This document shows, piece after piece, positions 1-32,000 of a stretch of DNA of 32,000 nt. Under the pieces are notes generated by a model. The model was not told the origin of the DNA. It searched no databases and saw only the letters and a list, made by a program, of their open reading frames with translations. This DNA comes from Synechocystis sp. PCC 6803 substr. PCC-P (GTDB lineage: Bacteria; Cyanobacteriota; Cyanobacteriia; Cyanobacteriales; Microcystaceae): assembly GCF_000284455.1 (NCBI RefSeq), contig NC_017039.1, positions 690,001 to 722,000 on the forward strand, written 5' to 3'. Numbering within the stretch: the first letter of the stretch is position 1; each line of letters begins with the position of its first letter. The position numbers were made by a program, and so were the translations under genes.

Positions 1-354
1 CAGATCGTCGGGCCTCTCTTGCACCGTCTCCTGGAGCATAAGAATCTCTGGCGGATAGACCTGCTTCTTCTCTTCCTCAGTCAGGGGTTGGGGAATAGCG
101 GGGATTTCCTCCACCGCTGGTAAATTAGGCTGAATTTCCGCTAAAGCCTTACTGATGGTTTCGCCATAAATGCCGTCACTGTCCAACTCCTGGGCTTGAC
201 GATAGTATTGGGCCGCTTCCTCCCAAAAACCCTCTTGCTGGAGAGCACCGGCCAGGACGATCTGGGCAAATAGATCATCCGGGGCAGCCATGGCTGCTGC
301 TTGCAGTTCCAGAATCTCTTGGGAAAATTGGGGTTTAGTGGGGGTGCTAACCAT
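1..354 (-). CDS. 5' part of a CDS running off the window edge; probably the MCP-like receptor of the taxis operon
   Basis: My own minus-strand translation from ATG 354-352 is open to position 1 (118 codons: MVSTPTKPQFSQEILELQ...FWEEAAQYYRQAQELD...). It is absent from the ORF track because it is truncated. The product is inferred only from its position downstream of the PatA-CheY-CheW genes (taxD2 position in the remembered PCC 6803 tax2 locus). Confidence 0.5.
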   Translation of the reverse strand, partial: MVSTPTKPQFSQEILELQAAAMAAPDDLFAQIVLAGALQQEGFWEEAAQYYRQAQELDSDGIYGETISKALAEIQPNLPAVEEIPAIPQPLTEEEKKQVYPPEILMLQETVQERPDDL

Positions 355-500
355 GGCGATTAAAAGTAATTAAAAAACAATTGGGCAATGGGTCGGAACA
401 GTTTCAGGATTAACGATGAAAATTAAGACTCTGTTAAGGTGAAAAAGTAAGGATTAAGACCAAGATTAAGTTGAGCAAAAACTTTGGGGAGGCCCGATAA

Positions 501-968
501 CTATTTCTCCAATGGGTGAAGCGGTTTAATGGAACCCCCACCCTGGAGCCAGGCAAAAATTCGATCCACATCCAAAATCAGAATGGTTTCCCCGTCTTTG
601 TTGCCTTCTCCCAATAAAAAGGGCTCCCGCAGTGGCTTAATTTCCTCTGTACTAAAGCTAACAATGCCCTTCAATCCTTCGGCGATCGCCGCCACCTGGG
701 CAGATTCTCCCACCAGTACCACTGCTTTAGTATTGCTCAAGGTACGGTAATTGAGGGGGTTAGCCGTAGCCGGGGACAATAGGCGGGGCAAATCCATCAC
801 CCAAAGCAGATTTCCCCGTTGATTGCTCACCCCCAATAACTCCGGTCTTACCCCAGGAATGAGACAAAGGGAACTGAGGGGAAAGGACAACACCTCCCGG
901 GTTTTAGCTAAAGGAATAGCCACCGTCAGGGGCAGACCCAAATCAATCCAAAAATAGTCCTCTACCAT
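501..968 (-). CDS. taxW2: CheW-like coupling protein
   Basis: The 155-aa ORF is a single CheW-type domain (LLGVSNQRGNLLWVMDL ... ILILDVDRI). It is the third gene of a PatA-CheY-CheW string. The symbol comes from my memory of the PCC 6803 tax2 locus. Confidence 0.8.
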   Translation of the reverse strand: MVEDYFWIDLGLPLTVAIPLAKTREVLSFPLSSLCLIPGVRPELLGVSNQRGNLLWVMDLPRLLSPATANPLNYRTLSNTKAVVLVGESAQVAAIAEGLKGIVSFSTEEIKPLREPFLLGEGNKDGETILILDVDRIFAWLQGGGSIKPLHPLEK

Positions 969-1000
969 AACCTCATCACCGTAGTCAGCATTGGCAAGTT

Positions 1001-1384
1001 CTAGGAAATATAGGGCTTAACGGTTTTCATCAACTCAATGGGGCTATAGGGCTTAATCAAATAAGCATTACCCCCCTGGCGCAGGGCCCAAAAACGGTCG
1101 TAATCCTCATTTTTGGTGGAACAGAAGACAATGGGCACATCTTCTAGGGCCAATTCTCCCCGAATTTTGCGACATAGGTCATAACCACTAATATCCGGCA
1201 TAACGATGTCCAGCATAATTAGGTCAGGCACCGTATTTTTGTTTAACCATTCCAGGGCTTCATCGGCATTGTTACAAATGACAGCCTCTGTGCCCATGGA
1301 CTTTAAAAGCCCCTGAACCAATAACTGGTCAGACTTGGTATCTTCCACAACTAAAACAGTTTTCACTGGTATCCCCCTGGGCAA
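1001..1384 (-). CDS. taxY2: CheY-like single-domain response regulator
   Basis: The 127-aa receiver domain has an acidic pocket and phospho-acceptor context (VLVVEDT ... LIMLDIVMPDISGY ... STK ... YLIKPY). Confidence 0.88.
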   Translation of the reverse strand: MPRGIPVKTVLVVEDTKSDQLLVQGLLKSMGTEAVICNNADEALEWLNKNTVPDLIMLDIVMPDISGYDLCRKIRGELALEDVPIVFCSTKNEDYDRFWALRQGGNAYLIKPYSPIELMKTVKPYIS

Positions 1385-1472
1385 TTGCTAACGATGATAA
1401 TCATAGGATAGAAGAAGCAAATCAGTAATTAAAACTAACTTATACAAACAACTATCAGTAGTAATTAAGTAA

Positions 1473-2738
1473 TTAAACAGCTGCGGAGATAAAGCTCTGC
1501 ACTGTTTCCACTAATTCCTGGGGCTGGAACGGTTTGCAAATGTAGCCAACGGAGCCGTGCATTTTTGCTTTTACCCGGTCTAAAACTCCACTGCGGCCGG
1601 TCAACATGACAATGGGAATATGCTTGAGGGCTTCGGATTTATTGCAAATACTGCACAGTTGATAGCCGTCGATGTCGGGCATATTGATGTCCATTAAAAT
1701 CAGGGCCGGTTTGGCGTGCATCAAAGTAGTTAGGGCACTAGAGGCTTGTTTGATGTTGATCACCTTAAAACCCGTGGCTTCGAGGGCAAAGCTCACCACC
1801 CGTTGAATGGAAGGACTGTCATCCACACAGGCAATGACCGGGCGGTTATCCTCCTGCTCCGGTTCGTAGGGTCCCATGGTGATGAGACCTAGGCCCACTA
1901 GGGTTTTGAGAATAATGGCCACACTAAGGCTACTGGTGTGCAGAGACTCGGCAATTTCATACACACACATTTCCTGGGCGATTAATTCCGGCAATTTTTG
2001 GTAGCGGTTCAGCAAGTCACTGGTGATGTGTTCGAGCTTACATAGCCCAGGCAAGATGGTATCCACATTCTCGGCGATCGCCCGTTGGAAAGGGGAGTTG
2101 ATGACAGTACAAATTTTGAGCCAATGTTTGATTTCCTGGGCGGCAGGTTGCATTAACTGCTTGAAGTCCAGATAGAGCAGTAAACGATCTAGCCCCACCG
2201 TTTCCTCGAAAGTGCAAACCGGCTGGGACAGGGAAAGAATTTGGATCAAAGCTTCCTGGGTTAACTTGGCCAGAATGGAGCGGATTTCCTGAAAAGAAAA
2301 CTGCTGGGAATCCCACAACTCACAGAGGTACTGATAATCGCTGGTGATGGGCTGCTCAAGGCGAAGTCTTTTAGTGGGAGTGTAGCGTTGGAACAGATAG
2401 TTCAGCCTTTCCGATTGCCCTTGGTCACTTCCGGCATAGTGAATGCGTCCGTTGCCCAGATAGATCCGCCATTGGATGCGGGGATTGCCCTTGCTATGAA
2501 CGATCAATTTGCCAGAGCTCTCTTTGGCAATGAGGTTCTGTAAAACCTGGTACAAGTTAGGGCTTTCACTGGCGGAGGGGGGAGAAGCTTCCATAGCGTT
2601 CGGGGGAGATGGCAGGGGGTAGGCCAACCCTAGTGTGGTCTGATTCGTGGCCGGGGAAGAAGACAGGGGAGATTGCATGGGACAACAATGGCGGTTGAAC
2701 AAATAAAGTCCATCTAAGGTGAGAGCGAAACCTGTCAA
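1473..2738 (-). CDS. taxP2: PatA-subfamily response regulator (PATAN-type N-terminal region plus C-terminal receiver)
   Basis: The C-terminal REC domain (VIACVDDSPSIQ ... LILMDINMPDIDGY ... VMLTG ... YICKPF) follows an N-terminal region of about 290 aa, as in PatA-type regulators. The track start at 2738 is a TTG. The first ATG is M21 (2678-2676) and may be the real start. Confidence 0.85.
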   Translation of the reverse strand: MTGFALTLDGLYLFNRHCCPMQSPLSSSPATNQTTLGLAYPLPSPPNAMEASPPSASESPNLYQVLQNLIAKESSGKLIVHSKGNPRIQWRIYLGNGRIHYAGSDQGQSERLNYLFQRYTPTKRLRLEQPITSDYQYLCELWDSQQFSFQEIRSILAKLTQEALIQILSLSQPVCTFEETVGLDRLLLYLDFKQLMQPAAQEIKHWLKICTVINSPFQRAIAENVDTILPGLCKLEHITSDLLNRYQKLPELIAQEMCVYEIAESLHTSSLSVAIILKTLVGLGLITMGPYEPEQEDNRPVIACVDDSPSIQRVVSFALEATGFKVINIKQASSALTTLMHAKPALILMDINMPDIDGYQLCSICNKSEALKHIPIVMLTGRSGVLDRVKAKMHGSVGYICKPFQPQELVETVQSFISAAV

Positions 2739-3312
2739 TAATTATTAGCCCTAAAGTTAACTATTTTCTTAATCTTAAGTTAACTATAGTTGATCACTTT
2801 GCTATGGGAACAATGCAAATTAATGAGTAGAGTTTAACCCCATACTATTTCTAAAATCAAGCACCATTTCATCCCTTATCCCATTTCTTCAACGATCAGC
2901 CATGACTAATCGTTTTTGCTCTTCAATCTATGGGAAATCTATCCCTTGGGAAGTATCTATTGTTACATTTGCCATGATCAAATTCCCTTTTTTGATATAG
3001 GTTCAACTCTTTTTAGTTAAGTATCCCTAATTACTTAAGTAGGAGGAAAATCCCGAGTCGTCCCTCAAAAAGCTTTACTCTCAGACTGATTTTCGGTCTA
3101 ATGTTCTTATTATTAAAATAACATTTAAGGTCATTAGCTCTTAATTTTGGAAGTATTCCTATGGCCGGTGATGGAGATGGCAGGATTTTCTGCGGGCCCT
3201 GCTTAAGGGTAAGAAAAAACTGTTTGCTCCGTTTAATGAGTTCAAAATAACCGCCAACCCAATAAACTAAATGAGGATTCAATGGTTATTTTGAGTACCA
3301 AAAGTCTTTAGT

Positions 3313-5313
3313 CTAGGCTTCATTGGCCAACAATTCCCGGAAGCGAATTTCGTCTCGATGGGGGTCGGCATTACTAACCTTTAGGCTTAGGCGATCGCCG
3401 GGGGAAATGGGACGGTCAAAGCGATGGGGCAATTCAAGACCTAGTTCTTCAAGAAGAATTAAACCCAAGCCATCATCCTCCCGCAACCAACGGAGCATCA
3501 CCCCCTGCCACACCTCATTAATATTGCGCCGCAGAAACTCCAAGCTCCAGTAACGGTTAGTTTGCCGTTCCACCAACGTAGCTTCCTTGGAAGAGGGCAT
3601 AACGCTGTATAGAATTTCTTGTACCTGCTCCCCAGAGAAAGGCAACGGCTCCCCCCGTAGGTAGGCCTTCATTTGAAAATGGGTAATCAGATCAGTGTAA
3701 CGACGGATAGGGGAGGTGGCCTGGGAATACAAATCCAGCCCCAAACTAGCATGGCGACTGGGGGTAATGCCCACTTCACTACGGGGCATACAACGGCGTA
3801 CCGCACATTCCCGCACAGGGCCCGGCGGTAAAGACAACAACTCTTCATCGGAGGGTAACTCCGGCTGGGGTTGGCCCCGGAAGGGGACTGGGATGCCATG
3901 CTCTTGGCAAAAACGCCCCGCCACCTCCCCGGCCAAGATCATCATTTCCGCCACCAGTTGACGAGAAACGGAGGTTTCCTGGAGATAAATTTGCACTTCC
4001 TCGTCGGCATTAACTTTAATAATGGCTTCGGGCATTTTGATGGTGATAGCCCCCTGGGATTTACGCCATTGGGCCCGTTTTTTGGCTGCTTCGGCTAGGA
4101 GGGGCAATTCCGGTTCCCCTTGAATTTTCAGCACCAACATCTCATCCACATCTTCGTAGGTGAGGCGATAGGTAGGCTTAACCCAACTAGGGGCAATGGT
4201 AAAATCCCTCACTGCCCCCACCTCATCCAAAGTCACTCCAAAACTTAAGGCCACACATCTTTGCCCCTGGAGTAAACTCATCGGCCCCGTGGCCAACTCC
4301 GGCGGAAACATGGAAATCATGCCCGTGGGCAGGTAAAGACTGGTACTGCGTTTACGGGCTTCTAAATCCAGTTCATCGTTGGGACTCAACAACCGGGTGG
4401 GGTCGGCCACATGGATCCAAAGCCGATGGCCGCCGTCCGCCAAGGTTTCCACACTCAGACCGTCGTCAATTTCCGAAGTGCTTTCATCATCGATGGTGTA
4501 GGTCTTTAGGGTGGTCAGATCGAAGCGTTCTTGGTCGGGGTCGGGGGGAGGATTGGTTAGGTAAGCATGGGCCACATCGGATACCTTGGCGGGGAATTGG
4601 TTGGGGTAAGCACTACGACGCAAAAAGAGATTTTCATGGCGTTGCCAGATGCCTAATTCTATCAGGAGGTTTTGGGTTTCGTCGGTACGGCCAGGTTTAC
4701 CAAGGGTTTGGAGAATATCCAAAGCCTGGCGATGATTTTGTTCAGGGAAAAGGATAAATTTTTCCAACGCTTCCAACCGTAGGCGATCGCTCCCTTCCCA
4801 GGTAACTTTTTCCCCGGCCAGGGCTTGATTTACCCGGTCAATGAAACCCTGTTGCTCCTGTTCTTTTTGGGCTTGCACCCGCATTTGATGTTTAATTTCT
4901 TCGATTTGACTACTAGGGCGGGGTTCGTAATGATTGCCTTTTTGTTTGAAATAGAGTTTATCTTCTGCTAGCAGGGCATGGGCAGCATAGCATTGACTAG
5001 GACTTTGCTCAGAAAATAGCAATAGGGCCAAATCCGCCGGGGTGATGCTTTCCCCCTCTTCAATCAATAGTTCCCAGGCCACCTCCAAACTAGAGGGGTC
5101 GAGATACTGGTCCACTTCCCCTAAAAAACTAGGCAGATCATCGACGGTGTAGGGACCGCCGGGAATTTCATACTCCACCCGCTGGGGCTTCAGTTTATGG
5201 CTTTGGCCCTGTTGATCAATAACCACCCAATCTTTTTTGCCGTCCGGGCGATCGACCACCGCCAACCGCCGTTCTCCTTGATGCCGGAATTCAATTAGTT
5301 GTCCTTTTTCCAC
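3313..5313 (-). CDS. rnb: RNase II/R-family 3'-5' exoribonuclease
   Basis: The 666-aa ORF has RNB catalytic-domain signatures (TIDDESTSEIDDGLS; HASLGLDLYSQATSPIRRYTDLITHFQ) and an S1-like C-terminus. Confidence 0.92.
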   Translation of the reverse strand: MEKGQLIEFRHQGERRLAVVDRPDGKKDWVVIDQQGQSHKLKPQRVEYEIPGGPYTVDDLPSFLGEVDQYLDPSSLEVAWELLIEEGESITPADLALLLFSEQSPSQCYAAHALLAEDKLYFKQKGNHYEPRPSSQIEEIKHQMRVQAQKEQEQQGFIDRVNQALAGEKVTWEGSDRLRLEALEKFILFPEQNHRQALDILQTLGKPGRTDETQNLLIELGIWQRHENLFLRRSAYPNQFPAKVSDVAHAYLTNPPPDPDQERFDLTTLKTYTIDDESTSEIDDGLSVETLADGGHRLWIHVADPTRLLSPNDELDLEARKRSTSLYLPTGMISMFPPELATGPMSLLQGQRCVALSFGVTLDEVGAVRDFTIAPSWVKPTYRLTYEDVDEMLVLKIQGEPELPLLAEAAKKRAQWRKSQGAITIKMPEAIIKVNADEEVQIYLQETSVSRQLVAEMMILAGEVAGRFCQEHGIPVPFRGQPQPELPSDEELLSLPPGPVRECAVRRCMPRSEVGITPSRHASLGLDLYSQATSPIRRYTDLITHFQMKAYLRGEPLPFSGEQVQEILYSVMPSSKEATLVERQTNRYWSLEFLRRNINEVWQGVMLRWLREDDGLGLILLEELGLELPHRFDRPISPGDRLSLKVSNADPHRDEIRFRELLANEA

Positions 5314-5391
5314 CGGAATGCCTTTGCTCTGTCACAATTACTCTCCCGTTATTTTGGCACAGGGGTTACTCCCCCTTGGGTTTTTGGCTGC

Positions 5392-5976
5392 CTAATTACT
5401 TTGATAATCAGGTTCATTGCCGGGTTTCCATTTAATGTTGCAACCAATGCTGGGCTTTTGTTCCGTCGGCACAGGACTGCCGGCCAGCACTAGATCCATG
5501 GCCTGTCTCAGGTCCACTCCGGTAACGGGCAAACCATTGCTAGGGCGACTGTCATCTAACTGGCCCCGGTAGGCCAATTTCCCCTGGGCATCAAACAAAA
5601 AGAAGTCGGGGGTGCAGGCTGCTCGGTAGGCCTTGGCGATCGCCTGGGTTTCGTCGTACAGTACCGGGAAGCAATAGTCCCAATCCTGGGCCATTTTTTT
5701 CAGGCCTGGGGGAGCGTCATCGGGGTATTTTTCTATATCGTTAGCGCTGATGGCCACCATGGCTAAACCAGAGTTTTGGTAATCCTTCCCCAACTGACTT
5801 AACTGGGCCTGGATGTGTTTGACAAAGGGACAATGACAACAGATGAACATTACCAATAGCCCTTTTTCTCCCATGGCTTCCCCTAGGGTGAGGGGCTGTT
5901 CCGCAGTCACGTCCCAAAGGGAAAAGTCCGGTGCTTGGGTACCAAGGGCAAGCATGGTGGAGGGAGTTAAAACCAT
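5392..5976 (-). CDS. Thioredoxin-fold thiol-disulfide oxidoreductase (AhpC/TSA-like)
   Basis: The 194-aa ORF has a redox motif context (LLVMFICCHCPFVKH) and lies 78 bp upstream of rnb on the same strand. Confidence 0.78.
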   Translation of the reverse strand: MVLTPSTMLALGTQAPDFSLWDVTAEQPLTLGEAMGEKGLLVMFICCHCPFVKHIQAQLSQLGKDYQNSGLAMVAISANDIEKYPDDAPPGLKKMAQDWDYCFPVLYDETQAIAKAYRAACTPDFFLFDAQGKLAYRGQLDDSRPSNGLPVTGVDLRQAMDLVLAGSPVPTEQKPSIGCNIKWKPGNEPDYQSN

Positions 5977-6076
5977 AGTTAGAGCAGTTCGTTACATTTT
6001 GTTAATCAAAGACCCAAGCTATCATGGGGGTTGGAGTTTTTCCCCTCTGCTGGAATTTTTTTAGTTTAAAACGTCC

Positions 6077-8074
6077 ATGAGTCATCGTCCCCGTTCCGAT
6101 CGCCATAGTTTCTCCAGCCCTAGCCGCTTTTGGCACCGTTTGGGGATGGGTTTACTGGTAGCTGGCACCCTAGCCCTACCGGTATCTACCCTGGCCCAGG
6201 AAGGGGGAGAAGGGGCCCAACCCAAGGCCAGTCCCAGTCCCATCCAATCCCCTAACTCCAGCAATGGAGAAGCCACACCCCGCTCCTTTTTTAACTCTGG
6301 CTCCCCCCGGTCTGCTGAACCGAAAATGAACTATGGGCAGTTGATCGATGCCATTAAAGCTAATCAAGTGGCCAAAGTGGAAGTGGACACTAACCGCCGC
6401 CAGGCGATCGTTACCCTCAAGGATGCTCCCCCAGGGTCCAAGCCCCAAACCGTGCAGTTACTAGACAATAATCCAGAGTTGCTCAACCTCCTGCGGAGCC
6501 GTTCCGAAACCATCGATTTAGACATCAACCGCACCCCGGATAATTCGGCCCTGTATGGTCTACTAACCAATTTGCTGGTGGTGGCTATTCTGATCGGTTT
6601 GGTGGTGATGGTGGTGCGACGTTCTGCCAATGCGTCGGGTCAGGCCATGAGTTTTGGCAAATCCAAGGCCCGGTTCCAAATGGAAGCAAAAACCGGTGTC
6701 GGCTTTGACGATGTGGCCGGCATTGACGAAGCGAAGGAAGAATTGCAGGAAGTGGTAACTTTCCTCAAGCAACCGGAAAAATTTACCGCCATCGGCGCAA
6801 AAATTCCCCGGGGTGTTCTACTCATCGGCCCTCCCGGTACGGGCAAAACCTTATTAGCTAAGGCGATCGCCGGGGAGGCGGGGGTGCCATTTTTCAGCAT
6901 TTCCGGTTCAGAATTTGTGGAAATGTTTGTCGGGGTGGGGGCTTCCCGGGTCAGGGATTTATTCAAAAAAGCTAAGGAAAATGCCCCCTGCCTAGTATTT
7001 ATCGATGAAATTGATGCGGTGGGTCGACAACGGGGTGTGGGCTATGGCGGCGGCAACGATGAACGGGAACAAACCCTCAACCAATTGTTGACGGAAATGG
7101 ATGGCTTTGAGGGCAACAGCGGCATCATTGTCATTGCGGCCACCAACCGCCCCGATGTGCTGGATTTGGCCCTTTTGCGGCCAGGACGGTTCGATCGCCA
7201 GGTGACGGTGGATTACCCCGATGTCCAGGGCCGGGAATTAATTTTGGCAATCCACGCCCAAAACAAAAAATTGCACGAAGAGGTGCAGTTAGCGGCGATC
7301 GCCAGGAGAACTCCCGGATTTACGGGGGCAGATTTGGCCAACGTGTTAAATGAAGCGGCCATTTTCACCGCTCGGCGGCGCAAGGAGGCCATCACCATGG
7401 CGGAAGTGAATGATGCCATTGACCGGGTGGTGGCGGGGATGGAAGGTACACCCCTAGTGGATAGTAAAAGTAAACGCTTAATTGCTTACCATGAAGTGGG
7501 CCACGCCTTGATTGGCACCCTCTGTCCTGGCCACGATCCGGTGGAAAAAGTTACCCTCATTCCCCGGGGCCAAGCCCAAGGTTTGACCTGGTTCACCCCT
7601 GATGAAGACCAAAGCCTCATGACCCGCAACCAAATGATTGCCCGCATTGCAGGATTGTTGGGGGGGAGGGTGGCCGAAGAAGTTATTTTTGGCGACGACG
7701 AGGTGACCACCGGAGCCGGTAACGACATTGAAAAAATCACCTACCTAGCCCGACAAATGGTGACGAAACTGGGCATGTCTTCCCTGGGTCTAGTGGCCTT
7801 GGAAGAGGAAGGCGATCGTAACTTTAGCGGCGGAGATTGGGGCAAGCGTTCCGAATATTCCGAAGACATTGCCGCCCGCATTGACCGGGAAATCCAAGCC
7901 ATTGTCACCGCTGCCCACCAACGGGCCACCCGCATTATTGAAGAAAATCGTAATTTAATGGATTTACTAGTCGATGCGCTCATCGATCAAGAAACCATTG
8001 AAGGGGAGCATTTTCGGCAACTGGTGGAAAGTTATCAACAATCTCAAAAACAGCCTGCTCTAGCCGGTAAGTAG
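6077..8074 (+). CDS. ftsH: ATP-dependent zinc metalloprotease FtsH
   Basis: Walker A is [13 protein letters not shown] and Walker B is LVFIDEIDA. The second region of homology and the HEVGHAL zinc site are present, with an N-terminal TM helix. 665 aa. Confidence 0.97.
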
Positions 8075-8089
8075 CCCCCTATCTGTGCA

Positions 8090-8560
8090 ATGTCCGATCC
8101 TCGTACAATCTATTTTCAACCCAGAAAACCGGAAAACTCCCCCAAGGGCGGTAAATTTTGGGGTGTATTACTATGGCTTAGTTTGCTCAGTATGATGCCG
8201 GTGCAGGGTTGTGCCCCTGCTGACCAAGGTTTATCCCCGGAAGGGCAAAACTCCCCTGCCATTGCCACCCCGTCTTCTTCCCCTAGTTCTTTAATTTCCC
8301 AATCCCCCATGCTTCCCCAGGCGATCGCCGACAAAATTATTGCTGACCTTGCTCAACGTACCGGCGAACCGGCCAGTGCGTTTGCAGTCCAGTCCTCAGA
8401 AAACAAAACCTGGCCCGATAGTTGCCTCGGCTTGGCCCAGGAAGGGCAAATGTGTGCCCAGGTGATGACCCCAGGCTGGCAAGTGACGGTGCAATCGGGG
8501 CAAAAAAATTGGGTTTACCGCACTAACCAAAATGGCCGCACTATTTTATTGGAATCCTAG
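8090..8560 (+). CDS. Hypothetical exported protein or lipoprotein
   Basis: The 156-aa ORF starts 16 bp after the ftsH stop. It has a hydrophobic N-terminal segment ending in a lipobox-like VQGC. I recognise no domain. Confidence 0.55.
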   Translation: MSDPRTIYFQPRKPENSPKGGKFWGVLLWLSLLSMMPVQGCAPADQGLSPEGQNSPAIATPSSSPSSLISQSPMLPQAIADKIIADLAQRTGEPASAFAVQSSENKTWPDSCLGLAQEGQMCAQVMTPGWQVTVQSGQKNWVYRTNQNGRTILLES

Positions 8561-8775
8561 CTCCCAGCAGGGATTTTCTTTAACTCGGTCAACACTAATG
8601 ATTTAACAAACCGGGGCTTAGGTCCCAAATAGTTGCGGAGATTTTTGGCGATCTACAGCAATGCTCCCAGCATCTGTCTTGGGCAGGACTTTTCCATAGG
8701 TTGCATGGAATTTAATCAATGGTAAGTGATTATACTCACAATTATTCCAGTGATTTTTGATATTTATTCTGAACA

Positions 8776-8794
8776 GATAATGCTAACTTAATAG
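8776..8794. promoter_or_regulatory. Fur-box-like site upstream of feoAB
   Basis: GATAATGCTAACTTAATAG matches GATAATGATAATCATTATC at 10/19 positions, with the left half 7/7. The surrounding 8725-8815 is AT-rich with several (G/A)AT(A/T)AT hexamers. Confidence 0.35.
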
Positions 8795-8824
8795 TTGAGA
8801 ATTATTTGCAGTTTTGGGAAAACC

Positions 8825-9064
8825 ATGACGTTATTGGATTTATCGGTGGGTCAGTTGGCTTTTGTGGAGAAAATTTTACTAGGAAACCACGGTCAGGGGT
8901 TAGTTAATCGCCTAGAAGCAATGGGAATAATTCCTGATAAACCAATTCAATTGCTCCGCAAGGCTGGTTTGGGGGGACCACTCCACCTCCGCATTGGTAG
9001 CACCACCGAAGTGGCCATGCGCCGTAGTGAAGCCCAATTGGTGCAGATTACCTTAGGAGAGTAG
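8825..9064 (+). CDS. feoA: Ferrous iron transport protein FeoA
   Basis: This is a small SH3-like FeoA pattern (MTLLDLSVGQLAFVEKI ... GIIPDKPIQLL ... LRIGSTTEVAMRRSEA) immediately upstream of feoB. The track ORF starts at a TTG (8795). I prefer the in-frame ATG at 8825. Confidence 0.85.
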   Translation: MTLLDLSVGQLAFVEKILLGNHGQGLVNRLEAMGIIPDKPIQLLRKAGLGGPLHLRIGSTTEVAMRRSEAQLVQITLGE

Positions 9065-9071
9065 GGCGGAG

Positions 9072-10916
9072 ATGGTGAGTCATTGCCAAAGGGGGTCAGT
9101 CCAGTCCAGTCGTCCAGATGTGAAAAAAAGGGTTGCTTTTATTGGGCAGCCCAATACAGGTAAATCCACTTTCTTCAACCGGATCACCAAAGCCAATGCG
9201 GCGATCGCCAACTGGCCGGGGTTGACAGTGGACTTATTCCGGGCGGTGGTGCCGTTACAGGGGGAACTAATCGAGTTTGTTGATCTGCCGGGCATCTATG
9301 ACCTCAATGGCTTTTCCGAAGATGAACGGGTGGTGCAACGTTTCCTTGCTAACTATGCCGTCAATTTAGTGGTGGTGGTGGTGAACGCTGCCCAAATTGA
9401 CCGACAAATTCGTCTGCTCCTCCAGGTACAAACCCTAGGCATTCCGGCGATCACCCTCTTAAACCTGGCCGACGAAGCTAAGCGCTACGGAGTGCAAATT
9501 GACGTGGCTGCTCTCCAGGAACGGCTTGGTCTGCCGCTCTATCCCATCAGTGCAAAATACGGAACGGGTTGTAGTCGGGCCATGGATGCCATTGGTCGGG
9601 CGGTGAAGGATCAACCAGAAGCCTACCAAATCCCCAATCTGGTTAATGTTCTTTCCGATCACCCCGTGGCGATCGCCGACATGGAAACGGCCCTGGCCGG
9701 TGTGGTGCAGATGCCATCCCCCAATGCTCGTACCCTCACCAATGTCATTGACGGGGTGATGCTTCATCCCGTTTTTGGCCTACCCATCTTTTTCGCTTCT
9801 ATGTTTGGGGTATTTTGGGTAATTTGGCATGTGGGTTTGCCCAGCGCCGATCCCGTAGATGCGGTAACGGGTTGGGTGCAAAGCAATATTTTAGAGCCGT
9901 TATTTTCCCCCCTACCCACCATCCTGCAAGGACTGCTGTTGGACGGTATTTGGACTGGGTTTGCCGCCCTACTTTCCTTTGTCCCCTTGGTGGCGATCTT
10001 TTTCATTGTCATGGGAATCCTAGAGGGCAGTGGCTATCTTTCCCGGGCCGCGTATCTGATGGATGCCCTCATGGGGCGACTGGGGCTAGATGGACGGAGC
10101 TTTGTGCTGCAAATGATGGGTTTTGGCTGCAATGTCCCGGCCATTATGGGCACTAGGGTCATGCGTAGCCGGGGAATGCGACTTTTATCTATGTTAGTCA
10201 TTCCCTTTTCTCTCTGCTCTGCCCGCCTGCAAGTATTTGTTTTTATCCTGGCGGCTGTTATGCCCGGCACCCAAGGGGCGATCGCTCTGTTTTTACTGTA
10301 CTTAATGAGCTTTGTGGCTGCCTTCACCGTGGCCGCCATTCTAAGTCGTTTTCATTACTTCCAAGCCCGGGACCCCTTCGTATTAGAATTACCCCCCTAT
10401 CGTTTGCCCACCTTTAAGCAGGTATTTTTGCGAGTGTGGGGAGAAATGCGGGAGTTTGTTGCCCGTTTATCGATGTTTATGGTGATTGGTAGTAGCCTCA
10501 TTTGGTTTTTAACCAGCTTCCCCCAAGGTAGTACGGGTTTAGAAACCTTTGCGGGACGCATTGGCAGTGTTTTCCAACCATTAATGAATCCCTTGGGCAT
10601 CAATCCCTTTTTAACGATTTCTTTGATTTTTGGTTTTGTCGCCAAAGAAGTTCAAATAGCAGCCCTAACTGTTATTTATGGTCTCAACAACTCCGAAGCC
10701 GTCTCTGACCAAATCCACAGTACAGTAACCTTTGCCCAGGGTTTTAGCTACTGTTTATTTAGTTTGATCTATATTCCTTGCCTTACTACCCTTGGGGCGA
10801 TTTGGGGTGAAAGTAAATCCCTTGCCTACACTGCTATTTCTGTGGCTACTCCCCTGGTAACGGCCTGGCTATTTAGCTTTATTTTCTACCAAAGCTTTTC
10901 CTGGCTTGGTTGGTGA
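9072..10916 (+). CDS. feoB: Ferrous iron transporter FeoB
   Basis: The N-terminal G-domain has a G1 motif (GQPNTGKST) and a DLPG G3 motif. It is followed by a polytopic membrane domain. 614 aa. Confidence 0.95.
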   Translation: MVSHCQRGSVQSSRPDVKKRVAFIGQPNTGKSTFFNRITKANAAIANWPGLTVDLFRAVVPLQGELIEFVDLPGIYDLNGFSEDERVVQRFLANYAVNLVVVVVNAAQIDRQIRLLLQVQTLGIPAITLLNLADEAKRYGVQIDVAALQERLGLPLYPISAKYGTGCSRAMDAIGRAVKDQPEAYQIPNLVNVLSDHPVAIADMETALAGVVQMPSPNARTLTNVIDGVMLHPVFGLPIFFASMFGVFWVIWHVGLPSADPVDAVTGWVQSNILEPLFSPLPTILQGLLLDGIWTGFAALLSFVPLVAIFFIVMGILEGSGYLSRAAYLMDALMGRLGLDGRSFVLQMMGFGCNVPAIMGTRVMRSRGMRLLSMLVIPFSLCSARLQVFVFILAAVMPGTQGAIALFLLYLMSFVAAFTVAAILSRFHYFQARDPFVLELPPYRLPTFKQVFLRVWGEMREFVARLSMFMVIGSSLIWFLTSFPQGSTGLETFAGRIGSVFQPLMNPLGINPFLTISLIFGFVAKEVQIAALTVIYGLNNSEAVSDQIHSTVTFAQGFSYCLFSLIYIPCLTTLGAIWGESKSLAYTAISVATPLVTAWLFSFIFYQSFSWLGW

Positions 10917-11074
10917 AATTAATCATTAATTCACCCCCTGGGCACTCAAATGACGAGTTTTGTTTGGCAGTTTTCAGTTTAGTAAAGATGCAGGAAAACC
11001 TTTGATAAATGGAAGTGTCAACGCTTCAAACTAAGCTTACTTCCGTATCATAATAGTAGTTTTTGCTTGGACAA

Positions 11075-11111
11075 CCGGAGGGGGAGAGACCACTACATTT
11101 CCCCCGGTTTT
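11075..11111 (+). terminator. Putative intrinsic terminator downstream of feoB
   Basis: CCGG(A)GGGGGA at 11075-11085 pairs with TTTCCCCCGG at 11098-11107. That gives about 10 pairs including two G-U and one bulged A, with a 12-nt loop, followed by TTTT at 11108-11111. It lies 159 nt after the feoB stop. Confidence 0.45.
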
Positions 11112-11239
11112 ACGTAACGGTTTGATGACCCAGTTGAAAACCCTTGACAGCTCTTCAAGGCATAGCCACCCAATACGGAGGTTTTTTACTTGAGCTTTTG
11201 CCCACCTTGGATGGCTTGGGGAGCTTTACTCGGCCTATT

Positions 11240-11452
11240 CTACAGGCTATTTAACCAACCAATGACGCCGTGCCCTGTGACCACTTCCATAATAAGGAGG
11301 GAGGCAAAACCAATCATGGCGAAACGACCATTCATTTTTTCGGCGTATTTAGTCCAACCCGCTTGTACGGAAGAGTCGACGTAAACCTCTGGTTCGATGG
11401 CAAAGTTGTTGAGACGGTTGTCCTGATCCAAGCGGAAGCCACGGGTGGTCAT
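11240..11452 (-). CDS. hliA: High-light-inducible protein (one-helix CAB/ELIP/HLIP family)
   Basis: The 70-aa ORF has the chlorophyll-binding helix motif [16 protein letters not shown]. The symbol is inferred from size, strand and the neighbouring slr1393. Confidence 0.85.
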
Positions 11453-14369
11453 AATTGGATTACTCCTAGTAAAAGTCTATGTTAACTATTGTAACACTTT
11501 TTTAAGGAATGTAACAATGTCCCCTTCTTCCCATGGCACCGCAGTCCAACAGGCGATCGCCGATCAACTGTTGGAAATGATTCTCCAGTCCCAGGATTTA
11601 CATAATGCTTATCGACTGGTGGTGGAAGGATTACAGCGGGGTTTGGGGGTAGACCGGGTGTTGTTGGTGCAAAATGCAGTGTTCCCGAACCGTCAATCCC
11701 GCCTTGTGGCCCAGGCCATCGCTCCGGCCAGGGATATTATGCTTTTGGATGAACCCTGTGCCGATTGTCGTTGGCTCCATCTGCTGGGGCAGCTTCCCCA
11801 CTACGGGCTGTGGACAGTGTGGGAGGGGGAAGGTGAATTTGTCCAACTAGATCCGGTCCAGGGGGAATTTTGTCGAACTTTGGGGATTAAAAGTCTATTG
11901 CATTTGCCCTTGGTGATTAACCAGCGTCATTGGGGAGTTCTCAGTCTCCAATATCTCCACCAAGCCCGGCCCTGGCCCCTGGAGGATCAACAATTTGCCC
12001 AGCGCATTGCCCATCTATTCTGTTTGGGTTTGATGAAAACGGAGCTTTGGATTCATTGTCAGAACCATAAAAATGCGTTGCAGACTGTGGTGGCCGAGGG
12101 CCAGGTCCAAAGGGAAACCTACCTTAAATCCGCCCAACGGGAACGGGCCATTGCTGATGTTATCGATAAAATTCGCTTTGCCCTTGATCTACGCTCCCTC
12201 TTTCAAACTACGGTGACGGAGGTGCGGAAATTGTTGGTAGCAGACCGGGTAATGATTATTAAAGTTAGGCAGAATAAAAATTTTTCCTGGGGGGAAATTC
12301 AGGCGGAAGCCCAAACGGACGACAAGCTATGCCTCTTGCCTCCAAAGGAAAGAGTGCCTTTGTCATCGCGATGGATTGATCATTTTGCCAAGGGATTGAT
12401 TTTAGCCATGGATGACACCGACGATCAAAGGGCGGATTTCGATCAATCAATGTTGGCACTAGCCAAGGCTAATTTGGTGGTGCCCCTCTTTTCTGGCGAT
12501 CGCCTCTGGGGGGTATTGTCGGTGCATCAGTGTGATGGGCCCCGGGTGTGGGAAAGTTCGGACATCGAGTTTGCCCTCAAAATTGCCCTCAACTTAGGGG
12601 TGGCGTTACAACAGGCAGAATTATTGACCGAGTCCCAACGGCGATCGACCGCTCTCCAAAGTGCCCTGGGGGAAGTGGAAGCCCAAAAGGATTATCTCGC
12701 CCGCATTGCGGAGGAAGAACGGGCCCTCACTAGGGTGATTGAAGGCATTCGCCAAACGTTGGAGTTACAGAATATTTTTCGGGCCACCAGTGATGAGGTG
12801 CGTCATTTGCTCAGTTGTGACCGGGTGTTGGTCTATCGCTTTAATCCGGACTGGAGCGGGGAATTTATCCATGAGTCGGTGGCCCAAATGTGGGAACCAC
12901 TGAAAGACTTGCAAAATAATTTCCCCCTCTGGCAAGACACCTATCTCCAGGAAAATGAGGGGGGTCGTTACCGCAACCATGAGAGTTTGGCGGTGGGGGA
13001 CGTGGAAACAGCCGGTTTTACCGATTGCCATTTGGACAATTTGCGCCGGTTTGAAATTCGTGCCTTTTTAACTGTGCCAGTGTTTGTGGGGGAACAACTC
13101 TGGGGCCTGTTGGGGGCCTATCAAAATGGGGCTCCCCGCCATTGGCAAGCGAGGGAAATCCATTTGCTCCATCAAATTGCCAATCAGTTGGGCGTAGCAG
13201 TGTACCAAGCCCAGTTGCTGGCCCGCTTCCAAGAGCAGTCTAAAACCATGGAAAATACTCTGGCTGATCTGACGGCGATCGTTGATAACCTGGCCGATGG
13301 TCTATTGGTGATTGATCTATTTGGTCGCATTACCCGCTACAATCCGGCCCTGTTGGCCATGTTTGATCTGGAGGGCCTAGAACTATTGGGCGCGGGGGTG
13401 GATGCCTATTTCCCCGAGACTTTGAATCAGTTGTTAGCTAAACCGGAAAGGGAAGAGCAAAAACTGGTCACCGCTGATGTGGAATTAAGTCAGGGCCGCC
13501 AAGGACAAGCTTTGATCACTAGCATTACTTCCCATGAAAATGGCTGCGAATATCCCCAATGCCTGGGGGCGGTGATTATGATCCGGGATGTGACCCACGA
13601 GCGGGAAGTGGAGCGGATGAAAACGGATTTCTTGGCCACGGTGTCCCATGAATTACGTACTCCCCTCACTTCTATTTTGGGTTTTGCCACGGTAATTCAG
13701 GATAAATTAAACCGAGTGATTATCCCGGAGTTGGATTTGGCCCAGCCCCACCTTGGCAAGGCTACGGAACGGGTGATGCGGAATTTGGCCATCATTGAGT
13801 CGGAGGCCCAGCGCCTAACTGTTTTGATCAATGATGTGCTAGATATTGCCAAAATGGAAGCAGGACAGGAATCCTGGCAGGAACAACCCTGTGCCATTGG
13901 CCCCATTATTGAACGGGCGATCGCCACCATTACTCCCCAGGCTCAGAAGAAAAATATTAGTTTGCAAGGGGATTTGGAACCGGGTTTGCCTGATTTTATC
14001 GGAGACGAAAACCGGATTTTGCAGGTGGTGCTTAATTTACTCTCCAATGCGGTCAAATTCACCCCTAAGGGTTTAATCACTGCCCGTAGCCACTTTCACC
14101 AAAATTATCTCTGGGTAGAAATTATTGACCATGGCCCCGGTATCCATCCAGCGGACCAGGAGAAAATTTTCGAGCCGTTCCAACAGGGAGGGGGAGATGT
14201 GCTCACTGATAAACCCCAGGGTACGGGGTTAGGATTGCCCATTTGCAAAAAAATTGTTGAACACCACGGCGGTACCATTGGCGTTAATAGTAGTCTGGGT
14301 CGGGGTAGTACTTTCTATTTTTCCTTGCCTGTCCCAGTTCCTGCGGTGGAAACTTCCCCTGCTGTCTGA
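11445..14369 (+). CDS. slr1393: Multi-GAF sensor histidine kinase with a cyanobacteriochrome GAF domain (Slr1393-type)
   Basis: The ORF has three GAF-like regions, a PAS-like segment, an HisKA H-box ([16 protein letters not shown]) and HATPase N/G boxes (LLSNAVKF; [18 protein letters not shown]). The third GAF carries the bilin-binding DxCH motif ([12 protein letters not shown]). Its Cys codon at 13026-13028 is residue 528 of the 974-aa longest ORF, which matches the remembered Cys528. The longest ORF starts at a GTG overlapping the hliA start. ATG 11517 (M25) is a more plausible start. Confidence 0.93.
11478..11515 (-). promoter_or_regulatory. HLR1-type (RpaB-binding) repeat array upstream of hliA
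   Basis: The minus strand reads GTTACATT cc TTAAAAAA gt GTTACAAT ag TTAACATA. These are four 8-mers at 10-bp phasing, matching (G/T)TTACA(T/A)(T/A) at 8/8, 6/8, 8/8 and 7/8. The array ends 25 nt upstream of the hliA ATG. Confidence 0.65.
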
Positions 14370-14491
14370 AGTGGTAATCAGGTTATTTTTCCTTTGGTGC
14401 CCCTGGCCAACAACGGCGATCGCCTACGTTTAAGGTATGGTTGATCATGGTAGTCTAGCGAAGCCCGGCCTTCTTCCAGCCCGCATTACCT

Positions 14492-14947
14492 ATGCAAGAT
14501 TTTGGCGCAGTGTTCCACAACCAAGTGCTTTTGATTTCCCTGGCGGCCTGCTTCCTGGCCCAGGGCATCAAGGCGATCGTGGAAATTTTCCGCAACGGTA
14601 AAATCAATCTCCGTTCCCTCGTTTCCACCGGAGGAATGCCTAGTGCCCATTCTGCCTTAGTGGGGGCCTTGGCCACCGGGGTCGGTTTGCAAAAAGGCTG
14701 GGGCAGTAATGAATTTGCCATTGCTTGTTTATTTGCCGTCATTGTTATGTACGATGCGGCAGGAGTGAGACAGGCTGCCGGTAAACAGGCCCGTATCCTC
14801 AATCAGTTAATTGATGAACTTTTCCAGGAAGATCAAAGCTTGACGGAAGAACGGCTCAAAGAACTGCTGGGCCACACTCCAGTGCAGGTTTTTGCTGGTT
14901 TAGCATTGGGCATTGCCATCGCTTTCTTTGCCGTGCCAGCCCAGTGA
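14492..14947 (+). CDS. Divergent PAP2 / DUF212 membrane protein (acid phosphatase / vanadium haloperoxidase-related)
   Basis: The 151-aa ORF has family-typical motifs: GGMPSAHSALV, MYDAAGVR, GHTPVQV. Confidence 0.75.
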   Translation: MQDFGAVFHNQVLLISLAACFLAQGIKAIVEIFRNGKINLRSLVSTGGMPSAHSALVGALATGVGLQKGWGSNEFAIACLFAVIVMYDAAGVRQAAGKQARILNQLIDELFQEDQSLTEERLKELLGHTPVQVFAGLALGIAIAFFAVPAQ

Positions 14948-14971
14948 ACGGGAAATTAGGAGAGTAAATGA

Positions 14972-15166
14972 ATGGAAATTGTCCTTTTCCTAGCCACTAT
15001 TTTAATTATTGGTTTAGTACTAAGATGGTTTTTTAACGTAACAGCGGCAACCCTAAAAAATGGGGCTATTATCGCTATTATTTTGGTGGTGCTTTACGTC
15101 GGTTTTAAAATTACTCCCGCTGAAGTGTGGGAACAGGTGCAACAAATTTTCCAGGGCAAACGTTAA
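14972..15166 (+). CDS. Small hypothetical membrane protein (two predicted TM helices)
   Basis: The 64-aa ORF is preceded by GGAG about 9 nt upstream. It has two hydrophobic stretches (IVLFLATILIIGLVL; AIIAIILVVLYVGF). No homology was recognised. Confidence 0.5.
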   Translation: MEIVLFLATILIIGLVLRWFFNVTAATLKNGAIIAIILVVLYVGFKITPAEVWEQVQQIFQGKR

Positions 15167-15341
15167 AACTTAAATTGTTCGATCTAGGATGCTGTTGATA
15201 AAATTTTGCTTCACCGTCTTTATTTGAAAAGGTTGACAGTATTTTTAAAACCATTCTGGGCATCTGTTTAAAAAGCTTTATTTTGCTTCCTAAATCGACC
15301 TACTAAAGCTCTGGCAATACTGGGGGACGTTGCCTCTGTTT

Positions 15342-15359
15342 CCCCCCAAATTTGGGGGG
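15342..15359. repeat. Perfect 18-bp palindrome CCCCCCAAATTTGGGGGG between convergent genes
   Basis: Read directly from the sequence. A third G6 run follows at 15363-15368, then CTTTT. It lies between the 3' ends of the 14972-15166 (+) ORF and the TetR gene (-). Confidence 0.9.
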
Positions 15360-15408
15360 TCAGGGGGGCTTTTAAGACAATTTCTAAGGTTTTCCACTGG
15401 TTGATGAA

Positions 15409-16119
15409 TCACATTTTTTCTCCTTTAGCTAACACTCCGTTAAGAAAAATATCTGCTAAACCTTCCGCCATTTCTTGCAAAGCCTGGGGGGAAGCGTGGG
15501 GGTCAATCACCGTTTGTTCGGAAAAACCAGCCACCGCAAACATACCCAAAAAAACCTGGGCGACAATTTTGGGATTCATTCGCCGGTAAATGCCTCGGTC
15601 CATGGCGGTTTGGAAAAAGGCTTCCGCCACATCGGTCATTTTGTCGATAATTTCCGACTGGATTTTTTCCCGTAGCTCCGGGTGATATTGGGCTTCCACA
15701 AAGCACACTTGCAATAGATATTTGTTTTCCCGCAAATGGAACATCCGCCGTTTCATCACCTGGGCGATCGCCTTGTAACTGCCCATCTCGCTTAATTCAG
15801 TCAATAAATCGGTGAGAATTTCCACCCAGCCGGCGGTGGCCACTTCCACCAAAATGGCCTTCTTATTGGTGAAATAACGGAATAGCGTTCCTTCGGCCAC
15901 GTTGGCTGCCTGGGCCAAATCCTTTGTGGTAGTACCTTCGTAACCCTTAGTGCCAAATAATTTCAAAGCTCCCTTCAAAATGCGATCATGGGTGGAAGCT
16001 TCGGCCGGATTGGTAAAGGTCGATGGGGCGATTGAATACTTGTTGCTCTGCACGGACTTTACCTCTAAATTCACCGAGCTATTACTGTTATTGTGCGGGA
16101 AAAATCCCGATCGCCTCAC
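15409..16119 (-). CDS. TetR/AcrR-family transcriptional regulator
   Basis: There is an N-terminal HTH (GYEGTTTKDLAQAANVAEGTLFRYFTNKKAIL) and a helical C-terminal ligand domain. The first roughly 40 aa of the track ORF may be upstream of the real start. Confidence 0.88.
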   Translation of the reverse strand: MRRSGFFPHNNSNSSVNLEVKSVQSNKYSIAPSTFTNPAEASTHDRILKGALKLFGTKGYEGTTTKDLAQAANVAEGTLFRYFTNKKAILVEVATAGWVEILTDLLTELSEMGSYKAIAQVMKRRMFHLRENKYLLQVCFVEAQYHPELREKIQSEIIDKMTDVAEAFFQTAMDRGIYRRMNPKIVAQVFLGMFAVAGFSEQTVIDPHASPQALQEMAEGLADIFLNGVLAKGEKM

Positions 16120-16156
16120 TGGTCAACAGAAATCTTCATAATTCCGAGCTTTTTCC

Positions 16157-17233
16157 ATGAAACGTCCCACCCTCTACTGTGCAATTACCGGCCATGGTTT
16201 TGGCCATGCGGTGCGGACTGCTTGCATTGCCCGCCGGGTCCAGGAACTTTGCCCTGATGCGTTGATAATCATGGCTACCCGTAGCCCCCGTTGGTTGCTG
16301 GAGTGTTATTTGGAAAAACCCTTTATTCACCGCCCAGTGGCTTTTGATGTTGGCGTGGTACAGGCAGATAGTTTACAGATGGATGAAAAGGCGACCCTGC
16401 AAGCTTTACAGGATATTTACAAGCGGGAAAATGCCCTGGTGGCCACGGAGTCTAACTATTTACGGAACAATCGGGTGGATCTAGTGCTGGCGGACATTCC
16501 GGCCCTGGCAGTGGCGATCGCCCATCGAGCAAATATTCCCTGTTGGATGAGTAGTAATTTCGGTTGGAATTTTATCTATCGAGATTTTAGTGATCAATTT
16601 GGGGTAGTGATTGAGAAAATTGAACGGGATTATCGCCAATGTGATTTATTATTCCGGTTGCCCTTATCGGAACCGATGGAAATTTTCCCCTATCAAATCC
16701 AAGCTGGCTTACTGGGGGGCGGTCCTCAATATGGGGAGCAGAGTTTAAGAAATACCTTTGCCATTAAAACTGCTAAGGAAAAAACTATTTTGCTCACCTT
16801 TGGGGGTTTAGGTTTAGAGGCTATTCCCTACCAAGTATTAACTCAATTTCCCGACCATCAATTTATTACCTTTGACATCCAAGCTCCTAAGTTAGATAAC
16901 CTGACCATTATCAATGATAAAACCTATCGCCCGGTGGATTTAATGCCCCTTTGCGGACGGGTATTTTCCAAGCCTGGTTTTGGTACCTTTGCTGAAGCGT
17001 TAAAGTTAGAAGTCCCGATTATTTCCCTCACCAGGGATGGTTTTGCGGAAGCGCAAGTTTTACTGGCAGGTTTGCAGAACTACGGAGAGCACCAAATTGT
17101 GCCCCACCAGCAATTTTTCGCCGGCAACTGGGATTTTTTGTTGGAAAGCCCCCAAAAACCTAGGTTGGATCAGAAGTTAGACAAACATGGCGATCGCCAG
17201 ATAGCAGAAAAAATCGTCGCCCAAATTAGTTGA
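16157..17233 (+). CDS. Putative GT-B fold glycosyltransferase (MurG/GT28-like)
   Basis: The 358-aa ORF has an N-terminal ITGHGFGHAVR glycine-rich loop and a C-terminal FSKPGFGTFAEAL...VPII motif, both typical of GT1/GT28 enzymes. The functional call is tentative. Confidence 0.6.
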   Translation: MKRPTLYCAITGHGFGHAVRTACIARRVQELCPDALIIMATRSPRWLLECYLEKPFIHRPVAFDVGVVQADSLQMDEKATLQALQDIYKRENALVATESNYLRNNRVDLVLADIPALAVAIAHRANIPCWMSSNFGWNFIYRDFSDQFGVVIEKIERDYRQCDLLFRLPLSEPMEIFPYQIQAGLLGGGPQYGEQSLRNTFAIKTAKEKTILLTFGGLGLEAIPYQVLTQFPDHQFITFDIQAPKLDNLTIINDKTYRPVDLMPLCGRVFSKPGFGTFAEALKLEVPIISLTRDGFAEAQVLLAGLQNYGEHQIVPHQQFFAGNWDFLLESPQKPRLDQKLDKHGDRQIAEKIVAQIS

Positions 17234-17234
17234 T
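17186..17234 (+). repeat. Left copy of the island-flanking direct repeat (the functional 3' end of the glycosyltransferase gene)
   Basis: These 49 bp align to 20067-20146 with 47/49 identities plus 18-bp and 13-bp indels. The repeat begins at a HIP1 site (GCGATCGC, 17190-17197). Confidence 0.85.
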
Positions 17235-17363
17235 TTTGTCCCCCAACTCGGAAAAAGTCAGGGGATTTTGGTAAACCATAAACCTGGGGTTAACCTCTGG
17301 GAAGCCGTTCATGGTTGTTCATGCCGTATGCTTTTACGATCTAAATGCTATCTGACACCTCCG

Positions 17364-17392
17364 TTGACTTAATAAAACTTAATCCAAATAAT
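17364..17392 (+). promoter_or_regulatory. Candidate sigma70-type promoter facing the cassette array
   Basis: TTGACT at 17364-17369, a 17-nt spacer, then AATAAT at 17387-17392. This sits about 130 bp upstream of the first cassette boundary. It is a sequence match only. Confidence 0.3.
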
Positions 17393-17538
17393 TTGACTTA
17401 GTGGTTCTTTTCAGGCATTCTCTCAGCATTAGAAGGCTGAGTATGGGTTTTAATGCTGTTTATCCTTACAAGTTAAGTGATAAATGTGCATTAAGGATTC
17501 CCATTGCAGTCTAATTACTGGTTAGCTGCAAATAAAAA

Positions 17539-18156
17539 ATGAAAAAACCAGATATTGATGTGTATTGCAATGTAATGGAAGAAATCAAGCGACGAACAGG
17601 CGTTATCGATTTTTTTCTATCTGGTAATGGTCACGCTTTATGTGAACCTACAACACTGGAATCAATTGCGCTGCAAATCAGGAAAATCCTAGAGCTAATA
17701 GCTATGGCGTCACTTGTAGCAAACGAAAAAGAATACAAAAAGGTATATTCCAATTTTGCCAGCGCATGGAATGCAGAATATTTACTAAAAGACTTAGGCA
17801 GAATTAATCCTGATTTTTACCCTAAACCAGTCGTAGAGAAACTTTCTGATGACCCTAAAGTAAAAAATCGCCTAGCAGATCGTGACGAAGACTATCTAAC
17901 CAAAAATGAATTTATAAAAGTTTACAAGAAATGTGGCGCAATCATGCATGCGAGCAATCCGATGGGTCGCAAAATAGGCTATGAATACTACAAAAAGAAC
18001 ATTCCAGAATGGAGACAGAAGATAATAAACCTCCTAAACAACCACCAAATTAAGTTATTTAATCACTCTGGCTTTTATCTAATTCATATGAAAGAAGATC
18101 GTGATGATAAGGTACATTTTTATGAATTCGACCTTGTGCAAACCACAAGCAGCTAA
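17539..18156 (+). CDS. Cassette 1 ORF, hypothetical protein (205 aa), no recognised domain
   Basis: The ATG lies 12 nt after the cassette boundary. The stop codon (18154-18156) is embedded in the attC inverse core. The gene is AT-rich and the protein is Lys/Glu/Tyr-rich. Confidence 0.7.
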   Translation: MKKPDIDVYCNVMEEIKRRTGVIDFFLSGNGHALCEPTTLESIALQIRKILELIAMASLVANEKEYKKVYSNFASAWNAEYLLKDLGRINPDFYPKPVVEKLSDDPKVKNRLADRDEDYLTKNEFIKVYKKCGAIMHASNPMGRKIGYEYYKKNIPEWRQKIINLLNNHQIKLFNHSGFYLIHMKEDRDDKVHFYEFDLVQTTSS

Positions 18157-18222
18157 CAAAACGCTCGTTCGAGCGCAAACTACAATGCGCTTCGTTTGCG
18201 CTGCACAGCTTCAACGTTCGGC
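18151..18222 (+). other. attC site 1 (72 bp)
   Basis: R'' is AGCTAAC and R' is GTTCGGC. The stem GCGCAAAC (18173-18180) pairs with GTTTGCGC (18194-18201) and extends with bulged G18171 and C18166. About 5-nt unpaired spacers sit next to the R boxes. The L''-like GTTCGAGC resembles class 1 attC L boxes. Confidence 0.72.
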
Positions 18223-18290
18223 GGGCTTGCTTGCCAGCACTCTTTTCATTAAAATAGTATAGCAGTCTGTATTATCGGCATTCAACTCTG

Positions 18291-18914
18291 ATGGATAATC
18301 TAACCGACTTTGCATTCAAGCTCGGGAAGGTCGTTTACAAAGTTATTCGCGATGTCGAGGCATCAAAAGATGATTCGACCAAGCTCATCCAAGACCTTGG
18401 CGGCTTAAGCGGTGAAAAGATACTACTTCAGAAAATCGCCAAGTTTTGGAATCAGCAAGACCGCTGGGATAGACCCGATGGCCTCGTCATAGTAACTAGT
18501 CACAGACTTGTCTTTTTAGCTAAAATGAAGACGGTCGCATCAACAACAGATTATCTCAGCTTTCCATTGGGGTTGATTGACGAACTTGAAGCTACCACTG
18601 TATCTTGGGTCAGTCCAGCAATTGCATTTCACGTTAATTCGACGAAGTATATGTTCACATTCTTTGCCGGATCGGATGAAGTCGTTGATGCGATCCGATC
18701 GGCCAAGGTAACACTAGAATCAATATCCATTAATTCGCATTCAGATCCCTCAAGCACTGGGCGAGATATTCCTGTGCAACTCCTACCCGACATGATTCGA
18801 TTTCTATGCCCAGATTGTGAGGCTTCAGTCAGAGTTAGGCGTAAACAAGCAGGAAGGCTAGGAAAATGCCCCGAATGCGGTGGTGTTTCACGGATCCCAA
18901 TCGATGGAAGATAG
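18291..18914 (+). CDS. Cassette 2 ORF: PH/GRAM-like domain protein with a C-terminal CxxC...CxxC zinc ribbon (207 aa)
   Basis: The central segment (PDGLVIVTSHRLVFLAKMK ... YLSFPLGLIDELE ... YMFTFF) resembles bacterial PH/GRAM-like folds. The C-terminus is FLCPDCEASVRVRRKQAGRLGKCPECGGVSRIP. The domain call rests on my pattern recognition only. Confidence 0.7.
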   Translation: MDNLTDFAFKLGKVVYKVIRDVEASKDDSTKLIQDLGGLSGEKILLQKIAKFWNQQDRWDRPDGLVIVTSHRLVFLAKMKTVASTTDYLSFPLGLIDELEATTVSWVSPAIAFHVNSTKYMFTFFAGSDEVVDAIRSAKVTLESISINSHSDPSSTGRDIPVQLLPDMIRFLCPDCEASVRVRRKQAGRLGKCPECGGVSRIPIDGR

Positions 18915-19036
18915 AATGCCTTAGTCAACTTAAAGACATCCCAGATTGTTAGAAAGTCTAACCACCCAATGAGAACTAGGCGAAGGTTTTGTCAAGTCCT
19001 GAAGATGCCGTTCACCAGATCTATCTCATCATTGCT

Positions 19037-19127
19037 GCCGAACAAGCCCCTTGAGTGGACAGTCCGCCACCGGTCTTTTGCATTACAATTTTAGGGTTAC
19101 CACCTGCCCCTAGGGCCAGCGTTAGCA
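19037..19127 (+). other. attC site 2 (91 bp)
   Basis: R'' GCCGAAC is the exact reverse complement of GTTCGGC at the cassette 2 start. R' is GTTAGCA. Internal pairing is weaker (CCCT 19048-19051 with AGGG 19112-19115; GTGG 19055-19058 with CCAC 19100-19103). The site lies 122 bp after the ORF stop. Confidence 0.55.
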
Positions 19128-19146
19128 TTCAGAAAATCCACGAGAG

Positions 19147-19899
19147 GTGCGTCGCCCAATACAAATTCATCCTTTAATACACATTCAAAGCATGAATACT
19201 ATTGATTTTGAAAGAGTGATCAGAGCACTTATCAAAAGTGGATTTCTCTTTTCAGCTGCCGACTTCAATGAGCGCAGGCGTGCAGCTGATAAAGTAGCTA
19301 CATCTGGATTGATTGAAAAGACAAATTTTTGGTGCAACGTTGCAATAAAAGGTGCGATACCTGTTATCGAATCATCTTTCGACGTAGACATCCCTTCAAA
19401 TCAGTTCCGATTCAAGCCTTCTATGCAGGATTTCAATGTTAAAGAAGATGAATTGAGTGCAATGCTCTTAAAACTTGGGATGAATATGGATGCGGTTGCA
19501 TTTCGATATGCTTACTCCCAGCCAGTATTCGTAGGTGTGAAGTTTGCAGCATCTCTTTCGCCCGAAGCTCGAAGATCTCTTTTTGAGTCGTTTGATCGTC
19601 AGATGCTTAACTGTCTCTCCCTTACTTCTTCAATGAAAGCAGGTTTTGGAAGCGTAAAGATGTCAGTAACTGGATTCGTTTTATGGATATTTACGAATCA
19701 AAGCGGAGCAAATAATTTCAGCTCTGTGGAAAAGGAAAGCTTGAGAAAGATGCATTTTTGGGAGAAGGTTAATTCACTGTCCTGGGTCGTCGATCTTGAA
19801 ACGAACTCAATAGCTAAACACAAAGGGCTGCCAATCATTCTTGATTCAGTCTTTAATGTAAAGGCATTTGAGGATTCTCTGAAGCTTGACGAATACTAA
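19147..19899 (+). CDS. Cassette 3 ORF, hypothetical protein (250 aa from GTG 19147; 235 aa from ATG 19192)
   Basis: This is the only long ORF in cassette 3. The stop codon (19897-19899) lies inside the attC inverse core. I recognise no domain. Confidence 0.7.
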   Translation: MRRPIQIHPLIHIQSMNTIDFERVIRALIKSGFLFSAADFNERRRAADKVATSGLIEKTNFWCNVAIKGAIPVIESSFDVDIPSNQFRFKPSMQDFNVKEDELSAMLLKLGMNMDAVAFRYAYSQPVFVGVKFAASLSPEARRSLFESFDRQMLNCLSLTSSMKAGFGSVKMSVTGFVLWIFTNQSGANNFSSVEKESLRKMHFWEKVNSLSWVVDLETNSIAKHKGLPIILDSVFNVKAFEDSLKLDEY

Positions 19900-19981
19900 C
19901 AACCGAGCTGCACCGGAACGCCATAAGCTGTTTGGTTGGGTTACAAAGGTTATCTGCGTCTGGTGAGCTTAGTCGTTAGGC
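19894..19981 (+). other. attC site 3 (88 bp)
   Basis: R'' is TACTAAC and R' is the canonical GTTAGGC. AGCT(G)CACC (19906-19914) pairs with GGTGAGCT (19962-19969), leaving G19910 extrahelical. The imperfect stem continues inward. The 5-nt spacers are AACCG and TAGTC. Confidence 0.72.
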
Positions 19982-20066
19982 CCCATACAAAATTTAAGAC
20001 CTACCCACCAGAACTTCTTTGTCACCAGATTCTTACTGTAAGCGCCTCCGTGCTTTTGCAATCGTC

Positions 20067-20146
20067 CATGGCGATCGCCAGCAACGTTATGGTCGCCAGA
20101 TAGCAGAAAAAATTGTTGCCCAAATTGGCTAATGATATTAGTTGAT
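20067..20146 (+). pseudogene. Right copy of the flanking direct repeat: a displaced, still in-frame duplicate of the glycosyltransferase 3' end
   Basis: It encodes HGDRQQRYGRQIAEKIVAQIG*, versus HGDRQIAEKIVAQIS* at 17186-17233. Both substitutions in the shared Ile-Val codons are synonymous. It begins at HIP1 (20071-20078), and no homology exists upstream of 20067. Its last 7 bp overlap the cofG 3' end. Confidence 0.8.
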
Positions 20147-21079
20147 AAAAACTGATAGCCGTTGCTGTAAATCACAATTGAGCCAGGAAAAATAAGTGGG
20201 ATAAACTGGAAACCTTGGTTGCAATAAATAGCCATTTTCTTCTAGCAATTGACTTAGTTGATTCACCGATTGGTGATGATAATCAGGGTTAACTTCATCA
20301 ATGGGTACAATGCCACCTAAATCCCTAACTCCAGCAGCTAAACAAGCTAGTAGATCACTGAAATTTGGCACTAAATTAGGCGGTATTTGTAGGGTAATTT
20401 CTGCGGGTAATATTGCCCTTGCTAAGGTAATAACTTGCACCAATTTTTGTGGGCTGTAGGCGGAAATATTATCTGTTTGTTTTTGCCCAGGGCTATGGGG
20501 TTGCAAAATCACCTCTTGAATGTGGCCGTATTCTTGTTGAACATTGGCGATCGCCATTAAACTCTCTTCCACTTCCTGGTCAGTTTCCCCAATGCCCAGT
20601 AATAAGCCAGTGGTGAAAGGAATACCCAATTCCCCTGCTAATCGTAATTGTTCTAACCTGAGCTGGGGTTCTTTACTGGGGGCTTGACGATGCACTGTGG
20701 TTAATAGTCGGGGAGAAACCTGTTCCAGCATCAACCCCAGGGAAAAATTCACTTCCTTTAAACGAGCTATTTCTGATCGACTTAAAGGCCCCGCATTGGT
20801 GTGGGGATAAAATCCCAAATCTAGGGCGATTTTGCCTAGGTTATAAATAAGTTCAAACCAAGCTTTTCGGCGGGAAGATTGGGGATGCACTTCCCCCGCC
20901 AGAATTAAAATTTCCCTTATCCCCCGCCCTGCCAAACTTTCCAGTCGCTGTTTAGCAACGCTTTCGGTTAACCATTGGTCTTTTCTTGGCTCCTGCCGGA
21001 AATTGCAGTAACTACAACGGTTAAAACACTCGTAGGTGGGAACCAGAGTATAGGCGGGACTGTAAGTGATAGACAACAC
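20138..21079 (-). CDS. cofG: Radical-SAM FO synthase subunit CofG (7,8-didemethyl-8-hydroxy-5-deazariboflavin synthase)
   Basis: The N-terminus reads ITYSPAYTLVPTYECFNRCSYCNF (a CxxxCxxC cluster in CofG context). 313 aa. Confidence 0.8.
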   Translation of the reverse strand: MLSITYSPAYTLVPTYECFNRCSYCNFRQEPRKDQWLTESVAKQRLESLAGRGIREILILAGEVHPQSSRRKAWFELIYNLGKIALDLGFYPHTNAGPLSRSEIARLKEVNFSLGLMLEQVSPRLLTTVHRQAPSKEPQLRLEQLRLAGELGIPFTTGLLLGIGETDQEVEESLMAIANVQQEYGHIQEVILQPHSPGQKQTDNISAYSPQKLVQVITLARAILPAEITLQIPPNLVPNFSDLLACLAAGVRDLGGIVPIDEVNPDYHHQSVNQLSQLLEENGYLLQPRFPVYPTYFSWLNCDLQQRLSVFIN

Positions 21080-21082
21080 ACT

Positions 21083-21697
21083 TCAACTCAAAAAAGACTT
21101 TAACCGAGCCAACGCCATGGGAGGAATGGCATGACCCATGGGAAATTCTTGATATTCCACTGAGGCCCCAATGCTTTCCAGTTCAGCCTTGGCCTGTTGA
21201 GCCATCCGCAGTGGTACTACCGGATCTTCGGTGCCATGGATTAACAAGATAGGGGCGATCGCCTGGGGTTGGGATTCCGGCTGGAAATGGAGATAGCCGC
21301 TCAGGGAAAAAATTTTAGCCAGGGGCAATGTTAAGCCCACATCCAGAGCCATGGCTCCCCCCTGGGAAAAGCCTCCCAGTATAGTTCTGGCCAGGGGAAT
21401 GCCCGTTTCCTCTGCTAAACCCAATAAATAGGCTCGTAAACCCTGTCTTGCTTGGGCCAAACCTTCAAAATTTTGACTTTCGAGGTCATACCAAGCCCGG
21501 CCCTGGGGAATTTGGGGATGGGTAAAGGGGGCATTAACAAAGCGCCACTGATAATTAGGTAAGTCCAACATGGGAGCCAGGTCTGACAAATCCCGAGCAT
21601 CAGCCCCCCAACCATGGAGCATCACGAGTAAATAACTAGAATCCGTTGGTGTAACTGCTGGGTCTGGGTAGGCGATCGCCGAAAAATGTAGAGCCAT
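21083..21697 (-). CDS. Phospholipase/carboxylesterase-family alpha/beta hydrolase
   Basis: The 204-aa ORF has a GFSQGG nucleophile elbow, a conserved LHGWGAD N-terminal motif and a C-terminal HG..D / GH pattern. Confidence 0.85.
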   Translation of the reverse strand: MALHFSAIAYPDPAVTPTDSSYLLVMLHGWGADARDLSDLAPMLDLPNYQWRFVNAPFTHPQIPQGRAWYDLESQNFEGLAQARQGLRAYLLGLAEETGIPLARTILGGFSQGGAMALDVGLTLPLAKIFSLSGYLHFQPESQPQAIAPILLIHGTEDPVVPLRMAQQAKAELESIGASVEYQEFPMGHAIPPMALARLKSFLS

Positions 21698-21709
21698 GGC
21701 AGGGCAATG

Positions 21710-22885
21710 CTAACGATTTAACTGGGTGAGGCTGGCGGACTGGTAATAATGGGACAAAATTTGTTGGTAGGGGGTACCTTTTTGGGCTAGACCGTAGGCT
21801 CCCCACTGACTTAGGCCAATGCCATGGCCAGAACCACGGCCTGTAATGGTGAAATTATCGCCATTTCTCGACACAGTGAACAGAGTGCTCCGGAGTTTTA
21901 ATGCCTGACGAATGGCATTGCCAGTTAAAGTTTTGCGCCCCCCGGTGCCATTGACTTGAATGGAAGCAATGCGACCCCTGGGAGTAACTTTGAGAGGGGT
22001 TAAACCGGTAACAGTGCCAATGCCCCCAATGTGTCGGCTCAAATCACGGTTACTGAAGGTTTGGTTCCAGCTAAACACCGGCGAACTTTGGTCATAATCC
22101 ACCACTCCCCGTAGATAGGGCAGGGGCGACATCCATACGTCTTCAACATTTTCCGTATGGCCCCCAGAGGCGGCATGGAACGCAGCCAAAATCACCTTGC
22201 CGTTGTAGGTCATTACCTGGCCCGCCGTGGCTTCTACTGCTTCCACCGTGCTGACATATTCGTTATTCATCCCCTTATAAACCTGGGTGGCCGTGGTGGT
22301 GTCCAGGTCGTAGTAACGGTTACTGTCCTTGCTAGTTTGATAGATGGCGTAGGTGCGGGCGGCTACAGCTTGGGCTTTTAGGGCTTCCAGGGGCCAGGAG
22401 GGAATGGCTTCGGAACCTACCACACTGTATAAATACTCTTCAATATCCACTAGATTAACCGCGCTGACCCCATTGCCTTGGCGGATTAGACGCACCTTGC
22501 CCCGATACCAACGATCGCCGATCCAAATGCGGCCGTCTCCACTAGGTTCAATGGTGATTTGGGAAGCCTGCATACCAGCCAGGTTAATGTTGCGACCGGA
22601 GGCAGTGGCGTTGGCGGGGACAAGGGAATCTAAGCGGCCAATGGTGGCTCCCCCGGCATTTTTCACCAAGGCTGGGGTGGAACTGCCCACTCCGACATTA
22701 CTAACACCCTTACTGATGGCAACCCGTAATTCCATCGCCTGGGCGGATAAAGTCCAAGCCAGGGAAATAATTAAACCGAAAAAACTAGATTTACCAATTA
22801 GTTGTAACCAGGGGAGGAGAACCCGTAAGTTTGTCGGCAGGGAACCCCCTGTTTTGGTCGTAAATTCCATGACAAATTTCCTCAC
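21710..22885 (-). CDS. SpoIID/LytB-domain protein (peptidoglycan-lytic, amidase-enhancer family)
   Basis: SpoIID family motifs are present: EEYLYSVVGSEA, EALKAQAVAARTYA, FHAASGGHTEN and GHGIGLSQWGA. There is an N-terminal signal/TM segment. Confidence 0.85.
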   Translation of the reverse strand: MRKFVMEFTTKTGGSLPTNLRVLLPWLQLIGKSSFFGLIISLAWTLSAQAMELRVAISKGVSNVGVGSSTPALVKNAGGATIGRLDSLVPANATASGRNINLAGMQASQITIEPSGDGRIWIGDRWYRGKVRLIRQGNGVSAVNLVDIEEYLYSVVGSEAIPSWPLEALKAQAVAARTYAIYQTSKDSNRYYDLDTTTATQVYKGMNNEYVSTVEAVEATAGQVMTYNGKVILAAFHAASGGHTENVEDVWMSPLPYLRGVVDYDQSSPVFSWNQTFSNRDLSRHIGGIGTVTGLTPLKVTPRGRIASIQVNGTGGRKTLTGNAIRQALKLRSTLFTVSRNGDNFTITGRGSGHGIGLSQWGAYGLAQKGTPYQQILSHYYQSASLTQLNR

Positions 22886-23032
22886 AGCACAATCTACCGG
22901 TCAATCCTAACCAAGGTAGCTGTTGCCGGGGATTTTGCCAAGCCAGTTACAGCGCCGACCAAAGGGGGAAAGATCGTTAAAATAACGGTGGTTATCCACT
23001 GGGCAAGTTTTTTGTAGAGGAAATAAACTTCG

Positions 23033-23881
23033 ATGGAATGGCGTGAAATTTCTGGCAGTTGGGTTCTAGTGCCGCCCCAACCGATCGCCGTGGTGCATTT
23101 TCTCGGGGGAGCTTTTGTCGGTACGGCCCCCAATGTGGCCTATCGTTGGTTACTAACGGAATTAGGTAAAGCTGGTTATGTGGTGGTGGCCACCCCCTTC
23201 GTCAACACCTTCGACCACCAGGCGATCGCCCGTAGTGTGCTGAATCGCTTTGAAATTATTCTGGAAAGATTGCAAAAACAAGGGGAAATTACCACTGGTT
23301 TACTGCCGGTATACGGCTTAGGCCATAGCTTGGGTTGTAAACTACATCTACTCATTGGCAGTTTGTACGAGGTGGAGCGGGCCGGCAATATCCTCGTTGC
23401 GTTTAATAACTATCCCGTTAAACAGGCTATTCCCTTTGGGGAACAATTAGCCCAACTGCAACTGGATAAATTCCTCACAGGGGTGCAAAAACAATTAAGA
23501 CAGCTCAATCTCCAGGTGGATTTAAATTTTGAATTTACTCCATCCCCGGAGGAAACCAACCTTTTAATCGCCGAAAATTATCGAGTGCGGCGTAATTTAT
23601 TAATTAAATTTTCCAACGATGATATTGACCAAACCCTGGGCTTAAGGCCAATTTTAAATCAACAAACCGCTGACCTAGTGGCCTACTGTCCCCTACCTGG
23701 CAATCATTTGACTCCTTTGGGGCAAGACATTCAATGGGAAACCGGCCAGGAATTTTCCCCCTTAGACGCAGTGGGGCAATGGTTGAAAAATTCCCTTTCC
23801 CAGGATTTGAGGCGACTGCAAAAGGAAATTCTCCGTTGGCTAGAACCGACTCGTTTCTATAGCGGTTTTGATAATCTATAA
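23033..23881 (+). CDS. DUF1350-type alpha/beta-hydrolase-like protein
   Basis: The 282-aa ORF has a GLGHSLGCKLH (GxSxG) motif. The N-terminus (VLVPPQPIAVVHFLGGAF) is typical of the cyanobacterial/plant DUF1350 family as I remember it. Confidence 0.6.
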   Translation: MEWREISGSWVLVPPQPIAVVHFLGGAFVGTAPNVAYRWLLTELGKAGYVVVATPFVNTFDHQAIARSVLNRFEIILERLQKQGEITTGLLPVYGLGHSLGCKLHLLIGSLYEVERAGNILVAFNNYPVKQAIPFGEQLAQLQLDKFLTGVQKQLRQLNLQVDLNFEFTPSPEETNLLIAENYRVRRNLLIKFSNDDIDQTLGLRPILNQQTADLVAYCPLPGNHLTPLGQDIQWETGQEFSPLDAVGQWLKNSLSQDLRRLQKEILRWLEPTRFYSGFDNL

Positions 23882-24280
23882 ATGCGAAAGAGGGTGGGTA
23901 AAAAAGCGATACTCCTCCACCGGACGGTTTTGCAAAATATGCTCTTGGAGAATTTTTTCCATTACTGTGGGGGTCACGTTCCGGTACCAAATGCCCTCTG
24001 GATATACCAGTAAAATTGGCCCCTGCTGGCAAACCCGCAAACAATTAGCCTTAGTGCGGAAAATGTTCCCATCACGACTGGACTGAGTGCAATCCAGCCC
24101 CAACTCCGGCAAACGCTTTTTCAGATAATCCCAGGTGGCGAGGCTATCTTCTTTGCTACAGCATTTCGGTTTTGTTTGGTCACAACAGAGAAACAGATGC
24201 CGTTGAATGCGCCCAAGGCCTAAACGTTGGCAACTATCGACAATGGTTTCTGAGGGAGTTATGGGGACAGGGTTTTCCAT
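23876..24280 (-). CDS. Thioredoxin-like [2Fe-2S] ferredoxin-family protein
   Basis: The 134-aa ORF has Cys clusters (HLFLCCDQTKPKCC ... RVCQQGPILLVYPEGIWY) typical of the TRX-like ferredoxin family. Confidence 0.7.
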   Translation of the reverse strand: MENPVPITPSETIVDSCQRLGLGRIQRHLFLCCDQTKPKCCSKEDSLATWDYLKKRLPELGLDCTQSSRDGNIFRTKANCLRVCQQGPILLVYPEGIWYRNVTPTVMEKILQEHILQNRPVEEYRFFTHPLSHL

Positions 24281-24566
24281 GGAAATGTGCGCGAAAACTG
24301 AATAATCGCCTTATAGTTGGAGAGAATAAAGCCCCGTGGCCTTGCCCCACCAAAATCATTATGTTTAAAGATTGGAACTTTGATGACTGGATGAACCATT
24401 TAATGATGCTATTGACCCTGTTGGGTTTGGCCATTATTTGGTTTGTGATTTAAGGACTACTTGGCACGTAGTTCCATTCTTCCAAGCATTAGTGGGAGCA
24501 ACTGTGGAGCAATAAAGAGTTTTGTTAGTCTAAGCTAAAAAACCCCGTTTACCTGCCGTTTTTTGC

Positions 24567-26255
24567 TTAGTCTCCCAATAATTCAAGGAATTGGGCTTCT
24601 GATAACTGCGCGATGCCGAGCTTCTGGGCTTTTTTCAGCTTTGCCCCCGGAGCTTTGCCCACCACAATGTAATCGGTTTTACCGCTGGGAGTGCCAGTGC
24701 ATTCAGCCCCCACATTTTGGAGTCTGGTTTTAGCTTCCTCTCGGTTCATGGCGTTGAGGGTACCGAGAATGACAACTTTTTTCTCAGCTAGGGGATGGGC
24801 ACCTTCCTCATTACTGGGGACAGTGGCTACTGGATCGGTGATGGTTTCTGTTTCCACCGTAGGGGCAACATCTTCGCTGGTAGCAACTGGGGCAACTGTT
24901 TTATTTTCCCTCGGCGGCTCAGTTTTTTCCACCGCTTTAACTTGCTTTTCCTCTTGGTCCAAAACCTCGTCAACAGCTTTAGCAGTGGATTTTTTCGCTG
25001 GAGACGCAGGAGCTTTGGTTGCTTGGGCTGCTGGTGGGACTGGAGTCGGTTCCGGTTCTGGTTCAACCTTTTCCGCTTGAACTGATTTGGGCGATTCTTG
25101 TTTAACCTCAACGGTTACCGGAGGAGAAGGGGATACCACAGGTGCTTCCTGGGCTGGTGCAGTTGCAACTGCTTTAGTTTTTTCCGGCACCTCAGAAGGA
25201 GGCTCGCCTTTAGCCTTAGCTAAGTTTTCCTGTAGGGCCGCCAATTCTTGTTGAAGTTGGGTTACTTGCCCCTGGGCAGATTGCAGGGCAGCGGCCTGTT
25301 CTTTTTTCTCAGTTTTAAGGCGATCGCCTTCGGCCTGGGTAGTTTCCAGTTTGACTTTTAATTCGGCATTGGCCAGGGCTAGTTCTTTTTGCGCTTCCTC
25401 TAGTTGATTGAGCTTAGCCGTGAGTTGGCTTCGTTCCCCTTGCCATTGTTCTTCCTGTTGGCCTAGGCGATCGAGGGCGGCCTGTAGATTTTCTGCTTGG
25501 GTCTGGGCTGACTGACTTTGTTGCCTTGCGGTCTGTAATTCCTGTTGAACTTGATCCCGTTCCGCAGTCAGTTGTCGTACCTGCTCTTCCCATTGGGACG
25601 CCTGACTATTCCATTGAGCTTGTTCTTGCTCATGTCTTTGTTGCCAGAGCTTTTCCTGGGATGCTAAACGTTGCTCGATCGCCTTAGCTTGATTTTGTTC
25701 TACATAGCTGAGTTGGTCACTCAACTGTTGATTGCGAGTCACTAAAGAATTCAACTGAACCAGTTTAGGCCGAGTTTCCGCCACTTCATTGACCGCTTGC
25801 TTAAGGCGATCGGACAAGTTGGTATTTTCCTGGAGCAATTCTTGATTGAGCTTTTGCAGACCAACAAATTTTTCGCTTTGGATGTCGTCATAGTGGGCCA
25901 ACTGATGTTGCAGAGCGGCTACCATTTTTTCTTGGGCTTGGTAATTTTCTGTCAACTGATTCCTTTCCGCCAAGGCATTTTCCAAGGAAGCCTGGACGGA
26001 TTGCAAATCTTTTTCTAAACGACGCAATTTTCCCTTGGCATGGATGACAGCTTCTGGAGATTCCCCATCGTTTTCGGGGGCAACTTCTTTTACCGCCGGA
26101 GTTCCAGAGCCAGCGATTAAAGTGGGAGGCTGATCGGAGGGTTGGGATTGGGCCAGTTTTTTTTCTAGGGCGCGACGACTATTCCAGACATATATGCCGC
26201 TGCCTAAGGCCAAAACCAATCCGCTTAAGGGGTAGCTCAATTCCAATGGGGTCAT
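24567..26255 (-). CDS. Membrane-anchored long coiled-coil protein with a Pro-rich linker and C-terminal BRCT-like domain
   Basis: The 562-aa ORF has an N-terminal TM helix (LSGLVLALGSGIYVW) and about 300 aa of Q/E/L-rich heptad-like sequence. A PE/PV-rich linker follows. The C-terminal roughly 75 aa (KKVVILGTLNAMNREEAKTRLQNVGAECTGTPSGKTDYIVVGKAPGAKLKKAQKLGI) resemble the BRCT domain of NAD-dependent DNA ligases. Confidence 0.8.
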   Translation of the reverse strand: MTPLELSYPLSGLVLALGSGIYVWNSRRALEKKLAQSQPSDQPPTLIAGSGTPAVKEVAPENDGESPEAVIHAKGKLRRLEKDLQSVQASLENALAERNQLTENYQAQEKMVAALQHQLAHYDDIQSEKFVGLQKLNQELLQENTNLSDRLKQAVNEVAETRPKLVQLNSLVTRNQQLSDQLSYVEQNQAKAIEQRLASQEKLWQQRHEQEQAQWNSQASQWEEQVRQLTAERDQVQQELQTARQQSQSAQTQAENLQAALDRLGQQEEQWQGERSQLTAKLNQLEEAQKELALANAELKVKLETTQAEGDRLKTEKKEQAAALQSAQGQVTQLQQELAALQENLAKAKGEPPSEVPEKTKAVATAPAQEAPVVSPSPPVTVEVKQESPKSVQAEKVEPEPEPTPVPPAAQATKAPASPAKKSTAKAVDEVLDQEEKQVKAVEKTEPPRENKTVAPVATSEDVAPTVETETITDPVATVPSNEEGAHPLAEKKVVILGTLNAMNREEAKTRLQNVGAECTGTPSGKTDYIVVGKAPGAKLKKAQKLGIAQLSEAQFLELLGD

Positions 26256-26410
26256 CCACCGTCTCCTCGATCAAAAACATCAACGCCAATCGCCACTGGA
26301 CTGGACTCTAGATCCTCTTATAGCAAGTTTAGGAACCTTTTATGGGACGACGGGGCGAAATAGTCGCAAAACTTAATCGAGGCAGGAGGCCAGGAGCCTT
26401 AGCCCACTCT

Positions 26411-29400
26411 CTAAAATTCCCCGCCATGGGAATTTACTATTTTTTGTCCTATTTCTAGATCAATTAATCCATTGCTCTGTTCAATGTGCTTAATCAATTC
26501 CCTATAGGCTGGAGCGAATTGCAACTGGGATGAATTACCTAAAATGACTAGCTTACTTTTTGCCCTGGAAATACTGACCAATAATTTCCGGTCTGTTCCC
26601 TGGCGATCGCCATCAGCGATGCTTTGAATATTTTTAACCTGCTTAGACCAAGAAATGGTAGTGGAAAAAATAATTAATTCTCTTTCATCCCCCTGGAATC
26701 TTTCCACCGTATCCACCACAATGGAATCCCTTGAAAAATCAGCGCCAGCAAAAATTTTTTCCAATTGTTGATTAATTTCCGCTACCTGAGCCCGAAAAGG
26801 AGCAATAATGCCAATTTCTGCCATTGGCAACAGTTTGTTTTCCCAGTAAGTTTTGACGATGGTCGCCGCAATGATGGCTTCGTTAGTATTCTTGCGCTGA
26901 ATACTAGTTTCCGATGGGGTTTCAATAAAAATAGTTCTACTCTTACTCAATTTACTTAACAAGTCATTGTCATTATTTTCGTAACTTGACTCAATTTTTC
27001 GCTGTTCCTGTGTTTGCTCCACCAAAGGGCGATCGTAATGATGGGCTATCAATGAAGCAATATCTCTATGCATACGATAATGCTCAGTTAGTTGTCCGTA
27101 ACAATGATTCCATCCCTTATTTTTGGCATTATTAATTAATCTTTCAAACAAAGATATTCTCAAATCGCTAATGTTAATGGCATAGCGTCGAAATGGCTCA
27201 ACTTCAACTCGACATTCCTCTTCATTTTGAGTAATTACTGCTGGCAGTTGCTTTTGATCACCAATCAAGACAAATTTGTTGAATAAGACCACTATTCCGG
27301 CTAGATCAGCCTCCGTTAATTGGGAAGCTTCATCAATGATTAGCTGATCAAATTCACCAACAAACTCCCTGAGTAATAAATATTTATCTTTAAACGTGGA
27401 AACAGTTGTGACAAATACTTGATTTTCTTGTAAATACTTCCGCCAAAGATCCGCATTATCTCCAGTTAATTTTTCGGCCAGCAAACTTTCATCAACTACA
27501 GTTTTGTTACCTAAACGTAGGTAATCTATTAGCTCTCCATAGCGTGGGGATTTAAGGGCTTTACAAATCTGTTCCACTGCCTTATTCGTAAAAGCCAGGA
27601 TAAAAATATTTTTCTTGTTTAATTTAAGTAAATTTTGTACGTAATTAACCAAAAATATACTAGTCTTCCCCGTACCTGGTGGTCCTTGTAGTAAATAATA
27701 ATGCTTAGCCTCGAGAGCCTGGCAAATAATTTGATTTTGATCATTGCTCAGGTAAATATTTACCTGATAATCTATTAACGCTTTTTGTGGCTCCAAATGC
27801 CCTAAAAGTAATTGTTTTTTCTCCATGGAACAAGACAATACTTCCAACAAACAGACAATACTACTCCAGTAGTTGCGCTCGAAAATATCCGGCTCTAAGG
27901 CCCAAAAATTATATTGCTCGATAAATGAATAGTCATTTTGCTTGTTAAATAAAGAAACTATTATTTGATTCTGATTAATTCCCTTGATCGAACCTTTAAA
28001 AATATGTTGTTTTAACGGTTCATATACACCATTTATTTTGGGATGAATAATTACTATGTCACCAGAACGGAATGAATGGGGCACATCAGTCTGAGTCAAT
28101 GCTAATGAAAGATAACTTTTCTCTTTGTCAACCTTGATTAGTTTAAGATCATAAATTAAGCGATAATTATTTTGTTTAACATTAAAATTATCTAGCCACA
28201 AACTAGCAAACCCTGTCGATGTTTGATGCTTATCTTCCAACTCAGATTGCTGATGATCTGATATTTTATTGTTAATTAATTCCCGTAGAATGAACGAGAG
28301 TAGCTGTTGATAATAGTTTGTCGTCAACTTTTCTGGCTGGTAGTTTTGTTGAAAACGCTTTAATCGTCGTTGATTATATTCTGGTAACTCTCCAGCACCA
28401 TCAGATTTAAGTTTATCTAAGCTAATAAAGTTGCCCGCAGCTAATTGGTAAATTTTGCTAACAATTTCATTTCTGATTTTAATCAACTCATTTTTTTCTT
28501 GAGATTCGCTAACAATATTTCTGCGGGGCTGATCTGATTTTGAGTAAAATATCTCCTTGTTACCCACATAATTTCCGTAGGTACTTTCCAGCATCATGTT
28601 ATATGCCACCACCTGCATTTTATGATTTTTCCATTCTCTACCTGGATAGGGAGCGCCACCACTTTTTAGCTCAATAATATCCTTAGATCCGTTTGAGTCG
28701 ATAGTTAATAAATCTAGTCTTCCTTGTAGACCATAATGTTGTGAAAAAAATGTAGGTTCAATCCAAATTCTTAAGTTTTCTGCCTGTAATCTCTGCACTA
28801 ATTGACTGATGTTAGGTAGATGTTCTTGAACAATCGACGTTTGAATATTTGTCATCTCCTGTTCGCCAAGATAAGCAGATCTCAGAGCATCTGACTTTTT
28901 GTAATCTGTAAAAATTTGAGCAATATTAATTTGCTTATTTCTGACTAGCTCATCTAGGCAGTAACCTACAATGGTTCCTTTAAAAGCTGCAGCACCAGCT
29001 AATTCTCCTACTAGTTTGGTTAGCCAAAAAATATCACTGCTCGTATTTTTGTTGCCAAAACACTCACTGATGGCGCTGGCATCTACCAGAAAGTCCGGCT
29101 CAATAACGATTAATGATTCTGATTTGGCCTGATATTTATTTTCAGCTACTGGCACCAAATTATGGCAAGCGATTAATGTATCTTCCTTCAATATGTCAAT
29201 CAAATAAAATAAATGGGGAGCATTAAACCAATCACACTCTATGACAATGTTTGTTTGTAGGTTTTCTAAATCAAAACCGTAGAGATGAAATGCCCGCTTT
29301 GATTGACTTCTGTGGTGCCCTGTGTATAAAAGCTTCAGGTACTTGGTAGACGGCGATCGCCTTGCTTGAAAAAGCTTGGTAAAATATTGATTGTTATATT

Positions 29401-29773
29401 TACTATTGTCAAAAGTGAATCCCAGTAGTTCGGAATTTTCAGTTGCTTGCAGGCATAATTTTTGGAGCAACAAGATTCCTTGCTCAATGGCAACTTGGTT
29501 GACTTTTTCAGAAAATCCCCTGCGGATAAATTTCCGGAAAGCTTCAAAATTGCTTACATCTTCTTCGTCTAGATTTATTTTGCTAATACAATACCTAAAT
29601 TTTGCATAAAAATTTCTGAAAACTATATTTTCAGGTTCAGTAAAAGCTTTGATGAACTGATAAAAAAGCTTAGAGATTTCATAAAATTTTTCCTTTAAGC
29701 TCAGCTTAGCTTCACCAAGTAAGTATAAACTTTCGCATATTCCTGAAGCTTTTTGCTTATCGTTCATCAACAA
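26411..29773 (-). CDS. Fusion protein: RecB-type PD-(D/E)XK nuclease plus SF1B (Upf1/Dna2-like, AAA_11/AAA_12) helicase, 1120 aa
   Basis: Nuclease motifs are GRLDLL (D354, nt 28714-28706), IIELK (E368-K370, nt 28672-28664) and QVVAY (nt 28615-28601). Helicase motifs are the Walker [10 protein letters not shown] (nt 27688-27662), IIDEASQ, GDQKQLPAV, HYRMHRDI, VERFQGDERELIIFS and VSISRAKSKLVILG. The gene is markedly AT-rich. The track start is a TTG, and ATG 29767 is probably the real start. Confidence 0.9.
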   Translation of the reverse strand: MLMNDKQKASGICESLYLLGEAKLSLKEKFYEISKLFYQFIKAFTEPENIVFRNFYAKFRYCISKINLDEEDVSNFEAFRKFIRRGFSEKVNQVAIEQGILLLQKLCLQATENSELLGFTFDNSKYNNQYFTKLFQARRSPSTKYLKLLYTGHHRSQSKRAFHLYGFDLENLQTNIVIECDWFNAPHLFYLIDILKEDTLIACHNLVPVAENKYQAKSESLIVIEPDFLVDASAISECFGNKNTSSDIFWLTKLVGELAGAAAFKGTIVGYCLDELVRNKQINIAQIFTDYKKSDALRSAYLGEQEMTNIQTSIVQEHLPNISQLVQRLQAENLRIWIEPTFFSQHYGLQGRLDLLTIDSNGSKDIIELKSGGAPYPGREWKNHKMQVVAYNMMLESTYGNYVGNKEIFYSKSDQPRRNIVSESQEKNELIKIRNEIVSKIYQLAAGNFISLDKLKSDGAGELPEYNQRRLKRFQQNYQPEKLTTNYYQQLLSFILRELINNKISDHQQSELEDKHQTSTGFASLWLDNFNVKQNNYRLIYDLKLIKVDKEKSYLSLALTQTDVPHSFRSGDIVIIHPKINGVYEPLKQHIFKGSIKGINQNQIIVSLFNKQNDYSFIEQYNFWALEPDIFERNYWSSIVCLLEVLSCSMEKKQLLLGHLEPQKALIDYQVNIYLSNDQNQIICQALEAKHYYLLQGPPGTGKTSIFLVNYVQNLLKLNKKNIFILAFTNKAVEQICKALKSPRYGELIDYLRLGNKTVVDESLLAEKLTGDNADLWRKYLQENQVFVTTVSTFKDKYLLLREFVGEFDQLIIDEASQLTEADLAGIVVLFNKFVLIGDQKQLPAVITQNEEECRVEVEPFRRYAINISDLRISLFERLINNAKNKGWNHCYGQLTEHYRMHRDIASLIAHHYDRPLVEQTQEQRKIESSYENNDNDLLSKLSKSRTIFIETPSETSIQRKNTNEAIIAATIVKTYWENKLLPMAEIGIIAPFRAQVAEINQQLEKIFAGADFSRDSIVVDTVERFQGDERELIIFSTTISWSKQVKNIQSIADGDRQGTDRKLLVSISRAKSKLVILGNSSQLQFAPAYRELIKHIEQSNGLIDLEIGQKIVNSHGGEF

Positions 29774-29834
29774 TGTTCAGTAAGAGAACTGTAAAAACTT
29801 AGCATAGTCATATGGGTTATGAGTTCACTCTGAA

Positions 29835-31367
29835 TTAATTAAGGCGGTCGATGATAGACAAAGCCCCTCCTCCTAAGAGTGCTCCAATTGGACTAAATAA
29901 TTCCCTGAGGGTATCGGTAGCTTGAGTTAAACCACTGGTGTTAACTAAGACTACATCATTGTTTCTTAAAGTTGGATTTTTGTCAGAACTAATGTTAAGA
30001 CTAAAGTCAGGGGCGATATTAAGTCTCGTAACTGTGCCATCGGGATTTAAACGAATTAGATCAACGCTGGCTTTATCCGCCCGAATCGGGTCAAAGGAAC
30101 CGGCGGCCAAAATTGCTTGGTTTAAGGTGGAATTAGGCTGTAGCTGGATAGCACCACCTCGTCGCACTTCCCCCACAACGTTAACAGTGATGGAGCGGGG
30201 TGAAAAATTGGCAGTGGCAATGGCCTCAAATTCATCTGGTGACACTTCTTTAGCCTGGGGAACTGTAATGACGTCGCCGTTTTGGAGGATAACGTCTTTA
30301 TCTAGGTTGCCTTCGTCTAAGAGTTCCCAAAGATTGACCACAATCAACTCAAAGTTCCCGTCCCGATTTTCTCGCCGCACTTCCACATTGCGAATATCTG
30401 CTTGGGATTTAATACCACCGGCTTCTTGGATTGCTTGGGTCAGGCGCACCGGCTGGGTATTTTCTACGTTGGCACGACTGCTAGTTGCGGCTGTGCTGCT
30501 GTTGTCACCACTCACTTCGGTGATACTAGAGGCTCTAATGGCAGGGGAAATTTTGTAAGAACCAGGGCGAAAAATTTCCCCAATCACCGCCACGTTAATT
30601 TCTTGCTCAAAACGAATACCAAAATTTGCGTCGGCTAATTGTCGCACTTCCCTCGGATCTGTGGCAGTTTTGCTTGGGATAACCACAATATCACCATCTC
30701 TTAGGGTGACGTTTTGACGGGAATTTCCTTTCTGTAGCAGTTCCCACAGGTTGATGCTGTAGTTTTCTTGTTGATTACCCTTTTGCCGCCGCAGCTGCAC
30801 CCGACTGATGTCTGATACTGGGGTGAGACCGCCAGCCTGTTGAATTACTTGGGTGAGGGTAGGAAATTTCTGCCCGCCTTCGATCGCCAGGGCGTAGGCG
30901 CCGGGGGAATTGACCTCACCGGAAAGGGTGATGCTTAGGGGGCGAGGGACAGTCAGAATGGCAGTGACCAAGGGACGGCGAATATATTTTGCGTACTGGC
31001 TAACTAAAATTTGGTTTAGTTCTGGGATGGTTAGGCCGGCAACTCTGACAGTGCCAATGAGGGGAAAACCCACTGTGCCGTCCACTAAAACTTGATATTC
31101 TCCCGATAACCCTTCCACCTGCAGCACATCGACCCGGAGGCGATCGCCGGGGCCGAGGGTGTATTCACTCTCTGGAGGCAGGATAGAGGGAGCGTTTTGG
31201 GGACTGGTCTGCGGTAATAGACTAGGGGAAGGACTACCAATTTGAGCAAATGCTTCCTGTGTCCACAGACCTAAACAGGCCATGGTGGTTACCAGCACTG
31301 CACCACCGAGTTTAGAAGGGAAGGATTGACTAGGATTCATAGCATTCATCAAATGGAGAAAAGCCAA
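29835..31367 (-). CDS. wza: Outer-membrane polysaccharide export protein (Wza/GumB-like; Poly_export plus repeated SLBB domains)
   Basis: There is an N-terminal signal sequence and a YTLGPGDRLRVDV Poly_export motif. The LRDGDIVVIP / LQNGDVITVP / LRNNDVVLV SLBB-type motifs are repeated. 510 aa. Confidence 0.85.
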   Translation of the reverse strand: MAFLHLMNAMNPSQSFPSKLGGAVLVTTMACLGLWTQEAFAQIGSPSPSLLPQTSPQNAPSILPPESEYTLGPGDRLRVDVLQVEGLSGEYQVLVDGTVGFPLIGTVRVAGLTIPELNQILVSQYAKYIRRPLVTAILTVPRPLSITLSGEVNSPGAYALAIEGGQKFPTLTQVIQQAGGLTPVSDISRVQLRRQKGNQQENYSINLWELLQKGNSRQNVTLRDGDIVVIPSKTATDPREVRQLADANFGIRFEQEINVAVIGEIFRPGSYKISPAIRASSITEVSGDNSSTAATSSRANVENTQPVRLTQAIQEAGGIKSQADIRNVEVRRENRDGNFELIVVNLWELLDEGNLDKDVILQNGDVITVPQAKEVSPDEFEAIATANFSPRSITVNVVGEVRRGGAIQLQPNSTLNQAILAAGSFDPIRADKASVDLIRLNPDGTVTRLNIAPDFSLNISSDKNPTLRNNDVVLVNTSGLTQATDTLRELFSPIGALLGGGALSIIDRLN

Positions 31368-31503
31368 AAGTTAAAGATCTGACTGGACTAAAAGAAAGGA
31401 TTATGTTCCTTTTGGTTTCCAAGTTCAAGGCCACCAGATTATCCCCATAGCCTGGGCACATTGTAGACGGATATCATATGTTCAGGTAGGCACTGTAAAA
31501 ATT

Positions 31504-31794
31504 TTGTTCAGCTTTTGGTTAACTTTTCCCATGGCCCGCAAGCAAAAATTTCCCCATCTCCTCGGTTCCAAATGGACAGCCCAACAAAAAACCTGGGGTT
31601 GGCGACACTTCCAAGTGGTCAATCGACGGCAGGAGGGTCAGTGGGTTTTTGCGGAAATGGTGGCCAGTTGCGATCCGAAAGTGCGGTTTTGGCTCAATGC
31701 CCAACAACTTAAAGATGATCTGCTCTGGCGCTCGGGCTGGCAACCCCTCCAGGCCATGGAAAGGGATGAGGAAGATCAGATAGCGCTAAAATAA
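31504..31794 (+). CDS. Tryptophan-rich small conserved protein (TIGR02450-like)
   Basis: The sequence KFPHLLGSKWTAQQKTWGWRHFQVVNRR ... WRSGWQPL matches my memory of the Trp-rich family. The real start is probably ATG 31531 (MARKQKF). Confidence 0.55.
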   Translation: MFSFWLTFPMARKQKFPHLLGSKWTAQQKTWGWRHFQVVNRRQEGQWVFAEMVASCDPKVRFWLNAQQLKDDLLWRSGWQPLQAMERDEEDQIALK

Positions 31795-31825
31795 CCTCCG
31801 AGTCATTAATCCTCCCCCCATAACC

Positions 31826-32000
31826 ATGTCCCTCCCCGTTCCCTCCACCATTGATGAGGCCATCTCCGAGGCGATCGCCGCCACCCAAAGGGCCTTAGAT
31901 GATGGCTACCGTCGTATCCAGGTGGAATTGGCGGTGCCAGAAATTGCCCTCCAAGCCCAAGCTATTGCCTTAGAATTTAGCCAATTATTTGCTGATCAAG
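31826..32000 (+). CDS. 5' part of a CDS running off the window edge (hypothetical; N-terminus reminiscent of DUF1995 proteins)
   Basis: My own translation from ATG 31826 is open to the window end (MSLPVPSTIDEAISEAIAATQRALDDGYRRIQVELAVPEIALQAQAIALEFSQLFADQ). It contains a HIP1 site and has host-like composition. Confidence 0.5.
   Translation, partial: MSLPVPSTIDEAISEAIAATQRALDDGYRRIQVELAVPEIALQAQAIALEFSQLFADQ

Follow-up and report, generated by a model that had tools for sequence, protein, structure and literature searches.

Three integron-type gene cassettes without an integrase lie between two copies of a glycosyltransferase gene end in Synechocystis sp. PCC 6803

Results and Discussion

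A duplicated gene end brackets an island of 2.8 kb

We analyzed a stretch of 32 kb from Synechocystis sp. PCC 6803 (substr. PCC-P; 32,000 nucleotides, in the following called the window), in which the gene for a glycosyltransferase (GT) is separated from the convergent gene cofG by an island of 2.8 kb. The genes and the two GT ends are arranged as follows:

16157 to 17233, plus strand: GT gene, an ORF of 358 aa with weak family matches (Glyco_trans_1_3, MJ1255)
17186 to 17227, plus strand: left repeat copy, a HIP1-containing 15-mer followed by a 27-mer
17228 to 17279, plus strand: GT stop (AGT TGA) and 46 bp, evidently imported, as judged from continuous BLAST matches to L001 and L002 and from the alignment
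20067 to 20099, plus strand: junction block, the full HIP1 15-mer and an 18-bp segment with a second TCGCCAG at its end
20100 to 20132, plus strand: GT end, evidently native and displaced, ...IAEKIVAQIG with the stop TAA at 20130–20132
20138 to 21079, minus strand: cofG, FO synthase subunit (NF004884, E 7.7e-118), convergent with GT

A reading made from the sequence alone had aligned the two GT ends over 49 bp with 47 identities, starting at a HIP1 site and running into the cofG stop region, with extra segments of 18 and 13 bp in the right copy. The repeat proved genuine. The 15-mer CATGGCGATCGCCAG, with which it begins at HIP1 in both copies, is present without any change at 17186–17200 and 20067–20081, and the 27-mer ATAGCAGAAAAAATCGTCGCCCAAATT at 17201–17227 returns at 20100–20126 with two mismatches. 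In 100 shuffled windows the 27-mer gave no match with up to three mismatches, showing that the repeat is not due to chance. The two substitutions are indeed synonymous (ATC to ATT, GTC to GTT), and the right copy stays in frame up to its own TAA at 20130–20132. The 18-bp segment CAACGTTATGGTCGCCAG was also found, at 20082–20099; it is present in four of the five occupied loci and absent from LEGE 06083, and is hence not private to the PCC 6803 genome. The last 19 bp of the earlier alignment, however, were misaligned. Comparison with the relatives establishes GGC TAA (20127–20132) as the homologous counterpart of AGT TGA in the left copy, while the AGTTGA that had been matched (20140–20145) represents the last codons of cofG on the opposite strand, a hexamer that occurs 12 times in the window. 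The secure repeat therefore comprises 42 bp, of which 40 are identical, plus the 18-bp extra segment. The supposed 13-bp insertion, GGCTAATGATATT, is the tail of the right copy. In genomes of the S. salina group the duplicated unit extends past the GT stop to GGTAAACCAT (17279) and measures 94–96 bp in total.

That the window contains 28 HIP1 sites, at one of which the repeat starts, could make the repeat appear as a coincidence caused by HIP1 abundance. We rejected this idea, the probability of which we consider practically nil, on the basis of the shuffling experiment and because the structure is kept in four other genomes. No HIP1 site is present between 17190 and 20071; HIP1-free gaps of about 2.7 kb exist elsewhere in the window as well. 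The GC content is 0.37–0.45 within the island versus about 0.48–0.54 over most of the flanking sequence.

A foreign end terminates the gene and the native end is displaced

In the relative L033, the GT gene (96% identical) ends with ...CAAATCGGCTAATGATATC, 5 bp away from the cofG stop, and reads ...AQIG-TAA exactly as the right copy does. Indeed, the tail of the right copy, taken together with the end of cofG, corresponds to the only GT end in L033, and the same kind of tail is found in PCC 7338 and in the metagenome contig L045. L035 and L036 have their GT gene directly opposite cofG, too. Because the GT gene of these relatives ends directly opposite cofG, with the same end in L033, we assign the right copy as the displaced native GT end, in line with the earlier idea of a once functional gene end that was displaced by an insertion. 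L033, L035, and L036 show the arrangement expected of an empty site, with the reservation that L033 could be a loop-out revertant instead of a never-occupied site.

The left copy reads ...AQIS-TGA-TTTTGTCC. In L002, L001, and L034, the segment 17228–17279 is the native spacer between GT and the ATPase gene, ending with GGTAAACCAT, and in L002 it continues straight into the 3' end of a P-type ATPase gene. While the body of the GT gene is of the PCC 6803 lineage type, the part from about 17191 to the end is of the type of those lineages that have the ATPase gene downstream. The informative sites are L033-like up to 17188, S. salina-type from 17191 to 17297, and L033-like again from 20127 onward; mixed patches are seen at 17038–17152. 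Because the same sequence is the gene end of lineages with an ATPase after GT, we assign the left copy and the 52 bp downstream as imported from such a Synechocystis lineage. The proposal that the replacement end was brought by incoming DNA is thus supported. In both the window and PCC 7338 we find the mosaic flanks that are expected of a transfer, with sequence of the donor type between the crossovers and of the recipient type beyond them. The analysis of the flanks hence shows that an end from a foreign lineage now terminates the gene on the left, while the gene's own former end sits behind the HIP1-containing junction on the right.

The island is an array of three integron-type cassettes

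Between the two GT ends we find three ORFs, all on the plus strand and each with a candidate attC site directly 3' of it, framed by a small platform:

17280 to 17374, plus strand: left spacer, AAACCTGGGGTTAACCTC..., common to LEGE 06083 and PCC 7338
17375 to 17521 (147 bp), plus strand: platform core, attI-like, common to all four platform-bearing loci
17522 to 18216, plus strand: cassette 1 with ORF1 (17539–18156, 205 aa) and candidate attC1 (18152–18222)
18217 to 19121, plus strand: cassette 2 with ORF2 (18291–18914, 207 aa) and the weak candidate attC2 (about 19037–19127)
19122 to 19975, plus strand: cassette 3 with ORF3 (19192–19899, 235 aa, function unknown) and candidate attC3 (19895–19981)
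19976 to 20066 (91 bp), plus strand: right platform, TTAGGCCCCATACAAAATTT...GCAATCGTC, its first base directly following the G of the last attC

The island is thereby shown to be an array of three integron-type gene cassettes without an integrase. Each cassette combines an ORF that lacks its own promoter with a downstream attC site, and neighbors are joined at G|TT; candidate attC2 is weak. The ORF–site order in one orientation and the G|TT boundaries are as expected for such cassettes, and relatives of attC1 and attC3 stand in cassette arrays, one of which adjoins an annotated integron integrase. As attC we accepted an imperfect inverted repeat of 57–141 nt that is closed by R'' (...AAC) and R' (GTT...) and contains unpaired or extrahelical bases; candidate attC3 and the consensus of the attC1 family both form such a hairpin. 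An Rfam search gave no match.

For cassette 1, ORF1 belongs to PHROG 13799 (phrog_13799, E 4.5e-39) of unknown function, and its protein homologues in Marinomonas, Hydrogenovibrio, and Oceanospirillales are 79–85% identical. The DNA homology to these genomes is limited to 17521–18159 and starts with G|TTAGCTG; in Marinomonas the homologue is followed by a textbook attC hairpin. The attC1 site itself is 84–90% identical to three sites of the Thiolapillus plasmid pTBH13, each located 3' of a gene, and the identity stops at GTT. The pTBH13 array contains toxin–antitoxin and other small genes, and the plasmid carries no annotated integrase. Folded alone, attC1 performs no better than shuffled sequences; its support comes from homology, with the family giving a consensus hairpin that includes one compensatory pair. 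Cassette 3 is in its entirety 94% identical to a metagenomic cassette array (L041:302–1166), with homology from GCG|TTAGCA to CG|TT. Its attC3 folds into an imperfect hairpin closed by CTAAC and GTTAG, which includes a bulge and internal loops (z −1.7 and −1.1). A site with 82% identity to attC3 is found in the cassette array on the Kovacikia plasmid pB; it lies downstream from a gene annotated as integron integrase, the product of which shares 50% identity with IntI1. The limits of cassette 2 are defined by its neighbors, namely by the end of attC1 and the start of cassette 3. ORF2 (320 homologues at E ≤ 0.001) combines an N-terminal domain of unknown function with a C-terminal zinc ribbon, for which all matches are below the curated cut-offs. 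Candidate attC2 is not convincing, folding no better than shuffled sequence.

No integrase was found. The three cassette ORFs gave no match to a recombinase family, a tblastn search with the Kovacikia IntI gave no hit, neither in the 32-kb window nor in the Synechocystis loci, the Pfam lists for the genes within 10 kb on each side contain no integrase, and six-frame translations of the platform gave no coding remnant. The earlier statement that no recombinase lies between the copies is thus confirmed. Because no integron integrase was found in the window or the Synechocystis loci, the enzyme to which the G|TT junctions point is lacking. The locus is hence not a complete integron, which would have intI adjoining the array. 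It corresponds to a CALIN, defined by two or more attC sites on the same strand at distances below 4 kb, with no intI nearby: candidate attC1 and attC3 are 1.7 kb apart and the 32-kb window contains no intI match.

The platform recurs in other Synechocystis genomes with different cargo

The left tail, the platform, and the right junction recur in PCC 7338, LEGE 06083, and the metagenome contig L045, and LEGE 00031 has the left tail and the right junction with only fragments of the platform. The duplication was thus not made in this genome. The 147 and 91 bp are shared with these three other loci, which bear different cassettes at the same G|TT junctions; in related strains this position is taken by other cassettes or is empty. 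In the window the cassettes start at G17521|T17522, and the identity of the platform stops at ...TGG|TTA, after which three different first cassettes follow. A fixed ...TGG|TTA that appears to receive different cassettes behaves like an attI site. The 3' part of the platform core contains strong hairpins (17443–17530, fold z-scores −4.8 and −5.3), and a promoter-like site at 17364–17392, a consensus match only (10/12 scan matches), overlaps the 5' edge of the platform. The first 18 bp of the left spacer are also present in LEGE 00031; at this position L045 has a fragment of the ATPase 3' end, to which the spacer 17280–17374 shows no significant similarity. The right platform, which is not derived from GT, is kept in LEGE 06083, PCC 7338, and L045, with its last 29 bp also in LEGE 00031, and in four loci it is the same TTAGGC... 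sequence that comes after the last attC. In PCC 7338, two IS transposase genes are inserted into the platform.

The cargo in the relatives includes the anti-phage genes SoFic and PDC-S39: One of the three other platform loci holds a candidate anti-phage gene, and the fourth other locus contains the SoFic defence gene with only platform fragments. What follows the right copy differs between genomes. It is GGCTAA and cofG in the window, PCC 7338, and L045, and AGTTGAGTTTGCC with an intact ATPase gene in LEGE 00031 and LEGE 06083. In L045, the left flank runs on into an 88-bp fragment of the ATPase gene (score 118 versus a shuffle maximum of 37), and no ATPase gene is present there. PCC 7338 is on its GT side 94% identical to S. 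salina, while its cofG side shares more with the window (90%) than with S. salina (83%).

How the array may have spread

We consider it likely that the island is a CALIN that is spread through homologous recombination, probably following natural transformation, with the GT gene and the trailing copy of the GT end as arms. The cassettes would be loaded and swapped by an integron integrase that acts in trans, or would have been loaded before the integrase was lost. The whole module would then pass between Synechocystis genomes with the help of the host's homologous recombination, with the left crossover in GT and the right crossover in the short copy of the GT end behind the array. With each entry the donor's GT end would replace that of the recipient, whose own end is left stranded on the far side; because it is the recipient's own end that is stranded, its neighbor would be cofG in some genomes and the ATPase gene in others. 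By recombining with each other, the two copies could also excise the island as a loop, which would give the gene its native end back. The right junction may originally have arisen through illegitimate joining at HIP1.

The sequence-only reading had called the geometry typical of elements that integrate into a gene's 3' end and carry a replacement end, and had noted that no recombinase lies between the repeats. Such an island, driven by an integrase that has since been lost and carrying the replacement end in its attP, would explain that the cargo is compositionally foreign and flanked by direct repeats, and that the gene was restored by the incoming end with the old one displaced. Of the hallmarks of such islands, the direct repeats and the restored gene are present, but an encoded site-specific recombinase is not: the islands of all five occupied loci lack one. 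Additionally, the common backbone amounts to only 147 + 91 bp, and the cargo units are bounded by the G|TT of integrons. The replacement end is no element-borne attP arm, because it is ordinary chromosomal DNA of another Synechocystis lineage, found in L045 together with the ATPase fragment. We therefore regard the integrase-driven island as very improbable. The second choice of the earlier reading, short-homology or HIP1-associated recombination after natural transformation, comes nearer to the evidence. In sum, the earlier observation is partly confirmed and its interpretation partly supported.

A purely vertical history, with one ancestral insertion, cassette swaps in place, L033-like sites as deletions, and no passage between genomes, is in our estimate distinctly unlikely. 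The platform diverges by 7–11% between genomes, similar to the flanking core genes, and recombination between the copies would yield exactly an L033-like end. Part of the distribution could therefore indeed reflect vertical descent with in-place swaps and occasional loss. However, the module is found in two right-hand contexts, each of which equals a native single-copy arrangement (GT|cofG in L033, L035, and L036; GT|ATPase in L002). An intact ATPase gene follows the module on its right side in LEGE 06083 and LEGE 00031, while L045 contains no ATPase gene and carries the fragment on the left; PCC 7338 shows mosaic flanks, and a deletion is unlikely to recreate the GT-stop/cofG junction of the outgroup. 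A variant of our main explanation, rather than a contradiction to it, is a Campbell-type route, in which a looped-out circle with one copy of the GT end would enter a naive genome again through one crossover at that end. The integration of circular DNA by single crossover is routine in Synechocystis genetics, and every occupied locus has the geometry of such a product; the expected circular junction is ...GCAATCGTC-CATGGCGATCGCC...GGTAAACCAT-AAACCTGG.... To the right of the crossover one would expect the recipient-type ATTGCGG, as in L033, but the right copy in the window has ATAGCAG. This objection would fall away with gene conversion or if the recipient was different from L033. We view this route as rather unlikely.

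Relation to known systems

Recombination that combines one homologous anchor with microhomology is known as homology-facilitated illegitimate recombination. Spread by homologous recombination would fit the fact that integrons and cassettes can be moved by transformation (PMC3410848; PMC12614218). The transformation-mediated transfer of integrons (PMC3410848) shares with the present locus a long homologous anchor, here GT, and a very short homology or microhomology, here the 27–42 bp from HIP1. Here, in contrast, the short arm is a copy of the anchor gene's own end that travels with the cargo, making the arms reusable in each genome.

CALINs are common and mostly have no integrase remnants nearby (Cury et al. 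2016, PMC4889954). Like them, our island has at least two candidate attC sites on one strand within 4 kb, each located 3' of an ORF that lacks a promoter and has no known function; it shares its cassettes with distant phyla, and neither an intI gene nor an intI pseudogene is close by. Unlike them, it occupies a small platform that is kept in several Synechocystis genomes and carries different cassettes at one fixed, attI-like G|TT, and a copy of a host gene's 3' end stands on either side of the whole array. A sedentary chromosomal integron, such as the Vibrio superintegron, is likewise chromosomal with strain-variable cassettes and anti-phage cargo (SoFic and PDC-S39 in the relatives); the island differs in having no intI, only 1–3 cassettes, a position tied to a host gene end, and attC sites from different sequence families instead of one host-specific family. 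Integrase-type islands at gene 3' ends show the same direct repeats of the target end, with an incoming copy that restores the gene and the old end on the far side, and the tycheposons of Prochlorococcus are a cyanobacterial example of islands with replacement gene ends. Our locus differs from integrase-type islands by the missing integrase, by an end that is sister-lineage chromosomal DNA and not attP, and by a conserved backbone of less than 250 bp.

Conclusion

In summary, three integron-type cassettes without an integrase are inserted behind a GT gene that now terminates with the end of another Synechocystis lineage. One may tentatively go further and see in this locus an integrase-free mobile unit, in which a cassette platform carries a copy of the host gene's 3' end as homology arms. 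If this is true, the platform would possess a built-in pair of arms, resembling a laboratory knock-in construct, with which naturally competent Synechocystis could install it behind GT regardless of whether cofG or the ATPase lies downstream. Each entry would strand the recipient's gene end, and recombination between the two copies would make the loss of the island reversible.

Results and Discussion

The 3' end of the glycosyltransferase gene (GT) is present in two copies, which bracket the 2.8-kb island.

Features of the interval between GT and cofG
16157-17233, plus strand: GT
17186-17200 and 20067-20081: 15-mer CATGGCGATCGCCAG of the left and right copy, containing the HIP1 octamer
17201-17227 and 20100-20126: 27-mer of the left and right copy
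20082-20099: 18 extra bp between the two blocks of the right copy
17539-18156: ORF1
18291-18914: ORF2, same strand as ORF1
19192-19899: ORF3, same strand as ORF1
20127-20132: GGC TAA closing the right copy
20138-21079, minus strand: cofG, FO synthase subunit gene, convergent with GT

The duplication reported in the sequence-only reading is real: the 15-mer is exact in both copies and the 27-mer recurs with two synonymous mismatches. HIP1 has 28 sites in the window, but their abundance does not explain the repeat, because 100 shuffles of the window yielded no match to the 27-mer at up to three mismatches. The main points of the alignment proposed in that reading held, but its final 19 bp were misaligned. 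The AGTTGA at 20140-20145, a hexamer with 12 occurrences in the window, belongs to cofG codons on the other strand, and alignment with relatives showed GGC TAA to be the counterpart of AGT TGA. The CofG C-terminal tail itself varies by lineage (...QQRLSVFIN in the window, 20138-20190; ...QQRLPVFAN in L033:1953-2005; ...QRCLPDSVAAKG in S. salina, L001:15254-15315), showing that the gene end facing the variable locus evolves quickly. Between the copies the GC content is 0.37-0.45, HIP1 is absent, and family searches found no recombinase signature in the three ORFs.

An identical GT is encoded on 24 contigs, one of them a 3.57-Mb chromosome, and the arrangement is the same in 24 of 24. The surrounding genes (FtsH, FeoAB, GAF-domain histidine kinase, TetR regulator, GT, cofG, esterase, SpoIID) form what we take to be the slr1390-sll1283 region of Synechocystis sp. 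PCC 6803. The predicted empty site, with GT ending directly opposite cofG, exists in three relatives: in L033, whose GT is 96% identical, GT ends ...CAAATCGGCTAATGATATC with the cofG stop 5 bp beyond, and in the more distant L035 and L036 (84%) the two genes lie end to end. In the alignment, the tail of the right copy and all sequence beyond it match the single GT end of L033, so that the right copy is the lineage's native gene end, displaced by insertion, just as had been suspected. A second kind of empty site was found in the metagenome-assembled genome L002. Here GT ends ...AQIS-TGA, followed after 48 bp by a P-type ATPase gene, which lies between GT and cofG and is convergent with GT. The left copy and the next 52 bp of the window (17228-17279, AGTTGATTTTGTCCCCC...GGTAAACCAT) are of this ATPase-type kind. 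At informative sites the window is L033-like up to 17188 and ATPase-type from 17191, with a few mixed patches at 17038-17152, which means that the GT end now in use was imported. Alternatively, L033 may have lost the island by loop-out; such a revertant would be indistinguishable from a site that was never occupied.

The genes inside the island were then assigned by their homology boundaries. ORF1 (PHROG 13799, a widespread family) is 79-85% identical to its homologues in the marine gammaproteobacteria Marinomonas, Hydrogenovibrio and Oceanospirillales, where the gene stands alone between housekeeping genes. DNA similarity of cassette 1 to these genomes is limited to 17521-18159 and begins at G|TTAGCTG. 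The putative attC1, the 65 bp that follow ORF1, is 84-90% identical to three sites in the Thiolapillus plasmid pTBH13. There, toxin-antitoxin genes and other small genes form an array on one strand, and each of the three sites lies 3' of one of them; the identity extends from TAACAA to GTT and no further. attC3, the 74 bp that follow ORF3, is 82% identical to a site in the Kovacikia plasmid pB, again with identity ending at GTT; that site lies 3' of a gene in an array starting beside an annotated integron integrase, itself 50% identical to IntI1. Cassette 3 as a whole (19122-19975) recurs as a 94% identical unit in the metagenomic array L041, preceded there by a different attC, and its homology extends from GCG|TTAGCA to CG|TT. 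Cassette 2 is bounded by its neighbours only, and its candidate attC2 is not convincing. Another of the three cassette genes, not ORF1, has an 85% identical homologue in a Nostocales cyanobacterium. Judged on these alignments, attC relatives and G|TT-bounded homology are the defining behaviours of integron gene cassettes. An Rfam search gave no match, and two versions of our own crude attC scanner missed attC1 and attC3. Run at a setting that yields 0-2 matches in a shuffled window, the second version picked up sites in Thiolapillus and L041, which we do not count as evidence.

Several further observations concern the homologues. Behind the ORF1-type gene of Marinomonas lies a textbook attC hairpin (z -2.9 and -3.6). 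The comparison of window 17521-18159 with L024 (Marinomonas ostreistagni) and L037 shows the ORF1 family joined to unrelated attC sites by host, Marinomonas-type hairpin versus Thiolapillus-type attC1; an ORF is thus not bound to move with one particular attC. Two ~215-bp repeat copies (CCTTGTAGGACCGCGCTGCGCGCGGGAACAACCT...) lie upstream of the solitary Marinomonas cassette (L024:9260-9700). In Dolichospermum flos-aquae (L039:10760-11100) the ORF3 homologue is followed not by attC3 but by degenerate tandem repeats, each with a HIP1-like GCGATCGC, in a neighbourhood rich in toxin-antitoxin and restriction-modification genes. The AlphaFold models of ORF1 (pLDDT 89) and ORF3 (pLDDT 83) gave no significant match in fold searches, and sequence searches of the PDB returned nothing significant. 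All hints from the predicted structures, HEPN-like for ORF1 and restriction-endonuclease-like for ORF3, are weak (E>0.1).

The G|TT junctions point to the action of an integron integrase. With the Kovacikia integrase as tblastn query, neither the 32-kb window nor any of the Synechocystis loci retrieved gave a match; with IntI, matches in the plasmid collection were saturated by class 1 integrons. With cassette behaviour and no integrase found, the island fits the CALIN, a published class (PMC4889954). The assignment as an integrase-type island was thus not borne out; the element is instead an integrase-less cassette array in a small platform common to Synechocystis lineages.

We compared the window with four further occupied loci.

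Occupied loci other than the window
L034, Synechocystis sp. LEGE 06083: one cassette, 171-aa ORF plus glyoxalase; right copy, then ATPase-type tail and intact ATPase gene
L044, PCC 7338: same cassette as L034, platform split by IS elements; right copy, then cofG directly
L045, metagenome contig with PCC 6803-like synteny: one cassette, 581-aa DUF4209 protein; right copy, then cofG directly
L001, S. salina LEGE 00031: SoFic gene in place of most of the platform; right copy, then ATPase-type tail and intact ATPase gene

The L045 cassette protein (9408-11153) belongs to the candidate phage-defence family PDC-S39 (PADLOC, E 2e-43), and its attC groups by sequence with attC1 and the Thiolapillus sites in one family. 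The Fic gene L001:11182-12408 was assigned to SoFic (PADLOC, E 8e-106); 18 bp of the left and 29 bp of the right platform remain there, and the edges of the replaced stretch do not coincide with G|TT boundaries. A left-hand stretch of 147 bp, ending ...TAATTAMTGG, is common to the window, L034, L044 and L045; beyond it, alignment shows three unrelated cassettes, each starting TTA. These loci also share 91 bp on the right, starting TTAGGC directly after the last attC. With three unrelated cassettes at one point, the left platform acts as an attI site would; next to it, neither an integrase gene nor a remnant of one was found. Its 3' part (17443-17530) folds far better than shuffles on both strands (z -4.8, -5.3), with a small palindrome TGCAGTCTAA...TTAGCTGCA across the G|TT insertion point. 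A promoter-like hexamer pair at 17364-17392 is a consensus match only. In L044 (9283-11048) two IS-type transposase genes interrupt the left spacer immediately 5' of the platform core, and the insertion splits the promoter-like TTGACT...AATAAT site. The idea that the right platform is a diverged duplicate of GT coding sequence was rejected, as 117 of 500 shuffles score as well.

How did the module come to occupy these sites? The left flank is an ATPase-type GT end in five of five occupied loci. In L045 it runs into an 88-bp ATPase 3'-end fragment (score 118; shuffle maximum 37), with no ATPase gene present there. This is the only real fragment of its kind; a decayed ATPase remnant at window 17280-17352 was dropped, the similarity not being significant (435-740 of 1000 shuffles). 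The junction ...GCAATCGTC-CATGGCGATCGCCAG, which holds one and a half HIP1 sites, precedes the right copy in all occupied loci, and the 18-bp segment is present in four of five. Beyond the right copy we find GGCTAA and cofG in the window, PCC 7338 and L045, and AGTTGAGTTTGCC... with the intact ATPase gene in the two LEGE strains. These comparisons indicate that the flanks travel with the module and that the stranded end is local and genome-dependent. PCC 7338 resembles S. salina on its GT side (94%); on its cofG side it has 90% identity to the window and 83% to S. salina.

The simplest account would be that the module entered genomes of both kinds by homologous recombination, with GT as left arm and the trailing GT-end copy as short right arm. 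With each entry, the gene end native to the recipient would be left stranded. For the window, this account would put the right crossover within 20107-20126. Synechocystis is naturally transformable. Transformation moves integrons and cassettes (PMC3410848; PMC12614218). Platform divergence of 7-11% is similar to that of core genes, so part of the distribution may reflect vertical descent with in-place cassette exchange. Two scans for exact platform sequences in metagenome contigs returned no match, and the plasmid and phage collections contained no copy of the platform or GT end, with matches to attC sites only. The first right junction may plausibly have formed by illegitimate joining at HIP1 in the course of a homologous event on one side. 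LEGE 06083, whose right junction lacks the 18 bp, could have lost them by slippage between two TCGCCAG repeats or by conversion by the left copy.

Foreign composition also marks a further region of the window (GC 0.35 over 3 kb, profile 27001-30000; 0 HIP1 sites between 26610 and 29353). A 1120-aa ORF (26411-29773, minus strand) coincides with this region. Its Pfam matches (PDDEXK_1, ResIII, AAA_11/AAA_12) point to a helicase-nuclease, which may be a further defence-type gene gained from outside.

Conclusion

In summary, the sequence evidence identifies the island as an integron cassette array that lacks an integrase, which is a type already described. Like a CALIN it holds cassettes without an integrase; its own difference is the unusual setting, in which copies of a host gene end bracket the array and appear to serve as portable homology arms. 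Three 'hypothetical' genes of the PCC 6803-type chromosome, as placed by synteny, are thereby accounted for as integron cassettes. Across Synechocystis the site is variable and carries a known anti-phage gene (SoFic), a candidate one (PDC-S39), a glyoxalase cassette (in two relatives), or nothing. The HIP1 site at the recombination junction bears on the old question of a role of HIP1 in recombination, and the repeat pair predicts a simple experimental route to deletion or replacement of the island. The locus offers a concrete, testable case of how, in a host capable of natural transformation, integrase-less cassette arrays can be maintained, trade cassettes and spread.

Follow-up and report, generated by a model that had tools for sequence, protein, structure and literature searches.

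Three gene cassettes without a nearby integron integrase very probably form a CALIN in the Synechocystis sp. PCC 6803 chromosome

The window (the whole 32-kb stretch of DNA that was analyzed) is cyanobacterial chromosome and contains 28 HIP1 octamers. One part of it, an insert free of HIP1, holds three open reading frames (ORFs) on the + strand, each followed by a candidate attC site. The GC content of its first unit is ~37 %, against roughly 44-54 % in the flanks. The units are laid out as three gene cassettes, one ORF and its own attC per cassette, that are joined at G/TT crossover points, so that the 5' end of each cassette is formed by the final six bases of its own R'. The features of the array are as follows.

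17521-17527, + strand: core GTTAGCT; cassette 1 begins at its G/TT junction (17521/17522)
17522-18216, + strand: cassette 1, ORF1 and its own attC as far as the crossover G
17539-18156, + strand: ORF1, 205 aa
18151-18222, + strand: attC1, 72 nt
18151-18157, + strand: inverse core AGCTAAC, R'' of attC1
18216-18222, + strand: core GTTCGGC, which occupies the R' position of attC1 and belongs to cassette 2
18217-19121, + strand: cassette 2, ORF2 and attC2
18291-18914, + strand: ORF2, 207 aa
19037-19127, + strand: attC2, 91 nt
19037-19043, + strand: inverse core GCCGAAC, R'' of attC2, 7/7 complementary to the cassette 2 start GTTCGGC
19121-19127, + strand: core GTTAGCA, which opens cassette 3
19122-19975, + strand: cassette 3, ORF3 and attC3
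19192-19899, + strand: ORF3, 235 aa, with an alternative GTG start at 19147
19894-19981, + strand: attC3, 88 nt
19894-19900, + strand: inverse core TACTAAC, R'' of attC3
19975-19981, + strand: core GTTAGGC, the terminal R', of attC3

An earlier sequence-only reading of this DNA had described such an array, and its description of the motifs was accurate: all cores and inverse cores lie exactly where it put them and have the sequences it gave, a single + strand ORF is found in each interval between cores, the attC lengths are correct, and two inverse cores do overlap stop codons, those of ORF1 and ORF3. Its observation that every R'' is complementary to the opening bases of its own cassette also holds, with matches of 7/7, 7/7 and 6/7 for attC1, attC2 and attC3, respectively.

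The ORF2 product has a bacterial PH-like domain and a C-terminal zinc ribbon, and its homologs are recorded as PF14470 or bacterial PH domain proteins. In searches of the ORFs with Pfam, NCBIfam and PADLOC the sole result was a weak zinc ribbon in ORF2, and good AlphaFold models (pLDDT 87.6 and 83.2) matched no PDB fold below E 0.1. There are only hints that ORF1 may be HEPN-like and ORF3 PD-(D/E)xK-like.

As the sequence-only reading had claimed, no tyrosine recombinase is encoded in the 32 kb, and neither the domains of all large ORFs nor tblastn revealed an intI pseudogene there. The best match obtained on the window by tblastn with IntI1 and an environmental IntI had an E value of only 0.025; this hint of intI, at 31549-31686, lies within an unrelated Trp-rich ORF of 96 aa and was rejected. 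In PLSDB, no Synechocystis plasmid was among the best 40 matches to the integrase of the Kovacikia plasmid integron described below. The locus is not a complete integron, in which intI, attI and Pc adjoin the array, since the window holds no intI. No recombinase was found within 17234-20092, and the locus does not qualify as an integrative element in the 3' end of a gene, although direct repeats are present.

The frequency of the bare motif pattern was determined by encoding the chain of 7-mers as an exact match, a second exact match and then a match of 6/7 or better, spaced as in cassettes and followed by a GTT; the requirement for one ORF was omitted. Approximately 15 such chains occurred per dinucleotide-shuffled window, and approximately 30 in the real window. 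Because shuffled sequence yields the pattern so commonly, the chain has no statistical weight alone, and the significance implied for the 7-mers by themselves was the sole overstatement of the sequence-only reading. The array stands above chance because of its covariance-scored attC structure, the better folding of attC1 in circular form, and the comparative evidence.

Two covariance models were applied to the window. The first (R1) was built from 13 class-1 attC sites of other organisms. The second, broader model (R2) was built from 40 foreign attC sites, none from the studied genome, and included the Thiolapillus relatives of attC1. With R1, attC3 scored 26.9 bits (E 6e-5), attC1 scored 12.2 bits, the second best match in the window, and attC2 scored 7.6 bits, which is at noise level. 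With R2, the scores of attC3, attC1 and attC2 were 29.0, 25.8 and 18.5 bits (E 2e-5, 2e-4 and 0.013). The expectation that an attC model would pick out the predicted sites was borne out with R2: they were the top three matches in the window, the next match reached 12.5 bits, and the maximum in 89 kb of control cyanobacterial DNA was 13.1 bits. The matches lay on the predicted strand, and their positions differed from the prediction by no more than one base. The score of attC1 is significant only under the model that includes its Thiolapillus relatives. An Rfam scan of the window returned no family, nor any attC family among its matches.

The attC architecture (R''-spacer-L''-variable stem-L'-spacer-R', with extrahelical bases on the '' arm and a length of ~57-141 nt) is present in the array, in attC2 only in part. 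The third site is a textbook attC (fold z -1.9/-2.3): it has an R box and unpaired spacers, its L box contains an extrahelical G, and its terminal stem is variable. The AGCT(G)CACC / GGTGAGCT pairing that had been proposed within it is real, and its hairpin shows three compensatory pairs across its attC family. In attC1, a 5-nt spacer separates the R'' AGCTAAC from a bulged L box, after which come a GCGCAAAC/GTTTGCGC stem and a 6-nt spacer; when the site was rejoined to its own cassette start, its folding z improved from -1.8 to -3.7/-4.4 and the canonical R-spacer-L architecture was obtained. The second site is clearly the weakest and most decayed of the three, and is only marginal. In its array form it folds no better than shuffled sequence, and in its circular form, closed by R''/R', z is only -1.0/-1.8, with R pairing intact and a weak L box. 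A sequence kinship between attC2 and the attC sites of a metagenomic array (L045) was considered, found unconvincing and rejected.

At the level of sequence comparison, cassette-wise mobility is demonstrated, each ORF family occurring elsewhere as an integron cassette. Homologs of ORF1 with 79-85 % amino acid identity are found in named gammaproteobacteria, and the ORF1 cassette is seen in Marinomonas (L038), Hydrogenovibrio (L040) and an Oceanospirillales array. The homologs are flanked by attC sites of 24.9 bits in L038 and 36.7 bits in the locus L042. Nucleotide homology of cassette 1 to the Marinomonas and Hydrogenovibrio copies begins at 17522/17523, and GTTAGCT is also present upstream of the Marinomonas ORF1 homolog. 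One ORF2 homolog (P0123, 56 %) lies in a cassette array that adjoins a true IntI (TIGR02249 integron integrase, 466 bits), and another (P0125) is followed by a 28.5-bit attC. Over 19122-19968, cassette 3 shares 94.7 % nucleotide identity with one of the cassettes in L045, a metagenomic array with four attC sites, and it is also present in Dolichospermum flos-aquae, at 88 % identity; its homology begins at 19122, the first base past the predicted G/TT cut.

The pairing of R'' with the start of its own cassette is kept in related arrays, where its absence would have counted against the sequence-only reading: the pairs in L045 match at 7/7, 6/7 and 7/7, the 6/7 pair of attC3 is 7/7 in the L045 copy of cassette 3, and the rule also holds in class-1 arrays. 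Nor are the three ORFs a conserved syntenic operon, as each occurs alone in different hosts and arrays and the homology of cassettes 1 and 3 starts at the cut. The attC1 site is ~88 % identical to attC sites on the Thiolapillus plasmid pTBH13, and members of the attC3 family are found in the Kovacikia minuta plasmid pB integron, in Chroococcidiopsis pA and in L045. The source integrons of the cassettes differ: attC1 and ORF1 belong to a marine gammaproteobacterial type, and attC3 to a type seen in cyanobacterial plasmid integrons.

It is thus very probable that the stretch 17522-19981 is a CALIN, in which three integron gene cassettes form an array and no integron integrase is close by. This was also the interpretation of the sequence-only reading, and it is supported by the covariance models, the occurrence of the cassettes elsewhere, the boundaries of the homology and a 32-kb window without intI.

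The pocket that holds the array is variable and is delimited by a duplicated gene end; its parts are listed here.

17186-17234, + strand: native 3' end of a glycosyltransferase-like gene (16157-17233); left copy of an imperfect direct repeat that brackets the pocket (families D1 and D10)
17235-17298, + strand: conserved downstream sequence and left end of the pocket; the left end ATAAACCTGGGGTTAACCTC (17279-17298) is common to Synechocystis salina L005
17299-17520, + strand: unique non-coding leader, 222 nt, before cassette 1
19982-20066, + strand: right spacer of the pocket; from ~20038 (TAAGCGCCTCCGTGCTTTTGCAATCGTC...) common to L005
20067-20135, + strand: displaced second copy of the glycosyltransferase 3' end, which translates to HGDRQQRYGRQIAEKIVAQIG and a stop

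The displaced copy abuts a radical-SAM gene (20138-21079, minus strand). Every PCC 6803-type assembly examined, as found via exact flanking proteins, has the identical array. The end of the glycosyltransferase gene and the same downstream sequence are also present in two relatives, S. salina L005 and L006. At this place L006 has an empty site and L005 has a Fic gene as different cargo. The 64 nt at 17235-17298 are 95 % identical to L005, and only their first 43 nt match the empty site of L006. No attC was detectable in the L005 pocket with the Fic gene, and the variability of the pocket need therefore not be integron-driven. A scan of metagenomes with the glycosyltransferase revealed no additional pocket variants, all its matches being distant relatives with no more than 74 % identity.

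No homolog of the leader was found among the fetched loci. It contains a promoter-like site (17364-17392) and a terminator-like hairpin (17422-17441), both from a promoter/terminator scan, and a strong AT-rich hairpin (17443-17504, z = -3.35). An upstream attC or attI within 17299-17520 was rejected, with no R1 or R2 match at E up to 10. The right spacer showed no attC-like fold and no match to either model at E up to 10. Two further candidates were also discarded: a fourth attC at the conserved right end (ACCTAAC...CAGCAAC in L005; window 20022-20092), which gave no hairpin (z ~0) and no covariance match at E up to 10, and a longer (~135 nt) duplicated gene end, whose score was reached in 35 of 500 shuffles.

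Insertion of cassettes by IntI at genomic GWT sites has been described by Loot et al. (10.1101/2022.09.11.507474), and a reaction of this kind may have formed the array. An integron integrase would have acted in trans, supplied, e.g., by a transiently present plasmid integron similar to that of Kovacikia pB. Its target would have been a secondary (attG-type) GTT site within the variable pocket, which would already have existed downstream of the glycosyltransferase gene. The cassettes could have entered singly or as one multi-cassette circle, and the terminal GTTAGGC would be the remaining half of the target site. The outer junction bases, G/TTAGCT and G/TTAGGC, fit a GTT target, which is predicted to have read as follows when joined.

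17480-17521 + 19976-20040, + strand: predicted joined target, ...TAATTACTGG/TTAGGCCCCATAC...

An uninterrupted pre-insertion target was not found among the fetched loci. The array is now sedentary and shows partial decay, in that attC2 forms a weak hairpin and the R'' of attC3 has changed from TGCTAAC to TACTAAC; renewed movement would be expected only if IntI were supplied. Like the attG insertions of Loot et al. (SALINs and small CALINs), the Synechocystis cassettes lie outside an integron platform and have G/TT (GWT)-compatible junctions, and the Marinomonas copy of cassette 1 resembles a single inserted cassette of that kind. In contrast to those insertions, the Synechocystis event is inferred, and the flanking direct repeat is no product of that reaction. 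The 222-nt leader and the duplicated gene end are not accounted for by the chemistry of IntI, which proceeds without target duplication.

It is possible, if doubtful, that the whole 2.9-kb block was acquired together with a replacement gene end, either from another Synechocystis lineage, through natural transformation and homologous or illegitimate recombination, or as a non-integron integrative islet that targeted the glycosyltransferase 3' end, and that the cassettes are passengers assembled elsewhere. The last ~45 nt of the gene are imperfectly duplicated on either side of the block, the pocket ends are shared with S. salina, whose cargo is non-cassette, and L006 has an empty site, all of which would fit such an event; however, the block has no integrase or transposase of any kind, and its right end neither folds as nor resembles a known att site. 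This alternative accounts for the pocket, not for the origin of the cassettes, and is compatible with integrase-mediated insertion in trans as the best explanation.

It is improbable that the array is the remnant of a complete chromosomal integron from which the upstream intI and attI were deleted, leaving the leader (17299-17520) as platform residue. In favor of this reading, loss of intI is an accepted origin of CALINs (PMC4889954), and the leader is unique and non-coding, has a promoter-like site and places a structured hairpin directly ahead of the first core. Against it, tblastn gave no intI pseudogene signal anywhere in the window, and the leader is far too short for intI remnants. Moreover, the three attC sites are heterogeneous and of different families, unlike those of sedentary chromosomal integrons, and the relatives have an empty site and no integron.

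Less probable again is the notion that the pocket is a recurrent docking site that captures foreign genes in Synechocystis independently of any integron integrase, having received cassettes in PCC 6803, Fic in S. salina and nothing in the third lineage. If that were so, plasmid-integron cassettes would have been fixed in cyanobacterial chromosomes by a route other than attC x attI/attG, e.g., repeat-mediated recombination after natural transformation. That there is no integron element at all, and that chance 7-mers surround three ordinary hypothetical genes with terminator-like hairpins, would suit the ~15 chains per shuffled window and the array form of attC2, but is already refuted by covariance-model matches far above background, by the same cassettes and boundaries in true arrays and beside IntI, and by the compensatory changes in attC3.

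CALINs were defined and shown to be common by Cury et al. 2016 (PMC4889954), and the Synechocystis array is a known kind of element rather than a new one. As in those clusters, at least two attC sites, here detected with a covariance model, lie on one strand within 4 kb; there is one ORF per cassette, co-oriented; intI is absent nearby; and the array is small, with heterogeneous attC sites and no resistance genes. There is no essential difference. The particulars are a model cyanobacterium as host, cassettes of partly gammaproteobacterial and partly cyanobacterial origin, and a pocket with a duplicated gene end. The current understanding of integrons is unchanged by the array. Among the papers searched, none makes a substantive connection between Synechocystis and integrons or attC sites. 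In this much-studied model cyanobacterium, three "hypothetical" genes emerge as horizontally acquired cassettes, with relatives in marine gammaproteobacteria, Nostocales and metagenomic arrays, and they offer a clean, boundary-resolved example of cassettes that cross phyla and settle outside integrons. In practical terms, the genes can be flagged as dispensable accessory DNA, and the host is tractable for tests of IntI-dependent excision.

The integron on Kovacikia minuta CCNUW1 plasmid pB (NZ_CP083584.1) also has a cyanobacterial host and the same cassette architecture, and it contains an attC site with 82 % identity to attC3; this is a concrete tie between a chromosomal CALIN and the attC family of a complete cyanobacterial plasmid integron. 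The Kovacikia integron has its own integrase, 49.8 % identical to IntI1 and divergent from the array, whereas the 32 kb around the Synechocystis array contain none. Class 1 arrays (aadA, dfrA, aacA4) have the same attC architecture and the same rule relating R'' to the cassette start. Unlike them, the Synechocystis array is chromosomal and lacks intI1, attI1, the Pc promoter, the 3' conserved segment and resistance genes. The class 1 dfrA12 attC has as its R' the same non-consensus core, GTTAGCA, that occurs in the Synechocystis array.

The motif content of the array (17522-19981; three cassettes, each with one ORF and its own attC site) was exactly as the sequence-only reading had described it: this covers the seven 7-mers, one + strand ORF in each of the three cassettes, two inverse cores that overlap ORF stop codons, and site lengths of 72, 91 and 88 nt. 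As evidence by itself, the 7-mer pattern proved to be no more than chance. A chain was sought in which a GTTNNNN core is followed by its exact reverse complement 300-1500 nt downstream and by a new GTT core 55-140 nt further on, this link being repeated before a third link of at least 6/7 and a final GTT; one ORF per interval was not demanded. Dinucleotide-shuffled windows contained 15.2 such chains on average, versus about 30 in the real window, and looser versions occurred hundreds of times. The motif argument alone is therefore without statistical force; the covariance-model, folding and comparative evidence is independent of it.

An Rfam search of the window returned no family. As no attC family was among the Rfam matches, bona fide plasmid attC sites were gathered for a covariance model (R1), built from 13 sites of class 1 integrons on plasmids (aadA1, aadA2, aadB, aadA16, aadA5, orfF, aacA4, blaVIM-2, dfrA27, dfrA5, dfrA12, arr-3 and aac(6')-29a), with the R''/R' (inverse core/core) and L''/L' pairs modelled. 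Both strands of the window were scanned with filters off.

R1 matches at the three predicted attC sites
19894-19981, + strand: attC3, 26.9 bits, E 6e-5, top match in the window
18152-18222, + strand: attC1, 12.2 bits, E 0.5, second in the window
19037-19127, + strand: attC2, 7.6 bits, within noise

All three matches agreed with the predicted coordinates to within one base. Background maxima were 9.3 bits in the remainder of the window, 10.8 bits in 81 kb of related cyanobacterial DNA and 12.5 bits in 65 kb of plasmid DNA, in which the true attC sites scored 36-52 bits. A second model (R2) was trained on 40 attC sites from 18 foreign loci and none from this genome. In this form the covariance-model check proposed by the sequence-only reading favoured the array: the three predicted sites were the best matches in the window (29.0, 25.8 and 18.5 bits; E 2e-5, 2e-4 and 0.013), above the fourth-ranked match (12.5 bits) and the maximum of a control of 89 kb of cyanobacterial DNA (13.1 bits). 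The gain in score of attC1 is partly homology, because its relatives are included in the R2 training set; attC2 and attC3 have no close relatives there. A weak match at 656-765 (+; R2 12.5 bits, E 0.5; AGCTAACAAT...GTTAGCC) lies within an opposite-strand CheW-like gene and is probably due to chance.

The attC interiors had been predicted to fold as imperfect hairpins, and this held directly for attC3, for attC1 once re-joined, and only partly for attC2. attC3 formed a canonical hairpin on both strands (z -1.9/-2.3), in which two short unpaired spacers separate the R box from the L box, the L box has a single extrahelical base on its '' arm, and a variable stem follows. In its family (n=4), 89.9 % of cells pair, versus 32-43 % with the partners slid, and three pairs are altered on both sides, including, in the L box, a change from C-G to A-U that is specific to Synechocystis. 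Because the R' next after an attC in an array is part of the following cassette, each attC was re-joined to the six bases that open its own cassette. Re-joined attC1 folded as (((((((.....(((.((.(.(((((((((...))))))))).)))))......))))))), its z of -1.8 improving to -3.7 on the top and -4.4 on the bottom strand. Re-joined attC2 closed through R''/R', yet its z was only -1.0/-1.8. This response to re-joining is the behaviour predicted by the integron mechanism, and attC2 is the most decayed of the three sites.

ORF1 has 484 relatives, and the closest named ones are all gammaproteobacterial: Marinomonas ostreistagni (85 %), an Oceanospirillales MAG (81 %) and Hydrogenovibrio crunogenus (79 %). 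The Marinomonas homolog is a lone insert with GTTAGCT upstream, as in Synechocystis; its stop codon is overlapped by AGCTAAC, and a 24.9-bit attC follows directly. The Oceanospirillales homolog lies within an array, where a 36.7-bit attC ends 12 nt before its ATG and more attC sites follow Abi_C, TIR_2 and other genes. That array (5653-10700 of locus L042) is broken by an IS110-family transposase, and its Abi_C and TIR_2 cassettes lie upstream of the ORF1 homolog. Against these copies, the nucleotide homology of cassette 1 sets in at 17522/17523, directly behind the G of GTTAGCT, and stops in R''; the cassette has a GC content of about 37 %, versus roughly 44-54 % in the flanks.

Blastn of the array against PLSDB matched attC sites only. 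Among the 11 attC sites in the array of Thiolapillus brandeum plasmid pTBH13, several share about 88 % identity with attC1; the cassettes of that array encode TIR, caspase, cytidine deaminase and FRG proteins and two toxin-antitoxin pairs, a cargo that therefore looks defence-like. The pTBH13 array (6171-13352, minus strand; sites of 22-37 bits) has no integrase and makes up about half of the 13.5-kb plasmid. attC3 matches a Chroococcidiopsis plasmid pA site and, at 82 %, a site on Kovacikia minuta CCNUW1 plasmid pB that closes a cassette of a complete integron, whose annotated integrase, an integron integrase, is 49.8 % identical to IntI1. This integron on a cyanobacterial plasmid (1083-9500) has at least five attC sites, and a DNA cytosine methyltransferase and an AAA ATPase are among its cassettes.

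Cassette 3 has a copy on a metagenomic contig (L045), 94.7 % identical at the nucleotide level over 19122-19968, the match opening directly behind the G of GTTAGCA. The copy sits inside a four-attC array (33.2, 16.4, 15.8 and 15.4 bits), and its neighbours there are different cassettes. Its R'' is TGCTAAC, the perfect complement of GTTAGCA, so the 6/7 match in Synechocystis arose later, by point mutation. Complementarity between R'' and a cassette's own start, which the sequence-only reading expected of related arrays, also holds for the other L045 cassettes. Another copy (88 % nucleotide identity) occurs in Dolichospermum flos-aquae (CP051206.1; 9930-10711 of locus L043), in surroundings with many toxin-antitoxin and restriction-modification genes. 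Because its attC has decayed too far to be detected, this copy looks like a lone fossil cassette.

ORF2 (18291-18914) encodes a bacterial PH-like domain and a C-terminal CxxC...CxxC zinc ribbon, and 122 nt lie between its stop codon and attC2. Its relatives are mostly 130-150 aa and match only its first two thirds. One 56 % relative (P0123) lies in a cassette array, with attC sites of 29.1 and 46.2 bits, that adjoins a divergent tyrosine recombinase scoring 466 bits on TIGR02249 "integron integrase" (cut-off 265); another (P0125) has a 28.5-bit attC downstream. Pfam, NCBIfam and PADLOC gave the cassette ORFs no assignment beyond the zinc ribbon, and confident predicted models (pLDDT 87.6 and 83.2) had no PDB match below E 0.1.

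That no integrase ORF exists within the 32 kb was upheld: the large ORFs all have other assignments or none, and tblastn of the window with IntI1 and an environmental IntI found nothing credible. The best match (E 0.025) was rejected as spurious; it falls in an unrelated tryptophan-rich 96-aa ORF (31504-31794, +) with no recognisable relation to recombinases. No Synechocystis plasmid was among the best 40 PLSDB matches to the Kovacikia IntI.

These observations establish that the three cassettes are real, carry attC sites and meet at G|TT, that they are foreign and of mixed origin, and that no integrase lies nearby. The array has every testable defining feature of a CALIN (a cluster of attC cassettes lacking a nearby integrase), as the sequence-only reading had proposed, and is not a complete integron. 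attC1 and attC3 belong to different families; the cassettes thus stem from different source integrons, and a mosaic of this sort is typical of small CALINs. Integrons and CALINs are already on record for Cyanobacteria at the phylum level (Cury et al., PMC4889954); a literature search found no published description of this Synechocystis array.

An IntI acting in trans is inferred to have inserted the cassettes at a GTT site, in which case the pre-insertion sequence would have been ...TAATTACTGG|TTAGGCCCC... This attC x attG route has been shown experimentally (Loot et al., 10.1101/2022.09.11.507474) and is among the listed origins of CALINs (Cury et al., PMC4889954). Alternatively, the array could have been left after loss of a former intI, or the whole block could have been imported by recombination. 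The array is identical in all PCC 6803-type assemblies read, and the exact flanking glycosyltransferase-like protein is also encoded on chromosome CP129343.1. The window is cyanobacterial in character, with 28 HIP1 octamers versus 0.15 expected, and the insert has none; there are no tRNA genes in the window.

The array occupies a pocket, i.e., a variable stretch between the 3' end of the glycosyltransferase-like gene and a displaced second copy of that end. Both copies are preceded by a common CATGGCGATCGCCAG.

Repeats bounding the pocket, and corresponding stretches in relatives
17194-17234 and 20093-20133: glycosyltransferase gene end (last ~45 nt), imperfect, 88 % identical
17186-17234 and 20067-20135: pocket-bounding imperfect duplication, window
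9030-9141 and 10473-10585: corresponding stretches, Synechocystis salina LEGE 00031 (L005)
9030-9120: corresponding stretch, related MAG (L006)

The MAG (protein 86 % identical) has an empty site at this position. S. salina (protein 89 %) has the left end ATAAACCTGGGGTTAACCTC and the right end TAAGCGCCTCYGTGCTTTTGCAATCGTCCATGGCGATCGCCAGCAAC, both as in the window, around a Fic/DOC gene, and neither R1 nor R2 found an attC in its pocket. The pocket thus predates the cassettes and does not depend on them, and IntI chemistry does not explain its origin. Both relatives carry a P-type ATPase gene (~830 aa) between the pocket and a radical-SAM gene (L005 10587-13064; L006 9127-11628); it is missing here (20135-20138), where the truncated repeat copy is directly adjoined by the radical-SAM gene. 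An AT-rich imperfect hairpin at 17443-17504 is strong (z = -3.35 for either strand), stops 16 nt short of the first core and is not attC-like by R1 or R2. It is closely preceded by a promoter-like site (17364-17392) and then a terminator-like hairpin (17422-17441).

Follow-up and report, generated by a model that had tools for sequence, protein, structure and literature searches.

sll1582 of Synechocystis sp. PCC 6803 encodes a Dna2 homologue that is more likely to process DNA ends than to defend against phages

Is the lone, AT-rich nuclease-helicase gene next to wza in Synechocystis sp. PCC 6803 an anti-phage defence gene, or does it serve the maintenance of the chromosome? We examined it in a 32,000-nucleotide stretch from substr. 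PCC-P (NC_017039.1:690001-722000), hereafter the window. A first-pass annotation of the window had described a 1120-aa open reading frame, and an ORF check of the window finds this frame at 26411..29773 on the minus strand. If translation begins at ATG 29767, the product is as long as the annotated orthologues (1118 aa), and this is the numbering used here; an in-frame TTG at 29773 would lengthen the product by two residues. An identical 1118-aa protein is annotated on a 3.57-Mb Synechocystis chromosome. The gene, its parts and its HIP1 sites are as follows.

26411..29767, minus strand: nuclease-helicase coding sequence, sll1582 by position, 1118 aa from ATG 29767
29372..29767, minus strand: N-terminal helical bundle, residues 1-132 (AF2 models)
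29102..29344, minus strand: OB-like beta module directly before the nuclease, residues 142-222 (strands in both AF2 models)
28340..29101, minus strand: RecB/Cas4/Dna2-type PD-(D/E)XK nuclease without iron staple, residues 223-476 (Pfam, DNA2 alignment)
28601..28714, minus strand: catalytic core with D352 (GRLD), E366-L-K368 (IELKS) and Q385-x3-Y389 (QVVAY) (translation)
27803..28327, minus strand: stalk helices and beta-barrel, residues 481-655, an Upf1/Dna2-type 1B-like insert (model secondary structure, DNA2 profile alignment)
26468..27745, minus strand: SF1B (Upf1/Dna2-type) helicase lobes 1A and 2A, residues 675-1100 (Pfam AAA_11, AAA_12)
29353..29360, unstranded: HIP1 site, 5'-side limit of the HIP1-free interior of sll1582
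26603..26610, unstranded: HIP1 site (GCGATCGC), 3'-side limit of the HIP1-free interior of sll1582

The gene is as AT-rich as had been claimed, with a GC content of 0.357 against 0.484 in the remaining window and a GC3 of 0.33 against 0.47 in the flanks. HIP1 sites at 26603 and 29353 bound a HIP1-free interior of 2742 bp, in agreement with the 2.7 kb given earlier. This interior alone is not unusual, because the window holds a larger HIP1 gap (17197-20071). Such a foreign composition might suggest a horizontally acquired remnant, AT-rich, decaying or silenced and with no present role in Synechocystis, and the literature reports no phenotype for sll1582 (its sole mention is as a neighbour gene not to be disturbed). 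However, numerous independent assemblies of PCC 6803 (181 index blocks) keep the 1118-aa frame unbroken, orthologues stay intact down to 64-66% identity, all catalytic residues are invariant, and a transcript is measurable in an RNA-seq table. With a dN/dS of about 0.08, sll1582 is under purifying selection, and a functionless remnant is therefore very unlikely.

The protein is a Dna2 homologue over its whole core. A profile of the sll1582 family can be aligned without a break to residues 150-1044 of mouse DNA2, across nuclease, barrel and helicase (E 8.6e-71). The AF2 model of the protein (pLDDT 88.9, pTM 0.87) has Dna2 as its best Foldseek match in the PDB (5EAN; E 8.8e-45, 1099 columns, TM 0.63/0.67), whereas Upf1 and Ighmbp2 structures match the helicase half only. 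The continuous profile alignment and the best structural match together lend strong support to the Dna2-like architecture that the first-pass annotation had proposed.

Nuclease elements begin at residue 223, with the conserved element EPDFLxDAxAIxEC (residues 223-236). Pfam PDDEXK_1 matches residues 305-449 and Cas4 models match residues 338-437, while nuclease domains of the AdnB/UvrD type match the family weakly. The Pfam Dna2 model (PF08696) gives a faint match to residues 216-329 (17.5 bits against a cutoff of 22.4), and precomputed matches to it are present in several more distant family members. All nuclease motifs previously quoted at nt 28714-28601 are present in the translation (D..LL..DIIELK..QVVAY). 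The residues singled out earlier as D354 and K370 correspond to D352 and K368 in the 1118-aa numbering and are invariant in 73 homologues, as are D225, D272, E337, P338, G346, G349, R350, E366, Q385 and Y389. The GRLD, ELKS and QxxxY motifs of the family align with GKIDV, LELKTGK and QVVLY of DNA2.

What this nuclease lacks is the iron staple, a supposedly structure-critical 4Fe-4S cluster whose four cysteines (C ... C-x2-C-x5-C) span the nuclease domain; Dna2, AddB, Cas4 and Bad all carry the 4-Cys iron staple. The pattern C-x2-C-x(4-6)-C occurs in the nuclease region of 0/73 family sequences, and the CxxCxxxxxC segment of DNA2 aligns to a cysteine-free stretch of the family. The only conserved cysteine is C236 (96% of family sequences), which may be a vestige of the first staple ligand.

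Some 340 N-terminal residues had been described as unrecognised and as a possible novel sensor. This description holds only for residues 1-132, since residues 142-222 are predicted to form an OB-like module and nuclease elements follow from residue 223. Both AF2 models predict the beta module with high confidence, and Foldseek consistently matches it to OB folds (Teb1 OB-B, RPA70, SSB, POT1, LEF-3). The best of these is Teb1 OB-B (E 3e-3, TMt 0.65), with no match at E <= 1e-3 in the PDB. The RPA-binding OB domain of Dna2 occupies the equivalent position, before the nuclease (PMC4716839). The candidate for a novel sensor is reduced to a helical bundle of 130 residues, which is weakly conserved, missing in some family members (it is absent from sequence group P0097 in the family alignment) and without a convincing Foldseek match in the PDB and viral libraries.

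The complete SF1B motif set of the Upf1/Dna2 type attributed to the C-terminal part is indeed there: all quoted motifs are found and AAA_11 and AAA_12 are matched. Walker A (GPPGTGKT) translates from 27662-27685 on the minus strand, and its K701 is invariant in the 73 homologues. Sequence and fold matches of the helicase in the PDB are DNA2, Upf1, Ighmbp2 and Sen1, the Ighmbp2 sequence match spanning residues 565-743. The Upf1, Ighmbp2, Sen1 and Mokosh MkoA helicases act on RNA. The resemblance of the helicase core to Upf1, Ighmbp2 and Sen1/SETX, and its similarity to MkoA RNA-helicase models and TIGR00376 (IGHMBP2 family), could point to an enzyme that brings an Upf1-like helicase and a nuclease to bear on RNA, perhaps as part of RNA surveillance or decay. 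However, TIGR00376 has a cutoff of 349 and scores only 153 bits here, and the nuclease, with its QxxxY motif, belongs to the RecB/Cas4/AddB type that processes DNA ends. The best match by far, and the sole one to span nuclease, barrel and helicase, is the DNA enzyme Dna2. We consider a role on RNA highly improbable.

The sll1582 family comprises ~780 clusters at 50% identity with a patchy distribution, and is native to Bacteroidota, Ignavibacteria and Cloacimonadota (the FCB group). In most FCB loci the GC content of the gene equals that of its flanks within about +-0.03, and GC3 agrees. Family neighbourhoods are mostly housekeeping; examples from FCB genomes are the order ftsY-gene-DUF3467-secDF, where start and stop codons overlap, and dagK-gene close to uvrB. 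In two Cloacimonadota species the family gene (43% identical) lies in a syntenic block with flanking proteins 52-68% identical. The FCB-group copies behave as native, vertically inherited chromosomal genes. Phage collections contain no match to the family, IMG/VR holds one fragment and the plasmid collection only three weak matches, on Bacteroidales replicons; there is therefore no sign of mobile carriage.

Within cyanobacteria, non-exhaustive protein searches place the family in two lineages only, the Synechocystis clade and one other, rather than giving the universal conservation in cyanobacteria that the first-pass annotation had considered. In the tree, the cyanobacterial copies all group in a single clade that lies within Chitinophagaceae-like (Bacteroidota) sequences, and a Bacteroidota-type copy apparently entered the cyanobacteria once. 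In the Synechocystis clade the gene is fixed next to wza and stays AT-rich; in PCC 6803, in PCC 7339 and in a relative at 66% identity it occupies the same place downstream of wza. Its protein sequence changes 3-4 times faster than those of the core genes on either side.

Some of these features would suit a single-gene nucleic-acid defence, functionally similar to Nhi but outside the Nhi family. Such a protein would recognise and degrade free ssDNA ends or replication intermediates of phages, plasmids and transforming DNA, with the variable N-terminal helical bundle as its sensor or regulator. Patchy distribution of the family, foreign composition with horizontal acquisition in cyanobacteria, the fast evolution of the protein sequence and an N-terminus that is variable or missing in some members all fit, and HGT, AT-richness and fast protein evolution are also typical of defence genes. 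So does a lone gene uniting nuclease and helicase in one polypeptide: as the first-pass annotation had claimed, it has no partner, with no neighbour recurring across 26 loci, and Nhi is a precedent for a nuclease plus SF1B helicase being sufficient alone. Two neighbourhoods do have a variable or defence-like appearance, namely a Flavitalea family locus (Tae4 toxin, PLD and DUF4062) and that of the second cyanobacterium (HicAB, PIN and IS605 TnpB), and at locus L067 an Eco57I-type enzyme is encoded 6 kb upstream of the family gene. PADLOC matches among 126 FCB neighbour ORFs, a small sample without background control, are few, scattered and non-recurring.

Against a defence function stand the mostly housekeeping contexts, in which no defence family recurs, the native GC in most FCB genomes and the scarcity of matches in phage, IMG/VR and plasmid collections. 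The gene is fixed, syntenic and vertically inherited across Synechocystis and Cloacimonadota species rather than strain-variable, and neither insertion scars nor tRNA genes flank sll1582. Where defence-library models match the protein, they cover only a generic helicase core or Cas4 fold, with scores far under their curated cutoffs. The single-gene defence claimed earlier is thus neither supported by context nor refuted by it, and we regard it as a minor possibility.

Overall, the features of sll1582 point more to DNA-end processing than to defence against phages. With moderate confidence we propose a Dna2-type nuclease-helicase for chromosome maintenance, which would act at double-strand breaks or stalled forks to resect 5' ends or flaps. 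The analysis establishes its homology and architecture, its unbroken set of catalytic residues, its phyletic and base-composition patterns and purifying selection; substrate, polarity and biological role are inferred. If it works as mouse Dna2 and Geobacillus Bad do, the protein would load on a free single-stranded DNA end, the ssDNA would then be threaded through or along the nuclease, and the helicase motor would move 5'->3' as the nuclease cleaves the strand. Without the iron staple the DNA tunnel could form differently, and the threading mechanism is therefore not guaranteed.

The genes reported as missing from PCC 6803 include recB(Ec), recC, recJ and recQ(Ec) (PMC5101192), although this source is inconsistent on recJ, with sll1354 as the cyanobacterial recJ reference yet recJcy given as missing. 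As PCC 6803 would be without RecB(Ec), RecC, RecJ and RecQ(Ec), the sll1582 enzyme could supply 5' resection. More tentatively, the family may be an unrecognised bacterial Dna2 lineage that has the Dna2 body plan with the staple replaced by protein alone. An ancestral chromosome-maintenance enzyme of the FCB group would, after one transfer, have become the missing 5' resection enzyme of Synechocystis (without RecBC and RecJ), and its AT-richness would have been selected. We find this scenario possible but speculative; if it is true, AT-richness could, for instance, limit the expression of a dangerous nuclease.

How does the protein compare with known systems? Cas4, AddB and RecB nuclease domains share its core fold and motifs, including QxxxY, but Cas4 and AddB have a 4-Cys iron staple that is absent in the sll1582 family. 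Cas4 itself is small, stands alone and serves CRISPR adaptation, and we rejected this identity given the TIGR00372 score (37.5 bits against a cutoff of 65), the helicase fusion and the lack of Fe-S cysteines. No cas genes occur in any inspected neighbourhood of the family. Mokosh, Hhe, ProA and PLuB proteins have the Upf1-like SF1B helicase core in common with sll1582, but their matches are limited to the helicase (plus barrel) and leave the nuclease and N-terminus uncovered. MkoA and MkoC were rejected since they match only residues 774-1101 (MkoA, E 3e-52) and 804-1089, which is the helicase core, and the sll1582 protein has no PLD domain such as MkoC or its partner carries. PLuB_AAA reaches 195 bits (residues 532-1097) against a cutoff of 999, ProA 59 against 1500 and Hhe 31 against 2000.

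Nhi (SERP2475) is a protein of ~606 aa whose first 230 residues hold an HsdR-like nuclease, and which also has a DUF2075/PF09848 (Dda/Schlafen-like) helicase and a C-terminal glyoxalase-like domain; it ranges over Firmicutes, Bacteroidetes and Proteobacteria, partly on plasmids, on phages and near defence genes (Nhi preprint). The similarity is one of concept only, a PD-(D/E)XK nuclease placed before an SF1B-class helicase in one polypeptide that acts alone. Unlike Nhi, sll1582 has a helicase of the Upf1/Dna2 type (AAA_11/AAA_12), with barrel and stalk, and a Cas4/RecB-type nuclease with QxxxY. The earlier suggestion of an Nhi-like protein fails, and we rejected membership of the family on the DUF2075 signature (PF09848 13.8 bits, E 0.034, cutoff 24), on size (1118 against ~606 aa, about twice the length) and on the type of nuclease (residues 223-476). 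No Nhi-named model is found in the best 25 of 27 PADLOC families at E <= 0.1, any others being weaker than E 0.016, and PADLOC-DB 2.0.0 may hold none.

With Dna2 (mouse, PDB 5EAN/5EAW/5EAX), in contrast, the protein shares the order of RecB-type PD-(D/E)XK nuclease, stalk/barrel and SF1B lobes 1A and 2A, preceded by a putative OB-like fold, and the catalytic D, ExK and QxxxY and the Walker motifs are kept in the family. It differs in its sequence (identity about 18%), in the missing iron staple and in an extra helical bundle of ~130 residues in place of the short alpha1 RPA-binding helix of Dna2. Being bacterial, it also has no RPA partner. A parallel among bacteria is Bad from Geobacillus stearothermophilus, a 1245-aa ssDNA endonuclease and 5'->3' translocase/helicase with an Fe-S cluster held by four cysteines; Bad-type proteins have been reported in Firmicutes, Proteobacteria, Mycobacteria and Euryarchaea by an Fe-S signature search (PMC7430649). 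Both are bacterial proteins of sporadic distribution in which a single polypeptide fuses a RecB-family nuclease to an SF1B helicase. Compared with the published description of Bad, the sll1582 family has no Fe-S signature, and the nuclease D lies 349 residues from the Walker A K (D352-K701) rather than 665 (D150-K815 in Bad). No other bacterial Dna2-like enzyme has been characterised biochemically, and Bad is therefore the best functional model for the sll1582 protein.

The reading frame described in the first-pass annotation, a TTG-started nuclease-helicase ORF of 1120 aa at 26411..29773 on the minus strand, is present in the window. An ATG at 29767, two codons inside it, gives 1118 aa, the length of the annotated orthologues; the exact 1118-aa protein is also annotated on a Synechocystis chromosome. 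We number residues in this form, so that the D354 and K370 named earlier become D352 and K368. Translation recovered all the motifs quoted earlier, DLL...DIIELKSG...QVVAY from 28714-28601 and GPPGTGKT from 27685-27662. The gene for the exact protein lies between those for a Wza-type exporter and a BRCT protein, with cpcBAC2C1D and serS upstream. An internal fragment of sll1583 in a supplementary table (PMC7125299) has a translation matching the window's 562-aa BRCT ORF, sll1581 is gumB/wza in published tables, and a preprint places sll1582 next to sll1581; together these identify the gene as sll1582 of Synechocystis sp. PCC 6803. A literature search found no study of sll1582. Its expression change was non-significant in one knock-down transcriptome (log2FC -0.64, adjusted p 0.09), and a promoter and terminator scan gave counts not above those of shuffled controls. 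A palindromic hairpin, AAATTCCC-CGCCAT-GGGAATTT, covers its last codons (26414-26435), directly 5' of the stop (26411-26413); a T-run follows it on the plus strand only, so it provides no clear terminator for sll1582.

Some features of the surrounding region can be noted separately. Downstream, sll1583 (24567-26255, minus strand) encodes an unusual protein that has a hydrophobic helix at its N-terminus, followed by a long coiled coil rich in Q and E, a linker rich in P, T and A, and a BRCT domain at the C-terminus; the gene is annotated 'lig2' in CRISPRi tables. It is fast-evolving (72% identity and dN/dS 0.16 between PCC 6803 and PCC 7339) and is not at the corresponding position in the cyanobacterium with a 66%-identity sll1582 orthologue. 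In the latter (locus L005), the upstream wza is called as three consecutive ORFs of 286, 86 and 112 aa (8423-9943 of that locus), which points to a broken exporter gene or to errors in the assembly. Finally, a sequencing-run assembly of the same strain background (L002) has a single fused 519-aa Abhydrolase_2 and Radical_SAM ORF at 18071-19630, where the reference (L001) has two genes of 204 and 313 aa; the discrepancy reflects either distinct substrains or the way the genome was assembled or its genes called.

Pfam assigns the sll1582 product a PDDEXK_1 nuclease (305-449) and an Upf1-type helicase pair, AAA_11/AAA_12 (675-1081), with a sub-threshold match to Dna2 (PF08696) at 216-329. The family profile (257-1099) aligns with mouse DNA2 (150-1044) in a single stretch (E 8.6e-71) spanning the barrel region and both helicase lobes, and GRLD, ELKS and QxxxY fall on GKIDV, LELKTGK and QVVLY of DNA2. 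An AlphaFold2 model built on the family alignment (pLDDT 88.9, pTM 0.87) has Dna2 5EAN as its top PDB match (E 8.8e-45, 1099 columns, TM 0.63/0.67). The earlier description of the protein as Dna2-like is borne out by both results and, judged by alignment and predicted structure, the product is a Dna2 homologue over its whole core. Upf1, Ighmbp2 and Sen1 match only the helicase half of the model, and we regard an RNA-directed function as very unlikely. Among 73 full-length homologues, D225, D272, E337-P338, G346, G349-R350, D352, E366-L-K368-S, Q385 and Y389 are invariant, as are Walker A and the other helicase motifs, indicating that the nuclease and helicase active sites are both maintained.

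The N-terminal region of about 340 aa had been called unrecognised, which is accurate for residues 1-132 but not beyond. These residues form a helical bundle that is poorly conserved and missing in some family members, and for which Foldseek gave no convincing structural match. Residues 142-222 are a beta module whose Foldseek matches are consistently OB folds (Teb1 OB-B, RPA70, SSB, POT1, HIN and baculovirus LEF-3) and statistically weak (best PDB E-value 3e-3, TMt 0.65). The nuclease domain begins at residue 223, and its first part (223-340) carries a nearly invariant EPDFLxDAxAIxEC. The OB domain of Dna2, which binds RPA and not DNA (PMC4716839), sits exactly where this OB-like module does.

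With residues 1-660 as query (N-terminal region, nuclease, barrel), an exhaustive search at E <= 1e-3 gave 965 clusters at 50% identity, of which 780 remained at E <= 1e-10; almost all are about 1100 aa long and share the architecture. Among the matches listed, the named sources are Synechocystis spp. (79-93% identity), two further cyanobacterial lineages (66% and 49%) and, for all the rest, the FCB group (Bacteroidota/Ignavibacteria/Cloacimonadota), with Chitinophagaceae at ~45% and Saprospiraceae, Prevotellaceae, Bacteroidaceae, Kapabacteria and Cloacimonadota at ~28-34%. A genome-collection scan with generic helicase motifs supplied loci among the matches listed, not a presence/absence census. 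In a neighbour-joining tree, the cyanobacterial copies form one clade within Chitinophagaceae-like sequences, which lie within the wider FCB radiation. At most FCB loci gene and flanks differ in GC by no more than about 0.03, and their GC3 agrees too (0.66/0.64, 0.49/0.49, 0.48/0.52). Each copy at the four cyanobacterial loci has a GC content 9-14 points below that of its flanks, with GC3 of 0.31-0.33 vs 0.47-0.51, or 0.16 vs 0.29 in the second lineage (L069). The family is native in the FCB group and reached the Synechocystis lineage by horizontal transfer, provisionally in a single event, as the neighbour-joining tree carries no support values. At three loci, from Prevotellaceae (L016), Bacteroidales (L019) and Bacteroidia (L011), gene GC is 7-9 points above the flanks, the opposite of the cyanobacterial pattern, which hints at transfers within the FCB group too. 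As for insertion marks at sll1582, we found neither a tRNA gene nor bracketing repeats.

The AT-richness noted in the first-pass annotation is real (GC 0.357 vs 0.484 in the remainder of the window). The 2.7-kb HIP1-free interior also exists, between HIP1 sites at 26603 and 29353, but is not exceptional: a longer HIP1-free stretch occurs at 17197-20071, so the interior of sll1582 alone carries little weight and we rejected it as a sign of foreignness. That longest gap of the window falls in a second low-GC stretch (17000-20100, GC 0.40-0.43), with the following ORFs:

17539-18156, plus strand, ORF with no Pfam match
18291-18914, plus strand, ORF with no Pfam match
19147-19899, plus strand, ORF with no Pfam match

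PCC 7339 has a glyoxalase gene, a 171-aa ORF and a DDE transposase at this position instead, so the stretch looks like a strain-variable islet.

In its stability and selection the gene behaves like a vertically inherited chromosomal gene, not a strain-variable island gene. In PCC 6803, PCC 7339 (79% identity) and the more distant cyanobacterium (66%), it immediately follows wza and shares its strand. Between PCC 6803 and PCC 7339 its dN/dS is ~0.08 and its dN 0.12, vs 0.014-0.05 for most flanking core genes; it is thus constrained, yet evolving 3-4 times faster than its neighbours. The Dna2 body plan, the intact nuclease and ATPase sites and purifying selection are established, and that the gene is a functionless remnant is scarcely credible. 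Constraint with faster evolution than the neighbours is seen in Cloacimonadota too, where two species share the block dus, GAF-HD, trmB, ftsY, nuclease-helicase gene and DUF3467. Identity is 52-68% for the flanking proteins and 43% for the nuclease-helicase; the gene's start overlaps the ftsY stop, and secDF lies downstream. Low GC3 has been kept in three syntenic cyanobacterial orthologues despite saturated synonymous sites between them, which is at odds with a recent, not yet ameliorated transfer as the cause of the AT-richness. A comparison of loci L004, L005 and L069 suggests that the composition is maintained rather than left over from transfer, possibly because rare codons or weak expression are selected for in a hazardous nuclease, or through some form of silencing.

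We annotated nine independent neighbourhoods with Pfam. Most are housekeeping contexts: the cpc/serS/wza region; ftsY and secDF; dagK, uvrB and msrAB; MFS, PP2C, kinase and FtsW; VWA/MoxR and sugar-nucleotide enzymes; and a polysaccharide-utilisation locus. Two of the nine are variable or defence-like, namely that of Flavitalea (DUF6443-Tae4 toxin, PLDc_2, DUF4062) and that of the second cyanobacterial lineage. In the latter (L069, 49% identity), the copy is at a different locus, beside an IS605-family OrfB/TnpB with a Cas12f-like TNB domain; upstream are HicAB and PIN toxin-antitoxin modules and a large AAA_35-WD40 protein (features at 1171-2523 and 13402-14598). The absence of partner genes held up: in an all-against-all comparison of neighbour ORFs, no neighbour recurs across 26 loci besides the synteny of close relatives. 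Small ORFs directly upstream in three Bacteroidota loci, candidates for a hidden partner, proved mutually unrelated. PADLOC, applied to 126 neighbour ORFs at 15 further FCB loci, matched one RT, one DolB, two or three type II methyltransferases and several unvalidated PDC candidates, none recurring in more than two members; these are raw counts, not an enrichment value.

These neighbourhoods bear on the proposal that sll1582 is a defence gene, whose product, needing free ssDNA ends, could attack phage or rolling-circle intermediates or DNA taken up during transformation. Its lone-gene architecture, horizontal acquisition, faster evolution, variable N-terminus and two island-like contexts fit that proposal equally well. 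However, most of the surroundings are housekeeping loci, fixation of the gene extends to genus level in Synechocystis and to phylum level in Cloacimonadota, and PADLOC and NCBIfam gave no specific defence-family match. Carriage by mobile elements was rejected as well: the phage collection held no match to the family, the plasmid collection three weak ones on Bacteroidales replicons, and IMG/VR a single 40-residue fragment. We therefore consider a defence role doubtful. Of the first-pass interpretation, the Dna2 likeness stands and the Nhi likeness falls, while defence, a less likely possibility, is unsupported. A lone, AT-rich gene that fuses a nuclease to an Upf1-like helicase is insufficient grounds for calling a defence gene.

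Chromosome maintenance, through the processing of 5' overhangs or flaps, is the role we propose for sll1582, with confidence evenly balanced between acceptance and doubt. In the FCB group, both the housekeeping surroundings of the gene and its native composition point that way. A survey (PMC5101192) lists recB(Ec), recC, recJ and recQ(Ec) among the genes missing in Synechocystis, leaving a niche for a 5'-resection enzyme, although the survey is not fully consistent on recJ; sll1582 is absent from its catalogue. By analogy with Dna2 and with Bad, the characterised DNA2-like enzyme of Geobacillus stearothermophilus, the sll1582 product probably loads onto a free ssDNA end and would translocate 5'->3' while cutting the single strand, thereby processing 5' overhangs or flaps. 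More speculatively, the OB-like module, and perhaps the helical bundle too, may contact bacterial SSB, as the alpha1-OB of Dna2 contacts RPA. Synechocystis PCC 6803 is a leading model cyanobacterium, and sll1582 offers a concrete, testable candidate for DNA-end resection in it, whose activity could also influence transformation and genome-engineering efficiency. If it is merely a repair enzyme, that is a solid gain in annotation and no surprise.

Compared with known systems, the likeness to Nhi is conceptual only. Nhi has 606 aa, with an HsdR-like nuclease in the first 230 residues, a Dda-related DUF2075/PF09848 helicase and a glyoxalase-like tail, and its homologues are often near defence genes, some on plasmids or phages (Nhi preprint). 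In contrast, the sll1582 product is twice as long and has a Cas4/RecB-type nuclease and an Upf1/Dna2-type helicase with barrel and stalk; its PF09848 score is 13.8 bits against a cutoff of 24, and we reject Nhi membership. Other defence families fared similarly. In PADLOC and NCBIfam, the models for MkoA, MkoC, PLuB, ProA and Hhe cover the helicase and in some cases the barrel too, Cas4 models match residues 338-437, and all score far under curated cutoffs. Mokosh, Hhe, ProA, PLuB, DpdJ, Gabija GajB and Druantia DruK were accordingly rejected as helicase-core or Cas4-fold matches only; a literature search on 'PLuB' found nothing relevant.

The nuclease domains of Dna2, AddB, Cas4 and Bad are held by an iron staple, a 4Fe-4S cluster whose ligands are one N-terminal cysteine and the three of a C-x2-C-x5-C triad, and in Dna2, AddB and Bad the cluster is considered essential for folding of the domain. 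The sll1582 family, in contrast, lacks it: none of 73 sequences has the triad, and the DNA2 triad aligns to a segment without cysteines. The sole conserved cysteine, C236 (96%), lies roughly at the expected site of Dna2's first ligand and may be a vestige of it, the DNA2 alignment beginning after that point. Bad-type enzymes were discovered through a search for the Fe-S signature, which the sll1582 family would have escaped. The kind of enzyme, a Dna2-like nuclease-helicase, is already known, but the sll1582 product belongs to an uncharacterised, Fe-S-free variant of it, and a family of ~780 clusters with the same architecture and no Fe-S cluster is a natural experiment in what can replace the iron staple.
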